The position numbers and the translations under genes were made by a program. 64,000 bases of DNA from Coriobacteriales bacterium (GTDB lineage: Bacteria; Actinomycetota; Coriobacteriia; Coriobacteriales; UBA8131), in NCBI GenBank assembly GCA_031290175.1, contig JAITOC010000009.1, positions 10,285 to 74,284 of the forward strand. The letters are read 5' to 3'. The notes under the pieces were generated by a model that saw only the letters and a program-made list of their open reading frames with translations, searched no databases and was not told where the DNA came from. This document shows, in pieces, positions 1-64,000 of the stretch (position 1 is its first letter; each line of letters begins with the position of its first letter).

Positions 1-654
1 CAGTGTGGGCACCGCAGAAAGTGCGAGATTTGAGATGAATGCGACAAAGAAAAGGTTGCAGAGGATGGCAAGCACGCCGAGCAGCAGGTGGCCGGCGAAC
101 ATGTTGGCAAAGAGTCGAACGGAGAGCGTGAGCAGGCGCAGGACATTGGATACCAGCTCAAGAAGCCAGATGAAGGCCGCGAGCGGCGCAGGCTTCAGCC
201 CTTTGGGGGCAAAACTCTTGAGGTAGTGCAGGCCACCCTGCTTCTTGATGCCGTGATAAGTGAAGTACACAAATGAGATGGCCGCAAGTGTCACAGTTGT
301 GCCCATGGTGCCCGTTGCCGCCTTCGCGCCTGGTATGAGCCCCACCATATTGGAGACAAGAATGAAAATGAAAAGTGTGAGGAGAAAAGGGATATGCTCC
401 CGCGCGGAGTTGCCAAGCACGCCGTAGCCTACATCCTTTTGCCCGAAGTCGACGAAGAACTCGACGACGCCAACAAAACGGTTGCGTGGCACGAGCGCAA
501 GCTGTGATTTTGCCATGAATACGATGAGGAGGATGAGCAGGGTGATGAAGATGACATATAAAGTGTAAGCAGTGACAGGGCCAAACATCTCGGTACTGAT
601 CAGCGAACTCTTCAGGTACCCGACCTCGGCTTTCAGGTGCTCAAAAGGATCCAA
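1..654 (-). CDS. atpB: F0F1 ATP synthase subunit a (partial; C-terminus runs off the left window edge)
   Basis: Not in the supplied ORF track because there is no stop inside the window. My manual minus-strand translation starts at TTG 652-654, preceded by AAGGAGG, and stays open to position 1. It reads LDPFEHLKAEVGY...VSNVLRLLTLSVRLFANMFAGHLLLGVLAI, which contains the conserved subunit-a Arg/NxxAGH motif. Confidence 0.85.
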   Translation of the reverse strand, partial: MDPFEHLKAEVGYLKSSLISTEMFGPVTAYTLYVIFITLLILLIVFMAKSQLALVPRNRFVGVVEFFVDFGQKDVGYGVLGNSAREHIPFLLTLFIFILVSNMVGLIPGAKAATGTMGTTVTLAAISFVYFTYHGIKKQGGLHYLKSFAPKGLKPAPLAAFIWLLELVSNVLRLLTLSVRLFANMFAGHLLLGVLAILCNLFFVAFISNLALSAVPTL

Positions 655-693
655 CGCTCCGCTCCTCCTTTGACTCTATCACGTTTATTGCCA

Positions 694-978
694 TCAACGA
701 CGCGCCAGCCGAAAAGTATACACCACCATGGCAAAAAGAAAGCTCAGAATGCAGCTAATCCCAAAAACCAGTAGGTGAGAAGGCGCGATAAAGCGGCAAA
801 CAGCAATCTCAGCAACCAAAACAGCAAAGGAAACGAAGGTCATCAACATCCCCATAGCGATCATGCTGAAACCCGCTGCGCTCGGTTCTTTGGGTCGGGT
901 TTTTGCAGAGAAGAGATGAGGAATGAAGCCTATGAGCCCTGCTGCAACGCCGAGCAACACAGTCAGAACAAGCGTCAT
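694..978 (-). CDS. small integral membrane protein, AtpI-like by position
   Basis: 94 aa and very hydrophobic (about 3 helices). It lies directly upstream of atpB, where atpI sits in many atp operons. There is no diagnostic motif, so the call rests on position only. Confidence 0.4.
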
Positions 979-1445
979 GCCTGCCCCCCAGGCGTGTAGA
1001 GACGCAGAAGGATGCCCGCCTCAGCAAGCATGTCCTGCGTCAGGTCATCAGGATAGGATTCCTCATACACGATCTCCTTGATTCCGGCGTTTATCAGAAT
1101 CTTGGCACAGAGGATGCAGGGCTGTGTTGTGCAGTAGACGGTAGAGCCGTCGATGTTGATGCCGTACTTGGCTGCCTGGATGATAGCATTTTGCTCGGCA
1201 TGGAGGCCGCGACATATCTCATGGCGCTGCCCTGAGGGAATGCCGAGCTGCGCACGCAGACAACCACGCGTCAGGCAATGCTCGATACCCGCTGGCACAC
1301 CATTGTATCCCGTTGCAAGGATGCGCTTGTCCCGCACGAGCACGGCACCGACAGCCCTACGCAGACAGGTCGTACGTCGCGCAACCTGATGCGCTATCTC
1401 CATGAAGTATTGATCCCAGCCGGGTCGAGCATCCGCTCCACCCAT
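975..1445 (-). CDS. deoxycytidylate (dCMP) deaminase, ComEB family
   Basis: 156 aa with zinc-deaminase motifs HAEQNAI and [14 protein letters not shown]. It overlaps the downstream ORF by 4 nt. Confidence 0.88.
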
Positions 1446-2113
1446 TATTTCGTCCCAAAGATGCGGTCGCCAGCATCACCAAGACCGGGGATGATATAGG
1501 CATGCTCATCGAGATGGTCATCGATGGCGCAGGTATAGATGTTGACTCCGGGATCGGTCTCTACGACGGCCTGAATGCCTTCGGGGGCAGCGATGATTAC
1601 GAGTAGGCGTATCTGATGCGCGGGCACACCCTCCGCCTTCAGGAACTCGATGGCCGCGCAGGCCGACCCTCCCGTTGCGAGCATAGGATCGACGATGAGC
1701 ACCTCGCGGGTCTCTATATCGTCGGGCAACTTGCAGTAATACTCGACCGGCATATGCGTCTTTGGGTCACGGTAGAGACCGACATGCCCGACACGAGCCG
1801 CCGGAATGAGCTCCAGTATCCCCTCGACCATGCCGAGGCCGGCACGCAGGATAGGCACTACAGCTACCTTGCGGCCCTTGAGTGTATAGGAGATCGTCTC
1901 GCAGATGGGGGTCTTTACCATCGTAGGCTCGAGTTGGAAATGCCTCGTAGCCTCGTAGCCCTCGAACATCGCAAGCTCCTTGATGAGCTCGCGAAACTTC
2001 TTGGAGCCGGTATCCTTGTTGCGCAGGATAGTGAGCTTGTGTTGCACCATCGGATGATCGATAACCGTCACGCGCTTTGAATAGCCCGGTATGTCAATGT
2101 GAGCCTCAGCCAT
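1445..2113 (-). CDS. upp: uracil phosphoribosyltransferase
   Basis: 222 aa. Contains [19 protein letters not shown] and the PRPP-binding stretch [12 protein letters not shown], both typical of Upp. Confidence 0.93.
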
Positions 2114-2122
2114 TATCTGTCC

Positions 2123-3373
2123 TTACAGGTCGGGGTATAGGGGATGTGCGGCGAGCAGGTCGGTGACCGCATTGCGCACCTTGGTCAGAGCGATCTGGTC
2201 GTCATGCTCGAAAATGACGCGCGCGATAAGCGAACCTATCAGGCGTGCTTCGTCCTCTTTGAATCCGCGCGTCGTCATGGCGGCGGATCCCACACGGATA
2301 CCGCTCGTCACAAAGGGAGAACGAGTCTCATTGGGGATGGAGTTTTTGTTGACGGTGAGCCCAGCGGCATCGAGGATGTTCTCGGCCTCCTTGCCCGTGA
2401 CATCGGCAGCCGTCAGATCGACCAGAGCGAGATGATTGTCCGTCCCACCTGATACGAGGCGGAGACCGCCTTCTTCCATAGCCTCGCCCATGGCCTGCAT
2501 ATTCTTCACGATCTGTGCGGTATATGCCTTGAACTCAGGTCTGAGCGCCTCGCCGAAGGCCACCGCCTTTCCGGCGATGACGTGTTGGAGCGGGCCTCCC
2601 TGCGAGCCGGGGAAGATGGCTTTGTCTATTCTGACAGCAATCTCTTCGTTGTTGGTCATCAGAAAACCGCCGCGCGGACCACGCAGGGTCTTGTGCGTCG
2701 TTGAGGTAACGAGGTCTGCGTATGGTACGGGGCTCGGGTGTGAACCCCCGGCAATCAGACCGGCGATATGCGCAATATCAACCATCAGGTAGGCATCAAC
2801 GCTTCGGGCTATGGCCGCAAAACGCTCGAAGTCGATGATGCGCGGGTACGCACTCGCTCCAGCGATTATCATCTTGGGTCGAGTTTTCTGCGCGATACGC
2901 TCGACCTCATCCATATCGATGGTCTCCTTCTCGAGACAGACCCCGTAGGAGACTATGTTGTACAGAAGCCCTGAGAAGTTCACAGGCGAGCCGTGTGTGA
3001 GGTGCCCGCCATGCGCAAGACTCATGGCAAGAACCGTGTCGCCCGGCTGCACGAGCGTGAGGTAAGCGGCGATATTTGCTGAGACGCCGCTATGGGGTTG
3101 CACGTTGACGAAGCCCACACCAAAGAGCTCCCTGGCACGGTCGATGGCGAGCTGTTCAACCTCATCGACAACATGGCAGCCACCATAATAACGCTTGCCC
3201 GGATATCCCTCGGCATATTTGTTCGTGAGAACGCTACCCACCGCTTCCATCACAGCGGGTGATACGAAGTTCTCTGACGCAATGAGCTCTATCTGAGTTT
3301 GTTGACGTCCTCGTTCGTCTTGCAGTATCTGAGCCACAAGGGGGTCTTGCGCAGATAGTGATTCCCGTAACAT
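2123..3373 (-). CDS. glyA: serine hydroxymethyltransferase
   Basis: 416 aa. Contains [16 protein letters not shown] and the PLP-lysine region [15 protein letters not shown]. Confidence 0.96.
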
Positions 3374-3447
3374 CGTCTCCCTTTCAAATGGGCTTTCGTG
3401 GTGTTGTCAGCGTGCCATAGTCACGCCTCAGACATAGTACACCTTTT

Positions 3448-3918
3448 CTATTTCCTGTCAGCAAAGAAAGCACTCTTGCTTTCCGATGCGGTGATCTTGG
3501 CTACGCGGTCGGCATGGCGCCCACCGCCAAAGGAGGTCTCGAGAAAGGCTTTGATGATTAACTTGTTTGTGGGGAGATCGACAAAGCGCCCTGAGAGCGC
3601 GATGACGTTGGCATCATTATGCTCACGGGCGATGGCGGCGAACTCCGGTGTGGTGATGTTGGCCGCACGGATGCCGGGCACCTTGTTGGCAGCTATCGCC
3701 ATGCCTATGCCCGTGCCGCAGACGAGTACGCCGAAGTCAGCCTTACCCGCAGCGAGCCCCCGGGCTACAAGAGCGGCATAGTCCGGATAATCGACACGCT
3801 CCTCACTGTGTGGTCCGAAGTCATCCACCTCGTAACCCTGCTCGCTGAGCCAGTGGCTCAGCTGCTGCTTCTGCTCAAAGCCGGCGTGGTCGCTTGCCAG
3901 CGCAATCCTCAATGCCAT
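3448..3918 (-). CDS. rpiB: ribose-5-phosphate isomerase B
   Basis: 156 aa. Contains RIALASDHAGFEQK and VLVCGTGIGMAIAANKVPGIRAA, typical of RpiB/LacAB. Confidence 0.9.
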   Translation of the reverse strand: MALRIALASDHAGFEQKQQLSHWLSEQGYEVDDFGPHSEERVDYPDYAALVARGLAAGKADFGVLVCGTGIGMAIAANKVPGIRAANITTPEFAAIAREHNDANVIALSGRFVDLPTNKLIIKAFLETSFGGGRHADRVAKITASESKSAFFADRK

Positions 3919-4499
3919 GGAATCGCTCCTTCTCTCAAGAGGACTGGTTCATGCCCTGTACAGGATACTATAGTCGAAGGGATGCCGCCCGGGCTTATGC
4001 CGCCATCGATGACAAGAACGACCCCGTTGACGAGCGCAGGATCAAGTGCCCTTACCGATAGCGCGGGGGGCATGCCGGAGCGGTTCGCACTTGTCGCGGC
4101 CAAAGGGGTTCCGAGCGCTTCAAGCAGGGCGAGCGTGGCTGGATGTGCCGGGTATCTGACGGCTATGGTTCCCGCATCCGACTGGAACTGCCGCGGCACG
4201 GCCGATGATGCCTTGACCACGAGCGTGAGCGCCCCCGGCCAATGCTGGTCAGCCAGCGCAAAGGCATACTCCGGAACCTCTCGACCAAGCTCTTGCAGTT
4301 GTTCGCCCGCTCCGATGAGCAGCGGCAGAGTTTTGCCGCGATCACGGTTCTTGAGGACAAAGACGGCATCGGGGGAGGTCTTCTCGCTTACCGCGACTCC
4401 GAGCCCATAGACCGTATCGGTCGGAAAGACCGCCACAGCGCCACCGCGCAACAGGCGCACTGCTACAGCAAAATCATGCGGATTGGTGGATAGTATCAT
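3909..4499 (-). CDS. tsaC: L-threonylcarbamoyladenylate synthase (TsaC/YwlC/Sua5 domain)
   Basis: Has the YrdC-fold motif FPTDTVYGLG. The ORF is open to 4547, but ATG at 4499 is preceded by AAGAGGAG and 4547 has no SD, so the start is uncertain. Confidence 0.8.
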   Translation of the reverse strand: MILSTNPHDFAVAVRLLRGGAVAVFPTDTVYGLGVAVSEKTSPDAVFVLKNRDRGKTLPLLIGAGEQLQELGREVPEYAFALADQHWPGALTLVVKASSAVPRQFQSDAGTIAVRYPAHPATLALLEALGTPLAATSANRSGMPPALSVRALDPALVNGVVLVIDGGISPGGIPSTIVSCTGHEPVLLREGAIPWH

Positions 4500-4545
4500 T
4501 TTAAATCGGCTCCTCTTAACGCTTGCATCCAGTATACTGCGAGAC

Positions 4546-5706
4546 ATGAAATCACACAGGCACAGTTACCTGATAACCTTTGGCCATATCTGCACTGATA
4601 TTACTCAGGGCGGCCTGCCAGCGATGCTCCCTTTTCTTATCGGTGCCTATGGGCTCAGCTACATGCAGGCTGCTGCGCTGATGTTTGCTTGCAGCATCGT
4701 CTCTTCTGTGGTTCAGCCGCTTTTTGGGTATATGGGAGACAAGCTGGATCGCCCCTGGTTCATGAGCCTCGGCATCCTGCTTGCTGGCGTAGGCATTGCG
4801 GCCATAGGCTTTGTTGAGAACTATTGGCTGATGTTCCTCTCCGCCTCGGTCTGCGGAGTAGGCGTGGCGCTCTTCCATCCCGAAGGGGGCAAGCTCGCAA
4901 ACGTCATAGCAGGCAGCAATAAGGGAGCCGGGCTTTCCAACTTCTCCGTTGGGGGCAATGTCGGCTTTGCCTTGGGGCCGCTTATCGCCACCTTTGCCCT
5001 CGGGGTCTTTGGCATACACGGCACGGCGATCTTCCTCATCCCCACCATTGTGATGGCGGCAATCCTCCTGCGTCAGACGCCTGCGTATCAACACTTCAGT
5101 GCGCTTGAAGTAAAGCGCAAGCAGGCAAGTGGGCAAAGCGAGCTCAAGGATGACTGGGTGGGGTTCATGAAGGTGACGAGCATCAACTTCATGCGTTCTA
5201 TCATCGGCAACGGTCTCATCGTCTTTATCCCCTTGTATTGGATTGCCGTGCTCCACCAGCCCGTGCGGCTGGCAACGATAATGCTTACCCTCTTTTCGGG
5301 CTTCGGTGCCGTGGCAACCTTTTTTGGGGGACGCATCGCCGACAGGATAGGCTTCAAGCGCATGATCGTCATCAGCTATGTGCTGGCTGCTCCCCTGCTG
5401 CTCATCTTCGTCCTGACCTCAAACCTGATTCTGGCCACCGTGCTCGTAGTGCTTGTGTCCATATGTCAAAGCGCGGCCTACAGCCCCATCATCGCACTTG
5501 GGCAATCCTATCTGCCCTCGCGCCTGGGACTCGCATCGGGCATCTCGTTAGGGGTCGTAGTCAGCGTCGGCGGCATGACCTCACCGCTTATCGGCCTCGT
5601 TGGAGACAACTTTGGATTGACCGCCTCGATGGCAATACTTTGCGTCGTTGCCTTCCTGAGCGCCGGACTCTCACTCTTCGTCGCACGGCACAAGAGGAGC
5701 GGGTAG
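4546..5706 (+). CDS. MFS transporter (Fsr/fosmidomycin-resistance-like)
   Basis: About 12 hydrophobic segments. The N-terminus FGHICTDITQGGLPAMLPFL...VVQPLFGYMGDK resembles the Fsr subfamily. I chose ATG 4546 over the track start 4483, which lies inside the divergent tsaC region. Confidence 0.8.
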   Translation: MKSHRHSYLITFGHICTDITQGGLPAMLPFLIGAYGLSYMQAAALMFACSIVSSVVQPLFGYMGDKLDRPWFMSLGILLAGVGIAAIGFVENYWLMFLSASVCGVGVALFHPEGGKLANVIAGSNKGAGLSNFSVGGNVGFALGPLIATFALGVFGIHGTAIFLIPTIVMAAILLRQTPAYQHFSALEVKRKQASGQSELKDDWVGFMKVTSINFMRSIIGNGLIVFIPLYWIAVLHQPVRLATIMLTLFSGFGAVATFFGGRIADRIGFKRMIVISYVLAAPLLLIFVLTSNLILATVLVVLVSICQSAAYSPIIALGQSYLPSRLGLASGISLGVVVSVGGMTSPLIGLVGDNFGLTASMAILCVVAFLSAGLSLFVARHKRSG

Positions 5707-5725
5707 GTGCCTGTTTGAACGAGCA

Positions 5726-5770
5726 AAAGGATACGACCCCTTGCGCCATGCATGAGGGGTCGTATCCTTT
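5726..5770. terminator. bidirectional intrinsic terminator hairpin between convergent genes
   Basis: Perfect 16-bp inverted repeat AAAGGATACGACCCCT / AGGGGTCGTATCCTTT with a 13-nt loop. It has A/T runs on both flanks and sits between the MFS stop (5706) and the flavoprotein stop (5821). Confidence 0.7.
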
Positions 5771-5820
5771 ACGAAAACCGGGGCTTGCAGTGCGCCTGCA
5801 ACGCTTGCAAGGTGCGGTTT

Positions 5821-7566
5821 CTATGCCGTCTTGGTGATAACTGTGTCCTGTGCCAGCGCCTCGCCGACGAGGTGTCCGAAGGTCAGGGCGCGACCATGGC
5901 TGATGCCGGGGCAGTGCACCGGATAGCTGTTGCCAAAGAAGTCGCCTTGGGCGTTCCCAATTGCAAACAGTCCGGGAATCGGGTTGTCGTCCTCATCGCA
6001 GACCTGCGAATCGTCGTTGACGTGCAGGCCGAAGATACACACCAGCATGGTGGCTGCAATCGGCTGGGCAAAGAAGGGCGGGGTGTCGATTCTAGTAAGG
6101 AAGCGCTGCGGAATGCCGAAATCTCCATCGACCCCACTCTCGAACCAATTGTTATAGCGGTCGACCGTGGCCTTGAACGCGTCAACAGGAATGCCCAACT
6201 GCGTAGCCAGATCGTCCAGTGTGTCAGCCTTGACGATATGCTCGGCAGCGATGGCGGCCTCCAGCTGCGCACCTACCGTGGTTGGCTCCCCCGTCAGGAA
6301 GTCGAGGGGGTTCAAAGTCTCCTGATAGGTGGTGGGGAACTGTGACTGCACGTACTGAGCGTAGTTGCTATCGAATATCGACCAGGAGATATTGCCGGGC
6401 TGGTTCATGCGTGAGTTGGTGATATTGGGCTCGATGGCCATCTCGGCACCATAGCGCTTGCCGTTCTTGTTGACAGCCAACCAACACATAGAGATGGCAG
6501 AGAGCACGCCCTCCATATCAATCTGGTGCACCATGGGTGCCGCAGGGCTCTTGGAATACGCTGCTCCAGCCCACAGACCCATGGCGAGGCCATCTCCCAG
6601 GTTGCCGTTTTGCGGGGTATACATATTCGAGTCGGCACGCTTGCAGATGGGAGCCCATGCGTCGAGCATCGCCTCGTTGCCGGAGATGTCACCGGATGCC
6701 ATGATGACACCCTTGCTGGCGTTGTACTGCACGTGGGCACCGCTCTCGTCGGTGACGAAGACACCGGTTACCTTGCCCGAAGCATCCTGAACCAACTGCT
6801 CGGCATGTGTCTTGTATTTGAACTCCGCCCCATTAGCCAACGCCTCCTCATTAAGAGCGTTGATGATGCGGTAGTTGACGGTCTGCCCATCGGTCGTGAA
6901 CATGCCGTCGCCTTCTTTGATGAAGGAAACCGCATCGGGAAACTCACGCCAGACCTCCTCCAATTCTTCCCAGCCCCATTTGGCCGTGGGAGAAAGCGCG
7001 GGTACCATCTGAAGGCCACTTTTTGCGCCCAGTTCCTGGAGGTAATCAAAGACCCCACCCGAGCGGTAGGCCCACGTGCGTATCAGGCTGTAGTTCGCGG
7101 TCTGCTGCGACCAACGATAGACCAGCTTGGCCGCCTCGTCGGGATTGATGATGATACCGTTTTCCAGTTGCCACTTGCTGCCGATATGACCACAGTCAAC
7201 GCCGTGTGCGGTGAACTCCTCGGCCTGCTCTACGACAAGCACCTTCGCGCCTTTGGCGCTGGCAGCCTCCGCCGCCGCATTGCCGGAGATACCGGCACCG
7301 ATGATGATGATGTCAAAATCACCACCCTCGGTTGCGTCGGTTATCGCCGCTGGCTTCGTCTCCCAGGGACGTGTGTTTGTGGTCGAAGCGCCATCCGCAC
7401 CACCTGAAGGCGCATCGCCCGTGCCGCCCCCTTCACCCGTTGGCGCGCACGCGGCCAAGCCCGCCAAAGCGGCGGCTCCGCCCGCGACAACCGCCCCCTT
7501 CAAGAACGAGCGCCTGTCCATACCCTGCCCCATGGCCTTTTTTTCTTCCTTCTGCGAATCTGACAT
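5821..7566 (-). CDS. Tat-exported lipoprotein, FAD-dependent reductase of the fumarate reductase/FAD_binding_2 family
   Basis: Twin-arginine motif DRRSFLKG followed by lipobox LAAC. Has the dinucleotide fold DIIIIGAGISGNAAAE and a C-terminal GLFAIGN region. I chose ATG 7566 (GAAAGGGA upstream); the track start is 7596. Confidence 0.8.
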   Translation of the reverse strand: MSDSQKEEKKAMGQGMDRRSFLKGAVVAGGAAALAGLAACAPTGEGGGTGDAPSGGADGASTTNTRPWETKPAAITDATEGGDFDIIIIGAGISGNAAAEAASAKGAKVLVVEQAEEFTAHGVDCGHIGSKWQLENGIIINPDEAAKLVYRWSQQTANYSLIRTWAYRSGGVFDYLQELGAKSGLQMVPALSPTAKWGWEELEEVWREFPDAVSFIKEGDGMFTTDGQTVNYRIINALNEEALANGAEFKYKTHAEQLVQDASGKVTGVFVTDESGAHVQYNASKGVIMASGDISGNEAMLDAWAPICKRADSNMYTPQNGNLGDGLAMGLWAGAAYSKSPAAPMVHQIDMEGVLSAISMCWLAVNKNGKRYGAEMAIEPNITNSRMNQPGNISWSIFDSNYAQYVQSQFPTTYQETLNPLDFLTGEPTTVGAQLEAAIAAEHIVKADTLDDLATQLGIPVDAFKATVDRYNNWFESGVDGDFGIPQRFLTRIDTPPFFAQPIAATMLVCIFGLHVNDDSQVCDEDDNPIPGLFAIGNAQGDFFGNSYPVHCPGISHGRALTFGHLVGEALAQDTVITKTA

Positions 7567-7589
7567 GATTTCCCTTTCTCGCTGGGTCT

Positions 7590-7611
7590 CCCGCAACAGT
7601 GTTGTTGCGGG
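7590..7611 (-). other. GC-rich stem-loop in the 5' leader of the flavoreductase gene
   Basis: CCCGCAACA / TGTTGCGGG form a 9-bp stem with a 4-nt loop. On the mRNA it is immediately preceded by an orphan SD-like AAGGAGG, with no start codon at SD distance. Confidence 0.4.
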
Positions 7612-7733
7612 TGTTCCTCCTTCTTACAGGAACAGAGTACTCTGCCTGCAACTGAACATCAAGAGCCCGCGTTGAGCTACGAGAGACAACCAGAGCGAGG
7701 GGTTTCTGTTCAGGGTGGCAGTCCACGGTGCTA

Positions 7734-7762
7734 TTGACCAACTGGTCAATAGGGGCTATACT
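7734..7762 (+). promoter_or_regulatory. sigma-70-type promoter of the tetR-ABC operon
   Basis: TTGACC (7734-7739), a 17-nt spacer, then TATACT (7757-7762), about 50 nt upstream of the TetR start. Confidence 0.6.
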
Positions 7763-7782
7763 AGAGGTTGACCATCTGGTCA
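7734..7782. promoter_or_regulatory. two TetR-type operator palindromes (TTGACCA-NN-TGGTCA)
   Basis: TTGACCAACTGGTCAA at 7734-7749 overlaps the -35 element. TTGACCATCTGGTCA at 7768-7782 lies just downstream of the -10 element. Confidence 0.5.
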
Positions 7783-7811
7783 GCAGGAGTAGGCCGTTGA
7801 GGGGAATGTAG

Positions 7812-8489
7812 ATGCAGGCGGTGACACGTGATGGCAAGTATGGACAGTTCCACAGAGCAAGCGCTGAAAAGCGCGAGCGCATCCTGCATGCGGCTTTGGA
7901 GGAGTTTGCGGATAAGGAATATGCACAGGCGTCCACCAATGCCATCGTTGCACGTGCGGATATAAGCAAAGGATTGCTCTTCCATTACTTTGGCGATAAG
8001 GCCGGACTGTTCCGCTACCTGTTGGCTCATGTCACCGAGGCCTTGACCGAAGACATCTTTACGCAGACCAACATGCAGGGCAGTGATGTGTTCGATGTCC
8101 TCCATAAAATCATACAGGCAAAACTACAAACAACCGCAAACCACCCACTCGAGGTGCGTTTCTACGCGCGCGCCCTCACGAGCGACCTGCCCCCGAAAGT
8201 GCGCGATGTCCTCGAAAACGCCATCAGTCAATCATATGACAGCTTGAACCTCATCTCAGACCACCTTGACGCACGTCTTCTTAAGGAGGGGCTGGACAAG
8301 AAGCAGGTGGTAAAGATCATCAAATGGGTGAGCGAGGGAATGACCAACGAGATACTGGCTTCCCTCGACCCCACAAGCAACATCGATGAGTATTCTCAGG
8401 TATACGGGCTTGCGGAAGATTACTTCGGCCTTCTCCGCTGGCTGCTCTATAAGAAGATTAACAACAAAGGCGAAGAGGTGTTTGTATGA
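7812..8489 (+). CDS. TetR/AcrR family transcriptional regulator
   Basis: 225 aa with N-terminal HTH RILHAALEEFADKEYAQASTNAIVARADISKGLLFHYFGDK. ATGA overlap with the downstream ABC ATPase. Confidence 0.9.
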   Translation: MQAVTRDGKYGQFHRASAEKRERILHAALEEFADKEYAQASTNAIVARADISKGLLFHYFGDKAGLFRYLLAHVTEALTEDIFTQTNMQGSDVFDVLHKIIQAKLQTTANHPLEVRFYARALTSDLPPKVRDVLENAISQSYDSLNLISDHLDARLLKEGLDKKQVVKIIKWVSEGMTNEILASLDPTSNIDEYSQVYGLAEDYFGLLRWLLYKKINNKGEEVFV

Positions 8490-9415
8490 GTGTTCTGGAG
8501 ACCTGCGGGCTAAAGAAGCGCTTTGGTAAGACCTGGGCTTTGAGCGGCGTTGACCTAGTGGTCAACGAAGGGGAGGTGTATGGCTTCATAGGCCCGAATG
8601 GAGCGGGAAAGTCCACCACCATCCGCGTGCTCCTCGGCATCATCAGAGCAACCGAAGGCGGCGCCACGGTCTTTGGCAAGGACGCATGGCGCGATGCCGT
8701 CGCTATCCACAAGCAGCTTGCCTTTGTCCCCGGTGACGTCAATCTCTGGCCCAATCTGAGTGGTGGTGAGGTCATCGACCTTTTCATGCGCATGCGCAAG
8801 GGTGCCGACAAGAAGCGTCGTGACGAGCTTATCCAGAAGTTCGACCTCAACCCGAGCAAGAAAACGGGCAGCTACTCAAAGGGCAATCGACAGAAGGTTG
8901 CACTCGTGGCGGCGCTTGCCAGTGAGGTTGACCTGTATGTTCTTGATGAACCGACCTCCGGTCTCGACCCCCTCATGGAGATTGTGTTCAGGGAGTGTGT
9001 GCAGGAGCTTGCACAGGCGGGCAAGACGGTCTTTCTCTCAAGCCATATCCTCAGTGAGGTCGAGCAGCTTTGCGACAAGCTGAGTATTATCCGGCAGGGC
9101 GTCATCGTCGATACCGGCACCCTGGATGACATGCGGCACCTCACGCATAACAAGGTCACTGTGCGTACGACTCAACCGCTTCTTGACCTCACGAGCCAGA
9201 GGGGCGTCCATGACGTGGTTGTCAAAGCGGGGTCAGCAGGTTCAGCGGGGGCAACAGGGGCTACGGATTCATTAGGGTCGGTTGAGTTTTCGATGGACAA
9301 CCGCTTTACCTCCTCGATTATGTCCTATCTCGCCCAGCATGAGGTACAGCAGATTGTCAGCGCACCTCCCACTTTGGAGGAGCTGTTCATAAGTCACTAC
9401 GGCATCGAAGCGTAG
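8486..9415 (+). CDS. ABC transporter ATP-binding protein
   Basis: Walker A GPNGAGKST, signature YSKGNRQK, Walker B LYVLDEPTSGLD. Has a low-complexity AGSAGSAGATGAT insert near the C-terminus. Confidence 0.9.
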   Translation: MSVLETCGLKKRFGKTWALSGVDLVVNEGEVYGFIGPNGAGKSTTIRVLLGIIRATEGGATVFGKDAWRDAVAIHKQLAFVPGDVNLWPNLSGGEVIDLFMRMRKGADKKRRDELIQKFDLNPSKKTGSYSKGNRQKVALVAALASEVDLYVLDEPTSGLDPLMEIVFRECVQELAQAGKTVFLSSHILSEVEQLCDKLSIIRQGVIVDTGTLDDMRHLTHNKVTVRTTQPLLDLTSQRGVHDVVVKAGSAGSAGATGATDSLGSVEFSMDNRFTSSIMSYLAQHEVQQIVSAPPTLEELFISHYGIEA

Positions 9416-9422
9416 AGGGTGG

Positions 9423-11045
9423 GTGGTACCTGTGTTACACGATGCAATCCACAACTTTCCGGCACTCTTGCGTTTTGCACTCAAGCGAGACCGCGTCTGG
9501 CTTGGCGCCTGGATACTGGGACTCTTGCTCTTGGGGGTATTCTTCGCGCCGATGCTCCCCGGTGTCGCTGGCAATGCTGCTGAACTCGCAGCCATGCGGC
9601 AGACCATGGAATCCCCGATGCTGGTCTCGATGACGGGCATGCTGTATGGCGATACCTACACCTACGGTGTCATGCTGGGACAGACGATGCTGACCTGGAT
9701 GGGACTCATCGCCGGCATTATGAACGTCTTTCTGGTCATCCGCCACACGCGCAAAGATGAAGAGAGCGAGCGCCTCGACCTCATCCTGGCATTGCCGGTG
9801 GGCAAGACGAGCACTCTCTTTGCAGTCATGCTTGAAGTCATCATCGCCAACCTGGTAATTGCCCTGCTCACAGGCGTTGGGCTCGCGGCTCTGCAGGTCG
9901 AGAGCATCTATCTTGGCGGCTCGATGCTCTACGGCACACTCATCGGATTGTGTGGCATCCTGTCCGCCGCCCTTGCCGCCATCTTCGCACAGCTTGCAAG
10001 CACCTCACGTGCGGCAACGGGTCTCTCCATCCTCGTGTTAGGGGTATTCTTCCTCATGCGTGCCGTGGGGGATGTGGGCAACGAGGCGCTTGCTTGCATC
10101 TCACCGCTTGGCCTCATCGAGCGCTCGGAACTTTTCGTGGGCAACTACCTCTGGCCAAGTGTCATCCTCATCATCGAGTGTGTCGCGCTGTTCCCGATAG
10201 CGTTCTGGCTCAACGGTCGGCGTGACCTGGGTCAGGGGCTTATCCCCACACGCAAGGGGCGGAGCCGTGCCTCTTTTCTGCTCAACGGCACCTGGAATCT
10301 GGCATTCAGGCTGGTGCGCACCATCGCCTTCGTCTGGATAATCGTCGCCTTTGCCCTGAGTGCAGCCTACGGCTCCGTCTTTGGTAGCATAGAGGAGTTC
10401 CTCAACTCGAGTGAACTCTTCCAAGCGGTTATCGGCGTCTCCGGTGCGGGAACCATGGCAGACTATCTCAACCCCATGGTCGCAACCTTGCAGCTCATCA
10501 TGGGGATTATCGCCACCGTCTCAGTTGTAACCCTAGTGCTGCACCTCAAGACAGAGGAGGGTCGCGGACGCCTTGAGCAGGTCTACGCAAACTCCGTCTC
10601 GCGTACCTCCACCCTGCTGGCGTATATCGTCATGGCAAGCGTGCTCGCCTTTATCGTGCAACTTACCAACGCCTTGGGCATGTGGATAGCATCATGCTTT
10701 GTTTTGACCGACCCTCTCCCCTTTATAGAGTTCCTCAAGACGAGCATGAACCTCCTGCCGGCGCTCTTGCTCTTCGTTGGGCTTGCAGCTTTCTTCATTG
10801 GTGTCATACCACGCCTTGCCGGCATCAGCTGGGCTTTCCTAGGTTACAGCTTTCTTGTAGTTTATCTGGGCGGCATGCTCAATATGCCCAAATGGGCAGA
10901 GGCTATCGCTCCTTTCAGCGCGGTTGCACGCTACCCCGTTGAGCAGATAGAGGCGGTTCCCCTCGCCGTCCTCCTCGGGCTGTATCTGCTGCTGTGCGGC
11001 ATTGGGCTTATCACCTACCGACGCCGCGATTTGAAAACGGGGTGA
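9423..11045 (+). CDS. ABC-2 type exporter permease, about 12 TM (COG3559/TnrB3-like putative antibiotic exporter)
   Basis: 540 aa and highly hydrophobic throughout. It directly follows the ATPase and has a GTG start. The family name comes from size, topology and TetR/ATPase context only. Confidence 0.7.
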   Translation: MVPVLHDAIHNFPALLRFALKRDRVWLGAWILGLLLLGVFFAPMLPGVAGNAAELAAMRQTMESPMLVSMTGMLYGDTYTYGVMLGQTMLTWMGLIAGIMNVFLVIRHTRKDEESERLDLILALPVGKTSTLFAVMLEVIIANLVIALLTGVGLAALQVESIYLGGSMLYGTLIGLCGILSAALAAIFAQLASTSRAATGLSILVLGVFFLMRAVGDVGNEALACISPLGLIERSELFVGNYLWPSVILIIECVALFPIAFWLNGRRDLGQGLIPTRKGRSRASFLLNGTWNLAFRLVRTIAFVWIIVAFALSAAYGSVFGSIEEFLNSSELFQAVIGVSGAGTMADYLNPMVATLQLIMGIIATVSVVTLVLHLKTEEGRGRLEQVYANSVSRTSTLLAYIVMASVLAFIVQLTNALGMWIASCFVLTDPLPFIEFLKTSMNLLPALLLFVGLAAFFIGVIPRLAGISWAFLGYSFLVVYLGGMLNMPKWAEAIAPFSAVARYPVEQIEAVPLAVLLGLYLLLCGIGLITYRRRDLKTG

Positions 11046-11054
11046 GGAGGGCTA

Positions 11055-11738
11055 TCAAGCGAGGCCGTATTTTTGTTTTACTCGTGTGATCTTGCGGCTC
11101 CAAGGGGCATAAAGCAACAGGAGGAAGAGCAGAGTCGAGATGTCATGGGCGACGGTCATCGGGATGCCGAGAAGATAGACCGAGACCACCATCTCTACCG
11201 AGGTTGGATGGACGAAGGCAAGCAGGTGGTAGGTATCGAAGAATATCCCATAGACCACTGAAGCGAGCACCCCATAGGTCACCACCTGCCAGCGCAGCTT
11301 GAGCAGCCCCGCCGAGACAAGTGCCCCCGAGCCGTAGCCCATCATGCCCCAAAGATACATCTGCCAGGGCGTCCAATGCCCTTGACCGAGGAACATATTG
11401 GACACGAGCGCTGCGATGGCGCCTACCATGAAGCCCTGCTGGCGTCCAAAGCTGACCCCAGCGATGATGACTATCGCACTCACTGGCATGAAGTTGGGCA
11501 GGGCGACGAACACCAGACGCGAGACCACCGCTAGAGCGGCGAGCACGACGATGGGCATAATGTCACGGGCGCGCACTGCCGCTGCCTCAAAACGAGCGAA
11601 CGCGAGAAAGATCGCAAGCAGGGCGACGAGCGCACTCAGAAGCGCGGTCTGTTTCACCCCGAACACGATGCAGACCACAAGCACGATGGGCACAAGTGCC
11701 AGCGCAATCGGTTCGAGAATGCGGAGGAAGGTCTTCAT
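11055..11738 (-). CDS. ECF transporter substrate-capture (S) component, putative corrinoid-specific
   Basis: 227 aa with about 6 TM. It is the last gene of the riboswitch-controlled ECF operon and has an ATGA overlap with the ATPase gene. Specificity is inferred from the riboswitch only. Confidence 0.6.
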   Translation of the reverse strand: MKTFLRILEPIALALVPIVLVVCIVFGVKQTALLSALVALLAIFLAFARFEAAAVRARDIMPIVVLAALAVVSRLVFVALPNFMPVSAIVIIAGVSFGRQQGFMVGAIAALVSNMFLGQGHWTPWQMYLWGMMGYGSGALVSAGLLKLRWQVVTYGVLASVVYGIFFDTYHLLAFVHPTSVEMVVSVYLLGIPMTVAHDISTLLFLLLLYAPWSRKITRVKQKYGLA

Positions 11739-13525
11739 CCAAGTGCCCGCCCCAGCACATCATCGAGGGTGACGCAACCGGGGAGGATGCCGCGTGTGAT
11801 GCGGTTTATATCCGTTGCATAAAAGAGGTTGCCATCGAAGAACTCCTTGGGCTTTCCGGCACCCGCAAGCTGTCCGTTGAACAGGAGGACGCACTCATCT
11901 GCGTATTCTGCGGTGAAGGCAAGGTCATGACTCGCAATGATTATCGACCTGCCCAGCGCAACGAGGTTTCGGAGGAGTATCCCAAGCTCTTGTTTTGCTG
12001 CGGCGTCTATGCCCTTGGTCGGCTCATCAAGGAGGAGGATGTCGGGATTGGTGAGTAGGAGCTTGGCGAGTGCGACCTTCTGCTGCTCACCGGCGGAGAT
12101 GTCATAGGGATGTCGATTCACAAGGTGCGTGAGCCTGAACTCCTCCAAAATCCCCTGAACTGCCTCCCTGTCAGAGCCAAAACCTGTGGCTCCCTCCTCA
12201 AGATCCTCGCGCACCGTATCGCGTATGAGTATCGCCTTGACATCCTGCGGGAGAGCCGCTCGACGTAGTTTTCCTTCGACGCGCACGCGGCCACGCTGCG
12301 GCTTCCGTACACCTGCAAGTGCGAAGAGAAGCGTGCTCTTGCCGCTCCCGTTTGACCCGAGAATGGCGTGGATGCGTCCCCGACGCGCAGCGACGTCCAC
12401 TCCTTTGAGCACGAAGCCGTGCTCCTTGCCATAGGAGAACCAGAGGTCGTGCGTTGTGAGCACGGGGGCAGAAGCCCTCTCTGTCTCTGCGCCTGAAAGC
12501 AACTCCTGAAACCCTGGGGCTGCGCCTGAGTTCAGCTTTTGGATTGCCGCATCCTTACGCGCACACACCACCGCCTGCAGCAGATTGCGGGCATCGCGAA
12601 CAGTCGTTGGCGTGTCCTGCGCTCCGGTGGGTAGTTCCAACCCCTCTTCAGGCATGGGTTGGCATTTGTCTTCTCGTGCAGCGAGTGTCAGTGCGAGTTG
12701 CGTGGCAGCCGGAAGCGCTGGCAGATACAGGGGCTTTTCAGTTGTACAGAAGACAATGAAATCCTGCACTCCACCGTCAAAAACCCTGCGCCCCTCATCG
12801 AGGAAGACAACAGTTTCACACAAGGGAAGCAGGTCGCTCAGATGATGCTCGGCGATGAGGATTGTTATGCCCAGCTCTTGATTCACTCGGTACAGTGCGC
12901 TCAGGAACTCCTTGGAGGCCAATGGATCGAGCTGGGAAGTCGGCTCGTCAAGGAGGAGCAGGACGGGGTGCATGGTCATAATGGCGGCAAGGTTCAGCAG
13001 TTGCTTCTGGCCGCCGGAGAGCTCTGAGGTCTTCTTGTCAAACCAACCACTTATACCGAAGAAGGCGGCTATCTCCGCCACGCGACGTTGGATGACCGCG
13101 CTGGGAAGCGCAAGGTTCTCAAGCCCAAAGGCGAGTTCTTCTCCTACGGTGTCGGTGACGATCTGTGCTTCAGCGTCCTGCATGACAAAGCCGATGCGCC
13201 CGGGATCCTCACTATGAGAGTCCTGCTGTGTGATGGTTAGTTCAGACCCGAGCACCTCCACGATCCCCTGCCGCAGACCCTGAGGTGCAAGCTCGGCCTT
13301 CAGGCACTGGAGAAGCGTGCTCTTGCCACATCCCGTCATGCCTGCAAGCAGCGTGAACGAGCCTACCGGCACACGCAGGTCGTCGATGTCGAGAGTCGGT
13401 TTACTCGCAGCACCCACACAAGGCTCACCGCCCGAGCAGGCAACGTAATCTGCACGAGCCAAAGCAGCAGAGGCAGCCTCCGGCGGATACGCAAACGAGA
13501 AACCCGTCAGCTTGACAGCATCCAT
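11735..13525 (-). CDS. ECF transporter fused double ATPase (EcfA-EcfA')
   Basis: 596 aa with two ABC cassettes. Walker A motifs GMTGCGKSTLL and GSNGSGKSTLL; signatures LSGGQKQ and ISAGEQQ. Confidence 0.9.
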   Translation of the reverse strand: MDAVKLTGFSFAYPPEAASAALARADYVACSGGEPCVGAASKPTLDIDDLRVPVGSFTLLAGMTGCGKSTLLQCLKAELAPQGLRQGIVEVLGSELTITQQDSHSEDPGRIGFVMQDAEAQIVTDTVGEELAFGLENLALPSAVIQRRVAEIAAFFGISGWFDKKTSELSGGQKQLLNLAAIMTMHPVLLLLDEPTSQLDPLASKEFLSALYRVNQELGITILIAEHHLSDLLPLCETVVFLDEGRRVFDGGVQDFIVFCTTEKPLYLPALPAATQLALTLAAREDKCQPMPEEGLELPTGAQDTPTTVRDARNLLQAVVCARKDAAIQKLNSGAAPGFQELLSGAETERASAPVLTTHDLWFSYGKEHGFVLKGVDVAARRGRIHAILGSNGSGKSTLLFALAGVRKPQRGRVRVEGKLRRAALPQDVKAILIRDTVREDLEEGATGFGSDREAVQGILEEFRLTHLVNRHPYDISAGEQQKVALAKLLLTNPDILLLDEPTKGIDAAAKQELGILLRNLVALGRSIIIASHDLAFTAEYADECVLLFNGQLAGAGKPKEFFDGNLFYATDINRITRGILPGCVTLDDVLGRALG

Positions 13526-14352
13526 CTCAACTTGTCACCTCCCTGAATCAACAGCGGTAACACCATGATTAGGGCATAGGGCAGCTGTTGCCACACAGAG
13601 CCCGACGCACTGATATAGGGATAGAACAGGTAGCCCCGCAACCCAAGCACGAGCGAGACCGCTGCAGCCATCACAAGCAGCAGCAACGCGGCGAACAACA
13701 GGCTTTCGTAGCGTCGCCAGCGCAGAGGGCGATAGCTGCTGCGTTTGCGCATCCCATAACCACGCGCCTTCATCGACGCAGCCGTTACAAGCCCCGACTC
13801 CATGCTCCAACCCATCAGCGCCGAGGTCATCGTTGATAGCCAACGGAGACGCACTATCCCCTTCTCCCCTGTTGCAAGCGCAGTATGGGCATCCTGCAAA
13901 GCCGTCGCACGATTGCTAAGGCGTGGGATAAAAGCAAAGACCATGGAGACAATCAGGCTTGTGCCGGGCAGGATCCGGCCAAAGACGATACGTATGCCCG
14001 CCGCACCAACCACCTCCTGATAACAACTGAACCAGAGGATGACGGAGGCAAGCAGCACGCCCGAAGTCAGACCAAAGACAAGAGCCTCAAGAGTAATGGG
14101 GTTGCCACCCGGCTTAGCAAGAACGGTGAGACCAGCGTGGTTGAATCCGGCATTGAATGCCGTCATGACGAGGACAAAGAGCAGGAGCCAGGCGCAGAGC
14201 CGCAGACTCGCCCGCAGCCCCTTGAAGCAGATGTAGGCCGTCAGAGCGCCCGCGAAGGAGAGTGCTGCGTAGACCGGATGCAGCGCGCACATCGAGAGCG
14301 CTATGACAGCCGCAAAGTACAAGAAGAGTACCAAAGGGTGAAAATCCCTCAT
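13507..14352 (-). CDS. ECF transporter transmembrane (T) component, CbiQ/EcfT family
   Basis: 281 aa polytopic protein with the EcfT-type coupling motif region SMKARGYG. It overlaps the ATPase gene by 19 nt. Confidence 0.85.
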   Translation of the reverse strand: MRDFHPLVLFLYFAAVIALSMCALHPVYAALSFAGALTAYICFKGLRASLRLCAWLLLFVLVMTAFNAGFNHAGLTVLAKPGGNPITLEALVFGLTSGVLLASVILWFSCYQEVVGAAGIRIVFGRILPGTSLIVSMVFAFIPRLSNRATALQDAHTALATGEKGIVRLRWLSTMTSALMGWSMESGLVTAASMKARGYGMRKRSSYRPLRWRRYESLLFAALLLLVMAAAVSLVLGLRGYLFYPYISASGSVWQQLPYALIMVLPLLIQGGDKLRWMLSS

Positions 14353-14362
14353 GGCAACGGAA

Positions 14363-14926
14363 CTACTCCCAGGAAGTGACGTAAACCCACTTGATTATAT
14401 CGCCATCATTGGCGAGGGTAACATCGGCACCCTCCGCGGCGAACTCATCATTGATGAAGAAGGTCCAACCCGCCTCTGGGGTCACAGCACCCTCACTCAG
14501 ACCCTCGATTGCACTCACATAGGTACCGAATGAAGCCGTTGTCGTTCCGACCGTGATGCCTGCATAGCGCGTTGCATCGAGGATATTTGTACCATCCTCG
14601 ACCTCGATCGTCGAGGTGAAAGTGTTCCCGCCCTTAAGCTCAGCGATAGCGAGAGCCGTGGGGTCTTCCGCCTCAACGGCTGCCGAGATGTCCACCGTCA
14701 CGGTAATGGTCACCGCATTGGGGACGGGAATGTTCGCATCAGTCTGTGACCCCGACGGCGTCTCGGTCGGAGTGTCGTTGTTTGCGCCCCCGGGCGTCTC
14801 TGCCGGCGTTGTGCAGCCTGCAAGCGCAAGCCCGCTTAGCGCAAGCAACAGCGCCAAGGCAAAAGCCGCCAGCCTTCTTTGGATGAACCTTTGTTTCGCT
14901 TCCCCCTGCTTTGCTTCTCCCTGCAT
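14363..14926 (-). CDS. DUF4430-domain lipoprotein (transcobalamin-like fold family), putative extracytoplasmic corrinoid binder
   Basis: Lipobox LALAGC. The C-terminal pattern GWTFFINDEFAAEGADVTLANDGDIIKWVY matches my memory of the DUF4430 signature. It is the first gene after the cobalamin riboswitch. Confidence 0.7.
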   Translation of the reverse strand: MQGEAKQGEAKQRFIQRRLAAFALALLLALSGLALAGCTTPAETPGGANNDTPTETPSGSQTDANIPVPNAVTITVTVDISAAVEAEDPTALAIAELKGGNTFTSTIEVEDGTNILDATRYAGITVGTTTASFGTYVSAIEGLSEGAVTPEAGWTFFINDEFAAEGADVTLANDGDIIKWVYVTSWE

Positions 14927-14964
14927 GTTTCCTTCCCTTCCGTCGGGAGGGCAGGCATAAGAAT

Positions 14965-14992
14965 GCCCGCGACCTCGTTAGATGTCGCGGGC
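14965..14992 (-). terminator. riboswitch expression-platform hairpin (terminator or sequestrator)
   Basis: GCCCGCGAC / GTCGCGGGC form a 9-bp stem, followed on the mRNA by AUUCUU. It lies between the aptamer and the RBS GGGAAGGAAAC of the lipoprotein gene. Confidence 0.45.
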
Positions 14993-15034
14993 CGTATTTC
15001 CGCGTTGCGCGGGCAATAGCTCGTTGCCACACGT

Positions 15035-15145
15035 ATTTGAACTCCTGCAGGCATTCTGACTCACGTCTTTAGTAGACGCTCACAGCGGCGGCACCGTTCA
15101 GGATTCACACCTGATTTCCTTCGCACAGAGTTTAGGGCTTCTCCA
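15035..15145 (-). promoter_or_regulatory. cobalamin (B12) riboswitch aptamer
   Basis: The minus-strand RNA reads GCGAAGGAAAUCAGGUGUGAAUCCUGAACGGUGCCGCCGCUGUGAGCG...GUGAGUCAGAAUGCCUGCAGG. This matches the conserved core (AGGGAA..GGUG.AA.UCC..ACGG.CCCGCCACUGU) and a B12-box-like AGUCAGAAUGCCUGC. A TATACT -10 element sits at 15145-15150 just upstream. Confidence 0.8.
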
Positions 15146-15170
15146 GTATAACCTACCTTACGGCACTGGG

Positions 15171-15380
15171 CTATAGCTGTGCCGTAAAACCTGCTTCTTC
15201 CACGGCCTTTTTCATGGCGTCGGCGGTCACGCTGGCATCGTGCTTGACGACCGCTTCTGCCTTGTCAAGGCTGACCTTAGCCTTCTTCACGCCCGGAAGT
15301 TGCTCAAGCGCCTCAGTTACCGCCTTCACGCAGTGCTGGCAACTCATGCCTGTTACACCGATGCTTGTCTTCTCGCTCAT
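15171..15380 (-). CDS. copZ: heavy-metal-associated (HMA) domain copper chaperone
   Basis: 69 aa with the metal-binding motif GMSCQHCVKAV. Confidence 0.85.
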   Translation of the reverse strand: MSEKTSIGVTGMSCQHCVKAVTEALEQLPGVKKAKVSLDKAEAVVKHDASVTADAMKKAVEEAGFTAQL

Positions 15381-15422
15381 GGTGGATCCTTTCTCTGTTT
15401 GATACCGGTGGGCTGCCCGACG

Positions 15423-16277
15423 TCAGGCGTCAAGACCCTGAACGACGATGCCAAGAAGGCCTGGCCCTGTGTGTACGATGAGGGCAGGAGAGATAACGCC
15501 CCTGAAAACTTGCTTCGCGCGGGGGAAATACTCTTTGACGCGTGCGAGCACCTTCTCTGCATCGTCTCTCGCACCCGTGTGCATGATGCCGACATTGTAG
15601 GAGCTGAAGTGCTCCGCCATATCCCGTGCGTGTTTGACGAGTTTCTTGATCGAGGGAATACGTCCACGCGCCGTGCTCACGACGGAATAGGTGCCCTTGT
15701 CATTGCAGGAGATGATGGGTTTAATGTTGAGCACGCTGCCAAGAAGGTATACGACCTCACCGATGCGCCCGCCCGCCTTGAGGTACTCAAGGGTCTCAAG
15801 GCAGAAGAATACCTTGGAGTCCCGTACCCGTGCCAGTATGCGCTCCTCAAGGTGTTCAAAGGAGGTGCCACCTGCGATAAGGCGACCAGCAGCTATGGCG
15901 CTCACACCTGCCCCGAGACCGATGCTCTTCGTGTCGATGAAGATGCACTCCAGCTCGGGCACCTGCTGCGCTGCCAGGCGCATGGCCTCATGCGTCCCTG
16001 ACAGCCCAGATGAGATCGTAACCACAACAGCCTGGGTAAAGCCGTCAGCAAGCACTGTCTTGAATGTCTCGGTGAGTTCTCCCAATGTGGGAAGCGAAGT
16101 CTTCGGTATCTCGATGGCGAGGCGTCTCTCCACCTCAGCGGAGTCGATATCGATCCCATCCCGGTAGGTGTGATCCGCATAGTTAACAAGCAACGGTATC
16201 TTGTAGAGCTTAACATCGGGCACGTAAGCAGAAACGACATCGGTTCCTGAATCGACTACGAGTGCGATCGGGTTCAT
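15423..16277 (-). CDS. DegV family fatty-acid-binding protein
   Basis: 284 aa with the DegV-type N-terminus IALVVDSGTDV and family-typical length. Confidence 0.8.
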   Translation of the reverse strand: MNPIALVVDSGTDVVSAYVPDVKLYKIPLLVNYADHTYRDGIDIDSAEVERRLAIEIPKTSLPTLGELTETFKTVLADGFTQAVVVTISSGLSGTHEAMRLAAQQVPELECIFIDTKSIGLGAGVSAIAAGRLIAGGTSFEHLEERILARVRDSKVFFCLETLEYLKAGGRIGEVVYLLGSVLNIKPIISCNDKGTYSVVSTARGRIPSIKKLVKHARDMAEHFSSYNVGIMHTGARDDAEKVLARVKEYFPRAKQVFRGVISPALIVHTGPGLLGIVVQGLDA

Positions 16278-16416
16278 CCAAGGCTCCTTTGTTGCAGCAA
16301 TAGGATCGGGAGTATCGTGCGCCCTAATTATGCCATGACATCTGCCTGTTAGCCCCCTTATTGTTCAGTTTTTTGACACATGCCAGCGCACTGCCCTTGT
16401 GGACGGTAGCCGTAGG

Positions 16417-17052
16417 TTAAAAGCCGAGAAGGTTCTTGGCAACACACACGGCCTTTGTTGCATCCTCTGAATACGCATCGGCTCCAACCTCATCGCAATA
16501 GGCCTGCGAGACGGCTGCCCCACCGATCATGACCTTGACGCGCTTACGAAGCCCTGCTTTTGTGAGCGCGTTGAGTATGCCCTCTATGCGCGTCATCGTT
16601 GTGGCGAGGAGCGCGGACAGAGCAACGATATCGGGCTTATTCTCCATGACTCCGGCGACAATCCGCTCGGCGGATACGTCAACGCCTAAATCCACTACTT
16701 CGAACCCAGCTCCTTGCAGCATATGCTTGACAAGAGTCTTGCCTATATCGTGCATATCGCCTTCAACCGTCGCTATAATGACCCTCCCCAACGGCTTGGC
16801 GTCAGGCAGCACAAATTCACCTATGAGCAGGCTCGTTCCAACGTTATAGGCTTTCGTTGCATTGAGTACCTCAGGGATAAAAGCCTCGCTGTCCCTGAAC
16901 CGGACTCCCAGTACATACATTCCCTTGAGTAATCCCTCATCAAGGATCTTCTGTGCAGGTATCCCCGACTCCAGCGCCTGAGTGACGAGAAGGGAAACCT
17001 CTCGTATCTGTCCTTTTTGGACATGCTGAGATATAGATTCCAAAATATCCAA
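16417..17052 (-). CDS. cobalamin-binding corrinoid protein (MtaC/MtbC-like), stand-alone
   Basis: 211 aa with an N-terminal helical cap plus a Rossmann B12 domain carrying the DxHxxG motif (GDMHDIGK). It is a clear paralog of the MtaC-like gene at 44224-44856. Confidence 0.9.
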   Translation of the reverse strand: MDILESISQHVQKGQIREVSLLVTQALESGIPAQKILDEGLLKGMYVLGVRFRDSEAFIPEVLNATKAYNVGTSLLIGEFVLPDAKPLGRVIIATVEGDMHDIGKTLVKHMLQGAGFEVVDLGVDVSAERIVAGVMENKPDIVALSALLATTMTRIEGILNALTKAGLRKRVKVMIGGAAVSQAYCDEVGADAYSEDATKAVCVAKNLLGF

Positions 17053-17181
17053 CGGTCATCCTTTCCCCGTAGCACTGTCAACATATCTGCACGTTGCAAA
17101 GTGCACCCGATGCTCGTAATGATAGGACGAGATGGATACCACCATTTTCATGATAAAGCCATGTACCTATTCTGCCTCGCT

Positions 17182-17210
17182 ATTATATAATCGGTTTTGG
17201 TGAGTTCCAA
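17182..17210 (-). promoter_or_regulatory. near-consensus sigma-70 promoter for the stand-alone corrinoid protein gene
   Basis: On the minus strand: TTGGAA (17210-17205), a 17-nt spacer, then TATAAT (17187-17182), about 130 nt upstream of the start at 17052. Confidence 0.55.
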
Positions 17211-17265
17211 CCAATTTTGTGCCTTAGAGCGTGAGTGGATTGTCTCCTCCTGCGACTAGCGCCGT

Positions 17266-17718
17266 CTACTCCTTGTTCGCCAACTCATCTTTGGCTGCTT
17301 TCGCAGCCTTGGCGGCGGCTATGCGAGCCTCCTTCTCTCTGGCGGCGATCTCTTGAGCAGCTTTGTCCTCGGGTGAAAGTTCGGGCTTCGTAATAGAGCG
17401 TGAGCACTTCTCGGTGCTTGCGCCGGTATACTGGGGCAACATCGTGAGACAGTCCTTTGGGCAGGTACGAATGCAGGAGTAGCACTGGATGCAGGCAAAG
17501 GGATCGATGATCCAGGTCTCAGCGGGCTTATCCACTGTTATGGCAAGCGAGGGACACTTCTTCTCGCAGATACCACAAAGAATGCAGACCTCGATGTCGT
17601 TTACTACATGCCCTTTGGTCATGGGTGTAAAAGTAGGTGCTATCACGGGATACATCTTGGTGGCCGGCTTCTTGAACAGATTGCGTAACGACATCTTAGT
17701 GAGATGGAAACTTCCCAT
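17266..17718 (-). CDS. echF: Ech hydrogenase 2x[4Fe-4S] ferredoxin-like subunit (NuoI/HycF-like)
   Basis: 150 aa with two CxxCxxCxxxCP motifs (CILCGICEKKCP, CIQCYSCIRTCP) and a Lys/Ala-rich C-terminal tail. Confidence 0.85.
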   Translation of the reverse strand: MGSFHLTKMSLRNLFKKPATKMYPVIAPTFTPMTKGHVVNDIEVCILCGICEKKCPSLAITVDKPAETWIIDPFACIQCYSCIRTCPKDCLTMLPQYTGASTEKCSRSITKPELSPEDKAAQEIAAREKEARIAAAKAAKAAKDELANKE

Positions 17719-17732
17719 GATCCTTTCACTCC

Positions 17733-18821
17733 CTATCGTTCGGTACAGCTGATACAGGGGTCGATAGTTAATACGTTGAGCGGGACGTCTGCGAGGTCAC
17801 AGCCTTGCAGGGTCTTCGTCATTCCAGCGATGTTCTGTGAAGTGGGGGTGCGGATGCGGAAGCGTTCAAGATACTTTGTGCCATTTCCTTTAGCATAATA
17901 GAAGCATTCTCCACGCGGTTGCTCAAGGCGTGAAACGGCAATGGAGTCAGCTCCTGGCGCCCCTTTGACAGACGTCATAAGGGGTGTGTCTGGTATCTTG
18001 TCCACAAGCTCGGCGATAATATCCATCGATTGCAGCACCTCACGGGCACGCACTTCGCAACGGGCATAGCCATCACCGCGCTTGGAGGTGATGGGCTCAA
18101 AAGAGGCGAGCGCGCTGTAGCCGCCATACCCGTAGCTGCGGATGTCCTCCTCGACACCGGACGCGCGCGCAAAAGGCCCCACGATGCAGAGATCCTGGGC
18201 TTCCTCTTTACTGAGGTAACCCACGCCACCCAGGCGGTTTTGAACCGAGCGATCTCTGAAGAATGTCTTTGACAACTCACCGAACTCGCCACGCATGCCA
18301 TCGAGCACGCGCACGATACCGCGCAGATCCTCGTCAAAAATGTCCTGGTTGACCCCACCTACATTGCAGGCAGAGAGTATGACGCGGCCACCGGTAGTCG
18401 CCTCAAAGATGTCGAGTACGCGCTCGCGCAAACGCCAGCACTGCATGAATAAGTTCTCATAGCCAAAACCGTCCGCAAGCAGACCGAGCCAGAGCAGATG
18501 GCTGTGAACACGCGAGAGTTCGTGCCATATTACGCGCAGGAACTCGGCGCGGCGAGGGACCTCGATACTCATGAGAACCTCGATGGTCTGTGAGTAGCCG
18601 AGGCTGTGCCCGAAGCTACAGATACCGCAGATGCGCTCCGTTACCGCGACAAAGGCCGTGTAATCCTTTTTCTGCACGAGCTTCTCAAGGCCACGGTGGA
18701 CAAATCCGAGTTGCGGGATCGCCTCGATGACCTTCTCGTCCTCGATGATGAGGTCGAGATGCACCGGCTCGGGCAACACGGGGTGCTGAGGGCCAAAGGG
18801 TATGACGGTTCGCTGTCCCAT
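17733..18821 (-). CDS. echE: Ech-type group-4 [NiFe] hydrogenase large subunit (NuoD-like)
   Basis: 362 aa. Has the N-terminal Ni-binding motif RICGICSFGH and C-terminal DPCISCTER. It ends at that motif, so there is no cleavable extension, as in Ech/Coo enzymes. Confidence 0.9.
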   Translation of the reverse strand: MGQRTVIPFGPQHPVLPEPVHLDLIIEDEKVIEAIPQLGFVHRGLEKLVQKKDYTAFVAVTERICGICSFGHSLGYSQTIEVLMSIEVPRRAEFLRVIWHELSRVHSHLLWLGLLADGFGYENLFMQCWRLRERVLDIFEATTGGRVILSACNVGGVNQDIFDEDLRGIVRVLDGMRGEFGELSKTFFRDRSVQNRLGGVGYLSKEEAQDLCIVGPFARASGVEEDIRSYGYGGYSALASFEPITSKRGDGYARCEVRAREVLQSMDIIAELVDKIPDTPLMTSVKGAPGADSIAVSRLEQPRGECFYYAKGNGTKYLERFRIRTPTSQNIAGMTKTLQGCDLADVPLNVLTIDPCISCTER

Positions 18822-18822
18822 A

Positions 18823-19251
18823 TCACGCTTCCCTTTCCTTGGTGGTAGCAGGTTCGTTCGCGGCTGTTACGGGCTGTGGGTGACCACTTGCTGCTTCTAC
18901 AGCTGCTGCGGAATGTGGGTTCATCGGCGTGGGGATGCTGGTGGCATAGAAGTTGCCGCCAAAGTCGATGGCGATGCCTTTGATCTCCACGCCAAAGAGA
19001 TCATGTGCCTCGTTCTCAAACACAAAAGAGTTGAAGTACAGATCGCTTATCGAGGGAACCTCATCGTCGACTCCTACGCACAGGCGCAGGTTCTCAAAAG
19101 CCTCACCCTGTGAGAACGAGTAAAGGAGCTCGACGCCTGTGTCGATGGTCGATCCGCACACATTCACGAAGCGCCAGCCCTTATCCTTGTAGTCCTGCGT
19201 TTGGGTATGCAGTTGAGGCAGTGCTATGTCAATGAAAACCTGTGGATCCAT
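18823..19251 (-). CDS. echD: Ech hydrogenase small soluble subunit, NuoC-like
   Basis: 142 aa with NuoC/HycE-N-like sequence (FENEAHDLFGV). It occupies the position between the small and large subunit genes. Confidence 0.7.
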   Translation of the reverse strand: MDPQVFIDIALPQLHTQTQDYKDKGWRFVNVCGSTIDTGVELLYSFSQGEAFENLRLCVGVDDEVPSISDLYFNSFVFENEAHDLFGVEIKGIAIDFGGNFYATSIPTPMNPHSAAAVEAASGHPQPVTAANEPATTKEREA

Positions 19252-19260
19252 GGATCTCTC

Positions 19261-19791
19261 CTAACCAATGGTCTCTGCTAGGGCAGAGGCGCGTACGGTT
19301 TGATCGGCTACCATCTTGTCTGCAGCAGTAAGGCGGCTGGGAAGGGATGCTTCCTCAAGGGTGCCGGAGGCCAGGCTGACCCGTTTTTGTTCAAGGACGC
19401 CCAGCCCGACGACGACGGCATCGATGATGGCCTCGGGACGAACAGCACAGCCGGGGGCGTAGACGTCGACGGGAATCGCCTTATCAATGCCACCTAAGGT
19501 GTTATAGCACTCACGAAAGATACCGCCCGTACAGGCGCAGACGCCACAGGCGATGACGACCTTGGGCTCGGGCATCTGCGAATAGATCTGCTGCAAAACG
19601 CTGCCATTGCGCTCATTGACACTACCGGTTACAAGGAAGATATCGGCATGCTTGGGGTTACCGGTGTTGATGATACCAAAGCGCTCGACATCATACAGGG
19701 GTGTGAGGCAAGCGAGCACCTCAATGTCGCAGCCGTTACAACTCGACGCATCGTAATGGATGATCCAGGGTGATTTTGCCGTTGCGGACAT
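19261..19791 (-). CDS. echC: Ech hydrogenase small subunit (NuoB-like, [4Fe-4S])
   Basis: 176 aa with Cys motifs SCNGCDIE, CGVCACTGG and PGCAVRPE, typical of NuoB/HycG. Confidence 0.9.
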   Translation of the reverse strand: MSATAKSPWIIHYDASSCNGCDIEVLACLTPLYDVERFGIINTGNPKHADIFLVTGSVNERNGSVLQQIYSQMPEPKVVIACGVCACTGGIFRECYNTLGGIDKAIPVDVYAPGCAVRPEAIIDAVVVGLGVLEQKRVSLASGTLEEASLPSRLTAADKMVADQTVRASALAETIG

Positions 19792-19800
19792 GCGCGTCTC

Positions 19801-20673
19801 CTAACCAAGCCAGTACAGCAAGACGATGTTAAGTGAGCAGCACACGAGCGTAACCACCCATGACCACTTGAGCATCGACTGCCACTTAACACGAGCAAAG
19901 TTGTTATCGATGAATACCTCGAGGAAATAGACCGCGCTGATACCGATGATTGCGGGAATGAGAGCAAACCAACTCCCCCACACGAGGAACAACCCCACCC
20001 AACCGAGGAACAGGATGCTCTCGTACCAGTGCATGACCTCCACCATCGCCAGCGTACGACCACTCATCTCAGTCGTGATGCCCTTGACGAGCTCCTGGTG
20101 TGCATGGTGCGAGTAGCTGAGGTCGAAGGGCGACTTCCGCAATTTGATGGTGAGGATAAAGAGCAGTCCGACGAACACGAGCGGCAGAGAGAGGATGAGC
20201 GGCCGGTCAAGGCTGAACACCACACCTGTATCGAAGGTGCGCAGCGCGAAGTAGAACGCGATGGAGATGAGGATGACCATCGGCTCATAGCTCATGACCT
20301 GGGCGATCTCGCGCTCTGCCCCCAACTCGGCATAGGGCGAACGGGTGGAGTATGCGGCGATGATGAAGAACAGGGTCGACAAGGTGAGCACGAACACCAC
20401 GAGCAGGAAGTTGCCACCCGCGAAGAAGAACGCGCCGGCAAGCACCGCCAATACCAACGACATGCACACATAGAAAGCCTGATAGCTGTTGACCTGTGCG
20501 CTCTGCTTGACGATAAGCTTGCGCACATCGTACCAGGGCTGCAACAACGGCGGCCCAACTCTGCCCTGTAGTCGCGCGGTGAGTTTGCGGTCGATACCCG
20601 CCAGGAGACATCCGATGACGGGAGCAAGGACGCCAAAGCCGACGAGGGAGAAAACAAACGACAGACCCGTCAC
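19801..20673 (-). CDS. echB: Ech hydrogenase integral membrane subunit (NuoH/HycD-like)
   Basis: Polytopic protein containing RKLTARLQGRVGPP. I place the start at GTG 20673, which has GGGAGG 6 nt upstream and a GTGA overlap with the echA stop. The track start is 20703. Confidence 0.85.
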   Translation of the reverse strand: MTGLSFVFSLVGFGVLAPVIGCLLAGIDRKLTARLQGRVGPPLLQPWYDVRKLIVKQSAQVNSYQAFYVCMSLVLAVLAGAFFFAGGNFLLVVFVLTLSTLFFIIAAYSTRSPYAELGAEREIAQVMSYEPMVILISIAFYFALRTFDTGVVFSLDRPLILSLPLVFVGLLFILTIKLRKSPFDLSYSHHAHQELVKGITTEMSGRTLAMVEVMHWYESILFLGWVGLFLVWGSWFALIPAIIGISAVYFLEVFIDNNFARVKWQSMLKWSWVVTLVCCSLNIVLLYWLG

Positions 20674-22613
20674 AGTACACCTCCCGTCACCAAAAGTGAG
20701 CATGCAAGCCCGACGGCGATAAGCAGGATGCTTATGATGTTCGCGATGGGTTCGAGGGTTTTCTCACCAAGCCATCCGTCCAGGTACCAGTTGCGCTGCG
20801 TCGTCTGTGTCTCGCCGTTGAGCGAGTTGCGATAAGTGCGCTTCTCGGCATCGAGCGCAACGCCAGCGAGATAGACAGACGCGGTTGGCTTCTTGGGTCG
20901 CGTGAACTGAACGGCGAAGGCAGCGATGAGAGCCAAAACGATGACCGCCATGATGATAAGGTTGTCGAAGTCGATGGTCGCAGAGATACTGCCCCACCAG
21001 ACTGTCGTGCCCGGTAAGATGTCGGCAGCAAAGTGTGCGAGATAGGGCACCACAACAAACTCGGACAGGAAGGGAAACCCGACGCTCAAAAGCAGCACGA
21101 GCGCAGCCATAAGAGCCAGGGAGAACCACTCGGAGGGATGCACGGTCTTCTCGACATCGGGATCCTGCTGTGCAATGGCGAGAACCTTGCCAAGCCATTT
21201 TGCCCAGAACATGAAGGTTGCTGCCGAGCCGAAAGCCAAGATGAAGAGCAGAAGGATATTGTCGGTGTTCACAAGCGAGACGATGGTGGCCCACTTGGAT
21301 ATGAGCATGCCAAAGGGTGCGATGAACATGCAGAGCATCCCGAGTGCCATGAGGCGCGCCAGTATCGGCATACGGACGAAAAGGTTGTCCATGTCCTCAA
21401 TATCGCGGCTGCCAATGTGGTGCTCAGCGGTTCCCACGCACAGGAACAACAACGATTTGGCCGCCGCGTGGAAGATGAGCAGAAAGATGGCTGCCCACAC
21501 CGCCTCGGGTGTCCCCACGCCCGCACACGCGACGATGAGTCCGAGGTTTGCGACGGTGGAGTAGGCAAGCACGCGCTTGGCGTTGCTTTGTGAAACGGCA
21601 AGAAATGAACAGAACAGGAAGGTGAAGCCACCTACAAGGACGACCATTATGCCGTTGTAACTCCAACCAAAGCAGGGAGCCAGCTTGATAAGGAGGAACA
21701 CGCCTGCCTTGACCATCGTGGATGAATGGAGCAGAGCGCTCGTGGGGGTTGGAGCGACCATCGCGCCGAGCAGCCAGGACTGAAAGGGAACCTGCGCTGC
21801 CTTGGTGAAGGCAGCTACCGCCAAAAGCGCCAGGGGGATGACGAGACCCCCCAGTGCGCCTTGTGCAATGAGCTTGTCGAGCTCAAGGATGCCGGAATAG
21901 CCCAGATACACGAGTGCGAGAGCAAAGGCGAGACCGCCTATGAGGTTCATGACGATCTGCCTGAAGGAGTTATCTATCGCCTCCGGGGTGCGCGTGTAGC
22001 CGATGAGCGCGAAGGAGCAGACTGTGGTGACCTCCCAGGCACAGAGCAGCCAAGTAAGGTTGTTGGAGAACACGATGGCGAACATCGCAGAGAGGAACAC
22101 GAACATGAGCGCAAAGAACACAGGCCGACGGTCGGGTTTGTCGTTGTCGTCTTCATGTACCTGGAAGTCGTGCATGTATCCAAGTGCGTAGATGCAGATA
22201 CCGCCGCCGATGACGCCGATGATAAGCGTCATGATAACCGAGAGTCCATCGACATACAGATTGTTCTCTATGGTCATACCATGGGCGATGAGAAGCTCGA
22301 ACGCCACGATGATGACGGTCTGAACCGCGGCAAGAGCGACTGCGAGCGGTTTTTTGTGCCTGATGCCCTTGACGATGATATACGCGCAGCACAAAACGTC
22401 AATCACAAGCGTGAGGATGGTCACCCACTCTCCTTCAAAGGGCGGATACCAGGTTTCACTGAAAAGGTGCCCTACCGCGAGCCACGCTGAAGCAATCATG
22501 ATAGCGGCCGCAGAAACGATCACCACAACCGAACGCGCCCTGTTGTTGCGGACAAGCAGAAGCACACCTGCCGCAACAACAGGAAACACGATGAGAAATG
22601 CTAGGTTAACCAT
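20670..22613 (-). CDS. echA: Ech hydrogenase antiporter-like membrane subunit (NuoL/HyfB-like)
   Basis: About 647 aa and about 16 TM, with NuoL/MnhA-type sequence. ATG 22613 is preceded by GGAAGGGAAG; the track start GTG is at 22619. Confidence 0.85.
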   Translation of the reverse strand: MVNLAFLIVFPVVAAGVLLLVRNNRARSVVVIVSAAAIMIASAWLAVGHLFSETWYPPFEGEWVTILTLVIDVLCCAYIIVKGIRHKKPLAVALAAVQTVIIVAFELLIAHGMTIENNLYVDGLSVIMTLIIGVIGGGICIYALGYMHDFQVHEDDNDKPDRRPVFFALMFVFLSAMFAIVFSNNLTWLLCAWEVTTVCSFALIGYTRTPEAIDNSFRQIVMNLIGGLAFALALVYLGYSGILELDKLIAQGALGGLVIPLALLAVAAFTKAAQVPFQSWLLGAMVAPTPTSALLHSSTMVKAGVFLLIKLAPCFGWSYNGIMVVLVGGFTFLFCSFLAVSQSNAKRVLAYSTVANLGLIVACAGVGTPEAVWAAIFLLIFHAAAKSLLFLCVGTAEHHIGSRDIEDMDNLFVRMPILARLMALGMLCMFIAPFGMLISKWATIVSLVNTDNILLLFILAFGSAATFMFWAKWLGKVLAIAQQDPDVEKTVHPSEWFSLALMAALVLLLSVGFPFLSEFVVVPYLAHFAADILPGTTVWWGSISATIDFDNLIIMAVIVLALIAAFAVQFTRPKKPTASVYLAGVALDAEKRTYRNSLNGETQTTQRNWYLDGWLGEKTLEPIANIISILLIAVGLACSLLVTGGVL

Positions 22614-22646
22614 CCCCACTTCCCTTCCTTGAGCACCGAAAACCCT

Positions 22647-22667
22647 AGCCCCCCATCATGAGGGGCT
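22647..22667 (-). terminator. weak hairpin plus U-tract between the acs and ech modules (possible attenuator or processing site)
   Basis: On the mRNA: AGCCCC-UCAUGAUGG-GGGGCU followed by AGGGUUUUCGG. It lies in the 86-nt gap between the Cys-rich ORF stop and the echA start. Confidence 0.3.
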
Positions 22668-22705
22668 GCAAACAGGGTCTCGCGACAATTTTTCTTCCCT
22701 TGGGA

Positions 22706-22966
22706 TCAGGGATTATTCGATCGCCTCTCCCGCTCCTTGAACAGCTTTTGCATATGCTCATACATCTCATCGCCCACACATTCCCGTGCATACCCGCACC
22801 ACTCCACACAGGTCTGCCGGTCGTTGTAGGCGATAAAGCCACAGGAGCATTTCCGTGACATATCGACCGAAAACAACTCTATCTCCGCACCACACACAGG
22901 ACAAATCTTCTCATCCCAGGTAGGAGTGCCCTTTATGCCAGCAGCGCCGAGACAGCCCTTGAGCAT
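22706..22966 (-). CDS. small Cys-rich zinc-ribbon-like protein, function unknown
   Basis: 86 aa with 9 Cys, including CPVCG...CSCG. Its ATG lies 2 nt after the acsE stop, suggesting translational coupling. Confidence 0.55.
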   Translation of the reverse strand: MLKGCLGAAGIKGTPTWDEKICPVCGAEIELFSVDMSRKCSCGFIAYNDRQTCVEWCGYARECVGDEMYEHMQKLFKERERRSNNP

Positions 22967-22968
22967 AT

Positions 22969-23754
22969 TTACAGCTCGAGGTAGGAATCCGCATACAAGG
23001 TGCGTCCCAAGACGACATTCACCGTTCTAACGACGTCCATAATCTCGGGGGCACCAGGGTCGAGGATGACCGAGCTGAGACCGGCTTCCATCGCCATGGC
23101 AAGAAGAATGCGGTTCACAAGCGGCCTGAGTGCATCGGGCATTCCGTTGGAGGCATTTGAGATGCCGGCTGTGGAGTTCAGGCCCATATCAGTGAGTTGA
23201 CGGATGAACTCAAGGAACTCAAGCTGCTTTTCCTGCATGCCCTTGATAACTAGGGTCAGCGGATCGAACCAGAGATCCTCGGGCTCCATACCTAAGGAAA
23301 GTCCGCGCTCGAGCATGGTCTGACAATACTCCATGCGCTCGTCGTTGTCTTTGGGGACACCAGCCGCGCAGCACAAGGCAATGATGATTGCGTCATTGTC
23401 AGCAGCCAGGTCGATCATGCCGATCCTGTCCCCTGCGTCAGCGGAGTTGATGATAGGCTTGCCCTTTGAGCGGTTATACACAGCAAGACCGGCTTCGATG
23501 GCCTTGGCGTTGACAGTATCAAGGGCGACCGGCACGTTATCGAAGTTCTCCTGCAGGAGCTTGACACCCCACACCATCAATTCCTCGCCATTCTTCGAAG
23601 CGGGACCGATGTTGAGGTCGAGATAGTGGGCACCAGCCGCGAGCTGATCTTTTGCACGTGACAAGATGGGCTCGGGATCCCTGTCGATGAATGCCTGCTT
23701 GACCTCGGGCGACATTATCTGAATACGCTCGCCGAGAATGATGAACTTTTCCAT
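22969..23754 (-). CDS. acsE: methyltetrahydrofolate:corrinoid/iron-sulfur protein methyltransferase (pterin-binding MeTr)
   Basis: 261 aa with a pterin-binding TIM-barrel sequence (LDLNIGP, INSA, AGISNASNGMP). It sits directly downstream of acsC/acsD. Confidence 0.88.
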   Translation of the reverse strand: MEKFIILGERIQIMSPEVKQAFIDRDPEPILSRAKDQLAAGAHYLDLNIGPASKNGEELMVWGVKLLQENFDNVPVALDTVNAKAIEAGLAVYNRSKGKPIINSADAGDRIGMIDLAADNDAIIIALCCAAGVPKDNDERMEYCQTMLERGLSLGMEPEDLWFDPLTLVIKGMQEKQLEFLEFIRQLTDMGLNSTAGISNASNGMPDALRPLVNRILLAMAMEAGLSSVILDPGAPEIMDVVRTVNVVLGRTLYADSYLEL

Positions 23755-23842
23755 TGCTTTCCTCCATTCTGTCCGGAGTCTTAGATCCGGACATCAGTGT
23801 CTCCTGACCTCCCTTTTGAGATCTGGAGAAAATACCAGTGTC

Positions 23843-25174
23843 CTAGGCGACAAACTCCTTGAGGAACTTGGGCAACCCGATGGCCTCGTTGGGCGCGATG
23901 ACAATCTTCCATCCGGGAAGGTTCTCCTCTAGCTCGCCCTTGAGAACGGATATCTTGCCAGGAACCATAAGGGTGTGGTTCTTGACCTTTGCCTCAAGAC
24001 CCTCATCCTTGATGAACTTTGCGATGGAGTCAGCGGTCAACTTGCCCGCGGACCACGCAGTCAGTACGGAATACCCACCCGCATCGGGGATGATGAGGTT
24101 GACCGGAACACCAGAACGCTCGATCTCACCACTGATGATGAAGTAGGTGAGCGCGAAGTCTACGGTGAACGCGCAGGGGTCGTTCTCGCCTGCACCGTTG
24201 ATTGGATAGAGGCCTGTTTCGACCGTCATCGGCTTCTGGGGATCGGTAAAGACGTTCTGTCGCAGGCCATAGAGCCCGAGCGCCTTGCCATAATCCATCT
24301 TCTCAAGAATGATGATGGAACCATACTTTGAGGTGAAGAGTGACGCGAGAGCCGTCTGCAGGCGCTCGTCACCCGGGGCGAGCTTGGCAACATTGACGAT
24401 AGAAGGATACCCGAAGCTGCGGTCATTATCCTTCAGAGCCGCACGTCTGATCTTCACGGCATTGCCGAACGCGTCCTTGATCGATGCGCCGCCCACGTCG
24501 AGGACGAGTTCCTTGTTGCCTAGACCCTCCAGCGCGGTGACCGTGGTATAGAGGGCATCGAGATCCTCTGCCCTGACCCCGAGAACCACGCCATACTCCT
24601 TGGCAAGCGCGTTACAGGCCTCGTAATTGGACGGGTTGGCACCGTTGAGGATCGGTTTGGTATCTTTGACGAGGTCGAGAGCTGCCTTTGCAGCGTCCCC
24701 GTCCTGCACATCGAGCACCAGCGTCCTGCCCGTTGCAGCAGCCTTTTTGACCGCGCTCAAAAACGCGCTCTTATCGCCCTCAAAGGCGACGTTAACCAGC
24801 TCGACATACATATGCTCTCCGATGCGCACGTAGTCGACCTTTGCTGCTTCTGCTAAAACCTCATCCGCGTTTGCATCGGTAACCGACACGCCGTAGAGGC
24901 TCTTGGACACGAAGGTCTTGTCATGACGGAACAGTACCGTCTCGCCACCTATCGTGTGCTCTTCTTCGCCGACACCAATCTTGATGCTCTTCATCGGCGG
25001 CGCTGTCGCTTCTCCGAGTGTTGCGAGGGCTTCTTCTGACATATGAGGGCACTGTTCGATTTGCACCGAGCCCTGAGCGACCTTCATCGAAAACGCCATG
25101 CAGGTTGGTTGGCCGCATTCCTTGCAATTGGTCTTAGGTGTAAGTTTGAAAATATCAAGTCCCTTAAGAGCCAT
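23843..25174 (-). CDS. acsC: corrinoid iron-sulfur protein large subunit
   Basis: 443 aa with the N-terminal [4Fe-4S] motif TNCKECGQPTCMAFSMKVAQG and family-typical length. Confidence 0.92.
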   Translation of the reverse strand: MALKGLDIFKLTPKTNCKECGQPTCMAFSMKVAQGSVQIEQCPHMSEEALATLGEATAPPMKSIKIGVGEEEHTIGGETVLFRHDKTFVSKSLYGVSVTDANADEVLAEAAKVDYVRIGEHMYVELVNVAFEGDKSAFLSAVKKAAATGRTLVLDVQDGDAAKAALDLVKDTKPILNGANPSNYEACNALAKEYGVVLGVRAEDLDALYTTVTALEGLGNKELVLDVGGASIKDAFGNAVKIRRAALKDNDRSFGYPSIVNVAKLAPGDERLQTALASLFTSKYGSIIILEKMDYGKALGLYGLRQNVFTDPQKPMTVETGLYPINGAGENDPCAFTVDFALTYFIISGEIERSGVPVNLIIPDAGGYSVLTAWSAGKLTADSIAKFIKDEGLEAKVKNHTLMVPGKISVLKGELEENLPGWKIVIAPNEAIGLPKFLKEFVA

Positions 25175-25206
25175 GGTAATATGCTCCTTTCTTTGTCTCT
25201 GGCGTC

Positions 25207-26151
25207 TTATACCAGTTCGGCGATCAGCTTTGAAACCGTAGCGACGGAAGCCGGGTGCATGAGTATGACTGCATTGGATCCTGCGGCGATGCTGGCTACG
25301 GCAGTGGAGACCTCCAGGCCGATGCCACGCTCCTCACGAGAACCCCACTCGGGTATCTCTTCTTCCGTGGCAAGGGATTCCTTTACGGTCCAGGCCTCGG
25401 TGCTGATTGGCGAGATGACCGGTATCTGGAGCGCGGCGTCATTCTGCGTCAATGCGGCCAGCTTGACGCGCTCTACCGTAGAGATGATGTACTCGAAGCC
25501 GTACCCAACAACACCCTGTCCAAGGTTCTCAACAAGGTTCTCATTCTTGATACCCAGTTGAGAAAAGAGCACATTAAGCTGTTTTGCAAGGTTGATATCG
25601 ACCGCCGACTCTCCGGAGACCTTCTGGCCATACGCAGTCACAGCCGCAACGGCGATGCCTTTGTAGTTCTCCTCTTTCGCGTTGAGCAACAGGGCGTTCT
25701 TGCCCTGCAGCGCCTCGGCTACCTTGGGGAGAAGCTCGGCGTCTTTGTCGATGTTGTTGCTTCCCGTGACCACGAGTGGCAATGAGATGGCATCGGCCAC
25801 CTCTTTTACCTTCGCGACCGAATCGGCGACCGACTCGTTGTCTCCGTTGGGATCTGACCCGGCGAGCCTGAACGCAACAAACTGCACACCGGGAACCTGT
25901 TCCGCCTTCTTCGCGAGCTCGGCCAGTGTCTCAGCACCTTCGTACGCTGCGGCGACACCCGGCAGACTCCTGTCGGGACCCTGGTCGGAGAACTCGATCC
26001 CAACAGCAGGGGGGTTCTTGACCGCCCCGTCAAAGCTGTATAGAGACCAGACATTCTCGCCACCCAGGGTAAGCGCCTTCTCACCGGTTCCTAGCACGGT
26101 TTCACCAATCGATGAAGAAAACACCTGGGGGTTATGCTTAAATGGCATCAT
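25207..26151 (-). CDS. acsD: corrinoid iron-sulfur protein small subunit
   Basis: 314 aa TIM-barrel-type sequence, located between acsB and acsC. Confidence 0.88.
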   Translation of the reverse strand: MMPFKHNPQVFSSSIGETVLGTGEKALTLGGENVWSLYSFDGAVKNPPAVGIEFSDQGPDRSLPGVAAAYEGAETLAELAKKAEQVPGVQFVAFRLAGSDPNGDNESVADSVAKVKEVADAISLPLVVTGSNNIDKDAELLPKVAEALQGKNALLLNAKEENYKGIAVAAVTAYGQKVSGESAVDINLAKQLNVLFSQLGIKNENLVENLGQGVVGYGFEYIISTVERVKLAALTQNDAALQIPVISPISTEAWTVKESLATEEEIPEWGSREERGIGLEVSTAVASIAAGSNAVILMHPASVATVSKLIAELV

Positions 26152-26275
26152 TCTCTCCTTTCAAACCTTCATTACATTCCATGTGCATTGCAAAGTAGAC
26201 ATCCCCATACCTCTTCCGGCAAAGCGAACGACCATTCACCTCCTCCTTGATCCTTCTTCGAGACAAACGCAGCTA

Positions 26276-28405
26276 TCAGAACAAAGGCTCCATACTGAGT
26301 ACGGGATGCCCTTTTTCACTGAGATGGTTCATCAGAACCTCAGGATCATCGGTGATCGTCTCGTCGCCGATCATATCGACGTAGTTATCGATGCCGTAAA
26401 GCTCTTTGGCAGTGGCGTTGAGCTTGGGAGCCACAAGCTCCTTGAGGGCCTTGGGCATCCAGACGATCCTGGCGGGGCCTCCCTCGGCACGCATGAACTT
26501 CTTGGAGGCGATGAAGTGCTTGCCGTGCCCCATGAAGCCCGGTGTCTGCACACCACCACCGGTCATCGATGCCATCTCAGAGAAGGACATGCCCAGAGGG
26601 GTGATGCCTGTGTGTTCGCGGTTTACGATAACGACGCCGTTGCTGTAGGTCTCGATGCCGCAAATGCACTCGAAACAGCCGCAGCTGGTCATCGGGTCGA
26701 CCATGATGGAGTACAGCGTGACCTGCTGGAGGTTGCCGTGCGATTGCGCGGCGACATTCTCGTTGACGTCCTCCCAGATCCCGACATGCTCATCCACTAC
26801 GCGCTCCTTGGTGACCACCTGGCAGGCACCGTTGGGGTCGAGCTGATTCATCGCCTTGGCATCCAGCCAAGACACAGCCCCGCAAAGTCCCAGGCGCTCG
26901 GGAGTGACGATACAGACATGCGCAGGCGAGAAGGATTGGCAGAGGATGCAGTTGTAGAAGACATCGACGGTCTCGTCGGTCATCGATGCAAGGCGCGCAT
27001 CGCGGGTATCGAAGACCTTGTTTATCTCCGTACGAAGCTCCTTGAGGTCTTCTGACTTCGTGTATATCTTGACCTGGCACTTGTCAATGAGAGCCTCGTA
27101 CTCACTTTTGATTTTGGCGTAGACAATCTCACCGATGTGCCTGAGACGGAAGCCCGCATTGAAGGCGTCCTTGCTGATGCGGATGCGGATGAGGTCGCGC
27201 TGCCCGGTATGCATGATGCCCTCAGCACAGTTGATGAAGTTGTGGAAGTTGCGCTCTATGACCGGCTCAAAGTCAGTGAGCATGTTCTTACCAGCAACCT
27301 CAGCAACGATACCGAGACCCACGCGCTCGCCCTCCTCAAAATCCTCCACATCGGGTCCGATTATCTCGATGGCATGATCCTCTATCTCGTGTATCTCGCG
27401 CATCCGTACCCACTCAAGGGAGTCGAAGCGGCTTCCATCGAAGTCGATGCGCGTGGCATCCCTCCTGACGATCTCGCCCTCGAAAGCAGATGAATAGGAG
27501 ACGGGTATATCGACCTTGGTGATCTTGAGCTTGATATCACGAGCCTCAAGTGAAGTCTCGATGAAGTCCTTCGTATCCGGTTGGATGATGATGCTCTTGG
27601 GTACCGGCCACATATCCTTGGGGTCGTCGGTGATGACCGGGAATCCCATCGCTATGGCACCTGCGCCACAGGAGACGACGAGGTCACTCACGGGGTCGAA
27701 GGCATTGACGAAGGCGTGGATGCGCCAGAACGTATAGTCATCAAAGTCCCAACGTTCACCAGGTTGGACAGCACCAAAGATCATAGCGGCTCTGTTGACG
27801 AAGGAGATGATATGCGCAACCTGCCAGACATCGGGCCCTACGGCTACGACGCGCACCGGGAAGCCCATGTTCATATTGAGACGTCGCGCCTGCGCGATAA
27901 CCTCACCGAGAAGGAATACGAATATGCCGCGAGCCTGATAGCCCTTAATGAGCTCAAGCGCCTCCTCATCCGTCGGTGCCTTGCCGTGGATAACGACGAA
28001 ACCGGGTATGTCATTGGTGACGAGCGGCACACCCAGCTCACGCACCTCGGCATCCGAGAGATGCCCGTGGTACTCACCGTTGTAAGGGTCGTCACTTTTG
28101 GCGTACTTGCAAGCTTCTATGACTTCTGCGGCAGCGAAGGTCGCGTAGCCGGTCTTGAAGACAGATCCCAGGTCGGGCTCATGGATATTCCAGGTCTTGT
28201 CTTCCTCGAATGCCGCCCTGAGATCCTTGAGACTCATAATCTGACGCTTGAAATACGTAAGGTGGTTCGCGAGATGATAGGCTGTATTGGGCATACTGAC
28301 GGGAGCGTTCTCGCCGAGTTCCGCAATGGTTTCATCGAGCGCCTTCTGCGCCAGGGCAAACATCTCGTCCGCTCCGTCAAACACCCTGTCGAATAATTTC
28401 TTCAT
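26276..28405 (-). CDS. acsB: acetyl-CoA synthase (CODH/ACS A-cluster subunit)
   Basis: 709 aa. Aligns along its whole length with my recollection of Moorella AcsB. A-cluster ligand motifs CILCQSFSPAHVCIVTPERLGLCGA and MTSCGCFECI are present. Confidence 0.96.
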   Translation of the reverse strand: MKKLFDRVFDGADEMFALAQKALDETIAELGENAPVSMPNTAYHLANHLTYFKRQIMSLKDLRAAFEEDKTWNIHEPDLGSVFKTGYATFAAAEVIEACKYAKSDDPYNGEYHGHLSDAEVRELGVPLVTNDIPGFVVIHGKAPTDEEALELIKGYQARGIFVFLLGEVIAQARRLNMNMGFPVRVVAVGPDVWQVAHIISFVNRAAMIFGAVQPGERWDFDDYTFWRIHAFVNAFDPVSDLVVSCGAGAIAMGFPVITDDPKDMWPVPKSIIIQPDTKDFIETSLEARDIKLKITKVDIPVSYSSAFEGEIVRRDATRIDFDGSRFDSLEWVRMREIHEIEDHAIEIIGPDVEDFEEGERVGLGIVAEVAGKNMLTDFEPVIERNFHNFINCAEGIMHTGQRDLIRIRISKDAFNAGFRLRHIGEIVYAKIKSEYEALIDKCQVKIYTKSEDLKELRTEINKVFDTRDARLASMTDETVDVFYNCILCQSFSPAHVCIVTPERLGLCGAVSWLDAKAMNQLDPNGACQVVTKERVVDEHVGIWEDVNENVAAQSHGNLQQVTLYSIMVDPMTSCGCFECICGIETYSNGVVIVNREHTGITPLGMSFSEMASMTGGGVQTPGFMGHGKHFIASKKFMRAEGGPARIVWMPKALKELVAPKLNATAKELYGIDNYVDMIGDETITDDPEVLMNHLSEKGHPVLSMEPLF

Positions 28406-28435
28406 CCGTTGGTCCCTTCCCGATGTCCCGCCACC

Positions 28436-29218
28436 CTAATGGGTTGCATAGCTATCGATTTTCTCCTTGATGAAATTGATTTCTTTCTGTATGGCCTCGC
28501 TGGTATCCAAAGCAGATACCTCCCGCTTGTCTGACTCGATCGCATCATCCGTATAGCGTATGAATCCGAGGATATCTTCTCCCCACAACCGCTCCCTCAG
28601 GTAGTCCTCGTCGGCGGTGCTCCGCACCTTGTTCCCGACGATGCTCACCCGGGTGATACCGAGGTCGGCGGCCAACTGCTTGATCTTGTGATAGGTCTGT
28701 ATGCTCCGTGTGCCCGGCTCGACGACAACGATGAAGCGGTCGACCATATCGGCCGTCCCTCGCCCCAGATGCTCGAGGCCAGCTTCCATGTCCATGATGA
28801 CCACATCGTCACGGTTGAGCACCAGGTGCGAGATGATGCGCTTGAGCATCACATGCTCAGGGCACACGCAGCCCCCTCCCCCGCTCTCGACCGTTCCCAT
28901 GAGAAGAAGCTTGACGCCATTCTTAGCGACCGCAAACCGATCGGGTATGTCATCGACCCGAGGGTTTATCTTGAAGAACCTGCCGTAACCCGCACTGTCG
29001 CTGCCCGTCCGCTCATTGATGAGGTCGTTCATCTTCGAGATCGGAGTGATGGCCAGAACCTCTTCCTCGGTGAATCCCAGTGCAAGACCCAGATTGGCAT
29101 CGGGGTCAGCGTCCACAGCCAGGACGGTCCTGCCCTCACGCGCATAGAGCCCTGCCAGTACGGAGGCCAGCGTGGTCTTGCCGACCCCTCCTTTACCTGT
29201 GACTGCTATCTTCAACAT
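28436..29218 (-). CDS. cooC: CooC/AcsF-type nickel-insertion ATPase
   Basis: 260 aa with deviant Walker A GKGGVGKTT and the CxC metal motif (CVC). Confidence 0.9.
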   Translation of the reverse strand: MLKIAVTGKGGVGKTTLASVLAGLYAREGRTVLAVDADPDANLGLALGFTEEEVLAITPISKMNDLINERTGSDSAGYGRFFKINPRVDDIPDRFAVAKNGVKLLLMGTVESGGGGCVCPEHVMLKRIISHLVLNRDDVVIMDMEAGLEHLGRGTADMVDRFIVVVEPGTRSIQTYHKIKQLAADLGITRVSIVGNKVRSTADEDYLRERLWGEDILGFIRYTDDAIESDKREVSALDTSEAIQKEINFIKEKIDSYATH

Positions 29219-29283
29219 ACACCTCCCCGGAAACCTCTCATGTCGACCTCTCTCCTGGCAATGACTTCCTTAAGGCTCATGCG

Positions 29284-31179
29284 CTAGATGCCGAGGAGAT
29301 CACGCTTCTTCTCGATTCCAGCGATTATTGCCTGGACGAGTTCATCCGGGTCGGTATTGATGTTGTAGCCGGCACCGGATATCTTCCGGGTTCCCTCAGT
29401 AATCAGCTGCATCATCTGCTCGCTCCCCTTGACCTGAGGCTCGATTCCCAGATAGGTGTCGATCCCTGTGGCGACGACATAATTCGCGATAGCGACGGCC
29501 TTCTCGCTCATCCACTCGGGCGCACATCCGACGACGGGGATGGAGGTGATGGGGACTTCCCATTGTTCGGCTATATCCGAGGCCAGCAGCATCATGCGGC
29601 TGATATCCACACAGGCTCCCATATGCAGGATTGGAGGGATACCGACAAGCGTGCAGACCCTCTTGAGTCCGTCGCCGCAGACCTCTTTTGCCGCTTTACT
29701 CATAAGGCCCGCCTTTGTGGCCGCCTGCGCCGCGCAACCCGTCGTGATAACGAGGATGTCGTGCTCCAGAAGTCGCCTCATGATCTCGATGTGGGAGTAA
29801 TCAGGACGAACCTTGGGGTTGTTACAACCCACCATGGCGACCGCGCCGCGCAGGACACCCGATTTGATCGCGTCGATAACCGGACGATAGGATCCTCGCT
29901 CTTCGACATGGCTGTTGGTGACTCCATCGAGCTCCTTGATGATCTGCTCATTGGGATAACCGACCGTCGCGTTCTCCTTGCTGGTGGGTATCCAGGCTCT
30001 GCTCTCATCACGATTTGCAAAGTTGTCGATGGCGTCTTTGACAATCTGCTTTGCCTGCTCCAGAGCCGTCTCGGGCACAAACTTGATATACTCGGAGCCG
30101 GGTATCCGGCAGATGGGAGAGGTCGTCACAAACCGGGTATGGAAGCACTCGGTCAAAGGGCCGAGCGAAGGGAAGATGCACTGCACATCGACACACATCA
30201 TATCGACCACACCAGTGAGCACCACATTCTCCTGCTGAAGGAAGTTCCCTACCATGCGTACACCGTGGCGCATGGCAACCTCGTTCGCGGTACAGCAGAG
30301 ACCTACAAGATTGATCCCCTTGATACCCTTGCTCTTGCAGTAACTCTGGAGCTCTGGCAGGTCGGCAACCGTAACCACCATCTCTGAGAAGGCGGGGTCG
30401 TGACCGTGTACGACGATATTGACCATATCCTTTTCCAGCACACCGAGATTACCTTCGGTGTCGCGCGCGGTGGGCGTCCCAAACATGATGTCGGTGAAAT
30501 CGGTGCCGATCATCGATCCGCCCCACCCATCGGCCATGCCAACGCGAAGGCTCTGACGAACCAGCACCTCGGCATCCGCCGTATTGCCCATATGGCTCAT
30601 GTGGAGTGAAGACGATATCTCTCGGTCAATCGCACGTGGCGCTATCTCCTCGCGCTCCCAGAGTTCTTGGCGCTCCTTTGTGGCTCGCTTGAGAAGAACC
30701 TGGGTGCCAAAGGGCTTCCCAAACTCATTGAGGGCGAACAGGGCGACATCATGGGCGACATCATAGACATCGCGATCTTCAAAGGCGATGTCCCATTCCG
30801 TTGCGACCCTCTTGAGCTTTGCCTCATCACGGATGATATAGGGACCTTCGGGCTTTGTTGCAAGGAGGGTGTGTGCTATCTCGCGCGCGTGGTCTGAATG
30901 AGCCGCTGAACCCGCTGCCGCCATGCGGAGGTAGTGCCGCCCCGCGATGGTATGGGCGTCCGCGCCACATATCCCGCGTGGAGCTTTGGCCGTGATGCGG
31001 CAAGGCCCCATGGAGCATATCCTGCAGCAGATGCCTTCCTCGCCGAACTTGCAGTGCGGAGTCTGCTTCTCGTTGCGGTCAGCCCAGGTCTCCGTACACG
31101 CCTCGCAGGCAAGTTCATGCAGTTTTGCGGTATCGGCTTCCATCTGTTCAATGGTGGTGAAGTTCAATTCCGGTTTCAA
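29284..31179 (-). CDS. acsA: anaerobic carbon monoxide dehydrogenase catalytic subunit
   Basis: 631 aa. Has the N-terminal cluster motif CKFGEEGICCRICSMGPCRI and length typical of CooS/AcsA. Confidence 0.95.
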   Translation of the reverse strand: MKPELNFTTIEQMEADTAKLHELACEACTETWADRNEKQTPHCKFGEEGICCRICSMGPCRITAKAPRGICGADAHTIAGRHYLRMAAAGSAAHSDHAREIAHTLLATKPEGPYIIRDEAKLKRVATEWDIAFEDRDVYDVAHDVALFALNEFGKPFGTQVLLKRATKERQELWEREEIAPRAIDREISSSLHMSHMGNTADAEVLVRQSLRVGMADGWGGSMIGTDFTDIMFGTPTARDTEGNLGVLEKDMVNIVVHGHDPAFSEMVVTVADLPELQSYCKSKGIKGINLVGLCCTANEVAMRHGVRMVGNFLQQENVVLTGVVDMMCVDVQCIFPSLGPLTECFHTRFVTTSPICRIPGSEYIKFVPETALEQAKQIVKDAIDNFANRDESRAWIPTSKENATVGYPNEQIIKELDGVTNSHVEERGSYRPVIDAIKSGVLRGAVAMVGCNNPKVRPDYSHIEIMRRLLEHDILVITTGCAAQAATKAGLMSKAAKEVCGDGLKRVCTLVGIPPILHMGACVDISRMMLLASDIAEQWEVPITSIPVVGCAPEWMSEKAVAIANYVVATGIDTYLGIEPQVKGSEQMMQLITEGTRKISGAGYNINTDPDELVQAIIAGIEKKRDLLGI

Positions 31180-31215
31180 GATCTCTCCTTTCCAAATCAG
31201 TCCTCTGTGTGTCGC

Positions 31216-31986
31216 CTAGACGATTATCCGAGACAGAATCTCCTCGAAGGCAATCCGGGCAGATGAATCAACAGGGAGCTGTATGGTTGGCTTCCCCTCA
31301 CAGTCAAAGGCGTAGACCAGGGGGTCTGCCGGGACGATCCCCGCAAAATCGAAGCCCTGGAACTCGATCTCCTCGGCCGTCCCTGGATCCAATACCCCAT
31401 CTGGTGCCCTGTTAACAATGAGCTTCATGGCACTGGGTTTCAATGCAAGCTCGTTGACCAACTCTTGGATGCGCGCAGCCGCCTGTATGCCTCGGCGCGA
31501 ACAGTCGGACACGAGGATGACCATATCGATCGCAGGCAAAGTGCCTCTGCTGATATGCTCCATTCCTGCCTCGTTATCGACAATGAGATAGCGATAGCTG
31601 TCGACGTATTTTCTGATACGCCCCTGTAGCAGATCATTGACGAAGCAGTAGCAGCCCTTACCCTGCGTCCGACCCATGACGATCAGGTCATAGTCGTCTT
31701 CTTCGATAAGGGTTCTGCCAAAGTAGGCATCGAGGTAGTCCTGCTTCGACATTGAAGCAGGAATGGGATCCTCCGTGTCGAAGTCCGCATTCGCGATCTT
31801 CTCGCGGAGGTCACCTAAGGTGTAATCGACCTTGACACCGAGCACCTCGTTGAGGTTGGAGTTCGCATCGGCGTCCACTACGAGCACGGGCTTCTTCCCT
31901 ACCCGTGTGAGATAGTCAACCAGCAGCCCCGTCAATGTTGTTTTGCCGGTTCCACCCTTACCTGCGACGGCGATGATATAGGCCAT
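31216..31986 (-). CDS. cooC: CooC-type nickel-insertion ATPase (second copy)
   Basis: 256 aa with GKGGTGKTT and the CxC motif (CYC). Confidence 0.9.
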   Translation of the reverse strand: MAYIIAVAGKGGTGKTTLTGLLVDYLTRVGKKPVLVVDADANSNLNEVLGVKVDYTLGDLREKIANADFDTEDPIPASMSKQDYLDAYFGRTLIEEDDYDLIVMGRTQGKGCYCFVNDLLQGRIRKYVDSYRYLIVDNEAGMEHISRGTLPAIDMVILVSDCSRRGIQAAARIQELVNELALKPSAMKLIVNRAPDGVLDPGTAEEIEFQGFDFAGIVPADPLVYAFDCEGKPTIQLPVDSSARIAFEEILSRIIV

Positions 31987-31988
31987 AG

Positions 31989-32789
31989 TCAGTTCTGTCC
32001 AAAAAGGCCCTCACGGAATGCCTCAAGATAGTTCATGCAGTATTCATCGTTGCCGAGAAGCGCATCGACGGCGTGCATGGTCGCCTGCATGTCGGCAGAC
32101 ATCGGATCCATGATGGCACTGTCCATCCCGGCGGCCATCGCAAGCGCGAGGAACTGGGTGTTGAGCGCCTTGCGATAGGGCATACCGAAGGATATGTTGC
32201 TCAGACCGGAGGTGATGTGCACGTCCGGGAATGCTGCCTTTATCAAACGAACTGCCTGGTTGAATCCCACCAGTGAGTCACCCTTGGTAGCAAGGGTCGT
32301 AACCAGAGGATCGATGAGCAGGTTATCGTGGGGAATCCCATTCTGATCCGCGAGTGCGACGATCTTTTTTGCGATCTCGAACTTGACCTGTGGATCCTCC
32401 GGTATTCCGTTGTCATCGCAGGTAAGAGCGACAACCTTCCAGTTGGTGCCAGCAATAGCGGGAAGGACGATCTCGCATTTGCCTGATTCGAGCGAGATGG
32501 AATTGATGAGACCCTCTTTGTTGGCCCGTGGAATCATGTCGACTATGACCTGGGGGTCTGAGCTGTCGATACACAGAGGGGTGTCGACGGTACCCTGAAC
32601 AAGATCGATGAGCCACTCCATGGTTTCGTGCTCGATGGCGGGCTCCACGCCGGCGCAGACGTCGATGTACGAAGCTCTGCCTGCAGCCTGTTTGGTCGCG
32701 AGCTCCTTGATGTACTTCTCGTCGTGCGCCTTGATGGCCTCAAGCGTCTTGGGGATGAACCCGTTTATCTTCTCGCCGATGATTATCAT
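31989..32789 (-). CDS. pterin-binding methyltetrahydrofolate:corrinoid methyltransferase paralog (candidate MT2)
   Basis: Begins MIIIGEKINGF and contains SGLSNISFGMPYR and LAMAAGMDSAI. ATG 32789 is preceded by GAAGGAGGA; the track start is 32834. It is the first gene of the acs cluster. Confidence 0.85.
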   Translation of the reverse strand: MIIIGEKINGFIPKTLEAIKAHDEKYIKELATKQAAGRASYIDVCAGVEPAIEHETMEWLIDLVQGTVDTPLCIDSSDPQVIVDMIPRANKEGLINSISLESGKCEIVLPAIAGTNWKVVALTCDDNGIPEDPQVKFEIAKKIVALADQNGIPHDNLLIDPLVTTLATKGDSLVGFNQAVRLIKAAFPDVHITSGLSNISFGMPYRKALNTQFLALAMAAGMDSAIMDPMSADMQATMHAVDALLGNDEYCMNYLEAFREGLFGQN

Positions 32790-33042
32790 GTGATCCTCCT
32801 TCATAGTCCCGCTCGGTCTTCTGGTCAGCGTCAAAGGGGGATACCCTATGGCTGCACTATCAGACTAGGGGTTGAAAATATTCACAGCAATCCGTTTGAT
32901 TGATGGAGAGATGATGCGTGTTTTCCTACACAATGCCGGAAAGGTTCAGGCGGGTCGGGAGCATAGAGGGAATCTATAATGGAGCTTGTTCGGATGGACG
33001 CAGGAATCATGCAACCGGGGGAGCCTTGAAAGGAGAACCATC

Positions 33043-33363
33043 ATGCACACTGAATCAGGACACACTTCACATCCACACGAGCATTCGCACGCACATATCC
33101 ATGAGCATTCACATGAGCACCCCTGTGATAACCTGCACACCCATCAGCATCCCGTGGGACAGAATGAGACCAGCGCGCTGCTGGGATATCTCATCGAGCA
33201 CAACACGCAGCACACCGACGAGCTGCTCACCCTTGCCGGCGATGCACAACAGAACGGATTGGTCGAGGTAGCAAAACGCATCGAAGCCGGTGCGACGCTC
33301 TACCGATCAGGCACCGAGGAGCTGGTCAAAGCACACGCACTCCTAAGAAAGGCGACAGTATAA
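33043..33363 (+). CDS. histidine-rich putative Ni/Co-binding protein (CooJ-like role inferred)
   Basis: 106 aa from ATG 33043, preceded by AAAGGAGAA. The N-terminal 40 residues are about 40 percent His (HPHEHSHAHIHEHSHEH), followed by a helical C-terminal domain. TAATG overlap with cooT. Confidence 0.6.
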   Translation: MHTESGHTSHPHEHSHAHIHEHSHEHPCDNLHTHQHPVGQNETSALLGYLIEHNTQHTDELLTLAGDAQQNGLVEVAKRIEAGATLYRSGTEELVKAHALLRKATV

Positions 33364-33557
33364 TGTGCCTCTCAACAGTACGCTACGCAACTGACAGCGA
33401 GTCGGACGCCCCTATCGCCAGCAACGTCACCTCTGTCGTTGTCAACGGCAGCAGGATAATGCTTACCGACCTTATGGGAAGCGAAATTGAGGTTGTTGGG
33501 GCAATCGTGCGGGTTGATCTCATAAAGAACCATATCATCATCGCGACCGCTGCTTGA
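33363..33557 (+). CDS. cooT: CooT family nickel-binding CODH maturation protein
   Basis: 64 aa. Starts MC (conserved Cys2) and shows the CooT-like pattern ...IMLTDLMGSEIEVVGAIVRVDLIKNHIII. Confidence 0.78.
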   Translation: MCLSTVRYATDSESDAPIASNVTSVVVNGSRIMLTDLMGSEIEVVGAIVRVDLIKNHIIIATAA

Positions 33558-33569
33558 ACACACTTCGGA

Positions 33570-35072
33570 TCACTCGTTCTTGAGCAGCTCGAATGACAGA
33601 AGCACGTACCACTGAGAATCGAAGTTCGTCATGTCGATGCCACATATCTTCTGGATACGCTCAAGCCGATAAGAAAGCGTGGTGCGATGGATGAAGAGCT
33701 CACGTGCCGTATGTGCCAGATTGAGATGGTTTTTCAGGTAGACATACAGCGTATTGTACAGCTCGGCATGATGCTCCCTGTCGTATGCTCTCAGGGCAAG
33801 CAGTTCCGGGGAACAGACCAAGGTCGCAGGTAGTGCCGTAGTGCAACTTTTAAGCAGGAGTGGCTTCACGATCCTATCGAAATGGAACAGTTCTCTATAG
33901 GGAAACGCCTGGGGGCCGAGCTCGAGCGCCAGGTCTGCTTGAGCACCATACTGACGCAGGTCGTCTAACCCGGAGAAGATGTTGCTCATCCCTGCTTTCA
34001 TGAAATTATCCCGCAGATACAGCGTCAATATCCGCTCAAACTCATCCCTGCTCCCCCGATACAGATCCAGATTGATGATAGCAACGATGCTTTCTCCGAG
34101 CTCGAACACGCCAGTCTCCGCAAGCATGCTCGCGATACGTTCGCGGATGAACCTGAGGGTTCGATCTCGATGCACCCTGATGTCGATGTGGAACCTCAGG
34201 GACACATAATGGTGCTGCGGCAACCACCCATAACCTTCGAGCTTCCTGACGATAGATTCCGTCTTCGTGAGGGAGCCCTCCATGATGAGTTTCAGGGTGT
34301 CCGCCAGACCGGGTTCCGCCGGGGTATACTCCGGCACGAAACCGATGGCCAGATGGGTGATCTCCGCAAGGTACTCCAACAAGACGGCGTCAGAGGATTT
34401 CAGAGCCTGCTTGAACTCAATCAGGATGAGGCGATACTTGAGCATGTCCTGTTGCACGATATTGACGCAGAACCCACGCTTCTCCTGTATGAGCAAGGGC
34501 AGGACATGGATACTCCCTGCCAGAGCTGAACTTGTGTCCATGGCAGAGCGCATCAGATAGGGCAACCGCATGCTGTTGAGAAGGGGCACCAGGTCAGGAT
34601 CTACCCCGATGTCATTCGAGAAGGCGACGGCCTTGAAGTTGACATCGTGAAGAAGCAGGGGGTTGCCGAACAGTTCGGTGCTCACATCGATCATCGCCTG
34701 CACATCCGATCCACTGCTGAGCATGGAATGTATACGTGCCTCCCAGAGATCATAGCGCGCAAAGATGTCCTGGAGGCCGTTGTGAACCTTGAACAGCGTA
34801 GCGCCGCTGTTGATGACAACGGCAGCATCGAAGTGCTCCAGGAGCTCCTCCGGAGCCGTACCGACGATGAGGATGAGCGATGAGACGGTGTTGGGAGGCA
34901 GAGGAATGTCGGAGGCGTCCTCGACAAGGTAGACCTGATCATCCATCCACGTTGTCCCCGGCTCGACGAAGAGGATGCGATGGATGACTGGCTTGCTGTC
35001 AGGCGTGCCGATAACGGTGCAATCAAAGGCCTCTTTCAGCCCCTCGGATATCATTTCAGCACTGATCTTCAT
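33570..35072 (-). CDS. PucR family transcriptional regulator
   Basis: 500 aa with the C-terminal PucR HTH ARELFIHRTTLSYRLERIQKICGIDM. ATGA overlap with the upstream DUF3786 gene. Confidence 0.85.
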   Translation of the reverse strand: MKISAEMISEGLKEAFDCTVIGTPDSKPVIHRILFVEPGTTWMDDQVYLVEDASDIPLPPNTVSSLILIVGTAPEELLEHFDAAVVINSGATLFKVHNGLQDIFARYDLWEARIHSMLSSGSDVQAMIDVSTELFGNPLLLHDVNFKAVAFSNDIGVDPDLVPLLNSMRLPYLMRSAMDTSSALAGSIHVLPLLIQEKRGFCVNIVQQDMLKYRLILIEFKQALKSSDAVLLEYLAEITHLAIGFVPEYTPAEPGLADTLKLIMEGSLTKTESIVRKLEGYGWLPQHHYVSLRFHIDIRVHRDRTLRFIRERIASMLAETGVFELGESIVAIINLDLYRGSRDEFERILTLYLRDNFMKAGMSNIFSGLDDLRQYGAQADLALELGPQAFPYRELFHFDRIVKPLLLKSCTTALPATLVCSPELLALRAYDREHHAELYNTLYVYLKNHLNLAHTARELFIHRTTLSYRLERIQKICGIDMTNFDSQWYVLLSFELLKNE

Positions 35073-35725
35073 CGTCTGCTGCCATTCCGTATGGCTATGA
35101 GATGGTTGATACTGATATCACCTATGACCGCAAGATCCTCCGCTGAGAACGCGGAGCGGAAGTTCTCGTCAAAGAGCACCTGGACTGACGGGGGGAACTC
35201 ATCATCTGCTGCCCATATCAGGATGCTCATGGGAAAACCGGAAAGGAACTCGAAGCAATACCCCACATCAGCATGAGCGACGCGTCTGGCATTGAGCTGT
35301 GATGCCCGCTCCATGACCTGCCCCAGGGATTCCGGATCACGACCGAACTCCCGCAGCAGTCTCCCAATGACGCGTCCCTGGAAATTGCTGGCATAGGTCT
35401 GTGCCCGGGGGAACTCCCGGTACGCCAACTCCCTGCCGGTCGGTTCCGTAAAGCACCCTTCGATGAGGAATCGCAGGATAAGGATACGTTCATAGGCTCG
35501 AGCTTCGGTGAGCTCTTCTTCTCTGACCATCGAGAAGTGTGGCCAGGATACCCGGTACCCCTGCCCCATGAGCGTCAGGCGGAACACCGCCGCGCCCTGC
35601 TCATATTCCAGCCCTGTGCGCAGGGCGATAACAGAGGGATCCATGCCCTCATAGAGAGCAGTGTAATGCTCAAGGGCTCGTGCGGTCAGCTGGTCATCCT
35701 GTGGGGACGGAGCCGTTTTTGCCAT
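35069..35725 (-). CDS. DUF3786 domain-containing protein
   Basis: 218 aa from ATG 35725, 11 nt after the RACo stop codon. The track ORF extends to 35974, but that part overlaps the RACo 3' end. It is a paralog of 45068-45745. The family name is from memory. Confidence 0.6.
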   Translation of the reverse strand: MAKTAPSPQDDQLTARALEHYTALYEGMDPSVIALRTGLEYEQGAAVFRLTLMGQGYRVSWPHFSMVREEELTEARAYERILILRFLIEGCFTEPTGRELAYREFPRAQTYASNFQGRVIGRLLREFGRDPESLGQVMERASQLNARRVAHADVGYCFEFLSGFPMSILIWAADDEFPPSVQVLFDENFRSAFSAEDLAVIGDISINHLIAIRNGSRR

Positions 35726-35738
35726 TCTCGCTACACTT

Positions 35739-37673
35739 TCATCTGGAAAAGAGCGATGCATCGGTATGGGGCAGGAAGCAGGCCGCGACGAATTCATCCA
35801 TATAGGACGGCATGGAGCTGAGCTCGACGTAGGTGATGTTATTCGCCAGAGCACACAGCTCGTCGTATGCCTCAGATGCCGAAAGAATCGCGTAGGAACC
35901 CGCCAGGGACGTATTCCCGATATAGGAATAACCCTCCCTTGGAATATTGGGCAGCATTCCAACTCCCACTGCATGCTCGATATCGATGGCGCTCCCTATG
36001 CCGCCCGCGATGTAGATGTGCTCGATGACGCTCATATCCATGTCCGCAATGGCAAGAATCGTGCGGATGGCCGAGAAGACCGAGCCTTTTGCGCGTATGA
36101 AGTTTTCGATATCCGCGTCATTCAGCGCCACCTCCTTGGCACCATCTGCCTCCTCAGCGGTTGCGATGATATAGGAGGTGCTTCCCCATTCGTCTTTTCG
36201 TATCCGATCCCCCTCCCGCTGAAACCGCCCTCGGGCATCTATGATCCCCGTCCGATAGAGTTCACCGATGGCGTCGATCAGACCCGAGCCGCAGACGCCC
36301 CTGGGCTTCTGATCGGGCTCCCCTATCACCTTGTAGCAGGGGTTCATCGTTGCGTCGTCAATCTCAAGCGCTTCGATAGCTCCATCGGTCGCCCGCATGC
36401 CGCAACTGATATCGCCTCCCTCAAAAGCAGGACCGGCGCTGCACGCACAGGCCATCAGGAAGTCAGAATTGCCGAAGACTATCTCACCGTTGGTTCCGAG
36501 GTCAATCAACATGGAAAAGGAGTCGCTGCGGCCGATCATGGAGGCAAGGACGCCCGCCGTTATGTCGCCCCCCACATAACTACCGACGGCGGGAGCAAGA
36601 AGCACGCGGGCATCAGGGTTTACCTCAGCCATCAACTCGGAGCCCCGGAGCCCCTCCAGGGAGAAGAATGCGGGAACGTAGGGCTCCAGCCGCAAATGGT
36701 TGCCGTAGACCCCCGTGAAGAGATGGATCATCGTGGTATTGCCCGCTACGGCGACACGCACGATGGAGGAAGCGCGGCGATTGATGCTTTCGACCAGGGA
36801 TCTCACCAATGGCTGCAGGCACTCTGTGACGATCGCCTCGCGCAAGCGCTCCAGACCGCCTGCGCGAGTGGACTCGATAAGGCGATTGATGACATCGGCA
36901 CCGAAGCGTATCTGCCCGTTGCCCGCCGACCCCGAGGCCAGTATCTGTCCGGTACTGAGGTCGGTCAGCAAGGCCGATACCGTCGTCGTACCGATATCGA
37001 TCGCCAGCCCCAGAGGAGCCTCGTTCTTGGATGAGACATCAAGGATGGTCAGGTTCCCGTTCGATTCCGTCTGGATAGTTGCCACAACGGTAAAGTCTGT
37101 CTCGCGGAGCGCGTGTGGCAAGACGCGAAGCGCACCGATTCCGACGCTTATCCTCTCCTCGGATACCCCAGTGCTTCCCGCCAGGGCGTGTAGCAGGCGC
37201 TCCTGATCCGCCTGGGCATCATCAAGCGTGGGAACCGAAAGGCTGACCTCACGCAACTCATACCCCTCAACAAGGGTGTGTCCAAGGCGAGCCAGTATCC
37301 CAGTAATGGCCGTGCGTGCGGCCTCCTCACGTGGGTTATCACTGCTGGAGACTCGTATTCCGCTCTGATATGCGGAGGCCTCAACGGGAACCTCAACCTC
37401 GATATCCCCGCGCAGGGTGCTGACGCATGCCAAGACCCATCCTTGGGCTGATTCCGCATCGTTTATGTGGCGGTTCTTGGGACTTTCCACCTCGCCGCGA
37501 ACCACGCGCACGCGACACTTCCCACAGGTCATATTCCCTGCACAGGGAGCGTCGATGGGCACGTTCGCATGCTTTGCGCTATCCAGCAGACTTGTGCCAA
37601 CGGCTGTTGATGCAACAATCTTCCGACCATCAGCAAGAGCGAAATTGACCCTGACAGCATCCATGTGAACCAA
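35739..37673 (-). CDS. reductive activator of corrinoid proteins (RACo; [2Fe-2S] plus ASKHA/DUF4445 ATPase, COG3894)
   Basis: 644 aa. Has the N-terminal plant-type ferredoxin motif CAGNMTCGKCRV and an ASKHA region GLAIDIGTTTV...DLGTNGEI. Alternative ATG at 37664. Confidence 0.85.
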   Translation of the reverse strand: MVHMDAVRVNFALADGRKIVASTAVGTSLLDSAKHANVPIDAPCAGNMTCGKCRVRVVRGEVESPKNRHINDAESAQGWVLACVSTLRGDIEVEVPVEASAYQSGIRVSSSDNPREEAARTAITGILARLGHTLVEGYELREVSLSVPTLDDAQADQERLLHALAGSTGVSEERISVGIGALRVLPHALRETDFTVVATIQTESNGNLTILDVSSKNEAPLGLAIDIGTTTVSALLTDLSTGQILASGSAGNGQIRFGADVINRLIESTRAGGLERLREAIVTECLQPLVRSLVESINRRASSIVRVAVAGNTTMIHLFTGVYGNHLRLEPYVPAFFSLEGLRGSELMAEVNPDARVLLAPAVGSYVGGDITAGVLASMIGRSDSFSMLIDLGTNGEIVFGNSDFLMACACSAGPAFEGGDISCGMRATDGAIEALEIDDATMNPCYKVIGEPDQKPRGVCGSGLIDAIGELYRTGIIDARGRFQREGDRIRKDEWGSTSYIIATAEEADGAKEVALNDADIENFIRAKGSVFSAIRTILAIADMDMSVIEHIYIAGGIGSAIDIEHAVGVGMLPNIPREGYSYIGNTSLAGSYAILSASEAYDELCALANNITYVELSSMPSYMDEFVAACFLPHTDASLFSR

Positions 37674-37760
37674 CGTTCTACTCTATTTTCCCTGTGGGTA
37701 TAGTTTATGTTCTGTAGAGCGTTTATTTCTTGTGATAAATCACCCAGCTTTTGTAATTTC

Positions 37761-38993
37761 CTATCGAATCGAATTACGATAGCGATTCGGGGAGGTTTTG
37801 GCATAGCGCATAAACACTTTGGTGAAGTAGCTTTGATCCGAGTATCCGGTGAGGGTGCTCACGTCTGCCAGGCTAATCGATGAGTCGTGGAGGAAGTCCT
37901 TGCTCCTCTCGATACGGAAGCGATTGAGGTAGTCACGAAACGAATACCCAGTCTCCTCTTTGAAGAGCCGACTGAGATACTGCGGTGCGATATAGATGTG
38001 CGCCGCCGCGTCTTCGATGGTCATTCTCTTCGAATAATTCACCTGAATGTAATTAATGGCCTCACGAACAAGGTCGGAGCGTTTCGAATAGGGATTCTTG
38101 ATGACATATCCCGAATAGAGACTGAGGAACCCATTGAGCCACAGGATTATGTCTTGAAGGTTATCGAGGGCATCTACCTGTGGCAAAAGCTCTTTCTTCT
38201 GATCTTTGATGTATTCTTCCTGAGCACCATCGCGGATCATAGCGGCAGTCAGGTAGGTCATAATCTCTACGATCTGTTTGCGGATTGCGTCAAGATTCTT
38301 TCCGGGATGGAACAACATCATATCGACAATATCTCTCAACAGTATCTGAGCCGCGTTCGTATTGATGGAGGCAAGCAGCTGAGTCAGCTTCTGCACCTCA
38401 TCCAACATCCTTCGCCCATTGTCCTGTTCGGTCTCATTGAAGAACGAGTTAACATAATCGGAAAGCTGTTTGTTGGGCGAGAAGCTCTCATCGATACTCT
38501 CGAAATATTCGGGGCGCGTACCGTCACTGACATACTCGGCATTGATATGCAGTTGCTCAGAAAGCGCAAGGAGACTGGTGGCGTCGCGCACAGGAATGGT
38601 AGACAATTCCTCGAGCAGGCCGTGATAATCGCCTGTCGGTATCTTTGGCAGGAGTTCATACTCAAAATAATCCTCGATCGAACTCATCAGGATAGGCCCG
38701 CCAAAAACAGACAGGTACTTCTTGGCTTCTCGATATACCGGGGAGACGAAAAAGAAAAAACCCCTCGGGTCGGCGAAGATATAGCGTCCTCTGAACCTCA
38801 GGGTCTCATAACTTGCCTTGATAATGGATGCCTGACAGCGCTCTCTCACGTCAAGGAGTTCGGAAACCGAATCAAGAACTCCGGCAATCTGTGTATAGTG
38901 CTCTGTTTGGTACACAAGCTTGCCATTATCATCAAGTATGAACACGCCAATCTTGGACACGAAAGAAAAATCATTCATCGTCTCAAATTGCAT
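37761..38993 (-). CDS. AraC family transcriptional regulator with an uncharacterised N-terminal sensor domain
   Basis: C-terminal AraC HTH (LADVSTLTGYSDQSYFTKVFMRYAKTSPNRYR). The gene is visibly AT-richer than its neighbours. I chose ATG 38993; the track start GTG is at 39005. Confidence 0.85.
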   Translation of the reverse strand: MQFETMNDFSFVSKIGVFILDDNGKLVYQTEHYTQIAGVLDSVSELLDVRERCQASIIKASYETLRFRGRYIFADPRGFFFFVSPVYREAKKYLSVFGGPILMSSIEDYFEYELLPKIPTGDYHGLLEELSTIPVRDATSLLALSEQLHINAEYVSDGTRPEYFESIDESFSPNKQLSDYVNSFFNETEQDNGRRMLDEVQKLTQLLASINTNAAQILLRDIVDMMLFHPGKNLDAIRKQIVEIMTYLTAAMIRDGAQEEYIKDQKKELLPQVDALDNLQDIILWLNGFLSLYSGYVIKNPYSKRSDLVREAINYIQVNYSKRMTIEDAAAHIYIAPQYLSRLFKEETGYSFRDYLNRFRIERSKDFLHDSSISLADVSTLTGYSDQSYFTKVFMRYAKTSPNRYRNSIR

Positions 38994-39097
38994 GGACAAC
39001 CCCACTATAACGATATAAAGAAAACATAGTTACACCCTCAACTCTGTGAATAAGGTTATTGTACCATGGCTTCGAAAGTGCGCTACAGCTCGTTGTG

Positions 39098-39658
39098 TTA
39101 TCCGTGGATCAATGAAAGAACCTCATGCCGCGAACGAATGGAGGTCTCGAAGGCGCCCCGCACTGCCGAGGTCGTCGTCGTGGTTCCCGGTTTCTTGACT
39201 CCCCGCATCGACATACAGAGATGCTCCGCCTCGATGACGACGATGACAGCATCCGCCTCAAGCTGCTCCATCAGGGTGTCCGCTATCTGGGATACCATGC
39301 GCTCCTGCACCTGGAGCCTTCGGGCATAGGCCTCCAAAAGCCGAGCCAGCTTGGATAGCCCACAGACATGACCCCGTCTGCCGGGGATGTAGCCGATATG
39401 CGCGACGCCAAAGAAGGGCACCAAGTGGTGTTCACACAGCGAATAAAAAGGCATATCTTTGACGAGGACGATCTCGTGATGATGCTCATCGAATACCTTC
39501 TGCAGTATCGATGCGGGATCCTGTTCGTTACCCGCGAGCACCTCCTTGTACATCCGCGCCACCCGTGCCGGTGTCTCACGCAGCCCTTCGCGCAAGACAT
39601 CCTCCCCTACTCCTTCAAGGATGAGACGGACGCCTTGCTCTATCTTGGTCAGATCCAT
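39098..39658 (-). CDS. folE: GTP cyclohydrolase I (type IA, Zn-dependent)
   Basis: Closely resembles Bacillus FolE as I recall it. Contains [18 protein letters not shown] and [15 protein letters not shown] chose ATG 39658; TTG 39670 is also possible. Confidence 0.93.
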
Positions 39659-39670
39659 AGGAAACCTCAA

Positions 39671-40297
39671 CTATCTCGTTATCGATGGGACAGGAGAAGC
39701 CAGCAGCATCTTCCATACCGCTGGTTCGATGGTGCACGTGGCAGCCATCTCGATGATCGCAACCCCGGGCTGTAACTCCCCGAGCGTTCGGACGATCTGT
39801 TGTTTCGTGCCTTCGTCGACGAGGTCGATCTTATTCAACAGGATTGTGGTTGCCCCTTCAAGCTGTCGTCGTATCATCCTATCATTAAAAGCAATCAGCT
39901 TGATGAAACGACTGGCATCAACGACCACAAGAGAACTGACGGAAGCATCAAGACCTCTGCATGAGCGTATTTCGGCTTCGATCTCGGACGGTATGGCAAG
40001 ACCGGTCGCTTCGATGATGAGCCATTCGGGGTCGTACAACTCCCGAATCTCTTGTATCGTCAAACTGAGATCGTCTGCCAGGTTGCAGCAGATGCAACCT
40101 GCAATCAGCTCCCGCACCTCCAAACCCCCTGCCCGCAAGGTGGCTCCATCAATGCTCACAGAACCGATCTCGTTCTCGATGATGACGACCGCGGTGCCCG
40201 TATCACGACGCGATACATCCTTGAGATACATGGCAAACGGAAGCAGCAGGCTTGTCTTCCCCGAGCCGAGGAATCCGCTCAAGAGCACTATCCTCAT
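39671..40297 (-). CDS. short COG0523 (CobW/HypB/UreG-superfamily) GTPase metallochaperone lacking the CobW C-terminal domain
   Basis: About 208 aa from ATG 40297, preceded by GGAAGGAGGGA. Has Walker A GFLGSGKTS and the CxCC motif GCICCNL. It ends directly before folE. Confidence 0.8.
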   Translation of the reverse strand: MRIVLLSGFLGSGKTSLLLPFAMYLKDVSRRDTGTAVVIIENEIGSVSIDGATLRAGGLEVRELIAGCICCNLADDLSLTIQEIRELYDPEWLIIEATGLAIPSEIEAEIRSCRGLDASVSSLVVVDASRFIKLIAFNDRMIRRQLEGATTILLNKIDLVDEGTKQQIVRTLGELQPGVAIIEMAATCTIEPAVWKMLLASPVPSITR

Positions 40298-40559
40298 CAC
40301 AGTCCCTCCTTCCCTAGTGCGCGGCGTCCCGCAGAAACAAGACCTATCCGTCATCTGTTAGCATGATACTTCCCTCGAAGCCCTGAACTTTGGTGAAGAC
40401 CTACACAGTTCTTGTACTTTTCCTACCTATGCCGTCAAATCGATTCCTGAACCCATGATCCATTGTCTATACTTAGCAGCAAATCCCTTTGATGCTAGAC
40501 AGGGTGCATATACTCCGTACCGCATATGACATCTTCGAAGACAACAACAGGAGGTAGCG

Positions 40560-42074
40560 ATGACCGCCCGGCGACCAATAGTAACATTCACTGATGAACA
40601 GAAGCGTGTTGAGGCAGATGTGGGTGACAACCTGCTCGACCTCATCCTCGAGCAAGGCATCGCCATCAAAGCTGATTGCGGCGGCGTGGGCACCTGTGGC
40701 AAGTGCCGCGTGCTCGTCGATGGCGAGGTACAACATGCCTGCCTCACCCGGGTTGTCCGCGACACCGAGGTGCTCGTGGTCGATGTGGATGCTGCCGATG
40801 GCTATGCGATCCTGACGGAGTTCAGAGAGGATGGTACGGGGAAGGTCGATCTGTCCGGTGCCACAAGCCCGGCAGGATCGGATCTCGCAGTCGCCATCGA
40901 TATCGGCACGACGACGATAGTCGGCAAGCTCCTTGACCGTTCAAGCGGGATCGAATTGGCATCCTTTGCCCAGCTGAACTCCGAGCTACCCTACGGTGCC
41001 GATGTCATCTCGCGTATCAAGGTCTGTCTCGAGGATGCATCCACGCTCTCCTCCCTTATCACCGAGCAGATCGACACCGCAATCTCAGAAATGCTTGCAA
41101 GCAGTCAGGTCGACCGCAGCTCGATCTCACGCGTGGTTCTGGCAGGCAACACGACGATGGTCTATATCCTGCTGAACCTGCCCTGTCAATCGCTTGGCTT
41201 CTCTCCCTTCATCCCCGAGATTCCCGTTGACCTGACTTATCCCTATACTCGGATATTCCATACCGACACGCTCACCTGCGATTGCACCATCATCCCTTTC
41301 ATCTCCGGCTACGTAGGAGGAGATATCACAGCTGGTCTGCTTTCCTTGGCCTCAGAGGACGATTTTATCCTTATGGACATGGGCACCAACGGAGAGCTCG
41401 TGTTTAAGCGGGGAGATCACCTCATCTGCACCGCGACTGCAGCAGGGCCTGCATTCGAGGGCGGCAATATCGAATGCGGATCAGGAAGTGTCCGGGGTGC
41501 CATCTCAAAGGCTTGGTTCGAGGATGGGAAGATTACCTTCAAGACGATTGGTGGGGAGCGACCAGTGGGCATCTGCGGCTCCGGCATCCTCGACCTGGGC
41601 GCTCTGCTCGTCAGGGAGCGGTTCATAGATGAGACCGGCTATCTCGACGATGACCTCGGCAGCGACCGCATCGTCCTGACAGACAAGCCCGACAGCAACC
41701 CTGAGGTCTATTTTTCACAGAAGGATGTACGCCAGTTCCAGCTCGCAAAGAGCGCGACCCGCACAGGTCTTGAGATTATCATCGATGAGATGGGCGGTGC
41801 CCTGCCCTCGAAGGTCTTCCTCGCCGGAGGCTTCGGACAGAACCTCGATCCGGCCAGCGCCATTGCGACAGGCATGCTCCCCGAGAGCTTTGCGGGGCGC
41901 GTATCCCCTATCGGCAACAGCTCCCTCAACGGTGCTATAAAGGCGTGCTTAAATGACGCACTGGTCAGCACCGCCGCAGGTTCCATCGAGCACGCAGTCG
42001 AGATAAACCTCGGATCACATCCGAAGTTCAACGACCTGTTTATGGATCAGATGGCATTCCCAACGGAGTCATGA
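40560..42074 (+). CDS. second, shorter RACo-type corrinoid reductive activator ([2Fe-2S] plus ASKHA)
   Basis: 504 aa. Contains CGGVGTCGKCRV, and ASKHA motifs AVAIDIGTTTIV and DMGTNGELV. RBS AGGAGG upstream. Confidence 0.85.
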   Translation: MTARRPIVTFTDEQKRVEADVGDNLLDLILEQGIAIKADCGGVGTCGKCRVLVDGEVQHACLTRVVRDTEVLVVDVDAADGYAILTEFREDGTGKVDLSGATSPAGSDLAVAIDIGTTTIVGKLLDRSSGIELASFAQLNSELPYGADVISRIKVCLEDASTLSSLITEQIDTAISEMLASSQVDRSSISRVVLAGNTTMVYILLNLPCQSLGFSPFIPEIPVDLTYPYTRIFHTDTLTCDCTIIPFISGYVGGDITAGLLSLASEDDFILMDMGTNGELVFKRGDHLICTATAAGPAFEGGNIECGSGSVRGAISKAWFEDGKITFKTIGGERPVGICGSGILDLGALLVRERFIDETGYLDDDLGSDRIVLTDKPDSNPEVYFSQKDVRQFQLAKSATRTGLEIIIDEMGGALPSKVFLAGGFGQNLDPASAIATGMLPESFAGRVSPIGNSSLNGAIKACLNDALVSTAAGSIEHAVEINLGSHPKFNDLFMDQMAFPTES

Positions 42075-42133
42075 GGTGAGCTCAGACTCGTCACTCCAGT
42101 ACGATACACTTAAGCCCCGAAGAAAGGAAAGCC

Positions 42134-42697
42134 GTGCTAGCAGAGGAAACCAAGGTTGAGACCGCACTGGAAACGCTGAAAGTGTTTCTGTGGCATGAGA
42201 TGACCTCGTTCGACCCGCGCATCCTCAGCTTCACCCAGGAGATACGCTCCATATGTGAGAGCAATGGCTGCGGGCGCTACAACAAGGTCTGGAACTGCCC
42301 ACCCGCTGTAGGCTCACTTAAGGAGCTGGAAAAGAGCCTTCGTGTCTACCGGGAAGCCATTCTCTTCACTGAGTTGTCATGGCTCGAGAGTCCCTTTGAC
42401 TGGGATGCCATGGTCTTGGGTGGCAAGAGTTTTGACAAGCGGCTTGCACTTGCCAATAACCATCTGAAGCAGGCATTCGACGGAACCGACACCGCGTTTA
42501 AGCTCTTTGGCTCAGGGATGTGCCAATCATGTGACTCATGCACCTATCCCGATGCGCCCTGCAGGTATCCCGACCTGCTGTTCACACCAATTGAAGCCTG
42601 TGGGATCAATGTGGTTGAACTCTCCCAAAAAGTGGGCATCGCATACAACAATGGCGAGAACACCGTAACTTGGTTTGGCATGATTCTCATCGCATAG
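42134..42697 (+). CDS. DUF2284 predicted metal-binding protein
   Basis: 187 aa with the Cys patterns CESNGCGRYNKVWNCPP and CQSCDSCTYPDAPCRYP, which I recall as typical of DUF2284. GTG start. Confidence 0.72.
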   Translation: MLAEETKVETALETLKVFLWHEMTSFDPRILSFTQEIRSICESNGCGRYNKVWNCPPAVGSLKELEKSLRVYREAILFTELSWLESPFDWDAMVLGGKSFDKRLALANNHLKQAFDGTDTAFKLFGSGMCQSCDSCTYPDAPCRYPDLLFTPIEACGINVVELSQKVGIAYNNGENTVTWFGMILIA

Positions 42698-42736
42698 CGC
42701 GATAGGATTCTCTGAAGTTTTAGAGACCTTACAGAT

Positions 42737-42771
42737 AAAGGCTCCGCGAAGTGATACTTCACGGAGCCTTT
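42737..42771. terminator. bidirectional intrinsic terminator between convergent DUF2284 and mtaB
   Basis: AAAGGCTCCGCGAAGT-GAT-ACTTCACGGAGCCTTT forms a 16-bp stem with one mismatch, with an A-run before and a T-run after. Confidence 0.7.
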
Positions 42772-42799
42772 ACGCCACATCCCCCGATGTGAGATAGGA

Positions 42800-44176
42800 T
42801 TAGAGGTCGAACTTCTTGGGCTGGAACAAATCGCCGCAGGAGTCCGCCATCTTCGCGAGGAAGGCATCGTCGGTGTCGGGCATACCGGAGAGGGTATCCA
42901 GAAGCAGGTCGATGTAACCGACCTCACGGTCGATAAGGAGCAGCTCGTTGTTATCGTATCCCTTCTGTATCGCCTGAAGAGCCAATTCGGCACCCTTCTT
43001 CATCCTCAGGTAATGCGTATCCTGCTTGACAAGCTCCTGCGAGATTGCCAGGGCGACATCGGGACGCAGGATGTATGCCATCGGGTCAAGCCTGCTGTCA
43101 CTGTCAGCATTGAGATCCCTGATGGCACGCGCGAGCTTGATGTCCTTCCTCAGCGCACCGTTCATGATGCGACAGTCATAGGCCAACTGCTCGAAGGAGA
43201 CAACCTCAGAGAAGCCACCCATCAACTTGATGTGCTGGATGGACTCGTTGCTCCACAGGTCGCACACACAGGAAGCGATGTTGCCAAGAGGCGACAGGTG
43301 CGCAACGGCAGCTACGCGTCCTTCATTCGTGATAGGTGTCCCCGATATGGCCTTAAGATAGATATTCTCATAGCCACAGTCCTTGCTGGGACCCTTTGCG
43401 CCTTCTTCTACGGCGACGAGGGTACGAACGGATGCGACCACGCGATCAGCAGCTGCGAACACGCGTGGAATCATGTTCTTATCGGCAAGCACCAAGGATG
43501 TATTTGCGAATCCGCAGGCAGTGTCGCCCGCGGGGATCGAACCGCTATCGTTGGCAATCTTGACGATCTCGGACCAGAGCCTGCTCATGTCCTTGGAACC
43601 GAGCCAAAGACCAAATATGGTCTTCTCGATGTCACAGTACATACACCCTTCGTCATGGATGTCCTTGCCACCGACCGATTCGATCGACAGAAGGTCGGCG
43701 CCAGCTTCGGCGCTCCTCTTGAAGGTATCAAGCACCAAATCCCACTCTTTGCCCGACCACATGTGCTTGACATTGGGGCCTTCGCGGAGGTCGATGACCG
43801 TGGTGCGCACGGCGGTCTTAGTGCCGTGATTCGTATCGTTGTCACGCAGTACGTCCTTGACGACCTTTGTTATCTCGGCACCCCATTTTGGTACCCAGGT
43901 CATCTCAGGAAGGATCTCGATCTCGGCAACAAAGCCGGGGTGGTACAGTTCATTGCAGCGCTCGGAAATCCCCGTGGCGATCTCATGATAGATACGGACA
44001 ACCTCAGGCCAGGATTCCTCAGAAATGGTCATGGTGGGGAGAGAGAAGTTGACCTCGGGGTACACGATGCCGCCACCAATCTCAAGCCCACTCTTGGTGG
44101 TAACCGGGTACTTCGCACTTCCGAAGATGAAGTCATCCAGATTCTTATAGGCAGTATCTTTGAACAGCTTTCCCAT
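42800..44176 (-). CDS. mtaB: methanol:corrinoid methyltransferase (MT1), MtaB family
   Basis: 458 aa. Aligns end to end with Methanosarcina MtaB as I recall it: ADLLSIESVGGK, GDTACGFANT, SKDCGYENIYLKAI and CDLWSNES are conserved. Confidence 0.88.
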   Translation of the reverse strand: MGKLFKDTAYKNLDDFIFGSAKYPVTTKSGLEIGGGIVYPEVNFSLPTMTISEESWPEVVRIYHEIATGISERCNELYHPGFVAEIEILPEMTWVPKWGAEITKVVKDVLRDNDTNHGTKTAVRTTVIDLREGPNVKHMWSGKEWDLVLDTFKRSAEAGADLLSIESVGGKDIHDEGCMYCDIEKTIFGLWLGSKDMSRLWSEIVKIANDSGSIPAGDTACGFANTSLVLADKNMIPRVFAAADRVVASVRTLVAVEEGAKGPSKDCGYENIYLKAISGTPITNEGRVAAVAHLSPLGNIASCVCDLWSNESIQHIKLMGGFSEVVSFEQLAYDCRIMNGALRKDIKLARAIRDLNADSDSRLDPMAYILRPDVALAISQELVKQDTHYLRMKKGAELALQAIQKGYDNNELLLIDREVGYIDLLLDTLSGMPDTDDAFLAKMADSCGDLFQPKKFDL

Positions 44177-44223
44177 TACAAAAACCTCCTTCGTGATAGC
44201 TTAGAATAGTGTCTCGCAGTAGA

Positions 44224-44856
44224 CTACGAAACAAGTTCCTTGGCAACGTCTACGGCGGAAGACGAATCGGTCGAATACGCATCCGCGCCTATCTTCCTTG
44301 AGAAATCGAGCGATATCGGTGTTCCACCGATCATGACCTTGACCTTGTCGCGCAGACCTGCTGCCTTGAGTGCCTCGATGACGACGCCCTGCTGCTCCAT
44401 GGTGGTCGTGAGCATAGCAGACATGGCGATGATGTCAGCATTGCGCTCCTTGGCGGTCTCGACGAACTTCTCAGGTGCAACATCGATGCCCAGATCGATG
44501 ACCACGAAGCCTGCACCTTCCAGCATCATCTTGACGAGGTTCTTGCCGATGTCGTGCAAGTCACCCTTAACTGTACCGATAACGACGGTACCGATCTCCT
44601 TGACACCATCTGCCACGAGAAGCGGCTTGATGAGCGCCGTGCCCGCTGCAAGAGCCTTGGCAGCCATGAGCACCTCGGGTACGAAGATCTCATTGTTCTT
44701 GAACTTCCCGCCAATGATATCCATTCCTGCCAACAGACCGTCATTCAGGATCTTCTCGGCCTTCACGCCGTCGTCAATGGCCTGTTGCGCGAGCTGCTCA
44801 ACATCCTTGACCTTGCCCCTCTGTACCGCAGTTGAAAGATCGTCGAAAATAGACAT
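44224..44856 (-). CDS. mtaC: methanol-type corrinoid protein
   Basis: 210 aa with the B12-binding DxHxxG motif (GDLHDIGK). It lies directly upstream of mtaB, with RBS GAAGGAGGAA. Confidence 0.88.
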   Translation of the reverse strand: MSIFDDLSTAVQRGKVKDVEQLAQQAIDDGVKAEKILNDGLLAGMDIIGGKFKNNEIFVPEVLMAAKALAAGTALIKPLLVADGVKEIGTVVIGTVKGDLHDIGKNLVKMMLEGAGFVVIDLGIDVAPEKFVETAKERNADIIAMSAMLTTTMEQQGVVIEALKAAGLRDKVKVMIGGTPISLDFSRKIGADAYSTDSSSAVDVAKELVS

Positions 44857-44916
44857 ACCGTTCCTCCTTCTCGTAAACCAAACCTACTGCAACCATTGCC
44901 TTAAGCATCGATGTAC

Positions 44917-44937
44917 GACAGAGCCGACGGTTCTGTC
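44917..44937. promoter_or_regulatory. 21-bp near-perfect palindrome upstream of mtaC (candidate operator)
   Basis: GACAGAGCCG-A-CGGTTCTGTC, with 9 of 10 arm positions symmetric. It lies 61-81 nt upstream of the mtaC start, in the divergent region shared with the DUF3786 gene. Confidence 0.35.
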
Positions 44938-45067
44938 ACGTGAATCTTGCCTACGACATCTCTGCTCCTTACGTGCAGTCTAAACAGACTGAGTTTTAAA
45001 GTATTGTGACAAACGAACCTGATTTTGCACTTTTCCGCCCTTTGCGCAAGGTTCAGTAACGGGGTCT

Positions 45068-45745
45068 TTGCAAATCAACTACAATCTTCCTGTGAAAACT
45101 CTTATGAAAAATGGTTACGAACAAACCTATGAACTTCTGGTGCCCCGTCTGGCAACCCATGATTTTGCCTTGGCGGCGCTCCATCTTGGTCTTGCCCCAC
45201 CTGTAGAAGACAGCCTTGAGGTAACCTTCCTCCGTCGTCGCTATCGGGTCGATCACCAGGGCGTCTTTGAGGCCGACGGGGAGCCCCCCTCGCATATCAA
45301 TTGCAGGAGTGTCCTTATCTACTATGTTACCTGGGGCGGCAAGGGAGAGCCGTATCAGCGTTATCAGCAGCTCCACCAGTTCTCAGGGGGCATCTTCACT
45401 GGGGGCGGCTCCAAGGAACGGGGTGCCGACTGGATGTTGTCTCCGCTGACGGAGCAGTTCAATGGAAAGCCTGAGCTCTTTGAGGCTACGATGGAGGTCA
45501 TGGGTGCCAAAAGGTGTCCTGCGAGTGCGAGTGGGGTCACGACTTGGCATTACCTGGTTCTCCCCAAGATGCCCATTGAGATACGCTATTACGAAAAAGA
45601 TGATGAGTTTGACTGCGAGGTGCACATCCTGTTCGATCAGACCGCGACGCAGTTCACTCCCTTTGAGACGCTCTGCGTACTTCACGGGTGCCTGGTTAGC
45701 GAGATCGTCCAAGTGGGGCGAGAGACACAGAAAAGCGAGTGCTGA
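45068..45745 (+). CDS. DUF3786 domain-containing protein (second copy)
   Basis: 225 aa from TTG 45068 (alternative ATG 45104). It is a paralog of 35069-35725 and is divergent from mtaCB. Confidence 0.6.
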   Translation: MQINYNLPVKTLMKNGYEQTYELLVPRLATHDFALAALHLGLAPPVEDSLEVTFLRRRYRVDHQGVFEADGEPPSHINCRSVLIYYVTWGGKGEPYQRYQQLHQFSGGIFTGGGSKERGADWMLSPLTEQFNGKPELFEATMEVMGAKRCPASASGVTTWHYLVLPKMPIEIRYYEKDDEFDCEVHILFDQTATQFTPFETLCVLHGCLVSEIVQVGRETQKSEC

Positions 45746-45788
45746 GAACGTGACACTCTGAGTCGTCGCACTGCGGCAGAGATAGGCA

Positions 45789-45829
45789 AGGGCACTGTCA
45801 AGGCTCGCCTGAACCCTTTACAGTGCCCT
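45789..45829. terminator. hairpin between convergent genes (possible bidirectional terminator)
   Basis: AGGGCACTGT / ACAGTGCCCT form a 10-bp stem with a 21-nt loop. There is no strong U-tract. Confidence 0.4.
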
Positions 45830-45872
45830 GCTGTCATGAGAAAGCAACACTCTCATGAGGTACCATAGAGCC

Positions 45873-48176
45873 TTATTCGATATATTGTTTGCCGTCACTG
45901 CGCTCCGGAGCGTCGTTGACCTTAAGGGTCTTCACCTTTGCAAAGGTGTTCAAGTCGTAGACGTTGAGCCTGGTCATGGAGTAGACATACAGATAGTTAT
46001 CGACGTAGAAGCCACGCGTATTCCTGCCACCCCAGGCGTCGTCATCATCGAGGGGAAGTTCAGCTTTGAGATAGAAGCCTTTTTTGTCGGTATAGCCGTA
46101 CACGAGATAACTGTCCTCTCCGGGGAAGGCGATCAGGTCATGTTCTGCATCGATAAGGACAGTCTTGTGGTCGTCGAGCGCTGACGTGTAGTAGATATCC
46201 AGTTCCTTGGTGCTGAGCTCGGTCACATCGTAGGGATTGCTCGTATCAAACATACTGAGTTTAACATTGCCGGTGCTACTTCCAACGGCGGCATGCCCTA
46301 TACCAAAGAGGCGCCCTTCAGAGAAGGGGTGCAGATAGGTGCTAAATCCTGGTATCTTGAGCTCGCTCATGATTTTTGGAACTCTCGGGTTTGAGAGATC
46401 CACGGCAAAAAGCGGATCCATCTGGCGATAGGTGACAACATAGCCGACCTTACCCGTAAAGCGTACACTGTAGATGCGCTCATCCTCGGCGAGCCCTGTG
46501 ATACTGCCGACTACTTCAAGATCGGGATCGAGCACGAAAAGTGCGCTTGACGGCTGGTTGTCATCGTATTTATAGCTCTCTATATCGAGCTCCTCATCCA
46601 AGTACACCTTGTAGCCGTAGCTCTGATCCGTTGTTGCGACGCGGAGGTTTCCCTGATACTCGTCAAGCGAGAACTGATTGAGCAGCGTGCCGGGTATGCT
46701 GGTTTCGGCGGTGATGTCCAGGTTGCCCTTATCCGCAGAAACTCGGATGATGTGTGTGTTTGAACCGCTGCGATATTCGGTAACAGTGTAGACGCTCTCC
46801 CGGTAAGGCTCAAGCGCCACATCCTCATAGACAGATGAGCCGAGATAGAGGTTATCGTCGCTCATGTAGACCGTCTCTGTGCCACCCAGCGCCGAGCTGC
46901 TATCGATGAACTGGCGGGAACCAAGGTCGATCGAGTTGATGACTGTGTAAGTAGGTGAATTAACCTGCGGCAAAATGCAGATATCTTCGACCGGAAGGCA
47001 TTCGTAAACACCGTTCACGCCCCTGAGTGGTACGTAGGTTGCGGGATCATCCTCAACAACATCGGACTGGAGAGAGTAGTTCGTGACGAAATAGAGCACA
47101 CCGTCATTTAAGCGTGAAGTGTTGTAGTAACCGCTGCCAGCATACTCACCAACGAGAATCGCGTTTGCAGGATCCTTGACATTGAAGAGCAGAACCTTCG
47201 TCAAGCTATCACCCTGATAATAGTAAGAGTTGCCGCCAGCACGCTTGCCGTCCTCATACCAGGCATAGCTCTGGACAATGACGGCGAGTGTCGAATCGCT
47301 GATATAGAGCTCGTAGACCGTCTGAAGGTTGTCGAGGTCAGCGACAGAGGCACGAAACACCTCAGTCGTATCGGCACCGGTGGCCGTGAAGATGACGAGG
47401 TCGCCCCGCGACACAGCATAGATGTAGTCCCCGTCGGTTTTGACGATATCTCCCTCATCAATGCCTTCGACCTGCGTATTGGTCGTAGAGTAATCAGAGG
47501 AAGCCACGGAGGAGCCAGAATCGGCTGAGATTTCGGGCGCTACCGACGAGCTTCCTAACTCTTTCGCACTTTCTGAGCCACTTGCAGGAGCAGATTGCAT
47601 AACTTCTGCTCCTGCCACAGAGTCCTCTGTACCCAGGGGCTCAACCGTGTCATAGGCAATGTCACCGCCATAGCTCGACGTATAGGAGAATCCGTCTATC
47701 GTCTGGTAAATCTCGGCATAGGATTCGGCTGACACAGGCTTGATGGTCATCTTGTTGCCAGAAGGTCCCTCGTAGGTTGGGCTTAGATCGATAGTTGTAT
47801 TGCCCGAACGACCACCTAGGGCAGTATCAATCAGGTCATCGAGGAACTGCGAGCCAAGAGCGGCGGTTACGCCAACTACAACAAGCACCATGACGGCGGC
47901 GGCGGCGGCAATCCCCCATACGTACCTACGCTTCTTCTGGCGGAGCGGTCGTACGGAGCCAGGAACGTCTATGCGCGCAGAGGGCACGGGGCTGGGCAGC
48001 CCAGAGGTGCCCGATACGGCAGCCGAACCAGAGGCGACAACTGAGCCCGCTGTCTCGGCGGAGTCAGACCCCGAGGGCTGGGCATCCTCTGCCTCCAAAG
48101 CAGTCGTAAGCCTGTCAAGCAGCTCGTCTGACGGCGTCATCTGCTCCTTCATGTTGTTAAGGATGTTTTTAGTCAT
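45873..48176 (-). CDS. anti-sigma factor fused to an extracytoplasmic beta-propeller domain (COG4880/Beta_propel family)
   Basis: 767 aa. It has a short cytoplasmic N-terminus, one TM (WGIAAAAAVMVLVVVGV), and motifs LDEYQGNLRVATT and VRFTGKVGYVVTYRQMDPLFAVDLSNP...ELKIPGFSTYLHP. Its start overlaps the sigma gene by 8 nt. Confidence 0.75.
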   Translation of the reverse strand: MTKNILNNMKEQMTPSDELLDRLTTALEAEDAQPSGSDSAETAGSVVASGSAAVSGTSGLPSPVPSARIDVPGSVRPLRQKKRRYVWGIAAAAAVMVLVVVGVTAALGSQFLDDLIDTALGGRSGNTTIDLSPTYEGPSGNKMTIKPVSAESYAEIYQTIDGFSYTSSYGGDIAYDTVEPLGTEDSVAGAEVMQSAPASGSESAKELGSSSVAPEISADSGSSVASSDYSTTNTQVEGIDEGDIVKTDGDYIYAVSRGDLVIFTATGADTTEVFRASVADLDNLQTVYELYISDSTLAVIVQSYAWYEDGKRAGGNSYYYQGDSLTKVLLFNVKDPANAILVGEYAGSGYYNTSRLNDGVLYFVTNYSLQSDVVEDDPATYVPLRGVNGVYECLPVEDICILPQVNSPTYTVINSIDLGSRQFIDSSSALGGTETVYMSDDNLYLGSSVYEDVALEPYRESVYTVTEYRSGSNTHIIRVSADKGNLDITAETSIPGTLLNQFSLDEYQGNLRVATTDQSYGYKVYLDEELDIESYKYDDNQPSSALFVLDPDLEVVGSITGLAEDERIYSVRFTGKVGYVVTYRQMDPLFAVDLSNPRVPKIMSELKIPGFSTYLHPFSEGRLFGIGHAAVGSSTGNVKLSMFDTSNPYDVTELSTKELDIYYTSALDDHKTVLIDAEHDLIAFPGEDSYLVYGYTDKKGFYLKAELPLDDDDAWGGRNTRGFYVDNYLYVYSMTRLNVYDLNTFAKVKTLKVNDAPERSDGKQYIE

Positions 48177-48693
48177 TGAAGTACTCTCCTTTCAGACGAT
48201 TGCGCAACTGCGCACGTCCTCTTGAAAGCTGCACCTTCACCGTTCCTGCCTCGATTCCCTGCAGCACGCTTATCTGAGCAATGGAGAGATCATCAAAGTA
48301 GAACAAGTGCAATACGGTTCGATACGGTAGTGGGAGCTCCTGGAGCGCCTGGAAGACCCTGTCCTCTTCCTCGGAGCGAAAGTGGAAGCTGTCTTCAGAA
48401 GCGGGCTCGATGTCGGTGTCGTGGATGGGTACGACCTTTTTGTGCCAACTGTTGGAAGTGGCCTGCTTGGAACAATTGATCGTTGTCACGATGAGCCAGG
48501 CCTTGCAGCGCTCATCCGTTTCAAACACCGGTCGTTTTCGATGGTAAGCCAAGAAGACCTCTTGGAAGACGTCTTCGGCGTCCGTCTTGTTGCTGGTGTG
48601 GCTGAGCGCGATACGGTACACCATGTCCTTGTAGTGCATGACTACGGCTTCCGTATCGAGATACGCCGACTGCGCGACTGCATTCATACCCAA
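48169..48693 (-). CDS. ECF-type RNA polymerase sigma-70 family factor
   Basis: 174 aa. Region 2 reads VFQEVFLAYHR and region 4 reads LSIAQISVLQGIEAGTVKVQLSRGR. TTG start lies 6 nt after GGGAGG. Confidence 0.88.
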   Translation of the reverse strand: MGMNAVAQSAYLDTEAVVMHYKDMVYRIALSHTSNKTDAEDVFQEVFLAYHRKRPVFETDERCKAWLIVTTINCSKQATSNSWHKKVVPIHDTDIEPASEDSFHFRSEEEDRVFQALQELPLPYRTVLHLFYFDDLSIAQISVLQGIEAGTVKVQLSRGRAQLRNRLKGEYFND

Positions 48694-48796
48694 TCCAATC
48701 CTCCCTTTAGAACCTCTTTATCCAGAGCACACGCTAACCCCTACTCCTATAAATCAGAGCAGGCATCCAAAAGGTTACATATTATTCAACAAAGAT

Positions 48797-49747
48797 TCAG
48801 GCGAGGGATATTTTTATCGTTCGGGTGGCGGTGCTGAAATCATCCGTCGTAGCCACACCCGAGATGCCATAATCATAAGTGACGGTCACCGTCCATACGG
48901 TGAGCCCACTATCTGCAGTTGAGCGACCAGAAAAGATAGCCTCCTGTTTGATGATCTTGCGGTTCTCGGATACCGCATTGTCGTAACGTATGCTCGACTC
49001 ATGATCGGGCGGTGCGTAAGCATAGTCCCGGGGCGTTACACCGGCCGCTTGCAGCGTGTTCACAACACTGTCGCCCGTTGCGAGCAAGGCATCGAAGCTC
49101 GTTTCAGGAAAGCCTATGAGACGGACATCACAGCTGAAATAGACGTCAACAACCGTCCCGCTCCCATTGACACTGCAACGAACCGAAGCTATCGGATAGC
49201 TGTTGTTGGTAGAGGTAGCCGCTCCGGAAGTCTCAGCTTGTTGCGCGGCTCCCCCAGGAGCGATGGATGAGAAGGTTACAATTTGCGCGATGTCAGGGTT
49301 CGCCGAGTCTGACCAAGGCTCCGTCTTCGTGAGCTCAAACCCAGAGCCGAGCTTTGCCAGGACTCCATCTGCACTCAGACCGTAAAGCTCTTTAAGATCT
49401 GGAATAGGGATGGTTTCCACCTGGATCTTTTCTGGCGCTCCTTCAATATAGTTGTTGCCGTCGGGGATATTTGCTCCAGGCTTGGGTGGGGTCGATACGG
49501 TAGAGCCCCCGGGGGTCTCCTCTCCTGTTATGAGCTGCCTGATCTCGTCACCAAAGACCAGATAACCAAGATAGCCTAAGCCGCCAAGCGCGACGACCGC
49601 TACGAGGATGACCGTGATAAGCGCTGCGCGTGTACGCTTTGCCTTCTTGATCTGTCTTTCGGTTATAGGCTTCAGAGGTGAAGACGCGTCGGTATTGAGC
49701 GTCGGGGAATCCTCGGTTCCGTTGAAACTATCCAACTCTTCAGGCAT
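48797..49747 (-). CDS. single-pass membrane protein, function unknown
   Basis: 316 aa with one TM (ALITVILVAVVALGGLGYLGYLVF) and an extracytoplasmic domain with no motif I recognise. Confidence 0.6.
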   Translation of the reverse strand: MPEELDSFNGTEDSPTLNTDASSPLKPITERQIKKAKRTRAALITVILVAVVALGGLGYLGYLVFGDEIRQLITGEETPGGSTVSTPPKPGANIPDGNNYIEGAPEKIQVETIPIPDLKELYGLSADGVLAKLGSGFELTKTEPWSDSANPDIAQIVTFSSIAPGGAAQQAETSGAATSTNNSYPIASVRCSVNGSGTVVDVYFSCDVRLIGFPETSFDALLATGDSVVNTLQAAGVTPRDYAYAPPDHESSIRYDNAVSENRKIIKQEAIFSGRSTADSGLTVWTVTVTYDYGISGVATTDDFSTATRTIKISLA

Positions 49748-49777
49748 TGCAATCTCCTAAAAGGTGAGTCATTGCTT

Positions 49778-50110
49778 CTACAAATAATACAGTACCAGGA
49801 ATATCACAAGAACCACCAAGCCAACACAACACGCAGCGAGGACTATCTTCTGAACGATGGGCATCGGCGGAAGTTCTTCACTGGCACCAGCGCCCGTCTT
49901 CGGTCGTGCTGAGTCGCCCTCTGAGAGCCCCTCTTCTGCATCGACCTCAAGAGCCGTCGGAGAGTCCAGGGTCGTAGCTTCCTCGACCACGCCAACGGTT
50001 ATGACCTCCTCCTCATCGGAGGAACCCGCAGGTGCGTCGGTAGAACCAATGCGTATATGCGAGAAACGTGGGTTCTGCTCGTCGTCCATGTGGCTCCATT
50101 TGAAGAACAT
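49778..50110 (-). CDS. small acidic tail-anchored membrane protein, function unknown
   Basis: At most 110 aa (alternative ATG at 50089). Has an acidic N-terminal region and a C-terminal TM (IVLAACCVGLVVLVIFLVLYYL). A TATAAT sits upstream at 50127-50132 on the minus strand. Confidence 0.5.
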   Translation of the reverse strand: MFFKWSHMDDEQNPRFSHIRIGSTDAPAGSSDEEEVITVGVVEEATTLDSPTALEVDAEEGLSEGDSARPKTGAGASEELPPMPIVQKIVLAACCVGLVVLVIFLVLYYL

Positions 50111-50258
50111 ATCCGTGGACTGATGTGTTTCATTATACGATAAAAGTACCCCACTACGCCAGCCGTCGTTACCTTGCTGGAATAAGGAGCGAGGCCGGAG
50201 CGAGAGAAGGCATCGTATGACCGCATGTAATCAGTTTATATATGCGGCCGTCAGTGCT

Positions 50259-50576
50259 TCAGTGCATGCGGGCGTTGAGTTCTCCGGCGAGCTCATCAAG
50301 ACTGATGTCTGCGCGCTCAAAGAGTACGAGCAGGTGGTACAGAAGGTCGCCTGCCTCATAGCGGATGTGGTCATGGTCGTCTTCCTTGACCGCAAGCACG
50401 AGCTCTGCAGCTTCTTCGATGACCTTCATGAGGAGTTTATCCTCTGCTTCGCTCAGCAACCGCGCCGTATAGCTCGCATCGAGAGAAGCTATTCGGCGGT
50501 CATGTATCGTCTTGGCAAGCATGGCGATGGTCTCGCCAAAATCCCCTGCCTGCACGTTTGCTGTTCGTTCACCCAT
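50259..50576 (-). CDS. hisE: phosphoribosyl-ATP pyrophosphohydrolase
   Basis: 105 aa from ATG 50576. Has the MazG-like region [23 protein letters not shown]...[12 protein letters not shown]. It overlaps hisI by 8 nt. The upstream part of the track ORF is just the hisI 3' end read in another frame. Confidence 0.88.
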
Positions 50577-50901
50577 CGTCTCTGACCTCCCGATAAAAGC
50601 AGGTTCTGTTGCCCGTGTGACAGGCAGGACCCGGACTATCAACCTCAACCAGTAGGCAATCAGCGTCACAGTCATAGGAGACCTGTTTGACCTGTTGGGT
50701 GTTCCCGCTGGTAGCACCCTTGTTCCAAAGCTCCTCGCGTGAGCGGCTCCAGAACCACGTTGTCTTCGTGCTCAGCGTCAACTCAAGCGCCTCAGCGTTC
50801 ATGTAGGCCATCATGAGCACCTCTTTTGTGTCGTACTGCTGGATGATGGCGGGGATGAGCCCCGCAGCATCGAACCTGAGTGGGAGCTTACAGTCAGCCA
50901 T
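50569..50901 (-). CDS. hisI: phosphoribosyl-AMP cyclohydrolase
   Basis: 110 aa containing [29 protein letters not shown] and DCDADCLL...GPACHTG. Confidence 0.92.
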
Positions 50902-50930
50902 GCGTCTCCGACCTCTCGCTTACTATCATA

Positions 50931-51698
50931 TCAGTCCAACCTTACGGGTATGCCTTGCGAGGCCATGTACTCTTTGACCTCACGAACCGTCAGCTCACCA
51001 AAATGAAAAACGCTGGCGGCGAGAACGGCATCTGCCTCACCGTCCAGTATACCCTCTGCAAAGTGTTCAAGCACGCCCACACCGCCACTTGCGATAACGG
51101 GGATGTCGACCGCGCGTGCCACCGCCCGGGTGAGCGCAAGGTCAAAACCGTCTTTGGAGCCGTCGCGATCCATGGAGGTGAGCAGTATCTCCCCTGCTCC
51201 CCGTTTGTTTGCTTCGCGCGCCCACTCGATGGCATCGATGCCCGTGTCGATGCGACCACCGTTGAGAAAGACCGTCCATCTGTCGCCTGCGCCCGCAATG
51301 CGTTTGGCATCGATGGCGCAGAGTATCGCCTGTGAGCCAAAGGCAGCTGCCCCAGCTGTGATGAGGCTTGGGTCACGCACAGCTGCCGAATTGACGCTGA
51401 CCTTGTCCGCACCGGCGGCTATCATCGTGCGAATGTCGGCGATGCCTTTGAAGCCGCCGCCGACGGTATAGGGGATGTGGAGCTCCTCGCTTGCGTGCGC
51501 CGCCATCTCGATGACCGTGCGCCTGTCTTCATGGGTCGCCGTGATGTCGAGAAAGATGACCTCGTCAGCGCCTTGAAGGTCGTAGGCAGCTGCCAACTCG
51601 ACCGGGTCGCCCGCGTCGCGCAGGTTTATGAAGTTGACCCCTTTGACGACGCGTCCATCCTTGACGTCCAGGCAGGGCATGACCCGTTTGGTTAGCAT
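50931..51698 (-). CDS. hisF: imidazole glycerol phosphate synthase cyclase subunit
   Basis: ATG 51698 gives the canonical N-terminus [20 protein letters not shown]. The track start TTG is at 51722. Confidence 0.93.
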
Positions 51699-51718
51699 GC
51701 GGTTCCTTTCCTTTGGGG

Positions 51719-52444
51719 TCAATCGCTCAGGGCGGCGAGGGCTGTTTCGAGCGTGAAGGCTCCCTCATAGAGAGCGCGCCCGGTGATGACACCTTCTATA
51801 TGGGTATCACCCAGAGCTTTGAGAGCCCTGAGATCATCGAGGGTGGAGATGCCGCCCGAGGCGGTGACGGGAAAGCCCGCGCCCTTGGCAATACGCTCGT
51901 ATGCCGCAGCGTCAATGCCGGTCTGCATCCCATCGCGGGCAATATCCGTATAGACAAGGTGGCACACGCCCCAGGCCTTGAGTTCCTCGATGAGCTCGGT
52001 TGCCAAAACGCCGCTCCCCGCACGCCAGCCCTCGATGGCGACCTCACCGCCGCGCGCGTCCACGCCGGCACAGATAAGGTCGCCATAGCGCCTTGTTGCC
52101 GCACGCGCGAAGTCCGGGGCGGTGACCAGCTTGGTACCGATGACCACACGACTTGCTCCCGCCTGCTTCAGGCGCTCTATCGTCTCCAGCGAGCGAACAC
52201 CGCCGCCAACCTCAACAGCAAGACCGGTAGCTGCGATGATGCGCTCTATAATCGGGCTGTTCGTGGAAATGCCCGACCGTGCTCCATCGAGATCGACAAC
52301 ATGGAGCCAGGTCGCGCCTGCCGCTTTGAAGGTGCATGCCTGCTCGACGGGATCCTCGTTGTAGACGGTGACCGCCGCGTAGTCGCCACGAGCGAGCCGC
52401 ACCGCCTTGCCGTCTAACAGGTCTATCGCTGGCAACAGATACAT
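51719..52444 (-). CDS. hisA: 1-(5-phosphoribosyl)-5-[(5-phosphoribosylamino)methylideneamino]imidazole-4-carboxamide isomerase
   Basis: 241 aa starting [22 protein letters not shown] overlap with hisH. Confidence 0.92.
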
Positions 52445-53106
52445 CAGAGACTCCTTGCAAATGCGGCGAAGTTCTGTAACACACGCAAGCCTTTGTGTGA
52501 GCTCTTCTCGGGATGGAACTGCACCCCAAAGGCGTTCATCTTGCGTATGACACAGGGGAAGCTGCGGGCATGGGTCACCGTGGCAAGGATGTCTTGTTGG
52601 TCAGTGACCTCTGCCCGATACGAGTGCGTGAAATAGAAGTTGGAACCATCATCGATACCCGCGAACAGGGGTGCGAGCCGTGCATCCGTTTCATCCTTGC
52701 AGTGAACCTGATTCCAGCCAACGTGGGGAACCTTATAGAACCTGCCCCGCTCGTCGGCAGCGTCAACACGCCGCACACAACCAGAGACGACGCCCAGACC
52801 CTCCATCCAATCCGGGCTTGGCACGCCCTCATTCCCGCGCTCCATGAGCAGCTGGAGTCCAAGACAGACGCCAAGAAAGGGCACGCCCTCAGCTATGCGC
52901 TCACGGATGACCTCCATCTGACCGCTCGTTTGCATGAAGCCAGCGGCATCCGCAAAGGCACCGACGCCTGGCAGCACGATCGCCCCAGCACGCGCGATAA
53001 CGGCGGGGTCGGCGCTGACGCGTGCTTCGGCACCCGCAAGCTGCAAGCCTTTCTGCATGGAGCGCAGGTTCCCTTTGCAATAATCGACCACAACGAAGTA
53101 CGCCAC
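52444..53106 (-). CDS. hisH: imidazole glycerol phosphate synthase glutamine amidotransferase subunit
   Basis: 220 aa with the catalytic region PFLGVCLGLQLL and C-terminal GVQFHPEKS. Confidence 0.92.
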   Translation of the reverse strand: MAYFVVVDYCKGNLRSMQKGLQLAGAEARVSADPAVIARAGAIVLPGVGAFADAAGFMQTSGQMEVIRERIAEGVPFLGVCLGLQLLMERGNEGVPSPDWMEGLGVVSGCVRRVDAADERGRFYKVPHVGWNQVHCKDETDARLAPLFAGIDDGSNFYFTHSYRAEVTDQQDILATVTHARSFPCVIRKMNAFGVQFHPEKSSHKGLRVLQNFAAFARSL

Positions 53107-53694
53107 CTAGAGCATTCCTTTCGTCGAGGGAACGCGGGTGCCTACGCGGGGGTCGAGCGCGACTGCTGTGCTAAGTGCGCGTGCCACCGCTTTGGCAGCG
53201 GCCTCAATGATGTGGTGCGCATTCTCGCCTGCGAACGAACGGACATGCAGGGTGAGCTGCGCATTCGACGCCAACGCGATAAGAAACTCCTTGAAGAGGG
53301 TCGTGTCGAAGCTGCCGATGAACTCTATGGGGAGCTCGACCTCCCAGTGCACCTGCCCGCGCCCGCTGATGTCGATGGCGGCAAGCACGAGCGCCTCATC
53401 CATGGGCACGAGGGCGTCTCCAAAACGGGCGATCCCCGCCCTGCTACCGAGCGCCTGATTGAGCGCCTGACCAAAGACGATGCCCACGTCCTCAACGGTG
53501 TGGTGTGCGTCCACCGCAAGATCGCCTAGCGCCGTCACCTCAAGGTCGAAGAGCCCGTGACGCCCCATGGCGTCGAGCATGTGGTCAAAGAAGGGAACGC
53601 CGGTTGTAGCGGAGGTCTGTCCTGTGCCATCAAGTTCAAGGCTCAGGGTGACCTTCGTCTCCTTTGTCTCGCGTTCCAGGATTGCATTCCTCAT
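53107..53694 (-). CDS. hisB: imidazoleglycerol-phosphate dehydratase
   Basis: 195 aa containing RETKETKVTLSLELDG and DAHHTVEDVGI. Confidence 0.93.
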   Translation of the reverse strand: MRNAILERETKETKVTLSLELDGTGQTSATTGVPFFDHMLDAMGRHGLFDLEVTALGDLAVDAHHTVEDVGIVFGQALNQALGSRAGIARFGDALVPMDEALVLAAIDISGRGQVHWEVELPIEFIGSFDTTLFKEFLIALASNAQLTLHVRSFAGENAHHIIEAAAKAVARALSTAVALDPRVGTRVPSTKGML

Positions 53695-54782
53695 AGTCTA
53701 TCCTCCAATAGGGTGCCCAATATAAGGGAGCAGGCCTGCAGGAGCTGTTGGTTCTGCTCGGGGGTACCAACGCTCACGCGCAGGCAATCGGTGAGCCCGG
53801 GTGCGGCTGAGAAGTCGCGCAGCAGGATGCCAAAGTCGTCATAGAGTCGCTGCCAGAGTTCCTGTGCGCCTGCAACCCGCAGCAGCAGGTAGTTTGCCTC
53901 ACTCGGAAAGACCTCTACGCCGGGGAGCGCCGCGAGCGCACCTGCAAGCCGGTCACGGTCTGCCGCGATACCCTGCGCAAGCTGGAGCACCTCGTTGCTG
54001 TGGCCAAGGACGGCTTTGCCCGCCGCCGCCGAATAGCTGTCAACCGAATACGGCTGCCGCACCTTTATGAGCTCGGCGATAACGGCGGGGCTGGCTAGGA
54101 GGTAGCCGAGTCTGAGCCCAGCGAGCCCATAGGCCTTTGAGAAGGTGCGGAGCAAGGCGAGGTTCTGATGGCGGCTGAGCAGTCCGGTCAGGTCGAACTG
54201 TGGCTGCGCGAACTCGACATAGGCCTGGTCGATGACGACGAGGGCATCGCTTGCGGCAAGGAGCCGCTCGACGAAGTCTGCCGTGAGACAGTCGCCGGTC
54301 GGGTTGTTGGGTGAGGCGAGCATGACCAGGTCAATGGTGCCAGTCGCCACGCGTTGCAGGATGGCGTCCTCGTCGAGCCAAAACTGCTCAGTCCGCTCAA
54401 GTGAAACAACCGTGGTTGTTGTCAGCAGCGCATCGAAGGCGTAGGACGAGAAGCAGGGCGGTGCAATCAGGAGCCTGCGCTCTCTGCCACCGTAAGCGAG
54501 CAGCAGGTTGAGAAGCAACTCGTCGCCGCCGTTGCCAACGAGCACCTGCTCAACAGAAACGCCGCAAACGCCTGCAATCGCAGCGCACAGGTCATGTGCG
54601 AGCGGATCGGGATAGCGGTTAAACGGCAGCGTCTTGGCAAGCTGTGCCAACTCTGCGCGCAGTTCAGCCGACGGGTCGCAGGGGTTCTCGTTTGCGTTGA
54701 GATAGACCCGGGCGGGCAGGTATTTGGGGTCGTAGGGCTCCAGGCCTGCGAGGTGCGACACCGGGGGACGAACTTGAAGCAT
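53691..54782 (-). CDS. hisC: histidinol-phosphate aminotransferase
   Basis: 363 aa class-II aminotransferase. Contains YLNANENP and the PLP-Lys region LRTFSKAYGLAGLRLGY. Confidence 0.92.
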   Translation of the reverse strand: MLQVRPPVSHLAGLEPYDPKYLPARVYLNANENPCDPSAELRAELAQLAKTLPFNRYPDPLAHDLCAAIAGVCGVSVEQVLVGNGGDELLLNLLLAYGGRERRLLIAPPCFSSYAFDALLTTTTVVSLERTEQFWLDEDAILQRVATGTIDLVMLASPNNPTGDCLTADFVERLLAASDALVVIDQAYVEFAQPQFDLTGLLSRHQNLALLRTFSKAYGLAGLRLGYLLASPAVIAELIKVRQPYSVDSYSAAAGKAVLGHSNEVLQLAQGIAADRDRLAGALAALPGVEVFPSEANYLLLRVAGAQELWQRLYDDFGILLRDFSAAPGLTDCLRVSVGTPEQNQQLLQACSLILGTLLEDRL

Positions 54783-54840
54783 ATCAGAGACTCCTTATCG
54801 TAGTGCTTGGGAAGGTGCTGATTACTTGCTCCCCACCCTG

Positions 54841-54899
54841 TCATTGCGGGCTTGACCCGCAATCTACAAGGAGGAGATTGCGGGTCAAGCCCGCAATGA
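54841..54899. repeat. nested palindromic (REP-like) element in the hisD-hisC intergenic region
   Basis: Perfect 24-bp inverted repeat TCATTGCGGGCTTGACCCGCAATC (54841-54864) / GATTGCGGGTCAAGCCCGCAATGA (54876-54899) with an 11-nt spacer TACAAGGAGGA. Each arm is itself an 8-bp hairpin, ATTGCGGG-N5-CCCGCAAT. Confidence 0.85.
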
Positions 54900-54919
54900 T
54901 GGGATTAATCGGTGCTTCC

Positions 54920-56314
54920 CTAGGGTAGCATCCCGATGACAGCGTCAGCTGTCCCGCCTGCTACCCCTTTGCCTACGTCGGCGGCGAGGGTTTGTTCTGC
55001 CTTTTCTGCGTCATCATCCTCATCCCTTGGTTCCGGGGTCTCAAAGCGGAGCTCTACCGCCCTGCCGTGCGCCCAGAGACCTTCAGCCTCGGCAAACGCC
55101 TTGATGGTGGCGGCGTCTTTGTCGAGGGCACCGTAGGAGTAACTGATAACGCTCGAACGCTTGATGAAGTCATCAACCGACAGCGGGCCTCGGTAACGTG
55201 CCGCACCGGAAGTCGGCAAGGTATGGTTGGGCCCGGCCACATAATCCCCCACGCTCTCTGGCGTCCAGGGACCGATGAAGATCGCGCCCGCGTTCTCGAT
55301 GAGTCCCAAGAGCTCAAAGGGCTGATCCATCTGTATCTCAAGGTGTTCCGGTGCAACGGTGTTGCTCGCAAGCAGCGCCGTTGCGAGATCGGGACACACG
55401 AAGACGGTGCAGTTGTTGTCGATGGCCTGCTTGGTCGTCTCCAGGCGCGGCGAGAGAGCGAGGAGCTTCTCGATTTCTTCGATAACCTCATCTACAAGGT
55501 CTTCATCGGTCGTGACGAGGTAGGTCCTCGCATCGGGGTCATGCTCTGCCTGGGCGAGCAGGTCTATGGCTATGAAGCCCGAGTCCGCTGTCTCGTCTGC
55601 GAGGATAAGCACCTCGGAAGGCCCGGCGATCATGTCGATGCCAACGTCTCCACTGACCAGGCGCTTTGCCGCACTCACATAAGCATTGCCCGGACCGGTA
55701 ATCTTGTCGACCGGGAGTATCTGATCGGTGCCGTAGGCAAGCGCGGCAATCGCCTGTGCGCCGCCGACCATGTATATCTCGGTAACCCCTGCAAGCTGTG
55801 CTGCGGCAAGCGTGACGTCGCTGATCCTGCCGTTTGCCTGCGGCGGCGAGACCATGACGATGCGCTGCACGCCGGCAACCTGCGCCGGGATGGCATTCAT
55901 GAGCACCGTAGAGGGGTATTGGGCGCGCCCGCCAGGCACGTAGATACCCGCACTCCCGACAGGGGTGACCTTGCTGCCGATAAAGGAGCCGTCTTCGCGG
56001 GTTGTAAACCAGCTCTGCTGCCGCTGGTGCTCATGGAACTCGGTGATGCGTTTGGCTGCCGTCTGCAATGCTGCGAGAAGCGTGGGGCTTACCTTGCGGA
56101 GTGCGCGCTGCGGCTCCAGCTCATCGACGCGGAACAGGGTGATATCCACGCCATCGAATTGCTTGGTGTACTCCTTGAGCGCGTCATCGCCCCGCGCCTG
56201 CACAGCTGCGATGATTGTTGCCACATTGCCCAGTATCTCGCTCTCAAGTGCAACAGCGCGCCCCAGCATCTCGGCACTTGGTCGTTCTCCCTCTTCGAGG
56301 TACTCGATTCTCAT
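54920..56314 (-). CDS. hisD: histidinol dehydrogenase
   Basis: 464 aa with a HisD-typical core (GPSEVLILAD, QAEHDP) plus an acidic C-terminal tail of about 35-40 aa not seen in the HisD proteins I recall. Confidence 0.93.
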   Translation of the reverse strand: MRIEYLEEGERPSAEMLGRAVALESEILGNVATIIAAVQARGDDALKEYTKQFDGVDITLFRVDELEPQRALRKVSPTLLAALQTAAKRITEFHEHQRQQSWFTTREDGSFIGSKVTPVGSAGIYVPGGRAQYPSTVLMNAIPAQVAGVQRIVMVSPPQANGRISDVTLAAAQLAGVTEIYMVGGAQAIAALAYGTDQILPVDKITGPGNAYVSAAKRLVSGDVGIDMIAGPSEVLILADETADSGFIAIDLLAQAEHDPDARTYLVTTDEDLVDEVIEEIEKLLALSPRLETTKQAIDNNCTVFVCPDLATALLASNTVAPEHLEIQMDQPFELLGLIENAGAIFIGPWTPESVGDYVAGPNHTLPTSGAARYRGPLSVDDFIKRSSVISYSYGALDKDAATIKAFAEAEGLWAHGRAVELRFETPEPRDEDDDAEKAEQTLAADVGKGVAGGTADAVIGMLP

Positions 56315-56317
56315 CCC

Positions 56318-57013
56318 TTATCCTCTCGTTTTGTCTGCTTCGGCTTCGTCTTTCTGGAGAACGCGCTTCAACTGTGCCGCCAGTTCACGTACACGCGAAT
56401 CGATGCGGGCGCTCGCGGGGTTGCCGACGAAACGGGCGGTCGATTCAAGCACCTCATCTACGATGACGAGGTTGTTCTCCCTCAAGGTCGTGCCAGTGGC
56501 GGTTATGTCCACGATACGTTCTGCCATACCGCACAGCGGTGCCAGTTCTATATTGCCGTGCATCTTCACGATCTCGACCTGCACACCCAAGATATCATAA
56601 TACTCCTTTGTGATGTGCGGATACTTGGTTGCAACACGAATCACACCGAGTCGCTGATAGGAGTCCTCGACAGCGCCCTCTGCCAAGGCGGGCTCGGCAA
56701 CGACGAATCGGCAGCGCCCGAACTTGAGGTCGACCAACTCAACTACCTCTAGGGCAGCTTCTGCCAGAGAGTCTCTGCCACAGATGGCGCAGTCCACGCC
56801 ACCATAACTGGCAAATACCGGAGCATCCGTCGGGCGCACGATGTAGAATTCAACGCCCTCGTTGTAGAGGACAAGCTGCCTCCCCGGATTATCGAGCCCG
56901 CTGATGTCGAGACCCGCCTTGCCGAGAAGGGCAACGCTTTCTTCGTACAACGCTCCTTTGGGGATGGCGATCTTGAGTCTGCTCTCCGGTGTCTTCTCAG
57001 GCATTACCATCAT
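56318..57013 (-). CDS. hisG: ATP phosphoribosyltransferase, short form
   Basis: About 228-231 aa containing LKIAIPKGALYEES. Several candidate Met starts lie between 57004 and 57013. It is paired with hisZ. Confidence 0.9.
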   Translation of the reverse strand: MMVMPEKTPESRLKIAIPKGALYEESVALLGKAGLDISGLDNPGRQLVLYNEGVEFYIVRPTDAPVFASYGGVDCAICGRDSLAEAALEVVELVDLKFGRCRFVVAEPALAEGAVEDSYQRLGVIRVATKYPHITKEYYDILGVQVEIVKMHGNIELAPLCGMAERIVDITATGTTLRENNLVIVDEVLESTARFVGNPASARIDSRVRELAAQLKRVLQKDEAEADKTRG

Positions 57014-58130
57014 CCTCCCCTGAGCTCAAGACAGTGCGTATCCCCTGCTCACGGAATCGTGCGGCTTCCAGAAAGGCGGCGGCTGGGTCATCCTCATCAA
57101 AGACAATATGCGCGACAGCAGGCTCTGAGCCAGAAGCTTCAGGCACGGTACCTTGTCCCAGAAGCGCGTGCATGACCCGTTCGAGCACGAAGGCAAAACC
57201 GGCCGCGGGGGCTTGCTTGCCAAAGGCTCCAAGCGTGCTGTCATAGCGGCCGCCGCTGCCCAAAGGGACACCCAAGCCGGGTGCATAGGCCTCGAAAACC
57301 AGACCGGTGTAGTAATCGAATGTGCTCATAACGCTGAAATCAACGGTGACGAACGCACCTGCACCCGCTCGCTCGATGACCTCATAGCAGCGCGCAAGCT
57401 CGTCAAGTCCGCCGGTACAACCCAGCGGATCAACAAGAGCTCGGCATGCCTTGATGGCCTCAAGCCCTCCGCGAAAACCGGGGAGCGTACGTATCGCCCG
57501 GCCATAACGGGGATCAACCCGGCTGCTCGATGCGAGCGTCTCTATGTCGACCAGATTGTTCTCATGAAAGGCCGCAAGAACCGCTGCCCGCCACGCTGCG
57601 TCAACATCGCCCTCATCGACGCAGATGTCGAGCAGATCGCGCAAGACCCCGACCGTGCAGATCGCCAAAGAGAAGCGCTCGAGCCCACAGGCCTTCAGCG
57701 CTTCGACGAGCAGGAGGATAACCTCGGCGTCCGCCACCGCTCCACTCATGCCTATGGACTCGATGCCAATCTGCGTGAACTCGCGCGCCTGCCCCCGAAG
57801 CGATTCGACCTCACGGAACACACGCTGCACGTAGCGGAGGCGCAACGGTTGACTCACATTGGGGAGGCGCGAAGCAACCATTCGGGCAATGGGCAAGGTC
57901 ACATCGGGTCGGAGCACAAGCAGGGCTCCATCTGAATCAAAGAGGCGGAAGGACGTCTGGTTGAGCGTGCCCGCCTGCTCAAGAACGTCAAGCACCTCAA
58001 GCGTGGGCGTCTCTATCGGCGCATAGCCCCAAAGCGAGAGTACTCTCTGGACATCGGTCGTGATACGCTCGCGCCAGCGCGCCTCTTCTGGTAAGACATC
58101 CTTGAACCCACGAGGGGTTACCGGTAACAT
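56997..58130 (-). CDS. hisZ: ATP phosphoribosyltransferase regulatory subunit (HisRS paralog)
   Basis: 377 aa with a HisRS-like catalytic core (PRGFKDVLPEE) but no anticodon-binding domain. It lies directly upstream of hisG. Confidence 0.88.
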   Translation of the reverse strand: MLPVTPRGFKDVLPEEARWRERITTDVQRVLSLWGYAPIETPTLEVLDVLEQAGTLNQTSFRLFDSDGALLVLRPDVTLPIARMVASRLPNVSQPLRLRYVQRVFREVESLRGQAREFTQIGIESIGMSGAVADAEVILLLVEALKACGLERFSLAICTVGVLRDLLDICVDEGDVDAAWRAAVLAAFHENNLVDIETLASSSRVDPRYGRAIRTLPGFRGGLEAIKACRALVDPLGCTGGLDELARCYEVIERAGAGAFVTVDFSVMSTFDYYTGLVFEAYAPGLGVPLGSGGRYDSTLGAFGKQAPAAGFAFVLERVMHALLGQGTVPEASGSEPAVAHIVFDEDDPAAAFLEAARFREQGIRTVLSSGEDDGNA

Positions 58131-58211
58131 ACATGCTCCCTACGGTTGCGTATTGTGGTATAGTTTTACTTTACCACAGTAGAGTGCTAAAGTGCAAGTG
58201 CACACCAGCTC

Positions 58212-59993
58212 TTATTGCAGGCGGATGCCGAGGTCGCGCAGTTGGCGGGAGTCTACAGGGGCGGGAGCACCGGTCATCGGGTCTCCACCGGATGAGGTCT
58301 TGGGGAAGGCGATGACGTCGCGGATGGAGTCGAAGCCGCCGAGCAACATGATGAGGCGGTCGAGGCCGAGCGCTATGCCGCCGTGCGGGGGCGCCCCAAA
58401 GCTCAAGGCATCCAGGAGAAAGCCGAACTGCGCCTGCGCCTCCTCATCGCTGAAGCCGAGTGCACGCAGAACGCGCAATTGCAGCTCGGGCTCGTGAATA
58501 CGCAGGGTGCCGCCACCGACCTCGTAGCCGTTCATGACCAGGTCATAGGAGTAGCTGCCACAGGCGAGCGGGTCTGATTCGATCTTGTCCAAATCCTCAT
58601 CAAGGATACGGGTGAAGGGGTGATGGTTGGCTGCATAGCGCTTCTCATCCGCGTCGTACTTGAACATCGGAAAGTTAACGACCCACAGTAGCTTATGCCC
58701 CGTGCGCTTAATACCGAGCAGGTCGGCGAGGTACAGGCGCACGGACGAGAGCGCTGCGCTGACGATCTCGAAATCGTCGGCGCCAAAGACCACCAGGTCG
58801 CCGTCCTGAACCCCGAGCCGTTCCTTGAGCTGCGCGAATTCATCATCGCTGAAGAACTTGATGATGGGCGACTTTGCCTCTCCCCCGCTCGTGAACGCTA
58901 TCCACGCCATGCCCTTTGCCCCGTGATCCGTGGCAACGGCGGCAACCTTGTCGATCTCGCCGCGGCTGAGGTCTCCTGCACCCTTGGCATTGATTGCCTT
59001 GACCACGCCGCCTGACTCGACGGCGGAGGCAAAGACCTTGAATCCGCTGCCCGCTACGATGTCTGAGACATCGACGAGCTCAAGCCCGAAGCGAGTGTCG
59101 GGGCGGTCGTTGCCAAAGCGCCCCATAGCCTCCTGGTAGCACATACGCTCAAGCGGGAAGGGATGTGTCTCGCCTGCTGCCGCGAGAACCTCTGCCATAA
59201 CATCTTCCATGAGTGCGATAACGTCATCCTCGCCGATGAAGGACATCTCGATGTCGAGCTGCGTAAACTCCGGTTGACGGTCGGCGCGCAGATCCTCGTC
59301 GCGAAAGCAGCGCGCAATCTGGTAGTAACGCTCCACGCCACCCATCATGAGTAGCTGCTTGAAGAGTTGCGGGCTTTGCGGAAGCGCATAGAAGGAACCC
59401 GCATTCGCGCGGCTGGGCACGAGGAAGTCGCGCGCACCTTCTGGAGTGGAACGCCCAAGGATGGGGGTCTCCACCTCAAGGAAGCCGCGATCATAAAGGG
59501 CACGATGCATCGCAGCGGTGACAGTCGAGCGCAGGCGCAAGGCTTGCAAGACCTCGGGGCGGCGGATGTCGAGATAGCGCCACTTCAGGCGCGTGAGCTC
59601 ATCGGTTTCGATACCGTCTTCAATGGCGAAAGGCGGCGTCTTGGCGGTATTGAGTATCTGCACCCCTGTGACGAGTACCTCTATCTCACCGGTGCTCATA
59701 TTGGGGTTGGCAGCCTCGTCGGGGCGGGGGCGCACAGTGCCGTCGATGAGGATGACCCACTCGGGGCGCATGCGCTCACCGCTGGCAAAGTCGGCACCGA
59801 TGGTCTCCGGGTCAAAGACGCATTGCGTGACGCCCATGCGGTCGCGCAGATCCACGAAGATGAGCCCACCGTGGTCGCGCCGGTGGTTGACCCAGCCAGT
59901 GAGGCGGACGTTCGTGCCCACGTCTGCAGCAGTCAACTCGCCGCAGGTGTGTGAGTGCATACTGTGGGTGTTCAAAACGCTGGTGTTGCTCAT
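58212..59993 (-). CDS. aspS: aspartyl-tRNA synthetase
   Basis: 593 aa bacterial-type class IIb enzyme containing RDHGGLIFVDLRD, FRDEDLRADRQPEFTQLD and GGIALGLDR. Confidence 0.95.
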   Translation of the reverse strand: MSNTSVLNTHSMHSHTCGELTAADVGTNVRLTGWVNHRRDHGGLIFVDLRDRMGVTQCVFDPETIGADFASGERMRPEWVILIDGTVRPRPDEAANPNMSTGEIEVLVTGVQILNTAKTPPFAIEDGIETDELTRLKWRYLDIRRPEVLQALRLRSTVTAAMHRALYDRGFLEVETPILGRSTPEGARDFLVPSRANAGSFYALPQSPQLFKQLLMMGGVERYYQIARCFRDEDLRADRQPEFTQLDIEMSFIGEDDVIALMEDVMAEVLAAAGETHPFPLERMCYQEAMGRFGNDRPDTRFGLELVDVSDIVAGSGFKVFASAVESGGVVKAINAKGAGDLSRGEIDKVAAVATDHGAKGMAWIAFTSGGEAKSPIIKFFSDDEFAQLKERLGVQDGDLVVFGADDFEIVSAALSSVRLYLADLLGIKRTGHKLLWVVNFPMFKYDADEKRYAANHHPFTRILDEDLDKIESDPLACGSYSYDLVMNGYEVGGGTLRIHEPELQLRVLRALGFSDEEAQAQFGFLLDALSFGAPPHGGIALGLDRLIMLLGGFDSIRDVIAFPKTSSGGDPMTGAPAPVDSRQLRDLGIRLQ

Positions 59994-61300
59994 ATCGTCG
60001 TGCTCACTTTCTCTACCAAATCATCCAGGGGTACGGTCTGCTCTTCAGAGCTTTGCATGTTGCGCAGGGTGACGACACCACGTGCCATCTCGTCTGGCCC
60101 GACGATGACGACAAAGAGTGCCCCGCTCCTGCCCGCCTGCTTGAACTGGGACTTCAGGGAGCGGCTCTGGTGGTCAAGCTCTGTGGCGATACCCACGTCA
60201 CGCAGGCGGTTCGCGAGCGAGAATGCCATCGCGCGCGTACTTGCGTCAACTGCGGCGATATACACCTGTGGGTGCGGCAGCGCGTAGCCTTCGGCACCAG
60301 CAGCCTGTAGCGCTAGAACGATGCGCTCGAAACCGACGGCAAAACCGAGGCCGGGAGTGGGCTTGCCGCCAAACTCGGCTATGAGCTTATCGTAGCGCCC
60401 GCCTCCACCGATGGCGTTCTGGGCACCGAGCCCGTCAACAACCTGAACCTCAAAGACGGTACGCGTGTAGTAGTCGAGACCGCGCACCAGGCACGGCTGC
60501 TCCACGTAGGTGATGGCTGCATCGTCAAGCAGGCTCTTCACCGTTGTGTAGTGCGCGGCACAGGAGGGGCAGAGCGCGTCGGTAATCGCTGGAGCATCGG
60601 TCATGATCTCCTGACACTTTGGATTCTTGCAGTCAAATGAGCGCAGCGGGTTCGTGTCGGCACGCCGCACGCACTCATCGCAGAGTTCGGTTGTGTGCGC
60701 GAGGATATAGGCGCGCACCTGCTCACGGTAGGCAGGGCGACAGTCGTCGTCACCCATGGAGTTGATGAGCAGGCGCATCGCATCTTGCGGAATGCCCAGG
60801 CTTTCGAAGAAGCGCATGAGCATGATGATGACCTCGGCGTCTGCGCTCGGCTCGGCAGACCCGATACATTCGGCACCGATCTGATGGAACTCGCGCAGGC
60901 GCCCCTTCTGCGGGCGCTCGTGCCGAAACATCGAGCCGGCGTACACGAGTTTGAGCGTTGCTGCCTCCGGGGGCACGAGATTGTGCTGGGCGATGGCGCG
61001 GGCGACCCCCGCCGTCTGCTCGGGGCGCAACGCAAGCGTGTCTGCCAGCGAGGGCTTCTCACCTGAAGCGATCTTCTCCACGGCATGCTGCGAGAAGGTA
61101 AGGAACATCTCCTTGCCCACAACGTCGGTGGCATCTCCGATTCCGCGGACAAAGACCTCAAGTTGCTCGAAAACGGGCGTCTCAATGGGCTGGTAACCGT
61201 ACAACCCAAAGGTCGCAAGCGCGACGGTGCGTATGCTGTTCCATGCGTGTGCCTGCTCGGGGAGCAGGTCAGTCGTACCGGTTGGTGCGCGGAGTGCCAT
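59990..61300 (-). CDS. hisS: histidyl-tRNA synthetase
   Basis: ATG 61300 gives MALRAPTGTTDLLPEQ, a canonical HisRS N-terminus. Also contains MFRHERPQKGRLREFHQ and GGGRYD. The track ORF extends to 61360. Confidence 0.93.
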   Translation of the reverse strand: MALRAPTGTTDLLPEQAHAWNSIRTVALATFGLYGYQPIETPVFEQLEVFVRGIGDATDVVGKEMFLTFSQHAVEKIASGEKPSLADTLALRPEQTAGVARAIAQHNLVPPEAATLKLVYAGSMFRHERPQKGRLREFHQIGAECIGSAEPSADAEVIIMLMRFFESLGIPQDAMRLLINSMGDDDCRPAYREQVRAYILAHTTELCDECVRRADTNPLRSFDCKNPKCQEIMTDAPAITDALCPSCAAHYTTVKSLLDDAAITYVEQPCLVRGLDYYTRTVFEVQVVDGLGAQNAIGGGGRYDKLIAEFGGKPTPGLGFAVGFERIVLALQAAGAEGYALPHPQVYIAAVDASTRAMAFSLANRLRDVGIATELDHQSRSLKSQFKQAGRSGALFVVIVGPDEMARGVVTLRNMQSSEEQTVPLDDLVEKVSTTI

Positions 61301-61431
61301 GTGAAGTCTTTCTGCTTGTAGCTGGACGGTGCGGTTGGGAGCCTGAGTATTGTACCGCAAAAGGACACGAGGTCGGTTGGGGCGTGGGGTCTTGTGCAGG
61401 GCTGACGGGAGACGAACTGACTCTCACCCCG

Positions 61432-62316
61432 TCATTGTGGGGCGGGGAGCATACAATCGGTGCTTTCTTGGCCTGCGATCATCCAGAGCTCAGGGGTGCT
61501 CTCGCCGTGAGTCACAAAGCCCTCTAGGGCGAGTGCGGAGAGGATGGCGGCGAGGGCGTCTTCCTCTACGTGAGAGCGTCCGGCATCGTGTTCCTGCGCA
61601 TTCAGACTCTGGAGTAGCTCGGTTGAGGTCGCGCCGTCGGGGGTTGCGAGCAGCATGCGCAGCAGAAAGGCGCGCTTCTGCCTGACTGACCCGATGTAGG
61701 CAGACTGCTGCGCGTGGTGCTTTGAACGCCGTGAAGGGTTTGGAAGTGTCCGCTTCAGGTAGTTGCCGTAGTCGAGCAGCGCATAATACCAGCTACGCGG
61801 ATCCTTCTCGTCACAGGTCTGCTCCACGAGAGAACGTATCTCGCTGTCTGCCACCCCATCCTGCCCCGCGAAGAAGTGATGGATGAAGACCGTGCGCACA
61901 TTTGTCTCAAGATAGACCTGAGGCTCGCCGTAGGCAAAAACGCACACGCCTGCTGCGGTCGCAGGCCCAACTCCTGGCAGCGCAAGTAGAGCCTCATAGC
62001 CGTGTGGGACACTTCCCCCCAACACGGAAGCACAGTGCTCGACGGCACGCTTGAGCGCGACTGCCCGCCGGTTGTAACCGAGCCCCTGCCATTGCGCGAG
62101 CACATCGGGCAGCGAGGCAGCCGCAAGAGCATCCAGAGTGGGAAACTTGAGAAGCCAGGGCTCCCAATGCTTAAGCACGCGGACGACCTGGGTTTGTTGA
62201 AGCATGATCTCTGAGAGCAGAACCTCATAGGGGTCGCGGGTCTCGCGCCAGGGCAACGTGCGATAGAGCCGTTCTCCCTCAGCCTTGACCAGGGAAATGA
62301 AGGCGTCGCACTCCAT
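61432..62316 (-). CDS. HhH-GPD DNA glycosylase of the MutY/EndoIII family, lacking the [4Fe-4S] Cys loop
   Basis: 294 aa with a MutY-like N-terminal domain (LPWRETRDPYEVLLSEIMLQQTQV, GLGYNRRA, LPGVGPATAAGV). The Cx6Cx2Cx5C loop is absent. The C-terminal region looks like a winged-helix rather than Nudix-like domain. Confidence 0.75.
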   Translation of the reverse strand: MECDAFISLVKAEGERLYRTLPWRETRDPYEVLLSEIMLQQTQVVRVLKHWEPWLLKFPTLDALAAASLPDVLAQWQGLGYNRRAVALKRAVEHCASVLGGSVPHGYEALLALPGVGPATAAGVCVFAYGEPQVYLETNVRTVFIHHFFAGQDGVADSEIRSLVEQTCDEKDPRSWYYALLDYGNYLKRTLPNPSRRSKHHAQQSAYIGSVRQKRAFLLRMLLATPDGATSTELLQSLNAQEHDAGRSHVEEDALAAILSALALEGFVTHGESTPELWMIAGQESTDCMLPAPQ

Positions 62317-62324
62317 GGCGGCAA

Positions 62325-62783
62325 TCAGTTGACCGGAGTCTTTGTGCGCGAGCGCTTGGGCACGAAACCGGTCAGACGGGCGGGCTCCCCCTCGATAAGC
62401 TCCTTGAGGCTCACTGAGTGAAAGTAGTCAGCAAGAAGGTTATTGGCACCAGCCCACACCTTATGGAAGGGACAGCCCTTTCGCCGCACGCACCAATCCT
62501 TGTCGTTCGTGCAAATGGCAATGCTGATGGGACCCTGCACCGATTCAATGAGATCGAAAAGCGTATAAACCGCTGGATCGATGGCAAGGAGCATCCCGCC
62601 GTGGGCGCCCCTAATGGTGTTCAGAATCCCCGAACGCGCCAAATCATGCTGAACGCTACGTGCAAAAGCATAGGGTACCCCTTGACTGAGCGCTGCTTCG
62701 CGCACAGACAGAGGCTTGCCCTCACTGAGAACAAGCTCGGCGATAAGCCTGATGGCGTAGTCAGTCCTGCGTGTGATTTCCAT
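62325..62783 (-). CDS. Rrf2 family transcriptional regulator with three-Cys cluster-ligand motif
   Basis: 152 aa starting MEITRRTDYAIRLIAEL. Has a Cx6Cx5C pattern (CTNDKDWCVRRKGC), as in IscR/NsrR-type members. Confidence 0.88.
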   Translation of the reverse strand: MEITRRTDYAIRLIAELVLSEGKPLSVREAALSQGVPYAFARSVQHDLARSGILNTIRGAHGGMLLAIDPAVYTLFDLIESVQGPISIAICTNDKDWCVRRKGCPFHKVWAGANNLLADYFHSVSLKELIEGEPARLTGFVPKRSRTKTPVN

Positions 62784-62812
62784 GAAACTCCAGTTTCCTA
62801 GTCTTCCTCAAA

Positions 62813-62830
62813 TGCTACTATTGTATAGCA
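62813..62830. promoter_or_regulatory. inverted repeat overlapping a TACAAT -10 element upstream of the Rrf2 gene (candidate autoregulatory operator)
   Basis: TGCTA-N8-TAGCA. On the minus strand the spacer contains TACAAT, about 40 nt upstream of the Rrf2 start. Confidence 0.3.
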
Positions 62831-62870
62831 CATTAGCTTCATGGGAAGTTTAGCATAAACGGCAGCACTC

Positions 62871-64000
62871 TCATAGAGATTCTTGCTCTATCTCTTCAAG
62901 AAGTTGAGCGACGGCAGTATCCTCGAGTTGTCGGTAAACCGCACTGTCTTTCTCAAGATGCAGCGCAAGCTGCGAGAGCATCGTGCCCAGAGACACCTTC
63001 TGGTAGTGTCGTTTCTTGAGCGAGACCCGATACGCTGTCTCGACAGCAGTGATGCCAACCACGACGATCTCGCGGCGCGTCATGCCTTCCGAGAGTTTTG
63101 CCAGAACATCGACATCGAGCTCTGCGCAGGACGTGTGTTCAGCCGCAAACGTCATCCAGACATCACGCCGCTCGGCCTCATCGGGAAGTTCGATACCAAT
63201 CCTTTGCAGCGCTCCCAAAATAGAGGTAAGAGGCTCTTTGATCGTGTCTGCCTTCTGCGCCGTGGCGATGAGGAAGACGCCTTCTTTCTTCATGAGTGCA
63301 CGTAGATAGCCGCTTATCTCCGCTTGCATGGAGCGACCGTGCTGTTGGCGCCCGCGCACTTCCGGCTGGAAGGATGCTTTCATTTCCTGCGTGAACATCT
63401 CCTGCAACTGATCCAGATTCTCAATAATCACCGTACAGGGAGTCACGAGCTCCATGAGATCCGGGGGGCCGCCGAAGAACCCGCGCTTAAAAGGACCGGA
63501 AAGCTTGATGGAACCATTGCCATCAGCCTCGAGCTCGACCTGGATATGGAGCACTGGCCAGCCTATCTCACTGGCGGTGGCATGCGCAAACAAGGCATTG
63601 TCATCCCGTGAGGGGCCACAGAATAGGAAGTTTTCCATCAATGCAAGGCTGTAGACCCCATGCAGTGCAGCGGTCTGCTCGACGAAAGCTCGGAAACTCG
63701 AGCTTTCCTGGGAATCGAAGCCATAACCCTTCATAAGGGCAAGCGTGCGATCGAAGCCGGCGAGGTTCTGGTAATTGAGGTTCCGCTCCTGCGTGCGCTC
63801 CTGTTCTTCGCGTTTCTTGCGGCGCTCCAGCCACGTGCCAGCCCCCGCAAGAACCGCACCCGCTTGCCCATTGGGAAGCATATGTTCACCAGACCCCAAG
63901 CCCTCGAGGGGGCCGACAAGGTCAAAACGTGGGAGTTTTTGTATCGCTTGTGTGGCACCTTGCGCCGAAGCATCGTTGCTCTCGGGCGCAATCGCGCCAA
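62871..64000 (-). CDS. AAA+ domain protein with degenerate Walker A/B motifs (partial; N-terminus probably beyond the right window edge)
   Basis: AAA-like core: CGPSRDDNALF in place of GPPGTGKT, VIIENLDQL in place of hhhhDExD, then IATAQKADTIKEPL and ELPDEAERRDV. The reading frame stays open from 63899 to position 64000 by my manual translation, so the track start (TTG 63899) may be internal. Confidence 0.7.
   Translation of the reverse strand, partial: GAIAPESNDASAQGATQAIQKLPRFDLVGPLEGLGSGEHMLPNGQAGAVLAGAGTWLERRKKREEQERTQERNLNYQNLAGFDRTLALMKGYGFDSQESSSFRAFVEQTAALHGVYSLALMENFLFCGPSRDDNALFAHATASEIGWPVLHIQVELEADGNGSIKLSGPFKRGFFGGPPDLMELVTPCTVIIENLDQLQEMFTQEMKASFQPEVRGRQQHGRSMQAEISGYLRALMKKEGVFLIATAQKADTIKEPLTSILGALQRIGIELPDEAERRDVWMTFAAEHTSCAELDVDVLAKLSEGMTRREIVVVGITAVETAYRVSLKKRHYQKVSLGTMLSQLALHLEKDSAVYRQLEDTAVAQLLEEIEQESL

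Follow-up and report, generated by a model that had tools for sequence, protein, structure and literature searches.

The window analysed here is a stretch of 64,000 nucleotides from an uncultured Coriobacteriales bacterium with a Wood-Ljungdahl pathway. Direct reading of its minus strand showed three genes in the order RACo, DUF3786 and PucR-type regulator, occupying positions 33570-37673, and the acs (CODH/ACS) cluster adjoins them (Table 1). The same reading confirmed the junction coordinates of the first-pass annotation: the TGA of RACo is located at 35741-35739 and the ATG of DUF3786 at 35725-35723, while the TGA of DUF3786 (35071-35069) and the ATG of the regulator (35072-35070) share an ATGA. 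The start of RACo is ambiguous between a TTG and an ATG.

Table 1. Features of the three-gene locus and of its surroundings, in window coordinates
Feature	Position	Strand	Basis or remark
acsE-like pterin-binding methyltransferase, first acs operon gene	31989..32789	-	Pfam
Promoter-like stretch of the acs operon, ACGGATTGC (-35-like), weak -10 TAGTCT	32862..32895	-	alignment only
Predicted operator TCCGGCATTGTGTAGGA, degenerate palindrome copy	32924..32940	-	divergent acsE / DUF8180-cooT promoter region
His-rich small protein, DUF8180 homologue	32986..33363	+	tblastn; probable start ATG 33043
cooT (CODH nickel chaperone), convergent with regulator	33363..33557	+	PF10133, 8e-15
PucR-family regulator, 500 aa, GAF-like sensor modules and C-terminal HTH_30	33570..35072	-	Pfam, Foldseek
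ATGA overlap, DUF3786 stop and regulator start	35069..35072	-	sequence read
DUF3786 protein, 218 aa, conserved partner downstream of RACo	35069..35725	-	PF12654
13-nt spacer AAGTGTAGCGAGA, RACo stop/DUF3786 start	35726..35738	-	sequence read; gap, no overlap
RACo (acsV), 644 aa from TTG 37673 or 641 aa from ATG 37664	35739..37673	-	Pfam
AraC/PocR regulator upstream of the trio	37761..39005	-	Pfam; 88-97 nt before RACo
mtaC, divergent from second DUF3786	44224-44856	-	
Second DUF3786 paralogue, divergent from mtaC-mtaB	45104..45745	+	PF12654, 9e-33, 113.6 bits

Our duplex scan showed no Shine-Dalgarno site for any of the three genes and no Shine-Dalgarno-like sequence in the spacer between RACo and DUF3786. 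The best duplexes were of -3.5 kcal/mol for DUF3786 and -4.1 kcal/mol for the regulator, and those of the structural genes of the same window were of -10 to -14 kcal/mol. Nothing terminator-like was found on the minus strand from 33570 to 37673. Genes were regarded as coupled when their junctions were of about 15 nt or less, or a stop/start overlap, and the downstream gene was without a ribosome-binding site. The trio agrees with this definition, with all genes on the same strand, junctions of +13 and -4 nt and two downstream genes without a ribosome-binding site. It looks like a single transcription unit, presumably co-transcribed, and translational coupling is plausible because of these two junctions and of the absence of a Shine-Dalgarno site from DUF3786 and the regulator. 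The trio had been described as a translationally coupled unit, with which the junctions and the missing Shine-Dalgarno sites agree, but the exact junctions vary among relatives. Coupling fixes no stoichiometry and junction spacings are not conserved, so that the claims of DUF3786 being stoichiometrically tied to RACo and of the regulator being made in step with the reactivation machinery are unsupported. A single 4-nt overlap of the ATGA type is nothing unusual by itself, and our ORF list contains further ones in the window (8486-8489, 11735-11738, 53691-53694 and 59990-59993); what goes beyond chance, when loci are compared, is the conservation of gene order in other genomes. The AraC/PocR regulator is probably outside the unit, and the genes upstream of RACo vary from one orthologous locus to another.

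RACo, of the COG3894/RamA-like type, matched four Pfam domains, Fer2 (3e-11, residues 15-87), RACo_linker (1e-11), Raco_middle (3e-46) and RACo_C_ter (6e-94). Its translation contains the C-x5-C-x2-C motif (PCAGNMTCGKC) and a later LAC of a plant-type [2Fe-2S] ferredoxin, followed by the linker, the middle domain and the C-terminal ASKHA ATPase domain. It is 47-60% identical to the RACo genes adjoining DUF3786 at about 86 loci. Its position beside acsC/acsD makes it a candidate ATP-dependent reducer of the Co(II) corrinoid protein. The activator of CoFeSP from Carboxydothermus hydrogenoformans, characterised biochemically and structurally, has the same four-domain architecture and also lies beside CoFeSP/ACS genes; however, that system is described as two partners, RACo and CoFeSP, and its description includes no DUF3786 component. 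The mechanism of the family is an ATP-triggered electron transfer from the [2Fe-2S] cluster to the inactive Co(II) corrinoid (PMC4934906). RACo alone is sufficient for the CoFeSP-RACo chemistry in vitro (PMC4934906) and DUF3786 is therefore not obligatory for the core reaction.

The DUF3786 protein matched PF12654 at 1e-45 and 155.9 bits (cut-off 27) over profile positions 1-175 of 176. Its AlphaFold2 model was confident (pLDDT 94.3), and neither its fold (Foldseek) nor its sequence had a match in the PDB; the weak, non-significant Foldseek neighbours were Bet v 1/PYL, IclR and GAF, with a best E of 0.09 and TM of 0.25 or less. The protein has a conserved W-x-G-D-D-E-F-P-P-S motif and no conserved Cys or His.

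Comparison of the 80 closest DUF3786 loci, from Treponema, Lachnospiraceae, Christensenellaceae and Coriobacteriales (Spirochaetota, Bacillota and Actinomycetota), showed that RACo lies directly upstream and in the same direction in 76, mostly within acs clusters, and does not adjoin DUF3786 in the other four. The gap between the two genes had a median of 16 nt and ranged from -17 to +241 nt among 86 loci. The genes found after DUF3786 in RACo-linked loci were MTHFR, FolC-like, FTHFS, FchA and ECF S-component genes. Across these loci the RACo-DUF3786 pairing is old and widespread, and this tie to RACo across phyla makes it reasonable to infer that the close subfamily acts in the corrinoid-activation system. 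DUF3786 had been associated with corrinoid activation, and this association is seen in the close subfamily but not in several distant members (L080, L099 and L107) without corrinoid-activation neighbours. The distant contexts comprised molybdopterin oxidoreductase/TorD, DsbA/pyridine-nucleotide oxidoreductase and YicC/YitT genes, and one member (L105) was in a Wood-Ljungdahl setting without RACo. PF12654 proteins in general are therefore not confined to corrinoid systems. The second DUF3786 gene reported as divergent from mtaCB is real; it is 19% identical to the first, and its start is backed by a 213-aa protein of a Coriobacteriales MAG that is 100% identical. Apart from this protein, the closest relative (50% identity) adjoins a molybdopterin oxidoreductase and a TorD-like gene.

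The HTH_30 domain of the regulator was found at 1e-16 and 60.6 bits (cut-off 27), which gives the protein the C-terminal HTH of the PucR type, while GGDEF_2, at 24.1 bits, was just below its cut-off of 24.5. The PucR domain PF07905 gave no match at the N-terminus at E <= 0.001, and no Pfam family matched residues 1-270; the model has GAF-like alpha/beta modules in this N-terminal part. Foldseek matched about 250 residues to the C-terminal fragment of Rv2242 (9f80, 2e-8) and to BAD_0249 (3onq), with E-values of 2e-8 to 5e-8, and other matching folds were CodY and a phytochrome GAF. Profile search matched Rv2242 and BAD_0249 to the same C-terminal residues. The start of the gene is backed by residues M1, I3 and S4, which do not vary among 16 orthologues. 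PucR of B. subtilis, Rv2242 of M. tuberculosis and BAD_0249 of Bifidobacterium share HTH_30 with it and probably also a GGDEF_2/GAF-like module; the regulator differs from the family in that PF07905 is undetected, in its predicted target, the acetyl-CoA synthase pathway, and in its predicted operator, TACA-N3-TGTA. Such a target and such an operator are not known for PucR, the pathway of which is purine catabolism.

The orthologues of the regulator (37-50% identity) have the same gene order, and the trio is kept in 12 of 15 informative loci. The distance from DUF3786 to the regulator ranged from -4 to +243 nt; L096 and L101 have the identical 4-nt overlap and the other loci -1 to +243 nt. The three loci without RACo-DUF3786 upstream are L084 (with duplicates), L090 and L095; cooT-acs is present downstream in two of them and the contig of the third stops inside the regulator gene, so that the linkage of the regulator to acs is at least as close as its linkage to the pair. 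Since the gene preceding the regulator in L084 is a divergent MFS gene, the regulator there must rely on its own promoter, and the window may therefore contain an internal promoter for it. Of 12 orthologous loci informative for cooT, 11 have this gene convergent with the regulator. At one locus (L100) the trio is retained with no acs genes downstream. The regulator adjoins DUF3786 in just one of the 80 closest DUF3786 loci. Judged by this distribution, the regulator is a clade-specific addition, mostly of termite-gut metagenomes, and its steadier neighbours are the convergent cooT/DUF8180 pair and, beyond it, the acs operon.

The stop codons of cooT and the regulator are 12 nt apart. The His-rich protein had no Pfam match in the library copy used, but tblastn showed 33-43% identity to PF26551 ORFs of L081 and L084; its start at 33043 has a strong Shine-Dalgarno site, and we suggest a CooJ-like role in nickel handling. 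A strong Shine-Dalgarno site also precedes ATG 32789 of the acsE-like gene, which is followed by cooC, CODH, cooC, ACS, acsD, acsC and a second acsE-like gene (Pfam).

The acs promoter of this clade carries a conserved palindrome, TCC-TACA-N3-TGTA-GGA, which is doubled in most relatives, with the two copies exactly 75 nt apart in 6 loci. The copy of the window is its sole match to the consensus at three mismatches or fewer (0.05 expected) and its best PWM match, at the orthologous position in alignment A3. It scores 10, against 16.7-26 for the sites used in training, and no second copy is recognisable at +75 nt. Three regions had been proposed as targets of the regulator, and the palindrome is present in 32790-33042 but absent from 40355-40559 and 44857-45067; the region upstream of RACo (37674-37760) also has no copy. 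Across 1.36 Mb of loci, scores of 16 or more were confined to these promoters and two sites outside the training set. The first of these two, in Murimonas (L042), shares the core TACA-N3-TGTA and precedes by 56 nt a PucR paralogue (29% identical) that is divergent from mtaC, and the second is a promoter of the acs type in a Treponema MAG. The palindrome accompanies cooT and DUF8180 as well as the regulator, and it occurs in L039, with no PucR gene within the 12.7 kb examined, so the pairing of regulator and operator is circumstantial. Alignment A3 also showed invariant CG.ATTG and TA..AT columns in the acs promoter, in which, as in relatives, 47 nt separate the TTG from the palindrome's start; a simple sigma-70 scan did not call this stretch.

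Comparable arrangements have been described in acetogens. Cluster III of A. woodii has a 215-aa "orf1" located 15 nt after acsV (PMC6925170, PMC3315566), and E. limosum has an operon cooC1-acsV-hypothetical (ELIM_c1649) defined by dRNA-seq/TSS mapping (PMC5651825). In both, as here, the gene after that of a RACo-type activator is co-directional with it and encodes a protein of unknown function and about 215 aa. A. woodii also shares the spacing pattern of our locus, with a gap of 15 nt before orf1 and an overlap of 4 nt between orf1 and the gene after it (PMC6925170). However, the third gene is the 219-aa orf2 in A. woodii and a 500-aa PucR-type regulator here, and acsV-orf1 lies within the acetogen acs clusters, whereas the convergent cooT/DUF8180 pair separates our unit from the acs operon. 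From its size, its position and the census of 76 in 80 loci, orf1 is probably a DUF3786 protein. In Phaeobacter inhibens, a RamA-like (Fer2 + DUF4445) activator needs a DUF1638 protein, according to cofitness and co-occurrence, for the B12 reactivation of methionine synthase (PMC5764234), and MecG/MecH of the dichloromethane (mec) cassette tie an activator to a small uncharacterised protein (bioRxiv 10.1101/2021.08.30.458270). There, as here, an activator of the RACo family is tied genetically and phyletically to a small protein of unknown function; the P. inhibens partner belongs to a different Pfam family and the corrinoid client is also different. By analogy, RamA-like with DUF1638 is a precedent for a RACo-family activator with a small DUF partner.

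We consider it fairly probable that the trio is an accessory operon beside acs, in which the RACo-DUF3786 pair is joined by a clade-specific regulator that controls acs via the palindrome. We think unlikely the model proposed at first, in which the regulator and the reactivation machinery are made at a fixed ratio and the regulator acts as a sensor of pathway status, with DUF3786 at the corrinoid protein/activator interface and the acs, cobW/RACo2 and mtaC/DUF3786b promoters as targets. The tight junctions without Shine-Dalgarno sites would fit this proposal, as would the 12 of 15 loci that retain the trio, one of them (L100) without acs genes after it, the presence of a RACo and a DUF3786 of its own for each corrinoid module of the window, and the PucR paralogue adjoining mtaC in L042. 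However, coupling does not set stoichiometry, the spacing of the regulator junction varies from -4 to +243 nt, three loci have the regulator without RACo-DUF3786 upstream, and the palindrome is missing from 40355-40559, 44857-45067 and 37674-37760.

DUF3786 could also be a sensory or co-regulatory ligand-binding module that reports to transcription factors and takes no part in reactivation chemistry, which appears improbable to us. Fusions of a LacI HTH and a periplasmic-binding-protein domain with two DUF3786 domains (P0103) and of DUF3786 with an ACT domain (P0104) point to such a module, but they are just two among 150 proteins listed and may be gene-calling artefacts; its weak Foldseek neighbours are ligand-binding folds, but these matches are far from significance. 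The lack of redox-cofactor ligands and the apparent direct translational coupling to the regulator in this clade would agree with it, yet at 75 of 76 RACo-linked loci no regulator adjoins DUF3786 and a pathway gene follows instead. We regard as very improbable the absence of any functional link, with the trio packed by genome compaction and the palindrome bound by a regulator encoded elsewhere. The 4-nt overlaps common in the window, the L039 promoter of the same type with no nearby PucR gene and the activity of RACo in vitro without DUF3786 (PMC4934906) are consistent with it, but a RACo-DUF3786 adjacency of 95% over three phyla is far beyond drift, the trio is kept despite differing upstream genes, and the core site recurs beside an independent PucR paralogue (L042).

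In the accessory operon that we favour, two elements of different age would be combined in one small unit. As is established for its family, RACo would use ATP to drive an electron from its [2Fe-2S] cluster onto the inactive Co(II) corrinoid. DUF3786, most likely without a redox cofactor, would aid this reaction or the hand-over to the corrinoid protein, be it as an adaptor, as a factor for release or exchange, or by binding a small ligand or the corrinoid. Since it lacks a ribosome-binding site, the regulator would depend on re-initiation at the ATGA overlap for its translation. It would probably bind the palindrome or palindromes between cooT/DUF8180 and the acs operon and control the nickel-chaperone genes and the acs structural genes, and not its own operon. 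The architecture is that of an ordinary operon, and it gives two useful leads: DUF3786 is a candidate third component of corrinoid reactivation, and the PucR-type protein is a candidate regulator of acs, with a predicted operator.

Pfam searches bore out the assignments of all three genes of the trio, and our reading of the sequence agreed with the coordinates of the first-pass annotation (table). The RACo gene encodes Fer2, RACo_linker, Raco_middle and RACo_C_ter domains, the DUF3786 gene of the trio (DUF3786a) matched PF12654 at 1e-45, and the regulator carries a PucR-type HTH_30 domain and a borderline GGDEF_2 domain, while the N-terminal PucR domain was absent from it in this search. A Shine-Dalgarno sequence is lacking before all three genes, where the best duplexes reach -3 to -5 kcal/mol; duplexes of -10 to -14 kcal/mol were found for mtaB, mtaC, acsE, CODH, acsC, acsD and others in the window. 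A simple signal scan, the negatives of which are weak evidence, found nothing terminator-like between the genes on the minus strand, in keeping with the single unit proposed earlier, and an Rfam scan was negative for riboswitches and all other RNA families in the trio and its vicinity. The ORF list of the window contains at least four other 4-nt overlaps, an overlap as such being commonplace. From the junctions and the lack of Shine-Dalgarno sequences, the translational coupling that had been proposed, here by re-initiation, is a fair prediction, and the trio is probably a translationally coupled operon.

Features of the trio and of its surroundings in the window
Feature	Coordinates	Strand	Remarks
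RACo	35739-37673	minus	TGA at 35741-35739
Spacer, RACo to DUF3786a		minus	13 nt; DUF3786a starts at ATG 35725
DUF3786a	35069-35725	minus	
Overlap of DUF3786a and regulator	35069-35072	minus	TGA 35071-35069 over ATG 35072-35070
PucR-type regulator	33570-35072	minus	500 aa; ends at 33570
cobW-like GTPase, folE (GTP cyclohydrolase I), AraC/PocR regulator	37761-40354	minus	directly upstream of RACo
His-rich DUF8180-like gene and cooT	32986-33557	plus	convergent on the 3' end of the regulator, divergent from the acs operon
acs operon		minus	acsE-like, cooC, CODH, cooC, ACS, acsD, acsC, second acsE-like gene
Complete acs cluster and hydrogenase module	17266-32834	minus	
Two pterin-binding methyltransferase genes of the acs cluster	31989-32789, 22969-23754	minus	
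Ech/Coo-type membrane [NiFe] hydrogenase module	17266-22619	minus	directly after the acs cluster
RACo2 (504 aa, no linker domain), then DUF2284	40560-42697	plus	convergent on mtaC-mtaB
DUF3786b	45104-45745	plus	divergent from mtaC

A search of genomes, one for each species, gave 564 confirmed DUF3786 relatives, of which the 80 closest were taken with 10-kb flanks. Searches of these loci with the window proteins (tblastn) showed that 76 of them, from Treponema (including T. primitia), many Lachnospiraceae, Oscillospiraceae, Christensenellaceae, Family XIII and Coriobacteriaceae, have a RACo orthologue (47-60% identity) as the immediate upstream neighbour in the same orientation, and that most RACo-DUF3786 loci were inside or beside acs clusters. 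RACo was missing from L017, L033, L059 and L080, two of which were still in a C1 context. The spacing from RACo to DUF3786 ranged from -17 to +241 nt (median 16 nt, 86 loci), and the gene after DUF3786 was variable (MTHFR, a FolC-like ligase, FTHFS, FchA, an ECF S-component or a URO-D-type methyltransferase). RACo and DUF3786 are an old and widespread pair, almost always adjoining across three phyla.

Comparable arrangements have been described in acetogens. Cluster III of A. woodii reads cooC1-acsV-orf1-orf2-acsD, where orf1 (647 bp) begins 15 nt after acsV, the RACo gene, and overlaps orf2 by 4 nt (PMC6925170, PMC3315566); this orf1 is likely a DUF3786 gene. The cooC1-acsV-hypothetical gene set of E. 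limosum is an operon delimited through mapping of transcription start sites (PMC5651825). B12 reactivation in Phaeobacter requires both an activator of the RACo family and a small DUF1638 protein, which co-occur phyletically (PMC5764234), and MecG/MecH of the dichloromethane cassette have been read likewise (bioRxiv 10.1101/2021.08.30.458270). DUF3786 is a candidate functional partner of the corrinoid activator, a role well supported by synteny.

Clustered at 50% identity, the DUF3786 family has 3,636 representatives, and nearly all of the best 150 listed stand alone, with a length of about 205-220 aa. The family alignment showed an invariant Asp, a nearly invariant W-x-G-D-D-E-F-P-P-S loop, further conserved Arg, Tyr and acidic residues, and no conserved Cys or His, so that a metal cluster or a redox role is unlikely. 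The AlphaFold2 model is a confident alpha/beta fold (pLDDT 94.3, pTM 0.90). Foldseek found no PDB neighbour of this model at E <= 0.001 (best TM about 0.25) and no PDB sequence scored below E 0.5 against the DUF3786 profile, and therefore no function could be called from the fold; the weak Foldseek neighbours (Bet v 1/PYL, IclR, GAF) are ligand-binding folds and give no more than a hint. Fusions to LacI/PBP and to ACT domains were seen among the representatives listed: P0103 (763 aa) joins a LacI HTH and a periplasmic-binding domain to two DUF3786 domains, and P0104 (320 aa) joins DUF3786 to an ACT domain. They may hint at a sensory or regulatory (ligand-sensing) role or may be gene-calling artefacts. 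A frequent fusion of DUF3786 to a CdhE-type Fe-S domain (PF04060) had been considered; it was absent from the longer proteins among the best 150 of the 3,636 representatives, and the idea was dropped. Searches with the family name and identifier (DUF3786/PF12654) found no relevant literature.

Distant DUF3786 genes were located beside MTHFR and cooC in Anaerolineae and, elsewhere, beside genes for DsbA-like and pyridine-nucleotide oxidoreductases. The closest relative of DUF3786b (50% identity, L099:2962-7554, a locus from another genome or metagenome) ends a molybdopterin-oxidoreductase/4Fe-4S/TorD-like chaperone cluster with no corrinoid genes beside it. Given these contexts, the corrinoid link can be upheld for the RACo-linked subfamily: the tie to RACo that the first-pass annotation had drawn stands for that subfamily on the synteny of its loci but is not demonstrable family-wide, and its stoichiometric form was not supported. 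A protein 100% identical to DUF3786b is annotated from a Coriobacteriales MAG; the best match of DUF3786a in the genome collection reached only 46% identity, and therefore the source organism is not among the species representatives.

Context look-ups and a metagenome scan gave 15 informative non-redundant regulator loci, the window included. Orthologues of the regulator are few (37-50% identity), and termite-gut metagenomes and MAGs (Coriobacteriales, Clostridiales, Family XIII) supplied most of them. DUF3786 was directly upstream of the regulator in 12 of the 15 loci, the exceptions being L084 (with its duplicates L085 and L088), where a divergent MFS gene takes its place, L090 and L095. The spacing from DUF3786 to the regulator was -4, -4, -4, -1, +2, +2, +20, +20, +27, +44 and +243 nt, and the genes upstream of RACo varied (acetyltransferase, mtaC, methylamine methyltransferases, AraC). 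This recurrent order behind variable upstream genes makes the trio a real conserved block in the clade, the exact overlap being unconserved. Downstream of the regulator, a convergent cooT was found in 11 of 12 informative loci, usually followed by DUF8180 and then the acs operon; shikimate genes occupy this place in L100. The DUF8180-cooT pair is conserved in most of L081, L082, L084, L086, L090, L091 and L094, and DUF8180 was not detected in L087. We take the His-rich DUF8180-like protein to be a possible functional analogue of the nickel chaperone CooJ.

The model of the regulator (pLDDT 81.6) matches PucR-family structures (Rv2242, BAD_0249) in its C-terminal half and GAF-type sensor folds (CodY, phytochromes) in its N-terminal part. 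More distant PucR homologues (24-28% identity), which are located beside MFS/URO-D or ADH genes and carry sequences of only loose similarity, were set aside as evidence. In L101, another RACo-DUF3786-regulator trio, this one with 4-nt overlaps at both junctions, lies downstream of methylamine methyltransferase genes (L101:129-4184); these Dimeth_Pyl (dimethylamine) and MTTB (trimethylamine) genes are each called in two pieces, the pattern expected of an in-frame UAG read as pyrrolysine.

Alignment of the regulator-containing loci showed a palindrome, TCC-TACA-N3-TGTA-GGA, between DUF8180/cooT and the first acs gene. A conserved -35-like GTCGGATTGC has its TTG 47 nt downstream of the palindrome start and is followed by TATAAT, and in L082, L084, L087, L090, L091 and L094 a second TACA-N3-TGTA, at a distance of exactly 75 nt, overlaps the -10/+1 region. 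The simple scan did not recognise the aligned acs promoter as a sigma-70 promoter, a negative of weak weight. The strict 11-mer was found 0.067 times per kb in regulator loci, and in the remaining 81 loci 0.006 times per kb. Weight-matrix scores of at least 16 in 1.36 Mb were given only by these promoters and by two sites outside the training set. One of these (TCGTACAATGTGTAGGA) precedes, by 56 nt, a PucR paralogue of 29% identity whose gene is divergent from an mtaC operon in Murimonas intestini (L042). The other, in a Treponema sp. MAG (L039:4010-4100), shares this promoter type (TTCTACAAAATGCAGGA, followed by GCCGGATTGC and TTATCAT) and precedes a gene that looks LarC-like by eye at its N-terminus, then cooC-ACS-RACo-DUF3786. 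No PucR gene is present in the 12.7 kb of L039 that were covered; the operator may predate the linkage to the regulator or may be served in trans.

The best weight-matrix match on either strand of the window is TCCGGCATTGTGTAGGA (32924-32940), which occupies the orthologous place and keeps its distance to GGATTGC. It is the only match to the consensus at three or fewer mismatches in the window, where 0.05 are expected and 5 of 100 shuffles reach one. With a score of 10 this copy is degenerate, and no second site could be recognised at the acs promoter of the window. We propose that the PucR-type protein binds this candidate operator and would thereby control the acs and cooT promoters. The DUF8180-like protein, encoded next to the palindrome, was judged a less likely binder because, His-rich and encoded beside cooT, it resembles a metallochaperone of the CooJ kind. 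Autoregulation and control of the cobW/RACo2 and mtaC/DUF3786b regions were rejected: in the window, neither the stretch upstream of RACo nor 40355-40559 nor 44857-45067 holds a copy of the palindrome, and no conserved motif was found upstream of RACo across six loci. Among the targets named in the first-pass annotation, 32790-33042 is thus retained, with its predicted site, and the other two are not. The suggestion that the regulator senses pathway status across several corrinoid promoters was not supported; the protein appears to be an acs/cooT regulator specific to one clade, its attachment to the activator pair being incidental.

The window as a whole forms an island of Wood-Ljungdahl and methanol-utilisation genes, and its Wood-Ljungdahl gene set is that of a Coriobacteriales (Actinomycetota) MAG whose closest relatives come from termite-gut samples. 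A corrinoid protein gene also follows the acs operon, with the Ech/Coo-type hydrogenase cluster. The Coriobacteriales relative L081 carries folE and AraC/PocR upstream of mtaB-mtaC-RACo-DUF3786-regulator, which suggests that the AraC/PocR regulator belongs to the methanol module. In the window, mtaC-mtaB is flanked by the converging RACo2-DUF2284 on one side and by DUF3786b, divergent from mtaC, on the other. The presence of RACo2-DUF2284, a pair that recurs in L074, beside mtaC-mtaB gives each corrinoid module its own activator and small DUF protein. The only Rfam match of the window is a cobalamin riboswitch (RF00174, 15028-15145, minus strand, 35.7 bits). It precedes a DUF4430 gene (14363-14926) and genes for ECF/ABC transport (11055-14352), which together are probably a corrinoid-uptake operon.

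The earlier observation is confirmed and its interpretation partly supported. The architecture of the trio is one version of the acsV-orf1 arrangement already on record, and its value lies in two testable leads rather than in a new kind of system; if neither is true, the locus is an ordinary compact operon. It is a tentative and rather doubtful proposal that DUF3786, a fold without solved relative, is in one termite-gut clade directly wired to a GAF-containing PucR-type regulator, and that this regulator uses a two-site TACA-N3-TGTA operator to switch the operon for acetyl-CoA synthase. The Wood-Ljungdahl pathway is a major route of anaerobic CO2 fixation and the basis of gas-fermentation biotechnology. 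The conserved hypothetical genes of acs clusters and the transcriptional control of acs are poorly understood, and few dedicated transcription regulators have, to our knowledge, been proposed for acs genes, of which this protein, if the proposal is true, would be one. DUF3786 is a well-defined target for biochemistry, because it is RACo-linked almost constantly across three phyla and has a confident fold with no solved relative, and the 17-nt site with its 75-nt two-site geometry offers a concrete, testable regulator-operator pair in one clade of gut acetogens.

Follow-up and report, generated by a model that had tools for sequence, protein, structure and literature searches.

The window (the whole 64,000-nucleotide stretch analysed here) encodes a 208-residue GTPase that is, as judged from its sequence, a complete G-domain belonging to a separate COG0523 lineage. 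We consider it probable that this protein is a metallochaperone G-domain linked with corrinoid and one-carbon metabolism, and that its gene forms a lineage-specific operon with folE, not a conserved chaperone–client pair. COG0523 proteins are ubiquitous candidate metallochaperones for which, to our knowledge, clients are known in a handful of cases only (CobW, Nha3, ZNG1 and, partly, ZagA).

Table 1. Features of the GTPase–folE locus and its surroundings (positions in the window).
Feature	Position	Strand	Evidence or remarks
AcsV	37673..35739	minus	CODH/ACS/CFeSP/AcsE beyond AcsV
PocR-sensor/AraC-type transcription regulator	37761..39005	minus	downstream of folE; PF10114, PF12833, PF00165
folE, GTP cyclohydrolase I type IA, 186 aa	39658..39098	minus	PF01227, TIGR00063, NF006826, CEHH...C ligands
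GTPase–folE spacer, 12 nt	39659..39670	minus	contains GAGG at 39668-39665
G-domain-only COG0523-type G3E GTPase, 208 aa	40297..39671	minus	PF02492, motifs
GGAGG ribosome-binding site of the GTPase	40309-40305	minus	7 nt 5' of the ATG, read from the sequence
Divergent intergenic region between the GTPase–folE unit and the RACo-like/DUF2284 unit	40298..40559		without riboswitch or palindrome
Short RACo-like corrinoid reductive activase	40560..42074	plus	PF00111, PF17651, PF14574
DUF2284, predicted metal-binding protein	42134..42697	plus	PF10050 at 4e-39
MtaB-family methanol:corrinoid methyltransferase (Zn enzyme family)	44176..42800	minus	PF12176 at 8e-153
MtaC-type corrinoid protein	44856..44224	minus	PF02607, PF02310

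The GTPase reading frame runs from an ATG (MRIVLLSGFLGSGKTS) to a TAG stop at 39673-39671. A longer, 227-residue frame starting at 40354 was rejected because all homologues begin M-[KR]-[IV]-x-x-L-S-G-F. PF02492 is the sole Pfam domain (residues 3-182 against the 180-position profile, 121 bits for a cut-off of 20.7); CobW_C (PF07683) was absent from the protein in the Pfam scan, and the chain stops at residue 208, which upholds the initial annotation of a short COG0523 GTPase devoid of the C-terminal domain. The motifs GFLGSGKT (8-15), ENEIG (41-45), GCICC (67-71), EATG (96-99) and NKID (155-158) are all invariant in an alignment of 24 family members. Among the hallmarks of COG0523, the Walker A GxxGxGK[ST], G3 ExxG and G4 NKxD motifs are present, as is the CxCC between G2 and G3 (GCICC), and the C-terminal CobW_C domain with its invariant RxKG is absent. 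The AF2 model of the GTPase has a pLDDT of 86.8 and a pTM of 0.85.

The only solved homologue, Escherichia coli YjiA (PDB 1NIJ, 4IXM and 4IXN), matches the G-domain with an E-value of 9e-12 (residues 3-165 against 6-168) and conserves the E-x-E and CxCC metal ligands, the ENEIG and GCICC of the window protein aligning with the IENEFGE...GCICC of YjiA. YjiA carries CobW_C in cis, whereas the window GTPase does not, and the latter scores 56 bits with the YjiA model NF008578 for a cut-off of 361. The best-scoring curated model is NF041053, a CobW-related selenoprotein family of about 195 residues with the same short, G-domain-only architecture. This alignment extends from end to end (1-193 against 1-190 of 195), yet its 83.3 bits fall below the cut-off of 180, and the window GTPase lacks selenocysteine, its GCICC being made of ordinary cysteines without an in-frame TGA.

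The GTPase gene adjoins a Zn-type folE, as initially reported. FolE matches PF01227 at 2e-72 and scores above the cut-offs of TIGR00063 (226.4 bits, cut-off 181.6) and NF006826 (274.6 bits, cut-off 162), and its type IA Zn ligands, CEHH and a downstream cysteine, are legible in the translation. The most likely folE start is the ATG at 39658, which an independent JGI gene call also gives; a TTG at 39670 would reduce the gap to the GTPase stop codon to zero. Since the 12-nt spacer contains a GAGG, the two genes are probably co-transcribed, and so short a junction, with a ribosome-binding site for folE and no intervening terminator, makes co-expression likely: no terminator-like site was found between the GTPase gene and folE, and a promoter/terminator scan of the locus returned nothing exceeding the shuffled expectation. 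A near-identical twin contig keeps the GTPase gene (protein at least 90% identical), with folE likewise nearby.

The unit lies among MtaB, MtaC, RACo, DUF2284 and acetyl-CoA-pathway genes of this Coriobacteriales metagenome-assembled genome, in agreement with the corrinoid methyltransferase island recognized at the outset. The RACo-like, DUF2284, MtaB and MtaC genes are all within 4.6 kb of the GTPase gene and AcsV is within 2 kb. The RACo-like protein has the 2Fe-2S, middle and ASKHA domains and lacks the linker domain. Searches for Rfam riboswitches (THF, ZTP and cobalamin) between 37000 and 46000 gave zero matches up to E = 1, and no inverted repeat or palindrome was found in 40290-40570, which covers the 262-nt region upstream of the GTPase. 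A generic Zur-box pattern had 0 matches upstream of the GTPase, a weak test as the pattern may not be that of the host. The annotated genes of the window include no cobN, cobS or cobT.

The short form is a property of a subfamily. Proteins of at most 265 residues (about 200 aa) account for 96 of the 150 best 50%-cluster representatives retrieved by an exhaustive search, and nearly all of the top 120 matches to the GTPase are 196-215 residues long with PF02492 only. The atypical subfamily proposed in the initial annotation is thus borne out, and we rejected a truncation or frameshift private to this genome: the nearest relatives are mostly short, and the reading frame ends cleanly at a TAG, beyond which lies a ribosome-binding site. 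A neighbour-joining (NJ) tree places all 48 short and 6 of 7 fused forms (described below) in one clade (relaxed bootstrap 55/60), apart from 79 classical COG0523 proteins; clade members score best with NF041053, and classical forms with ZigA, CobW or YjiA. This tree separated the G-domain subfamilies where a blastp bit-score similarity network failed, the latter leaving the subfamilies unseparated at scores up to 120 bits because of single linkage. Within the tree, the window GTPase groups with fused forms from Methanimicrococcus (Methanosarcinales). The nearest relatives other than the protein itself are 46-48% identical to it.

The C-terminal domain described as missing is indeed absent from the window protein; what had been overlooked is that in this lineage it is normally a separate downstream gene. 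A partner gene lies directly downstream of the short GTPase in 32 of 38 other short-form loci (28 of the 34 with enough flank plus four further loci, L170, L171, L173 and L177), including all five nearest relatives with flank (L081, L082, L087, L088 and L177). The partner, as defined by an HMM derived from 15 downstream ORFs, consists of a His/Cys-rich stretch and a domain of about 115 residues in which a G-H-x-K is invariant. Of the 54 long proteins in the set of 150 best representatives, 45 carry this domain as a C-terminal fusion, as do L004 (two genes), L008, L099, L101 and L103; the fused architecture is exemplified by Methanosarcinales-type proteins of 330-390 residues. The downstream partner gene and the fusion of the same domain in long relatives argue that the lineage, as read from these gene arrangements, is a split COG0523 family whose C-terminal domain is supplied in trans. 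One locus (L082) encodes two GTPases and one partner.

The partner domain looks like a CobW_C homologue. In hhalign comparisons with 106 classical CobW_C domains, it aligned colinearly, with a weak score (Prob 32-40%, E 9e-5 to 3e-4). Its AF2 model has the order b-b-a-b-b-b-a and places the G-H-x-K in the strand immediately following helix 1, at the position of the RxKG arginine finger in ZigA and MigC. A 2026 preprint shows the C-terminal domain of ZigA and MigC to be a built-in GTPase activator that is also active when added in trans (PMC13001444). Foldseek comparison of the medium-quality partner model with the PDB gave no significant match and did not retrieve YjiA. No Pfam family covers the partner, with a spurious ZIP-transporter match to the His stretch only. 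A single-sequence search with the partner retrieves itself only, and a profile search yields 201 proteins, all named 'hypothetical'.

The window departs from this two-gene arrangement, as the gene downstream of its GTPase is folE, in the slot of the partner. A search with hmmsearch --max of all ORFs of at least 40 residues in the 64 kb found no partner homologue (best E 0.28). The one weak match in the window, the His-rich DUF8180 protein encoded at 33043-33363, was considered as a partner and rejected, since it shares the low-complexity His stretch only and not the domain. A small G3E GTPase with a separate His-rich metal-binding partner, as in the module of the relatives, is reminiscent of UreG/UreE and HypB/HypA-SlyD. 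The window GTPase differs from these in belonging to the CxCC subfamily and in having no urease or hydrogenase genes around it, and the partner domain resembles a derivative of CobW_C and shows no sequence relationship to UreE, HypA or SlyD.

Corrinoid or C1 genes (corrinoid protein, RACo, MeTr, MtaB, URO-D, DUF2284 and DUF3786) occur within 5 kb of the short-form GTPase at 20 of 35 loci (about 60%). The commonest immediate neighbour is a corrinoid protein (15/35), and the GTPase start often overlaps the stop codon of a corrinoid-protein or RACo gene. The operons of the nearest relatives are ordered corrinoid protein, GTPase, partner, MTHFR and MeTr, with no obvious Zn methyltransferase. The hosts of the short forms are methylotrophic anaerobes. 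About one third of the two-gene modules have housekeeping genes around them and no corrinoid genes in the vicinity, so a dedicated corrinoid-methyltransferase role fails for the family as a whole. By contrast with the corrinoid genes, folE occurs within 5 kb at 0 of the 38 other short-form loci; within the lineage, this linkage is confined to the window and the nearly identical second contig. The neighbourhood survey thus sustains the linkage to corrinoid and methyltransferase genes and not that to folE. Serving MtaB or a corrinoid step, offered initially as an alternative, fits the conserved neighbourhoods and the published COG0523 subfamily 13 (see below) better than does serving FolE.

These neighbourhoods resemble those of COG0523 subfamily 13 of Haas et al. 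(2009, BMC Genomics), which co-localizes with corrinoid methyltransferase genes and whose function is known from its neighbourhood only (PMC2770081). Subfamily 13, with Methanosarcina MA4382 and MM1072, has a COG0523-type G-domain with CxCC and is found near mtaB, mtaC, ramM/RACo and MeTr genes in methanogens and Clostridia-type anaerobes; the neighbourhood by which it is recognized (mtaA/B/C, ramM/RACo, MeTr) surrounds the window GTPase as well. The window lineage is most likely subfamily 13, an assignment drawn from the neighbourhoods and the Methanimicrococcus relative (L004), not from MA4382 and MM1072 themselves. The published description features neither G-domain-only proteins nor a separate C-terminal domain (PMC2770081), and the window protein differs in that a C-terminal domain is neither fused to it nor encoded next to it. 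In the literature on CobW or G3E proteins with corrinoid methyltransferases, we found only Haas et al. and general reviews; papers on the mlp cluster and on Moorella methanol metabolism do not mention such a GTPase.

By analogy with characterized COG0523 proteins, the G-domain would bind a divalent metal at the E-x-E...CxCC site, most likely Zn and possibly Co or Ni, and GTP hydrolysis would drive its hand-over to a client. The trans-encoded G-H-x-K domain may act as a GTPase-activating and specificity module, with the His-rich tail of the partner as a putative metal reservoir. The most plausible clients would be metallo-enzymes of corrinoid methyl transfer, for instance MtaB or MtaA/URO-D-type methyltransferases with their Zn sites; alternatively, the module may serve these anaerobes more broadly in sparing Zn. 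We interpret folE in the partner slot as a lineage-specific operon through which THF synthesis would be controlled together with the C1 genes.

A role in corrinoid or cobalt handling, in which the GTPase would gate cobamide loading or exchange on MtaC-type proteins in a MeaB-like manner, or act with RACo in reactivation, draws on the prominence of corrinoid proteins among immediate neighbours, on the start/stop overlaps, and on the nearest relatives' operons without an obvious Zn methyltransferase; G3E GTPases also include the B12 chaperones MeaB and IcmF (PMC11672702). We regard this role as unlikely, as the invariant CxCC and E-x-E motifs and a His/Cys-rich partner typify the binding of free metal ions rather than of corrinoids, many modules have no corrinoid gene near them, and beyond the P-loop fold the GTPase does not resemble MeaB in sequence. 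CobW, the Co chaperone of the CobNST chelatase, belongs to the same superfamily and provides a connection to B12, and the window GTPase scores 64.5 bits with its model TIGR02475 for a cut-off of 332.1. The hosts are anaerobes, in which B12 biosynthesis inserts cobalt early and is not known to use a CobW-type chaperone.

ZagA (Bacillus subtilis YciC) and ZigA (Acinetobacter baumannii) belong to SSN cluster 1 as Zn metallochaperones under Zur control, and share with the window GTPase the G3E fold and the CxCC metal site. The initial annotation proposed that the GTPase is likewise a dedicated Zn chaperone for the adjacent FolE, sustaining pterin and THF supply for the methyl-THF-dependent pathway. 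The tight junction, the type IA Zn ligands of FolE and the occupation of the missing partner's position by folE all speak for such a pair, as does the Bacillus precedent, in which ZagA is reported to support FolE under Zn limitation (10.1101/594382; PMC11672702). Long COG0523 genes also adjoin folE in two cyanobacterial loci (L052 and L060). These folE-linked genes, however, belong to a different NJ clade, and the window GTPase reaches 66.8 bits with the ZigA/ZagA model NF038288 for a cut-off of 600, aligning over residues 3-108 only. It has no PETEEY linker, no RxKG arginine finger and no C-terminal domain, the presumed mediator of client binding and of GTPase activation among ZigA-type proteins. 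Together with the upstream region devoid of a Zur-box-like site (generic pattern) or palindrome, the lack of ZTP and THF riboswitches and the unconserved folE linkage, these differences make the dedicated pair unlikely. We view the GTPase–folE pairing as a one-lineage arrangement for which a ZagA-like annotation is unwarranted without experiments.

A variant with quite a low probability is that the G-domain, after losing the trans-acting partner, has become coupled to FolE, encoded in the vacated slot and made from the same mRNA, as a direct client, and perhaps activator, an independent and minimal reinvention of the ZagA–FolE relationship securing Zn for pterin and THF in an acetogenic, methylotrophic member of the Coriobacteriales; if so, COG0523 client recognition would need no C-terminal domain. 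It is very improbable that the G-domain is a functionless leftover whose partner was lost in the rearrangement that brought folE: the partner is absent from the 64 kb and adjacent in most relatives, and identity to these is modest, but the catalytic and metal-binding motifs are all intact, the gene has a strong ribosome-binding site and is kept in the second contig, the fold prediction is confident, a shared partner has a precedent (L082), and the partner search covered part of the genome.

Returning to the reading we favour, a metallochaperone G-domain of corrinoid and one-carbon metabolism, the lineage appears to be a natural split COG0523 system made of a G-domain-only GTPase and an HxK-type C-terminal domain protein with a His-rich tail. 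The module is present in many methylotrophic and gut anaerobes, with the partner entirely unannotated. It would offer a tractable two-protein system for the control exerted by the domain on GTP hydrolysis, metal loading and client choice, and a handle on the maturation of Zn and Co centres in corrinoid methyltransferase systems. The partner gene is often translationally coupled to the GTPase gene.

The window GTPase is best supported as an intact G-domain belonging to a split COG0523 lineage, and is probably a GTP-dependent metallochaperone whose metal and client we infer. Its single Pfam domain, PF02492 (CobW/HypB/UreG nucleotide-binding), spans residues 3-182 (180-position model, 121 bits), in agreement with the initial annotation that a C-terminal domain is absent. 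An AlphaFold2 model built with the family alignment shows a compact single domain (pLDDT 86.8, pTM 0.85), and Escherichia coli YjiA, the only solved relative, is matched by its G-domain alone (3-165 versus 6-168, E 9e-12). All COG0523 signatures were found and are invariant across the family alignment. In the Coriobacteriales MAG that yielded the window, its NCBI entry, MDR3315009.1, is named 'hypothetical protein'. A 227-aa ORF starting at 40354 was rejected as the GTPase gene since each of 23 homologues starts at the M-[KR]-[IV]-x-x-L-S-G-F position; the JGI gene call likewise has the start at 40297.

Features in the window and at loci carrying related COG0523 genes (L-numbers)
Feature	Location	Strand	Remark
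COG0523 GTPase	40297..39671	minus	ATG start (MRIVLLSGFLGSGKTS...), 208 aa, TAG stop 39673-39671
GGAGG ribosome-binding site of GTPase gene	40309-40305	minus	sequence
GFLGSGKT	GTPase residues 8-15		family alignment
ENEIG	GTPase residues 41-45		family alignment
GCICC	GTPase residues 67-71		family alignment
EATG	GTPase residues 96-99		family alignment
NKID	GTPase residues 155-158		family alignment
folE	39658..39098	minus	ATG start, 186 aa, GAGG ahead of start
PocR/AraC regulator	39005..37761		downstream of GTPase–folE pair
AcsV (RACo paralogue)	37673..35739	minus	left of pair; 644 aa
RACo-like activase	40560-42074	plus	divergent from pair; 504 aa, no RACo linker domain
DUF2284	42134-42697	plus	divergent from pair; paired with 504-aa activase
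MtaB	44176..42800	minus
MtaC	44856..44224	minus
DUF3786 paralogue	35069-35974	minus
DUF3786 paralogue	45068-45745	plus
Extra corrinoid protein	16417-17052	minus	just past Ech-like hydrogenase genes
His-rich DUF8180 protein	33043-33363	plus	MHTESGHTSHPHEHSHAHIHEHSHEH...
CooT homologue	33363-33557	plus	directly after DUF8180
ECF-type transporter genes	11055-14926	minus
767-aa beta-propeller protein (PF09826) with sigma factor	45873-48693	minus	directly downstream of ECF-type sigma-70 factor
Partner genes	L081:7965-8450; L082:8606-9268; L088:5893-6495; L177:~1700-2160; L171:7602-8114; L170:7605-8240; L173:5166-5657; about 25 more loci
Tandem short GTPases	L082/L083:7158-7793 and 8001-8642
Cyanobacterial folE	L052:1088-1726; L060:6362-7015

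The short form is not a truncation peculiar to this genome. Among the 1654 relatives that a word-indexed search returned (E <= 1e-5), the top 120 are nearly all 196-215 aa long with PF02492 only. HMMER, run exhaustively against 1.84 billion cluster representatives, yielded 12,897 matches at E <= 1e-3 (47 at E <= 1e-30), with 96 of the 150 best representatives no longer than 265 aa. The closest non-self relatives are only 46-48% identical. Among curated models, the window protein scored highest with NF041053 ('CobW-related selenoprotein', 195 positions), which aligns end-to-end at 83 bits versus a cut-off of 180. The ZigA (67 bits, cut-off 600), CobW (65 bits, cut-off 332) and YjiA-type (56 bits, cut-off 361) models align over the N-terminal half or G-domain only. 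Neighbour-joining of 136 non-redundant G-domains (184 columns) grouped all 48 short forms and six of seven forms with a fused G-H-x-K domain into a single clade, separate from 79 classical COG0523 proteins; this bipartition, allowing up to three intruders, was seen in 55 of 60 bootstrap replicates. NF041053 is the top-scoring model for the clade members of L004, L081 and L106 as for the window protein, and ZigA, CobW or YjiA for the classical proteins, which include a near-ZigA Bacillus protein (546 bits) and two folE-adjoining cyanobacterial genes.

Directly downstream of the short GTPase genes, the neighbourhood survey revealed a conserved ORF without a Pfam match; its start and the GTPase stop often overlap by 4 nt. 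This partner comprises a His/Cys-rich stretch (e.g. MSSHHGHDGSHHGHEHNHDHNHAHDHN...) and a domain of ~115 aa in which a G-H-x-K motif is invariant; most copies have the His-rich stretch at the N-terminus, and Oscillospiraceae-type modules (L090, L170, L173) have it at the C-terminus. An HMM built from 15 downstream ORFs detected the partner immediately after the GTPase gene in 28 of the 34 short-form loci whose downstream flank reaches 350 nt. Four further loci (L170, L171, L173, L177) also have it, as do the five nearest relatives for which the flank is usable (L081, L082, L087, L088, L177). The domain is fused C-terminally in longer relatives (L008, L099, L101, L103 and Methanimicrococcus L004, 363 and 391 aa). 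Of the 150 best representatives, 54 are long; 45 of these have the domain at the C-terminus, and just five of the 54 show the classical R-x-K-G in its place. A profile of the domain retrieved 201 proteins, all 'hypothetical', lacking Pfam matches and mostly from Methanomassiliicoccales.

The fused forms, profile alignment and topology are suggestive, though not decisive, of a CobW_C derivative. hhalign against 106 classical CobW_C domains gave weak, colinear, full-length alignments (probability 32-40%, E 9e-5 to 3e-4). The AlphaFold2 model of the partner (pLDDT 76-90 over residues 60-160) has the order β-β-α-β-β-β-α, the same as reported for the C-terminal domain of YjiA (PMC11672702), and a Foldseek search of the PDB with it gave no significant match. 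G-H-x-K lies in the first strand after helix 1, a modeled position that corresponds to the RxKG arginine finger in the β2 strand of ZigA and MigC (PMC13001444). In the same preprint, GTPase activity is reported to be restored when a cognate C-terminal domain is supplied in trans (PMC13001444). In the split lineage, the activating/specificity domain would be supplied in trans, as would the His-rich metal store. The lineage holds promise as natural material for studying the 'self-gapping' mechanism put forward recently; as an annotation problem, the window GTPase itself is ordinary.

The window is an exception, as the usual partner slot is occupied by folE. No partner-domain homologue was detected by hmmsearch with filters off across all ORFs of at least 40 aa in the 64 kb (best E 0.28), and a second contig with a GTPase at least 90% identical has the same gene order. 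In L082/L083, one corrinoid protein is followed by two tandem short GTPase paralogues that have one downstream partner gene in common. Other genomes thus do contain partner-less copies, which makes a partner encoded elsewhere in the window genome plausible.

The spacer from the GTPase stop to the folE ATG is 12 nt, with no terminator-like site seen between the genes and no Rfam match in window 37000-46000; the two are likely co-transcribed. FolE (MDR3315008.1) is assigned by PF01227 (2e-72), TIGR00063 (226 bits, cut-off 182) and NF006826 (275 bits, cut-off 162), and type-IA Zn ligands are readable in its translation. The observation of a GTPase–FolE pair was thus borne out in every detail.

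Short forms occur in species-representative genomes including Holophaga foetida, Sporomusa aerivorans, Acetobacterium, Methanomassiliicoccales, Methanomethylicaceae, Senegalimassilia and other Coriobacteriia. Searching the loci with the window's own proteins and a few extra queries, we found a corrinoid protein, RACo, MeTr, MtaB, URO-D, DUF2284 or DUF3786 within 5 kb of 20 of 35 short-form genes, the commonest neighbour being the corrinoid protein (15/35). The nearest relatives share the order corrinoid protein, GTPase, partner, MTHFR, MeTr, continuing where the contig reaches with FTHFS, FchA and FolD; one relative has RACo, GTPase and partner, with a URO-D gene nearby. A tie of the split lineage to corrinoid and one-carbon metabolism is frequent without being universal. 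A GTPase role in cobamide or corrinoid-protein handling remains as a rival reading, and the alternative raised initially, service to the MtaB Zn site or a cobalt/corrinoid step, lies closer to the evidence, although about one third of modules stand alone among housekeeping genes. FolE-IA is a Zn enzyme and so may conceivably be a client of the GTPase, but the initially favored reading, FolE as client of a ZagA-like chaperone, is not supported, as conservation, phylogeny and regulatory evidence all fail to back the analogy: folE was found at none of 38 other short-form loci, and the only other COG0523–folE linkages in the sample are two cyanobacterial loci (L052, L060), where folE lies beside or between classical long genes of a different clade for which ZigA is the top-scoring model. 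Adjacency to folE is thus particular to the window lineage. A decaying remnant is unlikely because all GTPase motifs are intact.

Linkage of a COG0523 lineage to genes for corrinoid methyltransferases was reported in 2009 under the name 'subfamily 13' (PMC2770081), and as a methyltransferase-linked COG0523 relative the window GTPase is of a known kind. Neither split nor short forms are described there, and we found no later literature on them; a split architecture whose trans C-terminal domain is of the HxK type and the orphan window copy with folE in the partner slot are new with respect to the literature searched.

'Corrinoid island' is a fair name for the surroundings, where MtaB, MtaC, RACo-like, AcsV and CODH/ACS genes flank the pair. 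To its left lie AcsV, DUF3786, a PucR regulator, His-rich DUF8180 with CooT, a pterin-binding methyltransferase, and CooC, CODH, CooC, ACS, CFeSP, AcsE and an Ech-like hydrogenase; DUF3786 lies beyond MtaC on the right. Of the two RACo paralogues, that on the minus strand is full AcsV-type (848 bits versus the NF040756 cut-off of 800). With the extra corrinoid protein and two DUF3786 paralogues, the island encodes several parallel corrinoid methyl-transfer modules. DUF8180 and CooT, located between the pterin-binding methyltransferase and PucR genes, are probably a nickel-handling pair for CODH/ACS maturation; DUF8180 is unrelated to the partner domain. The ECF genes, which may serve uptake of a cobamide or vitamin, encode an S component akin to the riboflavin type and a duplicated ABC ATPase; a further ORF in the set, lacking any Pfam match, is a candidate T component. 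A DUF4430 protein adjoins them, and DUF4430 also occurs near the GTPase module of L084. The PF09826 and sigma-70 genes have the mta genes on one side and a cluster for histidine biosynthesis on the other.

Follow-up and report, generated by a model that had tools for sequence, protein, structure and literature searches.

The mtaCB locus and its neighborhood

The window, by which we mean the whole 64-kb stretch of DNA that was analyzed, carries two adjacent genes on the minus strand for a predicted methanol methyltransferase, MtaB, and its corrinoid partner, MtaC, in a surrounding that includes a second methyltransferase, a reductive activator, a putative regulator and a carbon monoxide dehydrogenase/acetyl-CoA synthase (CODH/ACS) cluster. 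Both open reading frames lie where the earlier note had placed them. The features referred to below are:

22969 to 31986, minus strand: CODH/ACS cluster, the presumed sink for methyl-tetrahydrofolate (methyl-THF) (Pfam and NCBIfam), made up of the next seven genes
22969 to 23754, minus strand: AcsE (CODH_ACS_meth, 430 bits, above cut-off)
23843 to 25174, minus strand: AcsC (Pfam)
25207 to 26151, minus strand: AcsD (Pfam)
26276 to 28405, minus strand: AcsB (Pfam)
28436 to 29218, minus strand: CooC (Pfam)
29284 to 31179, minus strand: AcsA (Pfam)
31216 to 31986, minus strand: second CooC (Pfam)
31989 to 32834, minus strand: MtaA-type methyltransferase II, a predicted methyl-corrinoid:THF methyltransferase (identity to Moorella MtaA1, NCBIfam, PDB)
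35739 to 37673, minus strand: AcsV, activator of the corrinoid iron-sulfur protein, CoFeSP (NF040756, 848 bits, cut-off 800)
37761 to 39005, minus strand: PocR-domain AraC-family regulator (Pfam PocR, HTH_18 and HTH_AraC)
39671 to 40354, minus strand: short CobW/COG0523-like GTPase (PF02492, 121 bits)
40560 to 42074, plus strand: RACE/RamA-type ATP-dependent reductive activator, 504 amino acids (Fer2, Raco_middle, RACo_C_ter)
42134 to 42697, plus strand: DUF2284 predicted metal-binding protein, between the activator and mtaB (PF10050, 134 bits)
42800 to 44176, minus strand: mtaB, methanol:corrinoid methyltransferase (methyltransferase I), 458 amino acids (PF12176, PDB 2I2X_A, AlphaFold model)
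44224 to 44856, minus strand: mtaC, cognate corrinoid protein, 210 amino acids (B12-binding and B12-binding_2)
45068 to 45745, plus strand: DUF3786 protein, divergent from mtaC (PF12654, 114 bits)

As judged from sequence and predicted structure, the product of 42800–44176 is a full-length MtaB, in agreement with the earlier assignment. The Pfam MtaB profile (PF12176) matches residues 3–455 of 458, corresponding to profile positions 2–458 of 460, with 510 bits (E 8e-153, cut-off 25), and MtaB from Methanosarcina barkeri (PDB 2I2X_A) aligns with residues 3–440 (E 9e-85). The reading frame is intact, an AAGGAGG Shine-Dalgarno sequence is located 9 nt 5′ of its ATG, and with matches of hundreds of bits chance similarity is not an issue. 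In public annotation, the protein is named "methanol methyltransferase" by JGI and "hypothetical" by NCBI.

The three motifs to which the earlier note had assigned the Zn ligands, LSIESVGGK, GDTACGF and KDCGYEN, are present and correspond to LLSVESMGGK, GDTDCAQ and KDCGYEN in 2I2X. The ligands of the M. barkeri enzyme, reportedly E164, C220 and C269 (Hagemeier et al., 2006), coincide with the aligned Glu, Cys and Cys columns when positions are counted along the 2I2X chain, and their counterparts in the alignment are E166, C221 and C267. The ligand columns align exactly and are 100% conserved among 201 homologues (47 archaeal, 32 PVC-type and 122 Firmicutes-type). Of 75 columns with a conservation of 97% or more, the window MtaB keeps 71, the other four being conservative changes, and it departs at 15 of the 162 positions conserved to 95% or more within the Firmicutes-type clade. 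The Firmicutes matches that were inspected have KDCGYEG/C where the window MtaB has KDCGYENI. The AlphaFold (AF2) model of the protein (pLDDT 89.9, pTM 0.91) has low-confidence loops at residues 289–292 and 314–324, and its sole PDB match at E ≤ 0.001 in Foldseek is 2I2X_A (E 4e-35, TM 0.92/0.92, rmsd 2.4 Å), this fold comparison being a whole-chain superposition, with the Zn ligands compared by alignment columns.

The mtaC gene precedes mtaB on the same strand with a gap of 47 bp; it has an intact reading frame and AAGGAGG 5′ of its ATG. Its product contains both B12-binding domains and, as had been noted before, the DxHxxG motif of base-off/His-on corrinoid binding (D99-L-H101-D-I-G104). The top PDB match is MtaC from Moorella thermoacetica (1Y80, E 1e-62), to which it is 50% identical in a gap-free alignment, both proteins being 210 amino acids long. 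On the models for methanogen MtaC, it reaches 111–115 bits (cut-offs 420–450).

The gene at 31989–32834 is the first of the cooC-acsA operon, and its true start is likely Met16, at position 32789. Its product is 42% identical to Moorella MtaA1, vs. 32% for the window AcsE, and it scores 336 bits with NF005719 but only 107 bits with CODH_ACS_meth, the same pattern as in MtaA1. Its best PDB matches are 4O0Q/4O1E (303 bits, E 2e-89), compared with 128–150 bits for AcsE/MeTr structures. The window AcsE was also considered as methyltransferase II and was rejected, as it is a genuine AcsE (430 bits) whose identity to MtaA1 is only 32%. The partnership of the MtaA-type protein with MtaC is one that we infer, because its gene lies about 10 kb from mtaCB and outside the mtaCB operon.

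Several other genes surround the pair. The 504-amino-acid activator combines a 2Fe-2S ferredoxin domain with an ASKHA domain, matches RACo (PDB 3ZYY, E 7e-63), and is distinct from AcsV, scoring 277 bits with the AcsV model (cut-off 800). In an Oscillospiraceae MAG, too, a DUF2284 gene is found in the vicinity of mtaB, at a distance of about 2 kb, and a paralogue of the DUF3786 protein adjoins AcsV (35069–35974). The CobW-like GTPase is 37% identical to the cobW product of a Clostridiales Family XIII mtaB locus (L086); it may be a metallochaperone, with either MtaB or the abutting FolE as the candidate recipient of Zn, and in Methanosarcina, clustering of COG0523 genes with mta genes has been described (PMC2770081). 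The PocR/AraC protein shares 38% identity, along its entire length, with the regulator encoded immediately upstream of the L086 mtaB, and is 24% identical to the product of the PocR-AraC gene adjoining mtaACB in Moorella; it probably controls the methanol genes. Scanning for promoters and terminators yielded no more than is expected from shuffled sequence, with no consensus standing out, and no Rfam element was detected near mtaCB, the sole riboswitch being at 15028–15145.

The acetyl-CoA pathway that the earlier note had described as adjacent is indeed there. The carbonyl branch of the Wood-Ljungdahl pathway is complete in the window, with CODH, ACS, CoFeSP, AcsE and AcsV all exceeding their NCBIfam or Pfam thresholds (976 bits for CODH_ACS_al_bet and 613 bits for CO_DH_cata), and a group-4 NiFe (Ech/Coo-like) hydrogenase cluster follows directly downstream of acsE. 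Fhs, FolD and MetF of the methyl branch are absent from the 64-kb window, the rest of the genome lying outside it; among methyl-branch and energy genes, the window shows only SHMT (2123–3373) and the Ech-like hydrogenase.

Family placement and comparison with known systems

The family to which the window MtaB belongs is compact, with 547 PF12176 representatives among 1.84 billion clusters at 50% identity. In a neighbor-joining (NJ) tree of 202 MtaB-family sequences, which is distance-based only, was bootstrapped 100 times on a 65-sequence subsample and was built without the enzymes of A. woodii, E. limosum and Sporomusa, the window MtaB falls in a Firmicutes-type bacterial clade (99 of 100 bootstraps), together with MtaB1 of M. 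thermoacetica, MtaB of Thermacetogenium phaeum and Propionibacteriaceae sequences. It lies outside the archaeal sequences, which form a clade of their own (100%), and outside a separate PVC/Armatimonadota group. The earlier note had asked whether the protein would cluster with a clade of different, known substrate; it groups with Moorella MtaB1 instead, and a search of the literature turned up no clade of the MtaB family for which another substrate is known. CdmB, which acts on chloromethane, was considered as such a member and rejected, since it belongs to the UroD superfamily.

The closest relatives of the window MtaB are from Clostridiales Family XIII, and all of the closest ones are from Firmicutes at no more than 60% identity; among 5.8 billion proteins, none was more than 60% identical. 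Moorella MtaB1, 49% identical over the full length, is the closest enzyme with experimental support: mtaA1B1C1 are induced on methanol with log2 fold changes of +9 to +9.9 (PMC13391211). Between Moorella MtaB and its counterparts in A. woodii and E. callanderi, identity is 56–57% (PMC13391211), a range similar to the 49–60% seen for the window MtaB. With the NCBIfam model NF040651 (MtaB_Meth), the window MtaB scores 380 bits, under the cut-off of 720. This miss was dropped as an argument against function, because the methanol-induced Moorella MtaB1 misses likewise (409 vs. 720 bits). By its scores, NF040651 delimits archaeal enzymes only, and the window MtaB is outside the methanogen subfamily.

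The three-component logic of the window genes is that of MtaA1-MtaC1-MtaB1 in M. thermoacetica, with identities of 49% for MtaB, 50% for MtaC and 42% for the pterin-binding methyltransferase II. In both organisms mtaC precedes mtaB, a PocR-AraC gene is present, and the mta genes are found by CODH genes; in Moorella they adjoin CODH/cooC with the PocR-AraC gene between, and in the window they are near CODH/ACS. By contrast, the methyltransferase II gene in the window is detached from mtaCB and leads the acs operon, mtaCB is flanked by genes for the RACE-type activator, the DUF2284 and DUF3786 proteins and the CobW-like GTPase, MtaB has 458 rather than 476 amino acids, and the host is a member of the Coriobacteriales (Actinomycetota) rather than a Firmicute.

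Similarly, MtaBC of M. barkeri (2I2X; methanol:coenzyme M) shares the fold, the Zn ligands and the DxHxxG partner, and Methanosarcina also has COG0523/CobW and Ram-type activator genes linked to its mta genes (PMC2770081). In the M. barkeri complex, Zn and Co are about 7.7 Å apart (PMC6257451). However, M. barkeri MtaB is only about 35–37% identical to the window MtaB, archaeal MtaC has an N-terminal extension that the window MtaC lacks, and the methyl acceptor in the window should be tetrahydrofolate, with a pterin-binding methyltransferase II, rather than coenzyme M, with an MtaA of the URO-D type.

The nearest neighbors of the window MtaB are MAG-derived MtaBs from uncultured Family XIII and Gracilibacteraceae (P0050, P0066, P0096, P0100, P0041 and P0097; 56–60% identity), with NJ bootstraps of 62% for its grouping with Family XIII, rising to 74% once Gracilibacteraceae are included. 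The L086 module of Family XIII, consisting of cobW, a corrinoid protein, PocR/AraC, mtaB and mtaC, is in common with the window, the counterparts of cobW, PocR/AraC and mtaC being 37–51% identical. In Family XIII and Gracilibacteraceae, however, mtaB precedes mtaC, and within 8 kb there is no sign of an acs cluster.

For the methyltransferase II, the best solved relative is a Desulfitobacterium hafniense enzyme (4O0Q/4O1E/4O1F), the methyl-corrinoid:THF methyltransferase of a three-component O-demethylase rather than of a methanol system. We take 4O0Q to be the O-demethylase methyltransferase II of D. hafniense, the PDB record being titled "dihydropteroate synthase DHPS". Structures 4O1E and 4O1F have been used as CH3-H4F/H4F templates (PMC13222342). 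Methyltransferase II enzymes can be common to several methyltransferase I enzymes (PMC13391211), and therefore the substrate cannot be read from the 31989–32834 component.

Proposed function and alternative explanations

Gene identities, ligand conservation, predicted fold, clade placement, neighborhood and host taxon are shown by the analysis, and we consider it probable, at roughly 0.7, that the Coriobacteriales genome encodes a working bacterial-type methanol:tetrahydrofolate methyltransferase system, a reading that draws on sequence comparison and structural modeling. The scheme that follows goes further in its substrate, flux direction, regulation, chaperone assignment and acetogenic physiology, all of which we infer. 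Methanol would be bound at the Zn2+ of MtaB (E166, C221 and C267), which would polarize the C–O bond, and its methyl group would be attacked by Co(I) of the MtaC corrinoid, held base-off with His101 on, to give CH3-Co(III)-MtaC. From MtaC, the methyl group would then be transferred to tetrahydrofolate by the MtaA-type, pterin-binding enzyme whose gene opens the acs operon, and AcsE, CoFeSP and ACS/CODH would combine it with CO and CoA to form acetyl-CoA, while a share of the methyl-THF would need to be oxidized for electron supply. The 504-amino-acid RACE-type protein would re-reduce accidentally oxidized Co(II)-MtaC at the expense of ATP, control of the methanol genes would probably lie with the PocR/AraC protein, and Zn may be supplied by the CobW-like GTPase.

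The earlier suggestion that methanol supplies methyl groups to the neighboring acetyl-CoA pathway gains support in silico: the predicted link is strengthened because an MtaA-type methyltransferase II is encoded in the acs operon and a dedicated activator near mtaB. Since an intact bacterial-type mta set adjoins the acetyl-CoA synthase genes, the host, which is known only from metagenomes, can probably, on genomic grounds, turn methanol into acetate. It is possible, though we offer it tentatively and would not expect it, that this Coriobacteriales lineage is a genuine methanol-consuming acetogen, which would have acquired a Firmicutes-type cobW/PocR-AraC/mtaB/mtaC module and put an MtaA-type gene at the head of its CODH/ACS operon.

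Alternatively, the methyltransferase reaction may proceed as described in a host that does not make acetate from methanol, with methyl-THF being oxidized to CO2 or the methyl groups being assimilated only. The group-4 NiFe (Ech/Coo-like) hydrogenase cluster just downstream of acsE speaks for such a host, as does a window without visible methyl-branch and energy-conservation genes, and MtaB-based methanol use is known in non-acetogens, for example, in Desulfotomaculum kuznetsovii (PMC5770442). We nevertheless regard this as unlikely, given that a methyltransferase II gene heads the CODH/ACS operon and that ACS, CoFeSP, AcsE and AcsV are intact and adjacent, as in the methanol-using acetogen Moorella. 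If methyl-THF were oxidized, its electrons would be either released as H2 via the neighboring Ech-type hydrogenase (syntrophic methanol oxidation) or transferred to another acceptor, which is likewise improbable.

A question of substrate also arises, as the window MtaB is only 49–60% identical to any other protein, departs from the Firmicutes-type pattern at the 15 positions mentioned above, and has its two low-confidence loops near the barrel. Corrinoid methyltransferase families are known to diversify in substrate; the chloromethane enzyme CdmB descends from an O-demethylase-like ancestor (PMC13222342). Even so, a new specificity in the MtaB fold for some other small methyl donor seems very unlikely to us, since all characterized PF12176 members found in the literature use methanol, the family is small and compact, the Zn site and 71 of 75 near-invariant columns are kept, and a similar distance (56–57% identity; PMC13391211) separates those bacterial MtaBs that have transcriptomic or biochemical backing. 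Less credible still is that mtaCB is foreign to a Coriobacteriia genome, through mis-binning or a chimeric contig, or is an inactive relic. It is true that the closest MtaB relatives are all from Firmicutes at ≤60% identity, and that no related Coriobacteriia MtaB was found although relatives of the aspartyl-tRNA synthetase (AspRS) reach 84%, but mtaCB shares a 77-kb contig with Coriobacteriia-type housekeeping genes, the local gene order was assembled independently in the JGI and Logan assemblies, the GC3 of both genes fits the window, and the reading frames, strong Shine-Dalgarno sequences and Zn-ligand columns are all preserved.

Host lineage and implications

The high-GC background that the earlier note had perceived was borne out, as was the Coriobacteriia-type host that it had raised as a possibility. 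Background GC in the window is 51–62%, and AspRS on the same 77-kb contig has relatives 67–84% identical, with named top matches only from Coriobacteriales, Coriobacteriia, Eggerthellaceae, Raoultibacter or, more broadly, Actinomycetota. The local gene order is common to the NCBI MAG, which includes protein MDR3315012.1 (locus tag LBS98_00795), the JGI assembly and the Logan assembly. With GC3 values of 0.70 for mtaB and 0.69 for mtaC, against a window mean of 0.675 ± 0.046, the pair is compositionally native, and a recent horizontal transfer or foreign island was rejected, as neither GC nor GC3 of mtaCB is deviant. Because no MtaB relative exceeds 60% identity, the nearest ones are from Family XIII and the host AspRS is Coriobacteriia-like, the sequences suggest an old horizontal acquisition with relatives in Firmicutes, an interpretation founded solely on phylogenetic mismatch, without compositional support.

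In the literature on MtaB in Coriobacteriia and on Wood-Ljungdahl genes in termite Coriobacteriales, no description of such a system was found. Methanol is not used by Anaerosoma or Parvivirga, the cultured members of Coriobacteriia that carry Wood-Ljungdahl genes (PMC9686372), which weighs against the proposed function. A related locus (L001, Md513) was traced to termite gut.

The enzymes themselves are ordinary and their enzymology is conventional; the host lineage alone is unusual, and the value of the finding is ecological and taxonomic, not mechanistic. Methanol from the demethylation of pectin and lignin is a common substrate in anoxic habitats, where its presumed consumers are usually methanogens and a few acetogens or sulfate reducers from Firmicutes. 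The occurrence of MtaBC beside CODH/ACS in Coriobacteriales widens the candidate methanol sinks to Actinomycetota. To our knowledge, Wood-Ljungdahl genes in Coriobacteriia are known from MAGs and no acetogen of this class has been cultured; conversion of methanol to acetate provides a concrete hypothesis for these bacteria. If true, this would be the first methylotrophic acetogen in Actinomycetota, and if its source is an insect gut, the lineage could be among the still unidentified acetate producers of that habitat.

The mtaC-mtaB pair and its zinc site

Both ORFs that the earlier note had taken for a methanol-type methyltransferase pair were recovered where it placed them, mtaB at 42800-44176 (-; 458 aa) and mtaC at 44224-44856 (-; 210 aa). 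The genes are co-oriented and 47 bp apart, each with an AAGGAGG Shine-Dalgarno sequence upstream. MtaB matches the Pfam family MtaB (PF12176) end to end (510 bits, E 8e-153), and among solved structures its sequence matches only Methanosarcina barkeri MtaB (2I2X chain A), over residues 3-440 at E 9e-85. MtaC comprises a B12-binding_2 cap and a B12-binding Rossmann domain (Pfam), has Moorella thermoacetica MtaC (1Y80) as its best solved relative (E 1e-62), and carries the DxHxxG motif ascribed to it as D99-L-H101-D-I-G104. A protein identical to the window MtaB is deposited at NCBI as MDR3315012.1, 'hypothetical protein LBS98_00795 [Coriobacteriales bacterium]', and its JGI name is methanol--5-hydroxybenzimidazolylcobamide Co-methyltransferase.

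The motifs proposed to hold the catalytic metal align with those of 2I2X_A (LSIESVGGK with LLSVESMGGK, GDTACGF with GDTDCAQ, and KDCGYEN with KDCGYEN). The aligned Glu, Cys and Cys are positions 164, 220 and 269 counted along the 2I2X chain, which we take to be the Zn ligands of the M. barkeri enzyme, reportedly described by Hagemeier and co-workers in 2006; their counterparts in the sequence alignment are E166, C221 and C267. All three columns are invariant in a family alignment of 202 members, which comprises the window protein, 122 Firmicutes-type and 47 archaeal sequences, and 32 from phyla such as Planctomycetota, Verrucomicrobiota and Armatimonadota. Of the 75 columns conserved to 97% or more in this alignment, the window MtaB matches 71 and departs from the other four conservatively (A227S, L337I, Q366M and Y456F). 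An AlphaFold2 model built from a 41-sequence input alignment (pLDDT 89.9, pTM 0.91) has 2I2X_A as its only significant PDB match, over the full length (TM 0.92 both ways, rmsd 2.4 Å).

Placement among bacterial MtaB proteins

Besides the identical protein, no relative above 60% identity was found among 5.8 billion proteins. Named matches at 55-60% come almost entirely from Firmicutes MAGs, where they bear the name methanol--corrinoid methyltransferase, and two come from Treponema MAGs; the accession and locus-tag styles of several nearest neighbours are presumably those of termite-gut MAG projects.

As a bacterial anchor, we searched with the 1Y80 sequence, found an identical M. thermoacetica protein (P0135) and fetched its locus (L083/L084), in which genes for CODH, CooC, PocR-AraC, a corrinoid protein, MtaA (267 aa, pterin-binding), MtaC (210 aa) and MtaB (476 aa) follow one another. 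This is the mtaA1C1B1 cluster, which was induced on methanol with log2FC of +9.0 to +9.9 in a 2026 study (PMC13391211). Aligned along its full length, the window MtaB shares 49% identity with Moorella MtaB1; its identity to a Thermacetogenium phaeum homologue is 51%, and the window and Moorella MtaC proteins align without gaps at 50%. Since Moorella MtaB is itself 56-57% identical to its A. woodii and E. callanderi counterparts (PMC13391211), these distances are in a similar range for bacterial MtaBs.

The clade membership that the earlier note wanted checked was examined in a distance-based neighbor-joining tree of 202 sequences, bootstrapped 100 times on a subsample of 65. Archaeal MtaBs form a clade at 100%, and the window MtaB falls, at 99%, in a bacterial clade with Firmicutes-type sequences, a Propionibacteriaceae MAG, Moorella and Thermacetogenium. 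It groups with Clostridiales Family XIII MAG proteins at 62%, and at 74% when Gracilibacteraceae are added. The methanogen equivalog NF040651 (NCBIfam) is missed by the window MtaB (380 vs. 720 bits); we rejected this as evidence against function, because the methanol-induced Moorella MtaB1 also falls below the cut-off (409 bits). NF040651 delimits archaeal enzymes, and the window protein belongs to the MtaB family and the bacterial MtaABC type, not to the methanogen equivalog.

A large group of further homologues occurs in MAGs of Planctomycetota, Verrucomicrobiota, Armatimonadota, Hydrogenedentota, Kiritimatiellia and Fibrobacterota (L002-L034), at 40-48% identity to the window MtaB and with all three Zn ligands kept. 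Within a Phycisphaeraceae MAG (L006 9144-15123), the mtaB homologue is flanked by genes for an AraC regulator, a 258-aa MtaC-like protein and two URO-D (MtaA-like) proteins.

Partner genes and a possible route for methanol

The three-component methanol system also requires a methyltransferase II and a reductive activator, and candidates for both lie in the window.

Genes around mtaCB and the acs cluster
22969-23754 (-), bona fide AcsE (CODH_ACS_meth 430 bits, cut-off 370)
35739-37673, AcsV (848 bits, cut-off 800)
37761-39005, PocR-AraC regulator
39098-39670 (-), FolE, Zn-dependent GTP cyclohydrolase I
39671-40354 (-), short CobW/COG0523 GTPase, N-terminal domain only, abutting FolE without a gap
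42134-42697 (+), DUF2284 protein, adjoining mtaB
Adjoining mtaB, opposite strand, 504-aa reductive activator (2Fe-2S ferredoxin, RACo-middle and ASKHA domains)
45068-45745 (+), DUF3786 protein, divergent from mtaC

Two pterin-binding methyltransferases are encoded, AcsE and the 31989-32834 protein. The latter is 42% identical to Moorella MtaA1 (AcsE, 32%) and scores 336 bits with NF005719 and 107 with CODH_ACS_meth (MtaA1, 369 and 141). Its best solved relative is 4O0Q/4O1E (303 bits; AcsE/MeTr structures, 128-150 bits), 4O0Q presumably being the O-demethylase methyltransferase II from Desulfitobacterium hafniense. In these comparisons it behaves like Moorella MtaA1. The 504-aa protein matches RACo (3ZYY, E 7e-63) and is distinct from the true AcsV, and is thus predicted to be a dedicated RACE/RamA-type activator.

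The MtaA-like gene heads a string continuing as cooC-acsA-cooC-acsB-acsD-acsC-acsE. Between it and a PucR-type regulator gene, a gap of ~735 bp (32835-33569) without an ORF of at least 150 aa could have a regulatory role; it matched no Rfam family. Directly downstream of acsE, a group-4 NiFe (Ech/Coo-like) hydrogenase cluster (17266-22619, -) encodes ferredoxin-like, large, small, NADHdh-like membrane and antiporter-like membrane subunits, and might serve the acetyl-CoA pathway as an energy-coupling site.

As in Moorella, mta genes lie next to acs genes with a PocR-AraC gene between. A Family XIII locus with one of the closest MtaBs (L086) carries cobW (5128-5736), a corrinoid protein gene, PocR/AraC, mtaB and mtaC, and its CobW, PocR/AraC and MtaC are 37, 38 and 51% identical to the window proteins; regulator, GTPase, MtaB and MtaC thus look like a recurring module. 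COG0523 genes cluster with mtaA, mtaB, mtaC and ramM in Methanosarcina (PMC2770081). The client of the short GTPase may be either MtaB or FolE. A second DUF3786 paralogue (35069-35974, -) adjoins AcsV, and in an Oscillospiraceae MAG a DUF2284 gene (L087 5424-5966) lies ~2 kb from mtaB; these two uncharacterized families seem to accompany genes of corrinoid methyltransferases.

Elsewhere in the window, a cobalamin riboswitch (15028-15145, -; RF00174, 35.7 bits) precedes DUF4430 and ECF/ABC-type transporter genes (11055-14926, -) that look like a corrinoid uptake system, as would suit a host that has several corrinoid enzymes. Another corrinoid protein of 211 aa (16417-17052, -), 49% identical to MtaC, is an orphan; its gene has a DegV gene on one side and the hydrogenase cluster on the other, with no methyltransferase I gene alongside. 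An ECF sigma factor gene is overlapped at its end by the gene for a 767-aa beta-propeller protein (PF09826; 45873-48693, -), whose N-terminal region is of low complexity and rich in Ser and Ala and which also has a hydrophobic segment; the two could represent a sigma/anti-sigma-like pair with no connection to the methanol genes.

Judging from the protein families, methanol would bind the Zn site of MtaB, its methyl group would pass to Co(I)-MtaC, and the MtaA-type enzyme would transfer it to THF, from which AcsE, CoFeSP and ACS would put it into acetyl-CoA. Reducing power would come from oxidation of part of the methyl-THF, and the RACE protein would repair Co(II)-MtaC.

Host, alternative readings and meaning

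The AspRS gene (58212-59993) and mtaB share one 77,472-nt contig, and the named top AspRS matches (67-84% identity) are all Coriobacteriales, Coriobacteriia, Eggerthellaceae, Raoultibacter or broader Actinomycetota, so the Coriobacteriales host call is sound. Gene order around mtaCB is the same in JGI, Logan and NCBI assemblies, which argues against chimerism, and the GC3 of mtaB (0.70) and mtaC (0.69) lies within the window range (0.675 +/- 0.046), so that the genes are compositionally native; an artefact or inactive relic is very improbable. That MtaB acts on a different substrate is unlikely, if somewhat less so. The family is small, a search of 1.84 billion 50%-identity clusters giving 547 representatives at E <= 1e-3, and no member with a different proven substrate was found in it; the chloromethane enzyme CdmB was ruled out as such a member, being a UroD-superfamily protein (PMC13222342). 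A more serious alternative, to which we give a minor but real chance, is that methyl groups are oxidized rather than converted to acetate, for which the Ech-like hydrogenase cluster after acsE speaks.

The database contains relatives at 84% AspRS identity, yet no MtaB above 60%, and the nearest MtaBs are from Firmicutes; we infer an old horizontal acquisition of mtaCB, or extensive loss in relatives. A second Actinomycetota lineage, represented by the Propionibacteriaceae MAG Md513_bin123 from a Mastotermes darwiniensis termite gut (PMC12483993), has mtaB followed by an mtaC-like gene (L001 4466-6478). This MtaB shares 55% identity with the window MtaB, yet the two do not group together in the tree, which suggests independent acquisition.

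No account of MtaB in Coriobacteriia turned up in literature searches, and cultured Coriobacteriia carrying Wood-Ljungdahl genes show no methanol use (PMC9686372). The gene was already named in one database and its enzymology is conventional; it is the host lineage that makes the finding unusual.
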